From a virus (taxonomy: Duplodnaviria > Caudoviricetes), in IMG/VR virus record IMGVR_UViG_3300044267_005212, positions 1 through 26,147 of that record: a stretch of DNA of 26,147 nt; one strand, written 5' to 3'. Position numbers and translations under genes: made by a program. The notes below the pieces were generated by a model. It was not told the DNA's origin. It was given only the letters and a program-made list of their open reading frames with translations, and searched no databases. The first letter of the stretch is position 1; each line of letters begins with the position of its first letter. Positions 1 to 26,147 of the stretch are shown piece by piece.

Positions 1-212
1 TTTATATACCACCTTTTAAACAATACCAAAAAGGCATATTTAGAATTTGGTGGACTAAAAAAGGATTATATTCTGATATAACAAATTGGAAAGAAATTAA
101 AGGTTTAAGTCAATGGGAAGCATGGACTTATTTCGATAGGATGTTAGAGAAAGGTTTCGTTCCATACGAAGGCTCTATTGTTCCTAAATTAAAATTATGC
201 GTAAAGTCTTAA
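1..212 (+). CDS. 5'-truncated hypothetical protein (not in ORF track)
   Basis: Frame from nt 3 is open to TAA 210-212: YIPPFKQYQKGIFRIWWTKK...EAWTYFDRMLEKGFVPYEGSIVPKLKLCVKS. Overlaps the next gene by 16 nt. Confidence 0.6.
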   Translation, partial: YIPPFKQYQKGIFRIWWTKKGLYSDITNWKEIKGLSQWEAWTYFDRMLEKGFVPYEGSIVPKLKLCVKS

Positions 213-400
213 TAAATGGTCTTAAAGCACATGCTAAAGGTCATATTGAAAAACATAAAGCTAATGTTGAAATCTATTTACATGAATCAGTAGGTATTGG
301 AGAACATTCAGATATTATTTCTGCAATTCAAACTGAATTAAATCAGATTGCACATTATGAAGATCAACTAGAAGTTATTGATAAATACTTTAATGTATAA
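197..400 (+). CDS. Conserved marine-phage hypothetical protein (67 aa)
   Basis: Motif AHAxGxIxKHxANVEIYL...GIGEHSDI...EL..IA.YEDQ recalled from cyanophage/pelagiphage small proteins. Confidence 0.8.
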   Translation: MRKVLINGLKAHAKGHIEKHKANVEIYLHESVGIGEHSDIISAIQTELNQIAHYEDQLEVIDKYFNV

Positions 401-403
401 CTA

Positions 404-436
404 AACGTCCTTTAAGTCATGACGTTAAACTGACTT
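404..436 (+). promoter_or_regulatory. Putative H-type RNA pseudoknot in 5' leader of the Gp157-like gene
   Basis: AACGTC(404-409) pairs with GACGTT(421-426); AAGTCA(414-419) pairs with TGACTT(431-436); loops CTTT, T, AAAC. Ends 18 nt before ATG 455. Confidence 0.65.
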
Positions 437-454
437 CAATTTAACTCAATTTTA

Positions 455-1198
455 ATGACACAATCTAATCTTTCTCCCTCTTTTCTTAAAAAGGCTCCAA
501 AAGAAATGCCTTTTAAAGAGTTAATTTCTCAAAGAGAAAATTTAACTAAAACTATTCCTCTTTTAGATAAAGAGTCACAAGAAATTGCAAAAGCTGATCT
601 TGCTGCTATTGCAAAAGAATGTTCACCTAAATGGGATGAACTTTATGTAACTAGAGAAAACATAAAAACAATTATCAATAGTTTTAAACAAGAAAAAACT
701 GAAATTGATCAACAGATCAAATCAAAAACAAATGATCTTAATTCTTTAAATACTTTATTAAGACAAATAAGAAGAAGTTTTCCACCAACTTCTGATTGTG
801 ATGCTTTTTCTGGTAAGTATTTTCAATTTAAAATTAAAGCTATTACACCAGGGCAACAATATAGTTTAAAAATTATACAAACAAAAGAAATAGAAGAATT
901 TTCTCCTATAGATCAAGTTAAATTCTTTTATAAAGAAGAAAGAATCGAAACTATAGAAACTGTGGTAACGTCAATAGGAGGAGATGAAATCTCCAGAACA
1001 ACTTTACCTAAAACCACATCAAAATTTATTCTTAATGAAAATGCAGTCATCAGTGCTTACAAAGACGGAGAACTCCCACATGGAATCAAAGTCATCCAAA
1101 ATTACAGAATTACAACAAAAAGAATCAATGGCAAGATGGACGTGGAAACATCCTTATATACAAGACAGTTTCTTCGAGAGTCTTCCAGCTCCGATTGA
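455..1198 (+). CDS. Siphovirus Gp157-like (Gam-related) coiled-coil protein
   Basis: Long N-terminal coiled coil, then GKYFQFKIK strand and C-terminal NENAVISAYKDGELPHGIKVIQNYRITTKR, resembling the Gp157 'KxAIKxALKxGxxIPGA.L....L.IK' end. Confidence 0.6.
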   Translation: MTQSNLSPSFLKKAPKEMPFKELISQRENLTKTIPLLDKESQEIAKADLAAIAKECSPKWDELYVTRENIKTIINSFKQEKTEIDQQIKSKTNDLNSLNTLLRQIRRSFPPTSDCDAFSGKYFQFKIKAITPGQQYSLKIIQTKEIEEFSPIDQVKFFYKEERIETIETVVTSIGGDEISRTTLPKTTSKFILNENAVISAYKDGELPHGIKVIQNYRITTKRINGKMDVETSLYTRQFLRESSSSD

Positions 1199-1463
1199 TA
1201 TAGATGATGCACATTTAAGAATGTGCTGTCATAAAAATACTGAAATAGATTTTGATTTACAACTTAAAACTATGGATTTAGAAGAAAAAGAGTATTCAAA
1301 TGCTAAAGCTGATGGTAGACCAGTAGATGATTTAATATATGACACGCTTGCTAATCAAACTAGATATATAAAAAGTAAAAGATATCATCATAATGCTCAT
1401 TCTTGTTATTGGTACTGGCTACAAAAAGAATCAGATAATAATCAAAAAAATAATTTAGAATAA
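1128..1463 (+). CDS. Hypothetical protein (track ORF 984..1463; ATG 1128 is the more likely start)
   Basis: In-frame ATG 1128 (MARWTWKHPY...) reduces the overlap with the upstream gene from 215 to 71 nt. C-terminal RYHHNAHSCYWYW. Confidence 0.65.
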   Translation: MARWTWKHPYIQDSFFESLPAPIDIDDAHLRMCCHKNTEIDFDLQLKTMDLEEKEYSNAKADGRPVDDLIYDTLANQTRYIKSKRYHHNAHSCYWYWLQKESDNNQKNNLE

Positions 1464-1501
1464 ATTTCGTATAGAATAAAATCAGTAAGAAAAAGGAGTA
1501 C

Positions 1502-1768
1502 ATGGAGAAAGATCCAGCTAGTCTTCATAATTTAATTGCTGGTTTTACCCAAGAAGGTACTCCTTTGGAGGCTTTGATTGGAAGTAAAATTGAATGGGGT
1601 GTAACTGTATTAACAGCTGCAATGCTTGCTAATCAAAATTTAGCAGGAAGTATGCAACCAGAAGAAATGGTTGATGGTGCTATTAACTATTACAACCTCA
1701 TTCAAGAACGCTTGGCATATTACAGACAAAACCAAGTACATAATTTAGAGAAAATGATTGAGAATTAA
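1502..1768 (+). CDS. Hypothetical protein (88 aa, helical)
   Basis: SD AAGGAG at 1493-1498; TAATG overlap with the next gene. Confidence 0.8.
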   Translation: MEKDPASLHNLIAGFTQEGTPLEALIGSKIEWGVTVLTAAMLANQNLAGSMQPEEMVDGAINYYNLIQERLAYYRQNQVHNLEKMIEN

Positions 1769-1974
1769 TGGAATCTATACCTATACCTGAACTCACGTTA
1801 AGTTTTTCTGTTGATTTAAAAGTTGAATACAATCCTTTCAAAGGAAAGACTAAAGAAGAATTTATTAAATTTCTTGAATCTGAATTACATGAATGTCTAT
1901 ATGACGTTCATCCTAATGTAAAAAACGTCTATACTTCTCTTATAGCTATAGATGAAAATGACAAACAAAGTTGA
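1768..1974 (+). CDS. Hypothetical protein (68 aa)
   Basis: Coupled to the upstream gene by a TAATG overlap; normal composition. Confidence 0.75.
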   Translation: MESIPIPELTLSFSVDLKVEYNPFKGKTKEEFIKFLESELHECLYDVHPNVKNVYTSLIAIDENDKQS

Positions 1975-2452
1975 TCAATTTGCTACTCCTGAATGGAGAG
2001 AAGAAAATAACCGTAGAGTATTTTTTCAAAACCATATGTATAGATGTGCAGGAAGAGATAATCCTGATCATCCAATGCATGGTCTCTTCACTGGGTTATG
2101 GCATGATTTTTGTTTAAATGAAGCAGGTATAGCACAAAGAGATATGTGGTTTGAACGCATAGAATTTATACAAAAAGTACAAAATGGAGAAATTGTTTTA
2201 CCACAATGTTCAGATAATGTTGTTGAAGAAAAAATTCCAAGACCTGAAGAAGAAATAGCACAAGATTTTAATGTCTCTAATGCTGACCCAGTAGATCAAT
2301 ATTTAAATTGTTCTGCTGAATGTGCTATTGATGATAAAGAATGTGAAGATATTTGTTTAGATGAATTAAAAAAACCTGTAATAGAAGAATTCGATACTTC
2401 ATTTAATATTACTCAAGCAGATTCACCACATCAAGCTGCTATAGCTAAATGA
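1952..2452 (+). CDS. Hypothetical protein with C-terminal Cx3C-x5-Cx3C acidic domain
   Basis: N-terminal YRCAGRDNPDHPMHGLFTGLW motif; C-terminal DPVDQYLNCSAECAIDDKECEDICLDELK. Confidence 0.8.
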   Translation: MKMTNKVDQFATPEWREENNRRVFFQNHMYRCAGRDNPDHPMHGLFTGLWHDFCLNEAGIAQRDMWFERIEFIQKVQNGEIVLPQCSDNVVEEKIPRPEEEIAQDFNVSNADPVDQYLNCSAECAIDDKECEDICLDELKKPVIEEFDTSFNITQADSPHQAAIAK

Positions 2453-2625
2453 ACTGTTATCTTTGTGGTACTCCACTTAATATATCAAGCAATATAGATT
2501 TTCCAGAACATGAACTTTATAACATGATTAGTTTTTTTGATTGTCCTAAATGTAATGCAGCTGTAGAGGTCTATCATCCAATAGATCAAATAGCTTCTAC
2601 TTCTTGCCAATGTTCGATACGATGA
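2449..2625 (+). CDS. Small zinc-ribbon protein (58 aa; not in ORF track)
   Basis: ATGA overlap with the upstream stop; MNCYLCGTPL...FFDCPKCNAAVEVYHP (CxxC...CxxC). Its 3' end overlaps the convergent HNH gene by 40 nt. Confidence 0.7.
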   Translation: MNCYLCGTPLNISSNIDFPEHELYNMISFFDCPKCNAAVEVYHPIDQIASTSCQCSIR

Positions 2626-2852
2626 CAGTTACTACATAAAGGAACACATTTATCTAGTTCTATTTGAATATTTTTCCAACTATAACCTACGCCTACCATA
2701 CGAGAAATATTATTTTTCTTATCAGCGAGATGGTGAAATTCTAAAACACGATAATCTTCTAAACCACAAACTTTACAAGCTAATGTTTTTTTATGGTTTA
2801 TTAATTTTTCTCTGTTTTTACGTATTCGTTTTTTACTATTTTTCCAACTCAT
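2586..2852 (-). CDS. HNH endonuclease (likely start at 2852, MSWKNSKKR; track starts at 2885)
   Basis: CKVC...LEFHH...CVPLCSNCHRIEH: Zn-binding CxxC pairs flanking an HNH core. Confidence 0.85.
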   Translation of the reverse strand: MSWKNSKKRIRKNREKLINHKKTLACKVCGLEDYRVLEFHHLADKKNNISRMVGVGYSWKNIQIELDKCVPLCSNCHRIEHWQEVEAI

Positions 2853-2866
2853 AATAATAAAAATTA

Positions 2867-3454
2867 TTATTCTTTCCAAATCCATGCTATCTGGTATTCA
2901 TCTATAAACGGTTTTAAATGTAAGGCATCCATTAATTCTCCAATAAGCCTACCTTTCCCTAATAGTCTGCCATCTGCGGCTCTTAAATTATCATCTACAA
3001 CAATTAAAGTTTCAGGTTTAATAATATTTTTTGCTGCAAATAATTCTTTTAAGTGATGTGAAGATGATTCCCAATCATTTCCCCAATCTGTAATATTAAA
3101 TGAATCTAGGTATAACAAATTAACTTTACCTTCTAAATAACCTAATTCTTCTACTGAATCACCACAAATAACTTCAACTTTATCGCTTGTTGTACTTTTC
3201 GCAAGTTCACATGCTTCAGGACTAATATCAATTGATATAACACTTCCTCCTCGGTGTTTTACATAATTATCAAATAATAAGGTAGAACAACCATCACCTC
3301 GATAATTGTCCTCTTCCCTGTAACAGCCTGTCTCTACAATGAATATTTCTTTATCTTTAAGACCATCTAAATACTTAAAAATTCTTTTAAAACTATCTGA
3401 TCTTCCTCCTAATTCTTGAGATATATCATTGAAATATTCGTTCCAAAAAGTCAT
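2867..3454 (-). CDS. Class I SAM-dependent methyltransferase (Methyltransf_24-like; not a canonical DNA MTase)
   Basis: IVETG...GCST motif I, SIDI, GDS, LLYLDS, IVVDD. No DPPY/NPPY or PC catalytic motif. Confidence 0.8.
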   Translation of the reverse strand: MTFWNEYFNDISQELGGRSDSFKRIFKYLDGLKDKEIFIVETGCYREEDNYRGDGCSTLLFDNYVKHRGGSVISIDISPEACELAKSTTSDKVEVICGDSVEELGYLEGKVNLLYLDSFNITDWGNDWESSSHHLKELFAAKNIIKPETLIVVDDNLRAADGRLLGKGRLIGELMDALHLKPFIDEYQIAWIWKE

Positions 3455-3531
3455 TTTTGTTTTTTAATTACCTTTTTGAGTATAACTAATTTTTTGAATT
3501 TGCAATAAAAAATATAATTTTTCTCCTATAC

Positions 3532-3565
3532 TTGACAGAGTAGATAACTTATATGTAATACATAT
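3532..3565 (+). promoter_or_regulatory. Putative promoter with overlapping palindromic operator upstream of the exonuclease
   Basis: TTGACA 3532-3537; weak -10 TGTAAT 3554-3559 lies inside the palindrome ATATGTA-A-TACATAT (3551-3565). Confidence 0.4.
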
Positions 3566-3572
3566 TGCTGTA

Positions 3573-4415
3573 ATGACAGAAACTAATATTCTTGAACCTA
3601 CTCAAGTCTCAAATGATGACTTGATGAAAGATATTAATAAAACAGCTGCTCGTATAACTCTTAATGGTAAACGACATTACACAACACCTTTATTTACGGG
3701 ACCAGCTCCTTCTGTTACAACCATAATTTCTGAAACTGCTTCTGAACAAAATAAAAAGAAATTAGAAATGTGGTCTAAAGCAAATCCAGGTGTAAAAGAA
3801 AAAGCTGCTGAAAGAGGTACAGCTATTCATTTTGGAATGGAACAATATTTGAAAGGTGATAAAGATCCTGAAATAAAAGAAGATTATGCAGAGTTTTGGT
3901 CAGGTATGCCAAAAATTCTTGATCAATTTGGTGATGTACTTTGGGCAGAATCACCAGTATTAGAATCCTTTAATTTCACAATGGGTTCTGATGATGTAGC
4001 TCGTGTCTGGGGAGCTGATGAAGAAGGACGTGCATGGGCTGGTGCTCCTGACATAATTGGATTTGTAGAAGATAAATTAACTCTTGCTGATTTAAAAACA
4101 AGTGTTAAACCTTATAGTCGTAAGTGGCCTAAAGAATATGAAAAAGGCTCACAAGAATGGAGAGATCTTTTAGGTGGTTATATGAAATTTAAAAAAACTT
4201 GCAAACAATTAGCAGCATATGATCTTGCTATACAACAAACTTTAGACGTTAAAGTTGATCAAGCTGCCATATTAGTATCAACACCTTTACGTACACAAGT
4301 ATTTAAAATATCAAGAAGGTTTCTTGATAAATTACATGTAGATTGGTTAAAAATTGTAGCTGAATATTATAAACAAATAGATAATTGTAATGTTTATGAT
4401 CCTGATTCGATTTAA
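3573..4415 (+). CDS. PD-(D/E)XK exonuclease (lambda-exo/Cas4/MGME1-like fold)
   Basis: PSVTTII, RGTAIH, AGAPD, LADLKTS and QLAAY motifs; no Cas4 Fe-S Cys set. Confidence 0.9.
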   Translation: MTETNILEPTQVSNDDLMKDINKTAARITLNGKRHYTTPLFTGPAPSVTTIISETASEQNKKKLEMWSKANPGVKEKAAERGTAIHFGMEQYLKGDKDPEIKEDYAEFWSGMPKILDQFGDVLWAESPVLESFNFTMGSDDVARVWGADEEGRAWAGAPDIIGFVEDKLTLADLKTSVKPYSRKWPKEYEKGSQEWRDLLGGYMKFKKTCKQLAAYDLAIQQTLDVKVDQAAILVSTPLRTQVFKISRRFLDKLHVDWLKIVAEYYKQIDNCNVYDPDSI

Positions 4416-4494
4416 AATCTAACCTTAATGTTTTGAATTATTTCATTTCGAATTATTCACACTAGGATAATAGAACACCCAAAAATAGCTTCCA

Positions 4495-4680
4495 ATGGAA
4501 ATAAAAGTTTCCGTTGGCGAGTGGATGAATACCCTTAAAACTCGTATGGAAAATGCGACAGATGGGGATTGTTTTCATTTGCCGACACAAATGCATCATC
4601 ACGCATTTACGCTATTAAAAGAAGACATGTTTCCAAATAGGAAATTTAATGTAATCATTTCTAACAATCAACATCAATGA
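4495..4680 (+). CDS. Hypothetical protein (61 aa), coupled to the primase
   Basis: ATGA overlap with the primase start at 4677. Confidence 0.7.
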   Translation: MEIKVSVGEWMNTLKTRMENATDGDCFHLPTQMHHHAFTLLKEDMFPNRKFNVIISNNQHQ

Positions 4681-7259
4681 CAAAACAAACACAAGCATTA
4701 AAACCTGGAGAAATAAAACTTGATCTTATTTCCAAAGAATGGCCTTTGACTCCATTAGGAGCTAATAAAGATCCTTATATTATTGGTTGGCAAAATAAAC
4801 CGTGTAGTGTTCATGAAATTGAAACTGAAATTCTTACAGGACAATGTAAAGCCATCGGGCTTTTATCAGGTCCAGTTTTTAATCTCCCTTATGGTTTGGT
4901 ATGGGTTGATGTTGACGGTCCTAGTGTTTATAACCTTATCGAAGGGTTAGCAGACGGAGAAATTGATAAAGTTCTACCAAAAACATTAACCATTCTTAGT
5001 GGCAAAATAGGTAGAGAAAGAAAATTATATCGTTTAGATCGAGAAAAACATAAGCATTTTGTTCGTAATAAATATACTTGGCATGCTGAAACAGAAAAAG
5101 AAAAATTAGAAATCCTTTGGAAAAAGCATCAAGGTGTTTTGATGGGTTTGCATCCTGACACTGAAGGGTACTATACAGCTCAAGATGAAGGATTTGAATG
5201 GATTGATTCTTTGCCTGAACTTCCTGATTGGATATTAAATTGCATTATTAATAAAAATGTAAAACAAGGTATTCCAGCTACAGAAAAAACTCGAATTGTT
5301 GGTCCAGGTTTTGCTGTTAATGCAGAAATTAATTTAGAAAGAGATATCCAATTAGCTACAGAAGCAATGTGGGCTATGCCTCCAGAAGCTTGTGATGATT
5401 ATGATATTTGGATAACAGTTGGACAATCACTTCATTCATTAGATGATTCATTATTAGATACATGGGATGAATGGTCTAAACAATCTGAAAAATATAAAGC
5501 TGGTGAATGCATTAAACGTTGGAAATCTTTTGATAAAGGTGGAGCACGTACTCTTGGTTCTTTAATTCATCATGCAAAAGAATATGGATGGCAACCTTCT
5601 CAAGATCATAAAGTGATTAATAGAGAAATTGACGAAAAAACTTTAGAGGAATTACAAATGATGTTATCTGAATTTGATTCATTTTCTGCAGAACCAAAAG
5701 TAGTTAATAAAAGAAAAATAGCACCAGCAATTAATAAAGGAAAAGAACAAAAACCTCGTAATCCTTCTTCAGATATTATTGCAAATATTTTAATTCAGTC
5801 TTATGACGGATGTTTAAGATACAGTCAAGCTCAAGACTGTTTCCTTAATTATAATTATCGTTCTGAAGGTTTATGGTCTGCTTTATCAGATACTGAAACA
5901 AAAGGAGAAATAAAATCTAGATTAGAACTATTAAAAGATCAACTGTTACCTAATGGGTACAGTATGAATTTAGTTAATGATGTCTTAGAACAATTAAGAA
6001 TTACATTAATACATGACGAATGGTATGAAGGAAATGATTACTTATTATTTACAAATGGAATATTAGAACTTGCAACAAGACAATTAATTCCATTTAGAAA
6101 AGATATGTATATGACTCAACAACTTCCTTATCAATATGATGCAAGTGCTACATGTGAACCAATTATTAAATGGTTAAAACATGTACAAGATAATAGTTGG
6201 GGACGTGTACAAGTCCTTAGAGCATGGTTACGTGCTGTTCTATTAAGTCATTCAGATATACAAAAGTTTGTAGAAATTGTTGGTCCAGGTAAGTCAGGTA
6301 AATCCACATATTCCAATTTGGCACATGCTTTAGTCGGTGATACAAATGCTATTATTTCTTCTCTTGATCATTTAGAAAAAAGTAGATTTGAAACTGCTAA
6401 TTTATATAAAAAGAAATTACTTTTATTCAATGATGTTGAACGATATGGTGGTTCAGTATCAGTATTAAAAGCAATTACTGGTCGTGATTTAATTCGAAAT
6501 GAACGTAAATTTCAATCTGGTTCATTAAAGCCGTTTAAATTTAATGGGTTGGTAATGATAACTGCAAATGAACCAATACAAACGACAGATCCTACATCTG
6601 GGCTTGCACGTCGTCGTCTTACTATTCCTTTTGATAGACCTTTCACTGGTAGTTCAGCTCAACAACGTACCTTAATTGATATGGATGATAGCGGTAATCC
6701 ATTTGGTGATTTCGCTAAATTACTTCCAGGATTGGTGAACTGGCTATTAGATATGAATGAAACAGATATGCGTGAATATCTGATGGAAACAAATCAAAAA
6801 GTTTCATTCTTTGCCAAACATCATCGAGAACAAATATTAAAATCAAATCAAATTATGGATTGGATGGATCATTGTTTAATCTTTGATCCAGGAAGTTCAG
6901 CACCTGTTGGATTAGCTAAAAATTCTCAACCAGGTTCTAGTAATATTTATGTCTCTTGGGACAAATGGCTTTATGCAAGTTATTGCGAATTTTCAAGAGG
7001 ATCTAATAGTAATATTCTTGGTCGTAGTAGATTTGAAACTCTATTAATGGATGTTTGTATCCATCAACTTCGTTTAAATATTTATAAATTTAAAGATCGT
7101 AGAGGCATGAGAGTAAAAAATATATCTTGTCGTTCTTCTGATCAAAAGTATTCTGATTATCCTTCTATTATTGAAGTTGGTTTAAATAAAGAAAAATGGA
7201 GAAAAGAATATGGTGACATTATTGATAAAAAAGAAGTTGAAGAAATAGAAGAAGTTTAA
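4677..7259 (+). CDS. DNA primase-helicase (Prim-Pol + PriCT-2 + D5_N + SF3 helicase; P4/D5 family)
   Basis: AIGLLSG...WVDVDG (Prim-Pol); DYDIWITVGQSLH...WDEWSKQSEKY...WKSF (PriCT-2); FTNGILEL (D5_N); Walker A GPGKSGKST, Walker B LLFND, motif C ITAN, LARRR. Confidence 0.95.
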   Translation: MTKQTQALKPGEIKLDLISKEWPLTPLGANKDPYIIGWQNKPCSVHEIETEILTGQCKAIGLLSGPVFNLPYGLVWVDVDGPSVYNLIEGLADGEIDKVLPKTLTILSGKIGRERKLYRLDREKHKHFVRNKYTWHAETEKEKLEILWKKHQGVLMGLHPDTEGYYTAQDEGFEWIDSLPELPDWILNCIINKNVKQGIPATEKTRIVGPGFAVNAEINLERDIQLATEAMWAMPPEACDDYDIWITVGQSLHSLDDSLLDTWDEWSKQSEKYKAGECIKRWKSFDKGGARTLGSLIHHAKEYGWQPSQDHKVINREIDEKTLEELQMMLSEFDSFSAEPKVVNKRKIAPAINKGKEQKPRNPSSDIIANILIQSYDGCLRYSQAQDCFLNYNYRSEGLWSALSDTETKGEIKSRLELLKDQLLPNGYSMNLVNDVLEQLRITLIHDEWYEGNDYLLFTNGILELATRQLIPFRKDMYMTQQLPYQYDASATCEPIIKWLKHVQDNSWGRVQVLRAWLRAVLLSHSDIQKFVEIVGPGKSGKSTYSNLAHALVGDTNAIISSLDHLEKSRFETANLYKKKLLLFNDVERYGGSVSVLKAITGRDLIRNERKFQSGSLKPFKFNGLVMITANEPIQTTDPTSGLARRRLTIPFDRPFTGSSAQQRTLIDMDDSGNPFGDFAKLLPGLVNWLLDMNETDMREYLMETNQKVSFFAKHHREQILKSNQIMDWMDHCLIFDPGSSAPVGLAKNSQPGSSNIYVSWDKWLYASYCEFSRGSNSNILGRSRFETLLMDVCIHQLRLNIYKFKDRRGMRVKNISCRSSDQKYSDYPSIIEVGLNKEKWRKEYGDIIDKKEVEEIEEV

Positions 7260-7265
7260 TTATTT

Positions 7266-7319
7266 ATTACATTTTTTCTTTAATATATGTATATTTAAAT
7301 TAGAAAATAAAAATGTAAT
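7266..7319. repeat. Inverted repeat spanning the primase-glycosyltransferase intergenic region
   Basis: ATTACATTTTT (7266-7276) and AAAAATGTAAT (7309-7319) form a perfect 11-bp pair, with further imperfect pairing inside. Confidence 0.55.
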
Positions 7320-8571
7320 GCCAAAAAAACCTAAGCTTTTATGGTGTGGTGATATCGCTGCAAAAACTGGATTTGCTCGTGTAACAGAAAATGTTCTTCC
7401 TTATTTAAGTAAAAAATTTAACATTGTTGTTTTAGCTAATAATTGGTGGGGAGATCCTAATCCTCTTCAAAAAAAATATAAGATGTATCCTTCATCTAAT
7501 AGATTCCAAACAGCTCCTTTTGGAGAAAATAGGATTAGAGAAATAGTTCAAGCAGAAGCTCCTGATTTAGTATTTACTATTAATGATATGTGGATTATTA
7601 ATGAACAATACAGACAAATAAAAGATTTTCATAAAAAGAAAAAATTTAAATTTATTGGTTATTCTCCAATGGATTCTTATGGTTGGGTTGGTTGTTTGGA
7701 TGAAACAGCTAATGATTGGGATGGAGTCATTTCTTATACTCAATTTGGTGCTTACGAATTTATTCAAGGAGGAATCACTAAACCAATAGCTGTCATTCCT
7801 CATGGAGTAACACCAGGGCAATTTTATCCTGTTGATAAAAACAAAGCCAGAAAAGAATTGGGTTTAGATGAAAATTTATTTATTGTATTTAATGGAAATC
7901 GAAATCAATTCCGTAAACGTATAGATATAACAATTTCAGCTTTTGCAAAATTTGCAGTAGATAAACCAAATACAAAATTATATTTACATATGGGTAAAAA
8001 AGATCAAGGTTGGGATGTTATGCAACTATTTGAAAGAGAAATGAAAAGAAATAAACTTGATGCTAATAATCGAATAATATTAACTTCAAATTGTGATGGA
8101 CCTCCAAGTGTAGAACTTGAAACTTTAAATACTATTTATAATGCTGCTGATGTAGGTATTAACACATGTAAAGGCGAAGGTTGGGGTTTAGTCAGCTTTG
8201 AACAAGCAGCTTGCAAAATAGCTCAAGTTGTTCCAGGTCATACTTCTTGTAAAGAAATCTTTGAAGGTTATGGTCAATTAATTAGATGTGATCATATAGA
8301 TACTGATACAAATTATGGAAGAGAAATGCCTTGTCCTTCTACTGAACATCTAGTTGAAATACTTAATGATTTATATAAAAATCCAAAAAAACTAGAAGCT
8401 ACAGCTGAACTTTGTTATGAACGAGTATTAGAAAAACAATTTACTTGGGAAACAATTGGTTCTCAATTTGCAGGAGTATTTGAAGACACTATAAAAGGTG
8501 TAGATCATTCAATTAAAAAAGTTTCTCCAAAGAAAAAAATTCGTAAAAAGAGGAAAATAGGTAATGCTTAG
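7318..8571 (+). CDS. GT-B fold glycosyltransferase (GT4-like)
   Basis: TGFARV, IPHGV, RNQFRKRID, YNAADVGINTCKGEGWGLVSFEQAAC (EX7E motif), FTWETIG. Confidence 0.92.
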   Translation: MPKKPKLLWCGDIAAKTGFARVTENVLPYLSKKFNIVVLANNWWGDPNPLQKKYKMYPSSNRFQTAPFGENRIREIVQAEAPDLVFTINDMWIINEQYRQIKDFHKKKKFKFIGYSPMDSYGWVGCLDETANDWDGVISYTQFGAYEFIQGGITKPIAVIPHGVTPGQFYPVDKNKARKELGLDENLFIVFNGNRNQFRKRIDITISAFAKFAVDKPNTKLYLHMGKKDQGWDVMQLFEREMKRNKLDANNRIILTSNCDGPPSVELETLNTIYNAADVGINTCKGEGWGLVSFEQAACKIAQVVPGHTSCKEIFEGYGQLIRCDHIDTDTNYGREMPCPSTEHLVEILNDLYKNPKKLEATAELCYERVLEKQFTWETIGSQFAGVFEDTIKGVDHSIKKVSPKKKIRKKRKIGNA

Positions 8572-8923
8572 AAAAATTACTTTTCGTCCTTGGGGTTGGT
8601 GGCAAGCTTTATTCCAAGGACCTGGCTATCTTGCCAAAATTATTAATGTAAAAAAAGGACAACAACTTAGTCTTCAATATCATAACCATAGAAGTGAAAC
8701 TTGGATTATTGCATCAGGAGAAGGCGAAGTTTTTGCTAATGGTATATGGCAAATAGCTAGAACTGGTAAATGTATTCATATTCCTGTTAAAGGAACTCAT
8801 CGAATTAAAGCAGATAAAACAGACTTAGTTCTTATAGAAGTCCAGTTTGGGGAAAAAATTTCTGAAGACGACATTGTACGTATTAAAGATGATTACGGAC
8901 GTGTGCAGAAAAACCCAGAATGA
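8564..8923 (+). CDS. Cupin, mannose-6-phosphate isomerase type II (ManC C-terminal) domain
   Basis: RPWG, LSLQYHNHRSETW, IP..THRI, IEVQFG...EDDIVRIKDDYGR: the typical MannoseP_isomer signature. Confidence 0.92.
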   Translation: MLRKITFRPWGWWQALFQGPGYLAKIINVKKGQQLSLQYHNHRSETWIIASGEGEVFANGIWQIARTGKCIHIPVKGTHRIKADKTDLVLIEVQFGEKISEDDIVRIKDDYGRVQKNPE

Positions 8924-8932
8924 GTTATTTTT

Positions 8933-9051
8933 TTCTTAAGCATAGATTAAATTACATTTTCATTTCTTGTTTTTTAAAAAAATATTACATAACCAAGAAT
9001 AAAAGTGTAATTTAAACTAATATATAAGAAATTTTAAATTCATTCTTGGTT
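8933..9051. repeat. AT-rich intergenic region with interleaved inverted repeats (possible origin or operator)
   Basis: ~40-bp imperfect IR over 8933-9030 with core TAAATTACA(8948-8956)/TGTAATTTA(9006-9014); also AACCAAGAAT(8991-9000)/ATTCTTGGTT(9042-9051). Confidence 0.55.
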
Positions 9052-9058
9052 TCTTTGC

Positions 9059-9382
9059 ATGTCTCGTAATTACAAACCTATGCCAATGCTTTGGAGATTA
9101 GAAGAATTATTTGAATTATCTAATAAATATCCAAGTGGTTTAATTTGGCGAATTAAAAAAGCAGGAAATAAAAAAGGAGATCCTGTAGGAAAGAAAAATA
9201 TAAATACGGGTTACTATACTGTTTTTGTAGATAATGAATCTTACCAAGCTCATCGTATTGTTTATTATTTAAGAACTAAAGAATCTCCAGATAGACATGG
9301 TGTTCAACATCATTTTTCTAACCGAAATAAAGATAACAGACTAGAATTAAAACCTTCTTATTTTACAAATGTTAGATACTAA
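9059..9382 (+). CDS. HNH_3-type homing-endonuclease-like protein (possibly degenerate)
   Basis: SGLIW...G..VG...GYY.V...YQAHRIVYYL...P...VQH...NKDNR; ends shortly after, with no AP2 domain. Confidence 0.75.
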   Translation: MSRNYKPMPMLWRLEELFELSNKYPSGLIWRIKKAGNKKGDPVGKKNINTGYYTVFVDNESYQAHRIVYYLRTKESPDRHGVQHHFSNRNKDNRLELKPSYFTNVRY

Positions 9383-10019
9383 TTTTAGATATATTCATAA
9401 TATCGATAAGCTTTCTAAAGCTGAATTAGATCAAAAAAGATATTATATTGGTTTTCCATGTACACATGGTCATGTTATTAGAGATAAAAAAGAACATTGG
9501 TGTTATCACTGTGTAAAAAAAATTAAATCTAATATATGTGGTTTTGATATTAATTATTTACATACAGATTATAAAACTAAGTACCAAAGATTATGGAATA
9601 ACATTGATATTAAAAACTTTGATGAATGCTGGCAAGTTAATCTTCCAGGTAAAAGAGCACCTCATAGAGTTTGTTTTCCTTCATACCGTTCACAATATAC
9701 TTGTCAAAAATCAGAGAACACAACACCTCACAAAGTTATTTATAACTGTGCTTGGGGTGATATAGGTTCTAATTTTGTTACTCGTTTATGTAATAATCCT
9801 TGGTGTCTTAATCCTCTGCATATGATTTCTAAATGGAATCGTCAATCTTATCCAAAAAAAATTAAACCTTTTTCTATTAAATTTGAAGCAAAAAAATTAA
9901 TGAGGATAAGTAAAGCAAAATTATTAAGTAGGCAAAATGAAATAATAGAAGAAAAATATCAAAAAACTATTGAAAATCCTTTATATGTTAAAGATAGCCC
10001 CGATTATGATGAAGGATAA
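9369..10019 (+). CDS. His-Me finger (Zn-binding loop of homing endonuclease) protein with N-terminal Zn finger; catalytic His apparently replaced
   Basis: YYIGFPCTHGH...WCYHC; ECWQ; HKVIY...VTRLCNNPWCLNPLHM versus consensus VxHxCxNxxCxNPxHL. Confidence 0.75.
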   Translation: MLDTNFRYIHNIDKLSKAELDQKRYYIGFPCTHGHVIRDKKEHWCYHCVKKIKSNICGFDINYLHTDYKTKYQRLWNNIDIKNFDECWQVNLPGKRAPHRVCFPSYRSQYTCQKSENTTPHKVIYNCAWGDIGSNFVTRLCNNPWCLNPLHMISKWNRQSYPKKIKPFSIKFEAKKLMRISKAKLLSRQNEIIEEKYQKTIENPLYVKDSPDYDEG

Positions 10020-10039
10020 GATAATGTCCTAAAGTTATA

Positions 10040-10762
10040 ATGGCTAGAAATCAAGTTACTCAAAGACAAAGATCAGCTTCAGATCCTTTATTACTTGGTG
10101 ATTTCGATGAGACATCCATACGTTATTTAACTGGTGAATTAGGAGGAAAAAATAAACCTATTACAGGAGGGTATGGAGGAGGATCTCTTAATCATTGGTT
10201 TAAAATTAAACTTAAAACAGAAGCTTGGATAATATTAACAAAAGGAGGTGGTTGGGAAAAATGGTTTACAGTTTCAGCATATGATTTAAATAAAAATCCT
10301 ATTCAAGGAAGAGCTATTTTTGATCAAGATAGTATAAAAACAACATCAAATGGTGATGTATATACTCCATATGCTGGTACTATAATGGCTGCTGGATCTA
10401 ATTTATATAATAATTTTGATGCAAGACGTTTAGATAAAGGAGATTCTAGATATTATCCTTTAAAAATTGGTGAATATTTAATTTGTGTATCTAGTACTCT
10501 TAATATACCTTTTAATTATGCTTTAGGTATAGTTATAGAAATGGCTGATCCATTTCCTGTTTTATTGACTGAAGACTATGATCGTTTAATTTTTGAAAAT
10601 ACTCTTTCTCAAGACGATATTATTTGTGATACAAGTGCTACATATACTGGAGCTGAAGATCATGAACATTCATTAGGAGAATGGGAAACTGCATGGTCAA
10701 GAGAAAGACAAGCATATGAAAAATTTCCTTCTATTCTTATTCCATTAACAACTAAACCTTAA
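10040..10762 (+). CDS. Hypothetical protein with PPC-like beta-sandwich, possibly virion-associated
   Basis: HWFKIKL...AYD.N.NPI...YPLKIGEYLICVS...YALGI resembles the pre-peptidase C-terminal domain pattern; LLTEDYDRLIFE resembles the LLTEDG motif of phage structural proteins. Confidence 0.55.
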   Translation: MARNQVTQRQRSASDPLLLGDFDETSIRYLTGELGGKNKPITGGYGGGSLNHWFKIKLKTEAWIILTKGGGWEKWFTVSAYDLNKNPIQGRAIFDQDSIKTTSNGDVYTPYAGTIMAAGSNLYNNFDARRLDKGDSRYYPLKIGEYLICVSSTLNIPFNYALGIVIEMADPFPVLLTEDYDRLIFENTLSQDDIICDTSATYTGAEDHEHSLGEWETAWSRERQAYEKFPSILIPLTTKP

Positions 10763-10767
10763 TTAAT

Positions 10768-10923
10768 ATGGACTCTAATCTTTATACTAAAATACTTGAC
10801 GACCAATATGAAAATTGGAAAGATAATCATTTATCTATACAAGAACAAAATTTAACTGTTAAATTTAAAAGAGATGCTGAATTAATTCCTTATTTACAGC
10901 AATTTAAAATGTATGACTGTTAA
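10768..10923 (+). CDS. Small protein (51 aa) with degenerate CP12-like C-terminus (not in ORF track)
   Basis: MDSNLYTKILDDQYENWKDNHLSIQEQNLTVKFKRDAELIPYLQQFKMYDC; starts 5 nt after the upstream stop; TAATG overlap with the next gene. Confidence 0.65.
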   Translation: MDSNLYTKILDDQYENWKDNHLSIQEQNLTVKFKRDAELIPYLQQFKMYDC

Positions 10924-11351
10924 TGATGACTCTAAGAACTGCTCGGAACAAGAAATTAGCGACGACGCGTATTGGAAAACATATTTTGAAGATGAGACTA
11001 TTTCCATGGCTACGTACAAAAAGCGGTTACGTTTGGCTCGCAAGCATGGCAATAAGCAAAAGCAACAGACAACTCAACGATTGGACAACTCTAAAAAAAA
11101 ATCGTCGGGTCCGCCTATTGAATTTATCTATGACAGGTAAGTTTGGACCTAAAACTCAAGCAATTGCTATCCGCCAGGTTCGTGATTGGATGAAAGAAAT
11201 TCCTATCGGTGATTCAATAAGTTTACGTTGTGAATCATGTTTACCAGAAAAACAATTTAAAATTTGGAAAAAATGGTTTTTAAAAAATGAAAGTAATGAA
11301 TGGGAAATTAATGATGAATTAAAATGTTTCTTTTATTTTAGAGAAGCTTAA
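10923..11351 (+). CDS. Hypothetical basic, Trp-rich protein (142 aa)
   Basis: Coupled start (TAATG); its stop overlaps the stop of the convergent gene. Confidence 0.75.
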   Translation: MMTLRTARNKKLATTRIGKHILKMRLFPWLRTKSGYVWLASMAISKSNRQLNDWTTLKKNRRVRLLNLSMTGKFGPKTQAIAIRQVRDWMKEIPIGDSISLRCESCLPEKQFKIWKKWFLKNESNEWEINDELKCFFYFREA

Positions 11352-11503
11352 ATAGCTGTAAACCACCAAACTGCTCCTTTTTCATTATTAATATGATTAC
11401 GTAAATTTAATGCATCGTATTTATTTAACGTTAAACATTCTCTATGCCCTTTTAATTCATAGCACATATTAACTGTTATATTTTTGTTTTTATTAAATGT
11501 CAT
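11348..11503 (-). CDS. Small hypothetical protein (51 aa; not in ORF track)
   Basis: MTFNKNKNITVNMCYELKGHRECLTLNKYDALNLRNHINNEKGAVWWFTAI; fills the gap and shares a TTAA double stop with the convergent gene. Confidence 0.6.
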   Translation of the reverse strand: MTFNKNKNITVNMCYELKGHRECLTLNKYDALNLRNHINNEKGAVWWFTAI

Positions 11504-11538
11504 AATCTTATACTAATCAATAGAAGTTAATTATTAAA

Positions 11539-11997
11539 ATGGTAGAAAAGAAAAATGTGGAAACCCTAGAGGAAAAAAAGGATGAAAAGAAAAAAAATGT
11601 ACTTGAAAAAGTAAAAGATGCAATACTTCCAGATCAAGAAGAACAAGCTGAAATCATTAGTACATTTGTACGCCTTGGAGTGTTGATTTGGTCGGGCGGA
11701 ATATTGACATTAAATTACGTTTCTATCCCAGGAATACCCTCCCAGAAAATTGATCCAACATTCATAGCTTCAGTGTTCACGGGGGTTTTGGCTGGATTTG
11801 GCATTCAGACAGCGAGTAAAAAAGGCGATGGAACTATGAAAATGAATGGTGAAAATGGACAAGTAAGTAAGAAAGATATGGAAGAAATGATAACAAGAGC
11901 TGCTGCTAATTCTGCTGTACAAACTATAAGAATTGAACAGGCTCCTTTAGTAATTAAGGCAGAAACACCTAGTAAAGATTCTAACTACCAGATGTAA
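11539..11997 (+). CDS. Two-TM membrane protein of cyanophage type (holin-like topology, function unknown)
   Basis: FVRLGVLIWSGGILTLNY and IDPTFIASVFTGVLAGFGI hydrophobic segments with highly charged termini. Confidence 0.75.
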   Translation: MVEKKNVETLEEKKDEKKKNVLEKVKDAILPDQEEQAEIISTFVRLGVLIWSGGILTLNYVSIPGIPSQKIDPTFIASVFTGVLAGFGIQTASKKGDGTMKMNGENGQVSKKDMEEMITRAAANSAVQTIRIEQAPLVIKAETPSKDSNYQM

Positions 11998-12030
11998 AAT
12001 TAAAGAGGAAATAACTAAGGAGGTTTTCTT

Positions 12031-12171
12031 ATGAACAGTCCACTTTATGTTCCTAATTGGCAGTATCATTCGAAAAAAAATATAACATTAGATTTTATAA
12101 AAGAAGAAAATATGCTCCGTAGAGCGTTACATCGTGGAAAGACAATATTAAAAAAAATAAGACGAATGTAA
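12031..12171 (+). CDS. Small basic cyanophage-type protein (46 aa; not in ORF track)
   Basis: Strong SD AAGGAGG 12017-12023; MNSPLYVPNWQYHSKK...LRRALHRGKTILKKIRRM. The PNWQxHSKK motif is recalled from cyanophage small ORFs. Confidence 0.75.
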   Translation: MNSPLYVPNWQYHSKKNITLDFIKEENMLRRALHRGKTILKKIRRM

Positions 12172-12204
12172 TTGTTATTGTTAACAAGGTATGCATTTAA
12201 TTAA

Positions 12205-12369
12205 ATGATTAAACATTATCTTGTTACTTATCATGATTCTCAAAATGATAATCATGATTTATGTACATATGCAGAAAGTTGCTGGGATGCTGAACATGTC
12301 GCAATAGAAGATGATTCTTATTTACATGAGCATCCTCATGCAATTACATCTATTATTAAAGAAGATTAA
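12205..12369 (+). CDS. Small acidic His-rich protein (54 aa; not in ORF track)
   Basis: MIKHYLVTYHDSQNDNHDLCTYAESCWDAEHVAIEDDSYLHEHPHAITSIIKED; resembles recalled picocyanobacterial/cyanophage small proteins (HY.V.YHD...C.YA...ED..YL.EHPH.I). Confidence 0.75.
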   Translation: MIKHYLVTYHDSQNDNHDLCTYAESCWDAEHVAIEDDSYLHEHPHAITSIIKED

Positions 12370-12378
12370 ATATTAAAA

Positions 12379-12603
12379 ATGACTGAACCATTAGATCATG
12401 CTCGTGACTTTGCTGTAGATGCTTCACAAGAAACACGTTTAGTAGTTCAAGCTTTAAAAATAGAAAGATTAGAAGAAAAACAAGAAGAATTACGTGAACG
12501 TCTTAAAGTTGTAGAAAAATGGGTAATCGGTGCTGCTGCAGTTCTTGCAGCTGGTGTAACATTAATAGGATTTGCAACCAATATTTCTAAAGCCTATTTA
12601 TAA
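12379..12603 (+). CDS. Coiled-coil protein with C-terminal TM helix (XhlA/holin-like architecture)
   Basis: IERLEEKQEELRERLKVVEKW followed by hydrophobic VIGAAAVLAAGVTLIGFA. Confidence 0.7.
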   Translation: MTEPLDHARDFAVDASQETRLVVQALKIERLEEKQEELRERLKVVEKWVIGAAAVLAAGVTLIGFATNISKAYL

Positions 12604-12663
12604 ATATGTCACTTTAAAATAAAAACTTATATTGATAGACTATTAGAAACGATATATAACTTA

Positions 12664-13176
12664 ATGAAATTATTTATAACTTTTTTCTTGTTTTTATTTG
12701 CTCCTATTTCAGTCAAAGCAGATTTAATTCATTCATTAGCTAGTTCAACTCAATTAACTGTTTCAGGAGCTGCGACTGTTAGTGAAAGAATCGGTTCAAC
12801 TTACGTTGTAACAGGCACAAACGTCCAAGTTGGTTCAGGTAATAGCGATGTATTTGGAGGTTTAACAGCTGGTAGTGCAACAGCAGCGGCAACCATGAAA
12901 GCTGGAACATACGATATTGACAACGACGGTCAAGCCTTCAGTTTCAGCGAAACCTGGACTCAAGGAGACGCTATTCCTGCCATAGGTTCAGGCGTGGATG
13001 TTGCCAGTGGAAGTGTCGCAGACATGCCAGCTTTTGGAAAAGTTACGACCCAAGCGGGAGGCCATGCTGGGAATCTTGCAGGTACAATCGATTCACAATC
13101 TTTGATTGGAATAACTGCTGGAGGCAGTGGCACTACGGCTATTGGACAATTTGTGAGTACTATTACCGTAGATTGA
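12664..13176 (+). CDS. Sec-exported Gly/Ala/Ser/Thr-rich beta protein (170 aa)
   Basis: Signal peptide MKLFITFFLFLFAPISVKA|D; Cys-free beta-rich mature part ending in strand GQFVSTITVD. Confidence 0.85.
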   Translation: MKLFITFFLFLFAPISVKADLIHSLASSTQLTVSGAATVSERIGSTYVVTGTNVQVGSGNSDVFGGLTAGSATAAATMKAGTYDIDNDGQAFSFSETWTQGDAIPAIGSGVDVASGSVADMPAFGKVTTQAGGHAGNLAGTIDSQSLIGITAGGSGTTAIGQFVSTITVD

Positions 13177-13180
13177 AGTC

Positions 13181-13606
13181 ATGAAGCGGTTTTTACTGCT
13201 GTTTTTGTTATATCCATCTCCTTTATTTGCTGTTCCCGTCACGCCAAATTTTCAAAGTGGAAGTATGACTTCTCATACGGAAACAATAAGTAAAGTAGCA
13301 GAAACAATTAACGTGATTGAATATCAAACTGGTTGGCAAATGACAGTTACAGGTAATAATATAAATACAGATGCTCCTAGTCTTTTACCTCCCGCAAGCT
13401 CTAGTACTCAAAATCTTAATAATGTAACTACAACTTGGACTGGATTAGATGCTAATAGTATGCCTAATTTCACAGTAGTAGATCCAACACAAGCATGGCA
13501 ATTTACTTCTACTCTTTCCCAACCAGGGATGAAATCTCAGACAATAATAACTCGTACTACCGACATAACGTCAGTGACAGACACCGTTTCAACCTTCAGT
13601 CAATAA
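13181..13606 (+). CDS. Sec-exported Thr-rich beta protein (141 aa)
   Basis: Signal peptide MKRFLLLFLLYPSPLFA|VPVTPNF; long terminal beta-strands (TSHTETISKVAETIN; TIITRTTDITSVTDTVSTFSQ). Confidence 0.85.
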   Translation: MKRFLLLFLLYPSPLFAVPVTPNFQSGSMTSHTETISKVAETINVIEYQTGWQMTVTGNNINTDAPSLLPPASSSTQNLNNVTTTWTGLDANSMPNFTVVDPTQAWQFTSTLSQPGMKSQTIITRTTDITSVTDTVSTFSQ

Positions 13607-14460
13607 AATATTTTTTATTAGTTTTAATTAATTTTTTTCTATTAATTCCACAAAGTACTCGTGCAGAAAGTGTTGGTGGAGTTAGTGCTTCTGCTGCTCC
13701 TGTTGCTAATTCATCTGGATCAGTAACAAATCAAGCTATTCAGGTTTTGCAAGGTCCATATATAACTAATACTTATGGAAGTGGAGTGTCGTGTCAGGGT
13801 CCTACGCTAAATGTCACACCGTTCGTAACTGGAAGTAATTCTTGGAAAGATCCTTATGAAAGTTCATATGATTCTCCTGTCTATGACATGACAACAGATG
13901 ATGATGGAAATTTAAATAATCCAGGTTCAATTTTATATCATGTTCCTAATAGAACAGGACAAAAAGCAAATAATAATATCTCATTAGGTTTAAGTGCAAC
14001 TATATCTATTCCATTAGATAAACGTCATCATGAGGGTTGCTTAAGAGCTGCATCTACACAGACAAAATTAACGCAACAAATATTAGCTAATAAACGATTA
14101 GACTTTGAATTTGCAAGACTTAAACATTGTGCTGAGCAAAAAAGACTTGGAGTATCCTTCCATCCTTCCAGCTCCTCTTTCAAGATTTGTCAAGATATTG
14201 TTGTTACTAACCCCCATGGAGTTATACCACAACATCAACACTCTATTTCTTCGCCTTCTTCTTCTTCAGAGGAGGTAAATCTTTCTTCTGACGATACTGA
14301 TTTGCAACAATCTCAGAACGACTTATCTTCTCTGGATTCTTCCCAAGCAGTTTCTGAAGCTTCTTCATTGAAGTCTTTATCAGAGGCTTTATCGCCTTCA
14401 GAATCACGTCAGCCAGGGGCTTTGCTAGGACTGCCGATGTCGTTGCCACAAGAGCAATAG
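13603..14460 (+). CDS. Sec-exported protein with amphipathic beta-hairpin and helices; probable ATA start at 13603 (track start 13495)
   Basis: Starting at ATA 13603 gives signal peptide MKYFLLVLINFFLLIPQSTRA|E; strands TLNVTPFVTGS and ISLGLSATISIPL, then helices; 4 Cys. The Ser-rich tail lies antisense to the next gene. Confidence 0.8.
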   Translation: MKYFLLVLINFFLLIPQSTRAESVGGVSASAAPVANSSGSVTNQAIQVLQGPYITNTYGSGVSCQGPTLNVTPFVTGSNSWKDPYESSYDSPVYDMTTDDDGNLNNPGSILYHVPNRTGQKANNNISLGLSATISIPLDKRHHEGCLRAASTQTKLTQQILANKRLDFEFARLKHCAEQKRLGVSFHPSSSSFKICQDIVVTNPHGVIPQHQHSISSPSSSSEEVNLSSDDTDLQQSQNDLSSLDSSQAVSEASSLKSLSEALSPSESRQPGALLGLPMSLPQEQ

Positions 14461-15028
14461 ATGCTGTTGCTGTAACTGCTCCAGCAGTAGGTAATGCATC
14501 TATAACTTGTTCAACAATAGGAATTTCATCGTAAAGAGTTATACAACGACCATTTTTTAATTCATAACCACTTATTTCTTTATTACCTTCAACTTTAGAA
14601 CCGACTATAGGAGCGTCATTTGGGGGACAAATTATTTTAGCCGTATTTACTGGAGGTAAATTTTTAATATTATTTTCAAATGGTTCATTTTTATCTAAAG
14701 GAACAAAAGGTATTTCAGCAGGTTTAGTTTCTAAAAAATCTCTAGCTGTATAGTTCATTGGATCATAACTAGGCATCGTTGCATCACATAAAACACGATT
14801 GCCTCTTTCGTCTTCATTAACTAATTCATTAGATTCTTTATTTGAAATATTATATTTAACACAACCAGGTAATTCAATAATAGGAGAACCTATTTGTAAA
14901 GTTACAGGCGGTGCTTGTGGAAGACTATTATTAGTATTAATTTTTTGAATATTATAATTAAAAATTTTTTCTTTATTAATATTTATATTTTCAATATTAT
15001 TAACATCAATTTCATTAATTAAAGACAT
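14243..15028 (-). CDS. Pro-rich protein with C-terminal TM helix and basic tail (261 aa)
   Basis: PPVTLQIGSPIIELPGCV...LCDATMPSYDPMNY, 4 Cys, hydrophobic AVTATASIALVATTSAVLA, Lys-rich end. Confidence 0.85.
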   Translation of the reverse strand: MSLINEIDVNNIENININKEKIFNYNIQKINTNNSLPQAPPVTLQIGSPIIELPGCVKYNISNKESNELVNEDERGNRVLCDATMPSYDPMNYTARDFLETKPAEIPFVPLDKNEPFENNIKNLPPVNTAKIICPPNDAPIVGSKVEGNKEISGYELKNGRCITLYDEIPIVEQVIDALPTAGAVTATASIALVATTSAVLAKPLADVILKAIKPLIKTSMKKLQKLLGKNPEKISRSEIVANQYRQKKDLPPLKKKKAKK

Positions 15029-15273
15029 TAAAAATTAGGTATTCCAAAACCTGCACCAGGGACAACAGGACCTGTTTCTGTAGGTAAAGCAGGAGTTGAA
15101 GGAAGCATATCTTTAACTGCATTACCAGCAAGAGAACTTACTTCTTTCATTATTTTTTCTTTAGCAGATTCAATTATTGAATCCTTATTCGCATATATAA
15201 GAATACCAGTCCCAACAACGGAAGTAGATACAACAAAAGACGCAATAGAAAGTACATTAATTATTTTTTGCAT
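15028..15273 (-). CDS. Small N-terminally anchored membrane protein (81 aa)
   Basis: MQKIINVLSIASFVVSTSVVGTGILIY TM segment, amphipathic helix, Pro-rich tail; TAATG coupling to the 261-aa gene. Confidence 0.8.
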   Translation of the reverse strand: MQKIINVLSIASFVVSTSVVGTGILIYANKDSIIESAKEKIMKEVSSLAGNAVKDMLPSTPALPTETGPVVPGAGFGIPNF

Positions 15274-15317
15274 AATTAAAAAGTTATATACTCTATTATC
15301 TTAACTAATAATAATTT

Positions 15318-18300
15318 TTATGCTTTCTTTAATTGTTTAACTTCTTTTGATAATTCTTGAATTGCTTTTACAAGGATTGGCACAAGCTTGCCATAAGAAG
15401 CTTCAAGTCTATCTGGATTTTCATCCATAACAAGACCTAAATAATCAGCATCATTATCCTTTTGTACTTGTTGAAAATCTTGTGCTATAAATCCTGCTTC
15501 GTAAGAACCATCTTTTCCGTTACCATCTCTTGTCTCCCATTTGAATTTAACAGGAGAAAGAGAATCAATAAAATCTAATCCTAAATTTAAACTATTGATA
15601 TCTGTTTTATCACGTCTATCAGATAGTGAACTAATAGTTTGTACATTACAACGTAAAGTTGCTATTGAGTTATTACCTAAGGTTATTTCATTAGAAACTG
15701 TGACTGCACTTGGAGTTGCATAATTACCAAGACAAGTATTATTTGATCCTGTTGTTAAAGTATCTCCTGCATATAAACCAATACCTACATTATGGTTTCC
15801 TGTCGTACCACAACCTGCATTTTGACCTATTGCTACACCACCTGTATTTGTTGTAGCTGAATCTCCTGCAAATACACCAATATAAACGCTTTCTACTGCA
15901 GTTGTTGCGGCTGCTCCTGCGCTATCTCCTATACCAATATTTGCATAGCCACTTGTGATTGCATAATCTTTATGATTTTGACTTCCAATAAATATTCCAT
16001 TATCTCCTGAATAAGTAGCTGTACCATTTAAAGCTCCACATGCTATAAAATTATAATCTCCAGCAACAAGATTATTACCTGTCCAATTCGATATAGCTAC
16101 ACCTCCCAAAATTACATTATTTGTACCTGTCGTAATTGAATCTCCTGATCTATGTCCTATTGCTACATTTCCATCACTTTCACAATTAAGTAAACTCTTA
16201 TAACCAATAGCTATATTAGTATTTCCCACTGAAGGATCAGATAAACTGTTGGTACCAATAGCAATGTTATAACTAGATGTTGTACCTTGATCTAAAGCTG
16301 TATTACCAAAAGCTATATTACTTATACCAGTAGTGATACTTCTTCCTGCATATCTACCAAAAAACGAATTGCTATCTCCTGTAGTAATATCTTCACCAGC
16401 CATATTACCAAAAAGAGTAAGGCTATCAGCTGTTGTTGCTCTTTTTCCAGCGGAATAACCAACAGCAGTACATTCAGAAGCATCAGTCAAAGCTTGTAAA
16501 GCTTCATGACCAATAGCTACAGTAGACCAAACTCCAATATAATTAGTTAATGTTTCTGTTCCTATAGCTATAGTTCCAAAGGTATTATCATTGCTATAAA
16601 AAGCTTTATAACCAATAGCTATATTATTATTTCTAGTTGTTTGAGTATATCCTGCTTGAACACCAATTAATATATTTTTATCTCCACTAGTAGTATTTCT
16701 TCCTGCTTGATAACCTAAACCAATATTATTATCTCCAGTAGTTAAATCTTCATAAGAATTAGCACCAACTACTACATTAGTCTCACATGTTGTTCCTGCA
16801 GTAGCAACACCATGACCTATTAAAACATTTGATCCTGCTGTAGTAGTACCAGTAGGATCTCTAAAAATAGAATTTCCTATTAAAATATTAGTACTCATAT
16901 TGACACCATTCCATCCCGTTTCAAAACCTATTGCAATATTAGAAGCAGAATTATTTGCAATTCTAGTTAACGCACCTTCACCAATACCTATATTAAATGT
17001 TCCTGAACTTGTTAAAATTCCACTAGACATTGCATTATAACCAATAGCTATATTTCGTTGTCCTCCAGTAGAACCCGTTAAAGCTCTATATCCTATTGCT
17101 ACATTTCCATATCCAGTAGTTTGTGAATCTAAACTTTCATGACCTATAGCAACAGATTGAGTAGCCGTAGTAGCTGAACCCATAGAGTTATAACCAATAG
17201 CTACATTTTTTTCACCAGTTGTAAGAAAATCTAAAACTAAAGAACCAAAACCAGTATTATAATCACCAATTGTTATAGATGTACCTGCATCTTTTCCAAA
17301 TAATGTATTATCTATTGCATTAGTACTAGTAAAACTAGCTCCTGCACCACTTCCACCTAATGTATTATTTTGAGCATCAGATGAAGCTGAAGTAACAATA
17401 GCCCATCCTGCATCTCCATTATTATCAACTGTCAAAACGTAGTTAGGAGTTGCAGTTGAATCTTTAATATTAAAATTAAGACCTGGAATTCTGAATTTTG
17501 TAATAGAAGAATTACCTAAAGTTATTTCATTAGAAACTGTTGCTGCACTCGCATCTGAATTATTACCAATACAAATATTATTACTACCTGTTGTTATTGA
17601 ATCACCAGCTAAATAACCTAATGCTGTATTTAAACCTGCAGTTGTATTAGCATTTAAAGCTTTCATCCCAACTGCTGTATTTCCAGAACCTGTAGTTGTA
17701 TAACGTAATGCTTCTTTACCAACAGCAACATGAGAATCTCCTGTTGTGTTCATCTGTAATGATTCAACTCCTACAGCTACATTATGACTAGCTGTTGTAT
17801 TTGCTCCTAAAGCATCTTTTCCTATAGCAACAAGTTCATATCCAGTATTATTTGCATCTAAAGTTAGTTCACCTATAGCAGTATTAGAATGTCCAGTTGT
17901 ATTAGTAGTTAAAGCTCGTGAACCAATAGCTTGGTTAAAGCTACCTGAAGTATTAGCATATAATGTTTTATAACCTATGCCATGATTACTATCACCTGTA
18001 TTAGTAGAATATACAGCTTCTTCTCCAATAGCTATATTATTATTACCAGAAGTATTATTTGCTAAAGCGTGATAACCAAAAGCACATCCACCATCACCAG
18101 TAATATTTGCATTTAAAGCATTTGAACCAAATGCAACATTATCGGAACCACTAGTATTATTTTTAAGAGCTTGACATCCAAAAGCAGTATTATCATCTCC
18201 AGCATTAATTGATTTACCAGTATCTTTTCCAAATAAAGTATTTCTATGAGTATCAGTATCAAGATCTAAACCAGCATTAGTACCTGCTACTGTATTCTCT

Positions 18301-18833
18301 CTAGCATCACTAATTATATTTGCAGTTGCTTCACTCCAAGATAGTACACCATTTGCATTACTAACTAATGCATAACCAGAAGTAGCAGCATCTGCAGAAG
18401 GTAATGTCCAAACAATATTATTACTAACAGTACTAGGTGATTGAAAACCTACATAATGAGATCCATCTCCATCTTTTAATCTAATATCAGCTGGAAATGC
18501 AAAATCACCACTATTAGCAATAGCAGAAGGTTTTACAGTTCCATCACTAGGACTTCCTATTGCATAAGAATCTCCTAAAGAAAGAGCAAAAAAAGCAGTT
18601 CCATTTGCTGGAGCACTTGCAAAAGTAATACTAGAACCTGAAACATTGTAATCAGTTTCAGGTTTCTTAATAACATTTCCTAAAGAAACAAGTAAATTCC
18701 TTGCACTTCCTGGTGAAAAAGCTGTTGTGTTATCTGTTAAAGCAAAGGTAGTAGTACTACCGTTAAAACCACTGGAAATATCGTCGCAAAGACTATATTT
18801 TCCTACTATAGGAGACTGTCCTAAATATGCCAT
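15318..18833 (-). CDS. Long tail fibre with ~14-aa beta-roll repeats and C-terminal intramolecular chaperone (peptidase S74)
   Basis: N-terminal MAYLG..P...DDISSGFNGSTTTFAL...ITFASAP attachment domain; dozens of NxAxGxxAL...TTG repeats; C-terminal S|DRRDK...LSPVKFKW...GFIAQD...YGKLVPILVKAIQELS (about 15623-15318). Confidence 0.92.
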   Translation of the reverse strand: MAYLGQSPIVGKYSLCDDISSGFNGSTTTFALTDNTTAFSPGSARNLLVSLGNVIKKPETDYNVSGSSITFASAPANGTAFFALSLGDSYAIGSPSDGTVKPSAIANSGDFAFPADIRLKDGDGSHYVGFQSPSTVSNNIVWTLPSADAATSGYALVSNANGVLSWSEATANIISDARENTVAGTNAGLDLDTDTHRNTLFGKDTGKSINAGDDNTAFGCQALKNNTSGSDNVAFGSNALNANITGDGGCAFGYHALANNTSGNNNIAIGEEAVYSTNTGDSNHGIGYKTLYANTSGSFNQAIGSRALTTNTTGHSNTAIGELTLDANNTGYELVAIGKDALGANTTASHNVAVGVESLQMNTTGDSHVAVGKEALRYTTTGSGNTAVGMKALNANTTAGLNTALGYLAGDSITTGSNNICIGNNSDASAATVSNEITLGNSSITKFRIPGLNFNIKDSTATPNYVLTVDNNGDAGWAIVTSASSDAQNNTLGGSGAGASFTSTNAIDNTLFGKDAGTSITIGDYNTGFGSLVLDFLTTGEKNVAIGYNSMGSATTATQSVAIGHESLDSQTTGYGNVAIGYRALTGSTGGQRNIAIGYNAMSSGILTSSGTFNIGIGEGALTRIANNSASNIAIGFETGWNGVNMSTNILIGNSIFRDPTGTTTAGSNVLIGHGVATAGTTCETNVVVGANSYEDLTTGDNNIGLGYQAGRNTTSGDKNILIGVQAGYTQTTRNNNIAIGYKAFYSNDNTFGTIAIGTETLTNYIGVWSTVAIGHEALQALTDASECTAVGYSAGKRATTADSLTLFGNMAGEDITTGDSNSFFGRYAGRSITTGISNIAFGNTALDQGTTSSYNIAIGTNSLSDPSVGNTNIAIGYKSLLNCESDGNVAIGHRSGDSITTGTNNVILGGVAISNWTGNNLVAGDYNFIACGALNGTATYSGDNGIFIGSQNHKDYAITSGYANIGIGDSAGAAATTAVESVYIGVFAGDSATTNTGGVAIGQNAGCGTTGNHNVGIGLYAGDTLTTGSNNTCLGNYATPSAVTVSNEITLGNNSIATLRCNVQTISSLSDRRDKTDINSLNLGLDFIDSLSPVKFKWETRDGNGKDGSYEAGFIAQDFQQVQKDNDADYLGLVMDENPDRLEASYGKLVPILVKAIQELSKEVKQLKKA
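17511..17543. repeat. 33-bp direct repeat shared between fibre genes (copies at 22756-22788 and 15672-15701)
   Basis: ATTACCTAAAGTTATTTCATTAGAAACTGTTGC is identical at 17511 and 22756; 29/30 match at 15672; encodes ATVSNEITLGN. Confidence 0.85.
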
Positions 18834-18892
18834 TTAGCCTACAAAACTTATTATTCTATCTTAATTTTAGTATTACTTGACTTCGGAATTAA

Positions 18893-19123
18893 TTAGCCTT
18901 CTTTCACTTCTGTATTTATATCTCTAATTTCTTTTAACTCATTTATCGCTCTATTTAATCCAATAGCTTGTTGTTCACAGACAATAGCTTTTTGTCTTAA
19001 TTCATTTTGCCTTTCATTTAAGGTATTACTCTCTTCTACTATTTTTTTATATTCTGTTTGTACAGTTTCTAATTCTTTTCCTAAACTTTCTAGTTTTGCA
19101 GTGCAAAGGTCTTCGTGTGCCAT
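18893..19123 (-). CDS. Small coiled-coil protein (possible fibre chaperone)
   Basis: Heptad-rich and charged; lies between fibre genes. Confidence 0.7.
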   Translation of the reverse strand: MAHEDLCTAKLESLGKELETVQTEYKKIVEESNTLNERQNELRQKAIVCEQQAIGLNRAINELKEIRDINTEVKEG

Positions 19124-19154
19124 TGTTTTTGTGTAACTTTACTAAGTATAGTCT

Positions 19155-19403
19155 TTAATACTTAGATTTACCAAGAGTAACAGCTGCATCTTGAGCAGTA
19201 AAGTCTTCACTAGTCCAAATGCTAGTGGTACCATCTTCTTTTTTGTATGCTTTTATAATTTCAAGATGATCTACATTTCTTTTTAATGTATCCTTGTCTT
19301 CATCTGTAATTGTAGATTGACCAGCAACACTATTTATAAGAGTAACACTATCACCAGCAGCAGAGAAAATCTTTGCTACTTCGTCTGCAGTTCTTTCAGC
19401 CAT
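19155..19403 (-). CDS. Small helical protein associated with fibre genes (possible assembly chaperone)
   Basis: A.GDSV.LIN...RNVDHLEII...WT.EDFT...AA motif; function inferred from context only. Confidence 0.7.
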   Translation of the reverse strand: MAERTADEVAKIFSAAGDSVTLINSVAGQSTITDEDKDTLKRNVDHLEIIKAYKKEDGTTSIWTSEDFTAQDAAVTLGKSKY

Positions 19404-19442
19404 GACAAAATTAATATTTATATATAAATTTTAGCACTACTT

Positions 19443-19742
19443 TTATGAAGTTTTCCATGTTCCATTTACATTTACAGGTACATTAGATGCTGCTTTCCAT
19501 GTTCCATTTACATTTATATGTACTGTAGCTTGTTTCCATGTACCGTTTACATTGATCCAAACTGTAGTTGTACTTCCACCCCCTCCTCCACCTGAGTTTG
19601 AATTAATAGCAATAGGAGTACTCCAATCAACTATATCTAAACTTTTACTATCAACTGTTGATGTAGCATCAATATTTGCAAGAGGAAGACTCCAATCAAC
19701 TATATCTAAACCTAAAATTTCAGTACTTGTAGGTAATGCCAT
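19443..19742 (-). CDS. Small repeat-built tail adaptor-like protein (99 aa)
   Basis: 2x LDIVDWSxP, poly-Gly linker, 3x (I/V)NVNGTWK. Confidence 0.75.
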   Translation of the reverse strand: MALPTSTEILGLDIVDWSLPLANIDATSTVDSKSLDIVDWSTPIAINSNSGGGGGGSTTTVWINVNGTWKQATVHINVNGTWKAASNVPVNVNGTWKTS

Positions 19743-19957
19743 TAACTTAAATTTGCCTCCTCATCAAGTTTTCTTTGTTTTTCATTTTCTTCTATTTCTT
19801 TTTCATTAGCTAAAAGTTCATCTATAAGAGGTTTAATATCTTCTAACGTTTTTTCTTCTGAAGAAGTATATCTAATCCATCTTTCATCATTTATTTTAAC
19901 CATATAAAGAAAATCTCCTGTAACTGATTTATCTGTTGCAGTAATTGAATAAGTCAT
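19742..19957 (-). CDS. Hypothetical protein (71 aa)
   Basis: Starts 4 nt after the RBP stop; TAATG coupling to the 99-aa gene. Confidence 0.7.
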   Translation of the reverse strand: MTYSITATDKSVTGDFLYMVKINDERWIRYTSSEEKTLEDIKPLIDELLANEKEIEENEKQRKLDEEANLS

Positions 19958-19961
19958 AATT

Positions 19962-22547
19962 TTAAGCTTGTGTAATAGTCATATCATCAAAATAGACATG
20001 ACTGGCACCACCACCATAAGCATCTAAACTAACATCTACATAACCATCAGCAGTTGGTGTAAAAGAAGATGTTAATTGTTCCCATGCTCCATGAGAACTT
20101 GAAACTGCACTTTGTTCAGTTAAACCCATTGTAGGATTTGTATCAAGAATTAATTTTCCTTTACCTGCACTTGTACCAGGATAAACCCAAACTCCAATTG
20201 TTACTTGGCTTCCCGATTTAACTGCAAATTTTCCAAACTTTGTTTTCATGCTTCCTACTAAAGCATTTCCACCACTTCCTGTCATATAAAAATCCCATGA
20301 AAAACCAGAAGCTGTATGTCTTGTTGTTGTATTGTTAGTAATTGTTCCATATTTATATACTGTTTCATGTGCTCCACTTACATTATTTGCATTTCTTCTA
20401 TACCATTGTCCTGAACTTAAATTCATAGGAGTACTTGCATAAGTTCCTGTGACTTGATCATTTTGTGTGTAAAATTCTGCACCATCATTTTTAAGTTGTC
20501 TATTAGGTAATGAAAGTGCATTTATTTTTGCTGGTCCATTATAAAGAAAAGTACATGTAGCACTAAGACTATAATAATTTTCTGGTTTTGTAGGTGCAGC
20601 AGCATCTTGTGTATATGTCAAACTATTAATTGTTATTAATCCTGGTTCACGTTTATAAAGAATACCAGCAGCATGATTATTTAAAATAGCAGTATTAATT
20701 GTTACTGGTGTTTTTTGATAACTATAAATCCCTAATTCATAAGATGAACATTCATAATGATCAATATATAAAGCATTAGACTCTACACTCATATTTGAAC
20801 CAAAATTAATTCCTCTTGATTGTGTGTAACCACAACCTCTGACTACTATTTTTCCAAAATATCCGTTTTCTATTTTTTGTGTAAAAGTTACTCCATTATA
20901 AGCAGATGGTTGTGTTACATATATTTGATAATCATTTTTACCTGCTTCATTTGCAACACTAGGACTTGATACAGCTTCATTTTTATAAAAACTACATTGA
21001 TAAAAATAAACAGGACTTTGAGCAAGATATGCAATACATTTTCTTAAAGAAGAATAGTATGGATAAAATACTGATCCATCCATTCTACTTCCCGACATAT
21101 ATACATGATCTAATGATAAATAATTACAATGAGACCATTTCCATTCGTATGATCGAACAATGCCAAATTTTTCGAAATTACACCAATTACAGCTACTATG
21201 GTTAAAGGTAGTTCTTCTTGTTACTAAATCTAAAAAAGTCGCATTTAAACTTTGCGAACTCATATCTGTAGTATTCCATCCTCCAGAAAATGTAAATTGA
21301 TTATCATATGTCCCTGATTTACTAGTAATATCAGACCAAGTAGTTGTAGATGTATTACTATTATTTAATTCTTTAGGAATTATACATTCTCTTTTATAAA
21401 TATTTGTTCCATCAAAATCATTAGAAAAACCTACATTATAACCTGGAGAATAATAACCCCAATCACTTGAACTTGCTTGTTGTCTACCTTCTAAAATAAT
21501 TCTTTTTTCATTAATGGATTGAATTCCAAACCATGTTGGATCAGCAGTTGTATTTAATCCAATAACTGAACTATGTGTTAATGAATCTGCTGAAGAAGAA
21601 GCTTTACAAGCAATAATATTAGACAACCAAAATTTTTGTTCTCCTTGATCTGTATCTACATATAAAGCAATTGATTGAATAGAACTATTTAAATTAGTAC
21701 CTAAATCTACTGTAATTCGCGACCAAGCTTGATAATTATGTTCACTAATATCAAGTGGAATTGTATGAACAGAAGTTGCACCTGCATTATCAGTACATAA
21801 ACGTAAAGAACAATTATTTCCCCAATGTTGACTACTAAGGTTACATAAAAGCATTAAGGAAATTTGTTGATATCCAGAAAGATCTAATGTTCCTGTAGCC
21901 CAATATGCAGCCTTACCTGTTCCAAAACCTGCAGCAATATGAACTTCATCACTATAATAATGTTCATTATATGCTGCTTCAGAATTATTCCATGCAAAAT
22001 TAGAAGATGTTATTAACTGTGTTGTTACATCTGTAGATGCTGTCCATGTCGTTGTCCTATGTCCAGTAGATGCTACATTTTTTGTAACTGCTGTATCTAA
22101 TAAAATTCTACGACCATTAGCAGGTGTAATTTTTCCACCACTACCTGTTGTTGCACTCTGAGCTGTATATCCATTTAATTTTATATTGCCATCATCAACT
22201 CGTGTTACTTCCCAAGTACCATTAATATATTGATTATCAGTATTGTCAATAATTTGAACAGTATCTCCTGTAAATACTTTTTTACCAAAACCACCAATCG
22301 CAAGGTTAGTCTCACCTTCTGTTGTGCTATACGTAATGGTGCTTATACTATTTCCTTGATACATCCACCAACCCCATCCTCTTCTTGCTTTTCCAGTACC
22401 AACTAAAGTTGGATCAGGAGAACCCATTATTCTTACAGTATCACCTGCAGAAACACTTAAACCGTTTACTTTACTTCTTCGATTAGCAAAACTTGTTCCA
22501 TCTCCAGATGAATCACCATTTTTATAATCAACGTAATGTATCGCCAT
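19962..22547 (-). CDS. Putative receptor-binding/tailspike-like protein: right-handed beta-helix with carbohydrate-binding-module-like domains (861 aa)
   Basis: HYVD...GD...DGTS...AGDTVRI beta-helix cap; LDLSGYQQISL...WSRITVDL...IQSIALY...WLSNI (CBM-like insert); C-terminal VTIGVWV...WEQLTSSFT...VYFDD (CBM4/9-like). Confidence 0.75.
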   Translation of the reverse strand: MAIHYVDYKNGDSSGDGTSFANRRSKVNGLSVSAGDTVRIMGSPDPTLVGTGKARRGWGWWMYQGNSISTITYSTTEGETNLAIGGFGKKVFTGDTVQIIDNTDNQYINGTWEVTRVDDGNIKLNGYTAQSATTGSGGKITPANGRRILLDTAVTKNVASTGHRTTTWTASTDVTTQLITSSNFAWNNSEAAYNEHYYSDEVHIAAGFGTGKAAYWATGTLDLSGYQQISLMLLCNLSSQHWGNNCSLRLCTDNAGATSVHTIPLDISEHNYQAWSRITVDLGTNLNSSIQSIALYVDTDQGEQKFWLSNIIACKASSSADSLTHSSVIGLNTTADPTWFGIQSINEKRIILEGRQQASSSDWGYYSPGYNVGFSNDFDGTNIYKRECIIPKELNNSNTSTTTWSDITSKSGTYDNQFTFSGGWNTTDMSSQSLNATFLDLVTRRTTFNHSSCNWCNFEKFGIVRSYEWKWSHCNYLSLDHVYMSGSRMDGSVFYPYYSSLRKCIAYLAQSPVYFYQCSFYKNEAVSSPSVANEAGKNDYQIYVTQPSAYNGVTFTQKIENGYFGKIVVRGCGYTQSRGINFGSNMSVESNALYIDHYECSSYELGIYSYQKTPVTINTAILNNHAAGILYKREPGLITINSLTYTQDAAAPTKPENYYSLSATCTFLYNGPAKINALSLPNRQLKNDGAEFYTQNDQVTGTYASTPMNLSSGQWYRRNANNVSGAHETVYKYGTITNNTTTRHTASGFSWDFYMTGSGGNALVGSMKTKFGKFAVKSGSQVTIGVWVYPGTSAGKGKLILDTNPTMGLTEQSAVSSSHGAWEQLTSSFTPTADGYVDVSLDAYGGGASHVYFDDMTITQA

Positions 22548-22578
22548 TTATTTTAATTTTATTTATATTAATTATAGT

Positions 22579-25500
22579 CTAAGAATAAACTACCCATAAA
22601 TCTCCATCTGCCCCGCCAGAAGGTGAGTTTGTAGAAGCTGTAATTTTACGTACCCCTGCTGTACCAGAAGCAGTAGAAGCTACTCCAGAGAATTGACCAC
22701 TATCATTTATTTCAAAACTATTTAAACCAGGTACTCTTAATTTTGTAATAGCTGTATTACCTAAAGTTATTTCATTAGAAACTGTTGCGGAACTAGCAGC
22801 TGCTTCATAACCAATAATTAGATTATTAGATCCTGTAGTTAAATCATTAGTACCTGAATTTGCAGAATGATAGCCAATTACAGTATTATTAGTTCCTGAA
22901 GTTAAATCATTAGCTGCTTCATAACCAATAGCAACATTATTATTTCCTGTTGCATTATGTAAAGAATACATACCTACACCAGTATTATAACTTCCAGTAG
23001 CAAGCCATTTACCAGAGTTATAACCAATACAAGTATTATCTGAACCAGTACTAAGATTACCCCCCGCTGCATATCCCATGCAAGTGTTATAGTTTCCAGT
23101 GGTAAGGGAATGCATAACCCATCCACCTGTACCAGTGTTATTACTACCTGTTGTAATGTTATAAGCTCCATTAAAACCTGTTATTACATTCTGTGCTCCA
23201 GTTGTATTATCTTCTAATGCTCTATGACCAGTGGCAACGTTTCCAGTTCCTGATGTAGTAGCTTTTAAAGCTCGATAGCCAACAGCTACGTTGTCGTTAG
23301 TCGTATTGTTATATAAAGCCTCATGTCCAATAGATATGTTATTATTACCAGTTGTGTTTACTCTGTTTGTGTCATTACCAAGTGCAATATTATAAGCACC
23401 TGAAGTAATAGCACGTAAACCGTCTCTACCTACTGCTACGTTGTGTGCTCCAGTAACAGCACCCATCATAGATTCATTACCTATAGCTATGTTGTAATTA
23501 CCAGTTGTTACTCCACCACCTGCGTCCCTACCTAAGAAAGTGCAATCTAATGCTGTTGTTAATGCATCTCCAGCTAAATAACCAATAGCTGTATTATGCT
23601 GTCCTACTGTACAAGATTTTAAAGCTTGATAACCTACAGCCGTACTATTTGAAGTAGTATCATAAGCTTTTAAAGATTCATAACCAACAGCTACATTCTT
23701 GTCTCCACTACAAGGAGTACTATTATTACCATTCATGGCATAGTAGCCTATAGCTACGTTGTCATCGCAGTTAGAACCGTAATGCAACGCTGAATGTCCT
23801 ATAGCTACATTTGAATCTCCTGTTTGCCACCTACATGCGTAATATCCTATAGCTACGTTGTAACTATCTGCACCTTGGGCAAATACTTGCGAACCAATAG
23901 CAATTGTTTGAGTGTTAGTTGTTCCTGATTTTAAAGCTTCATGTCCTATTGCTATATTGTCAGCTCCAGTAGTATTATTTTGTAAAGCTTTTCTTCCTAT
24001 ACCTACATTATTTGTACCAGTCGTATTCGACTCAAGTGCTGCTTGTCCAAAACCACTGTTATCAACTCCTGTTGTATCTTTACCAGCATTAGAACCAAAG
24101 AAGGAATTATTACCAGCTCCTGTGATTGAAGATCCAGCTTGATATCCAAATAATGTTGTATGATCTGCTGTAGTAAAAGCATTACCCGCGTTATAACCAG
24201 CAAAGGTATTAACTCCAGTATTACTAGGACTATTAGTAGTTTCTAAATGAACGTATTGTTCACCTGTACCTGGGCCACCTCCAGCAGCAGCCTCCCAACC
24301 AGCTTCACCATTAGCATCGACGGTTAAGACATAGTTATCAGTTGCAGTAGTATCTTTAATTACAAAGTTAATACCTGGAATTCTGAACTTAGTAATATTT
24401 GCACTACCTATAGTTACTTCATAATTTACATTTGCTGCACTAGCATCGGCAGATCTTCCTATTACAATATTTCCAGTACCAGTAGTTATGTTATCACCAG
24501 CATCAGATCCAATAGTTACATTACTGCCACCTGTTGTGATATATCTACCTGCATACATACCTAGCAGTGTGTTATGACTACCAGTAGTTATTTCTTGACC
24601 TGTGTAAGTACCAAAGACAGCGTTATAACTTCCTGTAGTGCAATCATTTAAAGAGTTTTTACCAAAAGCTACGTTACGATCTCCAGTCGTAACATTTTGC
24701 ATGGCAAAAGCTCCAACAGCAGTTGATCCACTATTTGCAGCAGCATAGTTATAGTCCTTCATAGCACGATGACCAATAGCTACGAAGTATCTAAAGTCGT
24801 TTGTAGTTTGAGATGTAAGAGCTTCACTACCTATTGCTACGTTACCTTGGTTTTCATTACCAGTAGGTAGACCAAAAAGAGCTTCCTTACCAATAGCTAT
24901 ATTTTCACCACCATCTACTACGTTATATAAAGCGTGATAACCAAGAGCTATATTGTCTGATGAAGTAGTTATATTTCTTCCTGCATCTTTTCCTAAACCA
25001 ATATTATTACTTCCTGTTGTAACTGCTCTTAAAGCATCCATGCCTAAACCACTATTATTACTTCCTGTTGTAATACTTAATAATGAGTCAGCTCCAATGG
25101 AATTATTATTATTACCACTCGTTAATGAATAACAAGCATGATTACCAATTCCTATATTGTAATTACCAGTAACAGTAGCTCCTCCTCCTGCATCTTTACC
25201 TAAAAATACGCTATATCCACCGCTAGTTAAACTTTGTGCTGTTCCTTTTCCAATCGCAACATTATATGTACCTGTACATGCTTTGAGAGCTGAATGACCT
25301 ACAGCTGTATTATTAGTACCAGTACCATTTCTAAAAGCATCAGCACCGAAAGCAGAATTATCTCCTGAAGTTGTTACTGTATTTCCGCATAAACTTCCTA
25401 CAAAAGTATTTCCATTTCCAGAAGTATTTGCTTTTCCAGCTCCATAACCAACAGCAACATTATCACCATTTGTTGCATTTTTTAAAGCTTCAAATCCAAC

Positions 25501-26147
25501 AGCTACAGCATTGCTGGCAGTTCCATTTTGCAGAGCTTCAGCACCAATAGCTGTACTGTAATTTGCAGTAGTAGCTGTCTTAAAAGCATTAACACCTATC
25601 GCTGTATTGCGTTGACCTGTAGTAATAGCATATCCCGCCCATTTACCAAATACTGAATTTTGTAAGCCTGTCGTATTCGCTGCTAAAGATAAGTAACCAA
25701 CAGCAGTATTATCATTACCTGTCGTAATTGAATCACCAGAGTTACCACCTACAACTACGTTAGCTTCTGCTGTAGTAGCGACTTTAAAAGCATCTCTACC
25801 AATAGCTGTATTATGACTTCCAGTAGTTACAGCTTCAGCAACTTTTGCTCCTATAAAGGTGTTATTAGTACCAGTCGTAACGCTTTTACCAGCCTCGCAT
25901 CCAAAGAAAGTATTTTCATCTTCACCACTAGCTAAAGCATTACCTGCCTGATAACCTGCGGCTGTAGTGCATCCAGTATTAGAAAGAGATCCACTAGCAT
26001 AAAAATTGACATATTTTTCACCTGTACCAGCGGCAGCAACAGCTTCCCAACCTGCATCACCGTTTGCATCAACAGTTAAAACGTAGTCGTTTGTAGCTGT
26101 ACTATCTTTAATACTAAAGTTAAGTCCTGGAATTCTAAACTTAGTCC
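22579..26147 (-). CDS. Very long beta-roll repeat tail fibre, 5'-truncated (at least 1188 aa; track shows only 820 aa from an internal Met)
   Basis: Read manually, the frame is stop-free from 26145 to 25042 with the same NxAxG repeats; C-terminus RKITASTNSPSGGADGDLWVVYS; no S74 domain. Confidence 0.9.
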   Translation of the reverse strand, partial: TKFRIPGLNFSIKDSTATNDYVLTVDANGDAGWEAVAAAGTGEKYVNFYASGSLSNTGCTTAAGYQAGNALASGEDENTFFGCEAGKSVTTGTNNTFIGAKVAEAVTTGSHNTAIGRDAFKVATTAEANVVVGGNSGDSITTGNDNTAVGYLSLAANTTGLQNSVFGKWAGYAITTGQRNTAIGVNAFKTATTANYSTAIGAEALQNGTASNAVAVGFEALKNATNGDNVAVGYGAGKANTSGNGNTFVGSLCGNTVTTSGDNSAFGADAFRNGTGTNNTAVGHSALKACTGTYNVAIGKGTAQSLTSGGYSVFLGKDAGGGATVTGNYNIGIGNHACYSLTSGNNNNSIGADSLLSITTGSNNSGLGMDALRAVTTGSNNIGLGKDAGRNITTSSDNIALGYHALYNVVDGGENIAIGKEALFGLPTGNENQGNVAIGSEALTSQTTNDFRYFVAIGHRAMKDYNYAAANSGSTAVGAFAMQNVTTGDRNVAFGKNSLNDCTTGSYNAVFGTYTGQEITTGSHNTLLGMYAGRYITTGGSNVTIGSDAGDNITTGTGNIVIGRSADASAANVNYEVTIGSANITKFRIPGINFVIKDTTATDNYVLTVDANGEAGWEAAAGGGPGTGEQYVHLETTNSPSNTGVNTFAGYNAGNAFTTADHTTLFGYQAGSSITGAGNNSFFGSNAGKDTTGVDNSGFGQAALESNTTGTNNVGIGRKALQNNTTGADNIAIGHEALKSGTTNTQTIAIGSQVFAQGADSYNVAIGYYACRWQTGDSNVAIGHSALHYGSNCDDNVAIGYYAMNGNNSTPCSGDKNVAVGYESLKAYDTTSNSTAVGYQALKSCTVGQHNTAIGYLAGDALTTALDCTFLGRDAGGGVTTGNYNIAIGNESMMGAVTGAHNVAVGRDGLRAITSGAYNIALGNDTNRVNTTGNNNISIGHEALYNNTTNDNVAVGYRALKATTSGTGNVATGHRALEDNTTGAQNVITGFNGAYNITTGSNNTGTGGWVMHSLTTGNYNTCMGYAAGGNLSTGSDNTCIGYNSGKWLATGSYNTGVGMYSLHNATGNNNVAIGYEAANDLTSGTNNTVIGYHSANSGTNDLTTGSNNLIIGYEAAASSATVSNEITLGNTAITKLRVPGLNSFEINDSGQFSGVASTASGTAGVRKITASTNSPSGGADGDLWVVYS

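Follow-up and report, generated by a model that had tools for sequence, protein, structure and literature searches.

Judged by the families of its genes, the five-gene locus (genes i to v) at 12664..15273 of the window, the 26,147-nt stretch of viral DNA analysed here, is part of a known cyanophage six-gene cassette, the sixth gene being DUF6450. The cassette is conserved and phage-specific, and its products are predicted to be exported or membrane-anchored. We propose, at a probability of roughly 45%, that these products form a late trans-envelope assembly that breaks the outer membrane at lysis, replacing spanins. A major flux of carbon passes through the viral lysis of Prochlorococcus and Synechococcus, and cyanophages form the largest host group (20/91) among the spanin-less phages (PMC6139136).

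The cyanophage cassette

The window is a fragment of a marine, S-EIV1-like, non-T4 cyanophage of about 80 kb, with the following features:

11539..11997, + strand: DUF6450 (phrog_2714, T4-GC218), 152 aa with two hydrophobic segments
12379..12603, + strand: ORF of 74 aa, its N-half charged and probably helical, with a hydrophobic segment at the C-terminus
12664..13176, + strand: gene i (phrog_564, T4-GC237), 'OMP1 protein' in some GenBank records
13181..13606, + strand: gene ii (phrog_650, DUF6322, T4-GC236, gp166)
13495..14460, + strand: gene iii (phrog_848/1755, T4-GC235, 'gp165'), 321 aa
13495..13606, + strand: dual-coding ii/iii overlap, with the likely iii start and a 36-residue overprinted N-terminal extension
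14243..15028, - strand: gene iv (phrog_570, T4-GC234, gp164)
15028..15273, - strand: gene v (phrog_568, 'plasmid stability', T4-GC414)

The ORFs of i (170 aa, no Cys), ii (141 aa, Thr-rich), iv (261 aa) and v (81 aa) are real, as the earlier note had described them, and a stop/start TAATG joins v and iv in the coupling it had seen. Each of the five genes i-v matches a large PHROG family across its full conserved length (5/5), and the locus is therefore not a product of chance. The module reaches beyond 12664..15273, with DUF6450 also a member, while the 74-aa ORF adjoins the cassette in some kin only and its membership is uncertain.

Families T4-GC237/236/235/234, the 'plasmid stability' gene and DUF6450 were already catalogued by Sullivan 2010 (PMC3037559), where, in the portions used here, the cluster is given without function, topology or overlap and is not extended to podoviruses. 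That Cyanomyovirus cluster (T4-GC218/219/234/235/237; PMC3037559) holds the same gene families, usually in the same convergent layout as here, but is known from T4-like phages, whereas the present case lies in an S-EIV1-like non-T4 phage. T4-GC219 was not matched in L249, a locus near-identical to that of the window.

Among 50,697 phage records, iii matched 421, iv 405 and i 381, all named Synechococcus, Prochlorococcus, Cyanophage, Marine or uncultured. The carriers span T4-like, T7-like and S-EIV1-like phages with myo-, podo- and other morphotypes. Among 401 cyanobacterial genomes a single one gave a match, located on a 189-kb contig of phage size. Of the 11 'cellular' matches among 185,579 genomes, nine carry additional phage or cassette genes outside i-v, and L096 and L098 are too short to judge; we interpret the 11 as phage contigs that ended up in single-cell or metagenome bins.

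Linkage was assessed on 181 distinct loci; because i, ii or iii served to find them, it is in part built into the sample. In this set, ii and i are both present in 138/138 loci with enough upstream DNA, and iv in 142/143, 140 of them convergent. All six genes occur in 28 of the 32 loci having at least 4 kb on both sides, and DUF6450 in 29 of these; within the window's lineage, DUF6450 is found in 27/27 loci, and every one of the 20 loci extending to the slot of gene i has that gene. The synteny survey bears out the earlier note's statement that similar genes cluster in cyanophages, with a co-inherited, envelope-targeted module. Three T7-like cyanopodoviruses (P-SSP7, S-TIP37 and 9515-10a) keep a reduced core of an iv-like gene, DUF6450, ii and iii, in which i and v were not found. 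This core sits between the tail-fibre genes and the small terminase, which we take, from the T7 gene order, to be the T7 holin position. No match to iii or DUF6450 was obtained in S-PM2, Syn5, S-CRM01 or S-EIV1; Syn5 and S-EIV1 lack all six genes, and S-PM2 is blank in all six cassette rows of the table in Sullivan 2010 (PMC3037559).

Predicted architecture of the gene products

Signal peptides are predicted at residues 1-19 of i and 1-17 of ii. The Sec signals proposed earlier for both hold up in alignments, 36/36 aligned i and 31/32 aligned ii sequences being signal-like by a hydropathy-plus-basic-residue heuristic rather than SignalP, and AxA-type cleavage sites are conserved. Genes i and ii, both rich in G/A/S/T and nearly without Cys, are paralogues by hhalign (probability 96.7, E 3.5e-10, with the signal peptides in the alignment). 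The model of i (pTM 0.47) shows long paired N- and C-terminal strands and a small head; for ii, covariation agrees with the long terminal strands described before, placing its Thr-rich N- and C-terminal strands antiparallel over ~20 residues. Both are predicted to be long two-strand ribbons without repeats. Gene i diverges most freely, with pairwise-identity rank correlations of 0.11-0.29 with the other five genes versus 0.76 for ii-iii; inter-protein covariation (177-187 paired rows) is dominated by a few lineage-marking columns. Foldseek gave no match for i at E<=0.001 (best E 1.8), and its PDB sequence search returned two matches only, at E>=1.9, with no true relative. The PDB matches of ii (E 1e-7), designed WD40 repeat proteins, were rejected as no stretch passes alone. 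ESM Atlas matches were confined to unnamed or DUF6322 viral clusters.

The length of ~285 aa first given for iii had to be revised: codon 13603 is ATA, and no ATG, GTG or TTG lies between 13603 and the signal peptide. A start at this ATA was rejected because it leaves the open upstream frame unexplained. A ii-iii frameshift fusion was judged unlikely, since the frame closes shortly upstream of the Trp-derived start and iii regains its own starts where separated from ii in kin. Most likely, iii starts inside ii at ATG 13495, formed by an A-ending codon and the Trp codon of ii, which yields 321 aa. The overlap frame is kept open in kin (15 stop-creating codons observed vs 304 expected), pointing to selection on the ii/iii overlap. 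The overlap matters for annotation, in that cloning iii from annotated starts would lose the signal peptide; GenBank lacks ii in 9515-10a, and iii is truncated in the P-SSP7 and S-TIP37 annotations.

Signal cleavage of iii is predicted before E58 (13666), followed by a near-invariant segment (13666-13755), amphipathic strands at ~13801-13830 and 13972-14013 flanking a variable loop, and, in the model, a 42-residue helix at ~14020-14145. GLSATISIPLD does lie at 13987-14019. The claim of a hairpin followed by four Cys stands as to their number, all four being invariant among kin, but only Cys 182, 212 and 232 follow the hairpin, whereas Cys100 precedes it. We predict for iii a two-strand amphipathic hairpin plus a long helix held by two disulphides. 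The loop varies from ~15 to >100 residues among kin and carries a DxDxDG-like motif, a type associated with calcium binding. The conserved mature domain spans ~190 aa; the C-terminal tail varies in length among kin, is non-conserved after ~14238, and overlaps iv on the opposite strand with its last ~70 residues (14243-14460). Searches with iii returned no PDB sequence match and no Foldseek match at E<=0.001 (best E 0.2, TM-score 0.20; model pTM 0.47). The models of i and iii suggest long beta-hairpins, a shape that can assemble into oligomeric barrels.

Gene iv encodes an acidic, Pro-rich N-domain with four Cys, a TM at ~183-204 and an amphipathic basic tail. The C-terminal TM and basic tail attributed to it are both present, although the TM is weak (median Kyte-Doolittle 1.1, 43 sequences). 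Its N-terminus lacks a hydrophobic signal (peak 10-residue hydropathy 1.8 across 43 sequences), and it is predicted to be an N-out/C-in inner-membrane protein. Gene v is N-anchored as proposed, with an N-terminal TM, an amphipathic helix and a Pro-rich tail, and is predicted to lie N-in in the inner membrane. It gave no plasmid-stability family match in Pfam or NCBIfam; an identity as StbA/B or Par plasmid stability protein was rejected on this architecture, which shows no nuclease, ATPase or DNA-binding domain, the label coming from PHROG only, and 'plasmid stability' is a misnomer for the family. We infer DUF6450 to be a holin-like candidate, with no holin family match in PHROGs, Pfam or NCBIfam.

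Timing and possible function

In P-SSP7 the cassette orthologues g42-45 fall within genes 29-51, the late class (PMC7885011). A promoter and terminator scan found 15 vs 17.8 expected and 2 vs 1.6 expected, respectively. TAAATA, which we take to be the core of the T4 late promoter, occurs within 70 nt upstream of i in 98/159 kin, a count of an AT-rich motif made without a shuffle control. The element TATATAACT upstream of both i and v (3 matches vs 0.9 expected; 6/100 shuffles) was rejected as shared, TATATAA being found in only 7/159 and 3/116 kin. Four RNA runs gave word shares of 0.05-0.14, but all matches are contigs, mostly 90-95% alike, and therefore show neither transcription nor a start site. 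Published virion proteomes do not list the cassette products; the virion-proteomics table of Sullivan 2010 (PMC3037559) flags none of T4-GC218, 234-237 and 414.

Mechanistically, i, ii and iii would be exported by Sec, and many copies of iii would build a beta-barrel in the outer membrane, with a collar of helices on the periplasmic side, in the role of the o-spanin. This barrel would be extended or lined by ii, and by i where present, and tethered to the inner membrane by iv, helped by v, in the role of the i-spanin. DUF6450 may time the event in a holin-like manner; a separate lysozyme would remove the wall, and the assembly would then rupture or fuse the outer membrane. The function in lysis is the weakest step of this mechanism. 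Among the three functions offered by the earlier note (export pore, superinfection or grazing shield, spanin substitute), the last appears to have the most circumstantial support. The proposed assembly matches an architecture predicted by Kongari 2018, and P-SSP7 has no recognisable T7 3.5, 17.5 or 18.5 (PMC1079782). It is a doubtful extension that iii, ii and i assemble into a hetero-oligomeric beta-barrel tube, anchored to the inner membrane by iv and v, with which much of the oceanic Prochlorococcus and Synechococcus biomass is burst; if true, it would be a new type of trans-envelope machine in at least three unrelated lineages, without lipoprotein or known fold.

S-PM2 and Syn5, phages of marine Synechococcus, stand on the spanin-less list of Kongari 2018; having neither a spanin nor iii/DUF6450, they indicate that lysis is possible with neither. 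Kongari 2018 itself offers another possibility, namely that a spanin is not required for outer membranes of this kind. The cassette itself contains no lipoprotein and no spanin, holin or hydrolase family match (PHROGs, Pfam, NCBIfam).

In freshwater S-EIV1, the slot that holds DUF6450 and i in the window's lineage is occupied by a glucosaminidase/C39 endolysin-family gene, an exchange that favours a role in lysis. This gene nevertheless encodes a wall hydrolase, chemically not replaceable by the cassette, which speaks against a spanin substitute. Both S-EIV1 and the complete relative G005 keep a separate lysozyme (without signal in G005), and S-SCSM1 virions contain a glucosaminidase; given these hydrolases, the slot could simply be a late region that varies. 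In favour of a spanin substitute, no holin or spanin PHROG was detected in G005 among 75 ORFs scanned (of 95 ORFs of at least 85 aa), and no lipobox by regular expression.

We consider it rather unlikely that the cassette builds a trans-envelope channel or surface structure working in the living infected cell, not in lysis, with roles such as taking up nutrients or ions, export, excluding superinfection or shielding the cell from grazing. The long beta-ribbons with the amphipathic hairpin, the iii loop of ~15 to >100 residues with its DxDxDG-like motif, and the weak Foldseek rows, mostly stable oligomeric barrels (flagellar L-ring, phage lower collars, pore stems), would suit such a structure. 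A set of six genes with long beta-ribbons and an outer loop of variable length also resembles a lasting structure more than a fusogen. Phages without the cassette still lyse, and Syn5, which lacks it, has a latent period of 1 h vs 8 h for P-SSP7, which carries it (PMC7885011). However, late timing and a place among morphogenesis genes fit the end of infection, and a host homologue was not found, unlike for most metabolic takeover genes. Genes for exclusion or nutrients mostly belong to the early or middle class.

A curli- or Fap-like secretion system, with iii as pore, i and ii as extracellular fibre subunits and iv and v as anchor, is improbable. Three exported proteins in a single operon, and nearly Cys-free, G/A/S/T-rich paralogues of which i diverges more freely, are what it would predict, but there are no repeats and no CsgA/B/F/G or Fap family match, and modelling gives i two paired terminal strands and a small head instead of a beta-solenoid. 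The fibre exported through a pore, as first imagined, fares poorly with repeat-less paralogous ribbons and with T7-like podoviruses in which the cassette is retained but i is not. Least probable are low-copy virion parts (tail or ejection) missed by proteomics, despite neighbouring tail-fibre genes and the phi29 and Andhra collars among weak Foldseek rows, or a mobile cassette without joint function, mobility via the plasmid stability protein having been proposed in Sullivan 2010 (PMC3037559): these readings are opposed by conserved signal peptides and TM segments, no proteomic flag, no true PDB sequence relative for i, ii or iii, an occurrence across myo-, podo- and other morphotypes, v without a plasmid-stability match (Pfam, NCBIfam) and the ii/iii overlap under selection.

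For a spanin substitute, model phages now offer named candidate genes, g42-45 in P-SSP7 and gp46-48 with some unannotated frames in S-TIP37, which makes the lysis question testable by deletion. If not lysis, the cassette would still encode a near-core, phage-only envelope machine with unknown fold.

Comparison with known systems

Like curli (CsgA/B/E/F/G), the cassette groups small, beta-rich proteins for export and a candidate pore in one operon; it differs in having no family match, no repeats and no lipoprotein pore, and in its inner-membrane partners. Neither a repeat-containing curli/Fap amyloid subunit nor a CsgG/FapF pore was found by family searches, model or Foldseek. With TolC/OEP (PF02321), iii shares an amphipathic beta-hairpin ending in Pro-Leu and then a long helix, but it has one hairpin-helix unit, no internal repeat, no pre-hairpin helices, and disulphides. 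The TolC/OEP kinship suggested earlier found no Pfam match at E<=0.01, and no TolC-family chain appears among the best 49 of 383 Foldseek rows. Oligomeric two-strand barrels (FlgH L-ring, phi29/Andhra lower collars, beta-pore stems), with one long hairpin per subunit, make up most top Foldseek rows for i and iii, all non-significant; on the models, this likeness is one of shared shape, not homology.

No membership in the Rz/Rz1/spanin family was found by PHROGs, Pfam or NCBIfam. Unlike spanins, the cassette has no lipoprotein, its outer-membrane contact would be a beta-hairpin, and it comprises 4-6 genes rather than 1-2. The lipobox Cys of an o-spanin has no counterpart, i and ii being without Cys and iii having none near its cleavage site. 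With its predicted N-out/C-in topology and no signal, iv is the reverse of the N-in/C-out i-spanin, and it shares with the u-spanin (T1 gp11) only the C-terminal TM, not the N-terminal lipoprotein signal. The i-spanin outline, with an N-terminal TM, is found in v, but with ~55 periplasmic residues, and v is missing from the three T7-like podoviruses. Two-component spanins (lambda Rz/Rz1, T7 18.5/18.7) nevertheless resemble the cassette, judged in part from PMC6139136, as late genes with overlapping frames that pair an inner-membrane anchor bearing a Pro-rich, Cys-containing periplasmic part with an outer-membrane partner.

A known cassette in an S-EIV1-like phage

The five open reading frames proposed in the earlier note all exist in the window and all match PHROG families (genes i to v: phrog_564, 650, 848/1755, 570 and 568; E 1e-23 to 1e-102). 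They correspond to T4-GC237, 236, 235, 234 and 414, and a DUF6450 gene upstream of i matches the P-SSM4 T4-GC218 gene.

7318-8923, +, glycosyltransferase (GT1), then a mannose-6-phosphate-isomerase-like cupin; conserved across the lineage
11539-11997, +, DUF6450 gene
12379-12603, +, 74-aa reading frame with charged N-terminal half and C-terminal hydrophobic segment, adjoining i in some kin and placed elsewhere in G009; reminiscent of XhlA-type lysis helpers
12664-13176, +, gene i
13181-13606, +, gene ii
13495-14460, +, gene iii
14243-15028, -, gene iv
15028-15273, -, gene v
15318-25041, -, three large tail/fibre-like genes of 1171, 861 and 820 aa; an S74 chaperone closes the first, and PHROG and Pfam searches gave no match for the 861-aa product

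A Pfam search of genes i-v gave a sole match, DUF6322 for ii, and an NCBIfam search gave nothing above cut-off. The five genes are a real, known, uncharacterised cyanophage cassette; the open-access PubMed Central and bioRxiv literature, so far as its text was available, yielded no functional study of these genes, and PMC9602691 again reads a 'plasmid stability' label as mobility. What the window adds is the placement of the cassette in an S-EIV1-like lineage, with exchange of a slot against an endolysin, the corrected start of gene iii, and a four-gene core defined by podoviruses.

Judged from its genes, the phage is a cyanophage of the S-EIV1-like rather than the T4-like kind, because its primase and that of Synechococcus phage S-EIV1 share 60% identity, the genes from 455 to 11351 keep the S-EIV1 order, and the window (a 26,147-base IMG/VR fragment, estimated completeness 33%) is syntenic with a complete 84.5-kb relative, G005, that encodes psbA. 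The GC content near 32% suggests a Prochlorococcus host. Though the phage is not T4-like, TATAAATA occurs 15 times in the whole window versus 6.3 expected (0/100 shuffles).

Linkage of the genes and the start of gene iii

Among 50,697 phage records, iii, i and iv matched 421, 381 and 405, their names all marking them as cyanophage, marine or uncultured, and 7,309 clusters at 90% identity matched iii. The clustering in cyanophages mentioned in the earlier note is supported by 181 distinct viral loci, which were located through a lineage gene or through i, ii or iii. Where 1.5 kb was available upstream, ii and i were present in 138/138 loci; where 1.5 kb was available downstream, iv was present in 142/143. 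With 4 kb of downstream sequence v was present in 63/73, and with 4 kb on either side all six genes, DUF6450 included, in 28/32. In T7-like podoviruses iii is divergent; in P-SSP7, S-TIP37 and 9515-10a it lies with ii and DUF6450 between the tail-fibre genes and the small terminase. These genes are preceded by a short Pro-rich protein with C-terminal TM and basic tail. The profile of iv picks it up in P-SSP7 at E 0.002 and in S-TIP37 at E 1e-5; in 9515-10a its likeness to iv is anatomical only. A search of the three phages turned up neither i nor v. GenBank misses ii in 9515-10a (L002:5561-5938), truncates iii in P-SSP7 (L290:5616-6236) and S-TIP37 (L292:38974-40285), and omits the DUF6450 and iv-like frames of S-TIP37 in the latter interval. 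With P-SSP7 positive among the 5 records searched, iii and DUF6450 had no match in S-PM2, S-CRM01, Syn5 or S-EIV1.

A scan of 185,579 prokaryote genomes returned 11 loci, and the profile of ii matched 1/401 cyanobacterial genomes; these matches look like phage contigs. One, a 188-kb contig of a Nonlabens assembly (L095) carrying the cassette with T4-like gp43, hsp20, regA and gp62, probably represents the genome of a cyanomyovirus that ended up in a bacterial assembly. Elsewhere, phrog_417 (123 aa, signal-like N-terminus), a predicted further exported protein, occurs in G005 (L275:8911-9279) and in G009; in an uncultured podovirus (L004:7529-7894) it is the immediate neighbour of v. In a sister clade (L001:6628-7221; L269, L271, L272), DUF6450 is followed by T4-GC219 (phrog_605), whose N-terminal segment and Gly-rich C-terminal segment are hydrophobic; the near-identical locus L249 gave no match to it.

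The 285-aa gene iii originally proposed would need ATA 13603 as its start codon. Its frame is already open at ATG 13495, which lies 112 nt short of the end of ii, and the product is likely 321 aa long. Across 182 non-redundant loci having both genes, ii and iii are adjacent in 180, and in 173 of these iii starts inside ii (ATG in 159), mostly at -112, -166/-172 or -292 to -319, a Trp codon of ii helping to form the start in 172/173. Over the last 111 nt of ii, T-ending codons that would create a stop in the iii frame number 15 versus 304 expected at 1,008 sites, which are common to kin and hence not independent; upstream of the iii start the same count is 908 versus 827 expected. By eye, a GGAG-like run precedes the -166/-172 starts and none precedes the window's -112 class. 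In L032 and L169, which carry an additional gene separating ii from iii, and in an uncultured podovirus (L004), gene iii starts from an ATG of its own; therefore the N-terminal extension is dispensable and the signal peptide is the working N-terminus. At its other end iii overlaps the convergent iv by 218 nt (14243-14460), its Ser-rich tail, of widely varying length among kin, lying antisense to the TM and basic tail of iv.

Predicted anatomy and expression of the cassette

Genes i and ii are paralogous. AlphaFold, given 88 sequences, models mature i (pLDDT 74, pTM 0.47) as a small head with two long strands, 2-14 and 138-150, and in ii 4 of the top 14 covarying pairs (16-118, 22-112, 28-106, 33-102), each weak (z 3.7-4.2), fall in one antiparallel register. 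The amphipathic hairpin and following helices anticipated for iii appear in the model of its mature form (91 sequences; pLDDT 77, pTM 0.47) as a long hairpin 47-116 and one helix 119-160; strand 103-117 alternates L/V/F/A/W with S/G/T, like membrane strands, and the inter-strand loop, about 15 residues long in podoviruses, can exceed 100. Residues 1-22 are of low confidence in the model; the near-invariance of this N-terminus among kin suggests that it folds on a partner. Foldseek gave nothing at E<=0.001 for i or iii, the top rows being mostly single long hairpins of oligomeric barrels; the TolC likeness proposed for iii was not recovered, no TolC being among the matches listed.

For iv, the Pro/Cys composition and basic tail held (N-domain of about 177 aa, median charge -10, 15% Pro, four Cys in 38/43 sequences; median tail charge +12), while the C-terminal TM, though present, is weak. 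None of the 43 sequences has an N-terminal signal. By the positive-inside rule the basic tail gives a predicted N-out/C-in topology. Protein v is N-anchored as proposed, its N-terminal TM being followed by an amphipathic helix and a Pro-rich tail.

P-SSP7 genes 29-51 are described as late in PMC7885011 (citing Lindell 2007), a class that covers cassette genes g42-45. TAAATA precedes i in 98/159 kin, a count without shuffle control. In the Sullivan 2010 table (PMC3037559), the proteomics column is empty for all six T4-GC rows; it pools virions of S-SM1, Syn9 and S-PM2, and S-PM2 lacks the genes, therefore only two phages inform absence from virions.

A possible link to lysis

Across 27 loci of the window's lineage, the slot preceding the tail fibres is occupied by DUF6450 in all 27 and by i in each of the 20 long enough to show it; S-EIV1 has there a glucosaminidase/C39 endolysin-family gene, without a match in any of the 27. 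G005 encodes a lysozyme without signal, and its 75 scanned ORFs include no holin or spanin family; nor did a pattern search of G005 find a lipobox. DUF7936 (phrog_7802) bears the label 'lysozyme' in S-EIV1 but contains no lysozyme domain; in several cyanophages (L086:2654-2962; L002:4529-4840; L276:5138-5473) it comes after tail-fibre genes.

Our tentative reading, at a probability of roughly 0.45, is that the cassette works most likely like a spanin system, as a late trans-envelope assembly. A durable channel would fit the beta-rich, six-part design at least as well. Against a link to lysis, S-PM2 and Syn5 lyse marine Synechococcus with neither the cassette nor a known spanin; the gene swapped in S-EIV1 encodes a hydrolase, and a separate lysozyme is retained in both lineages; and the S-SCSM1 virion carries a glucosaminidase, according to PMC9602691. 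The cassette belongs to no spanin, TolC or curli family, and if iii, ii and i do form a hetero-oligomeric beta-barrel tube, it would be categorically new.
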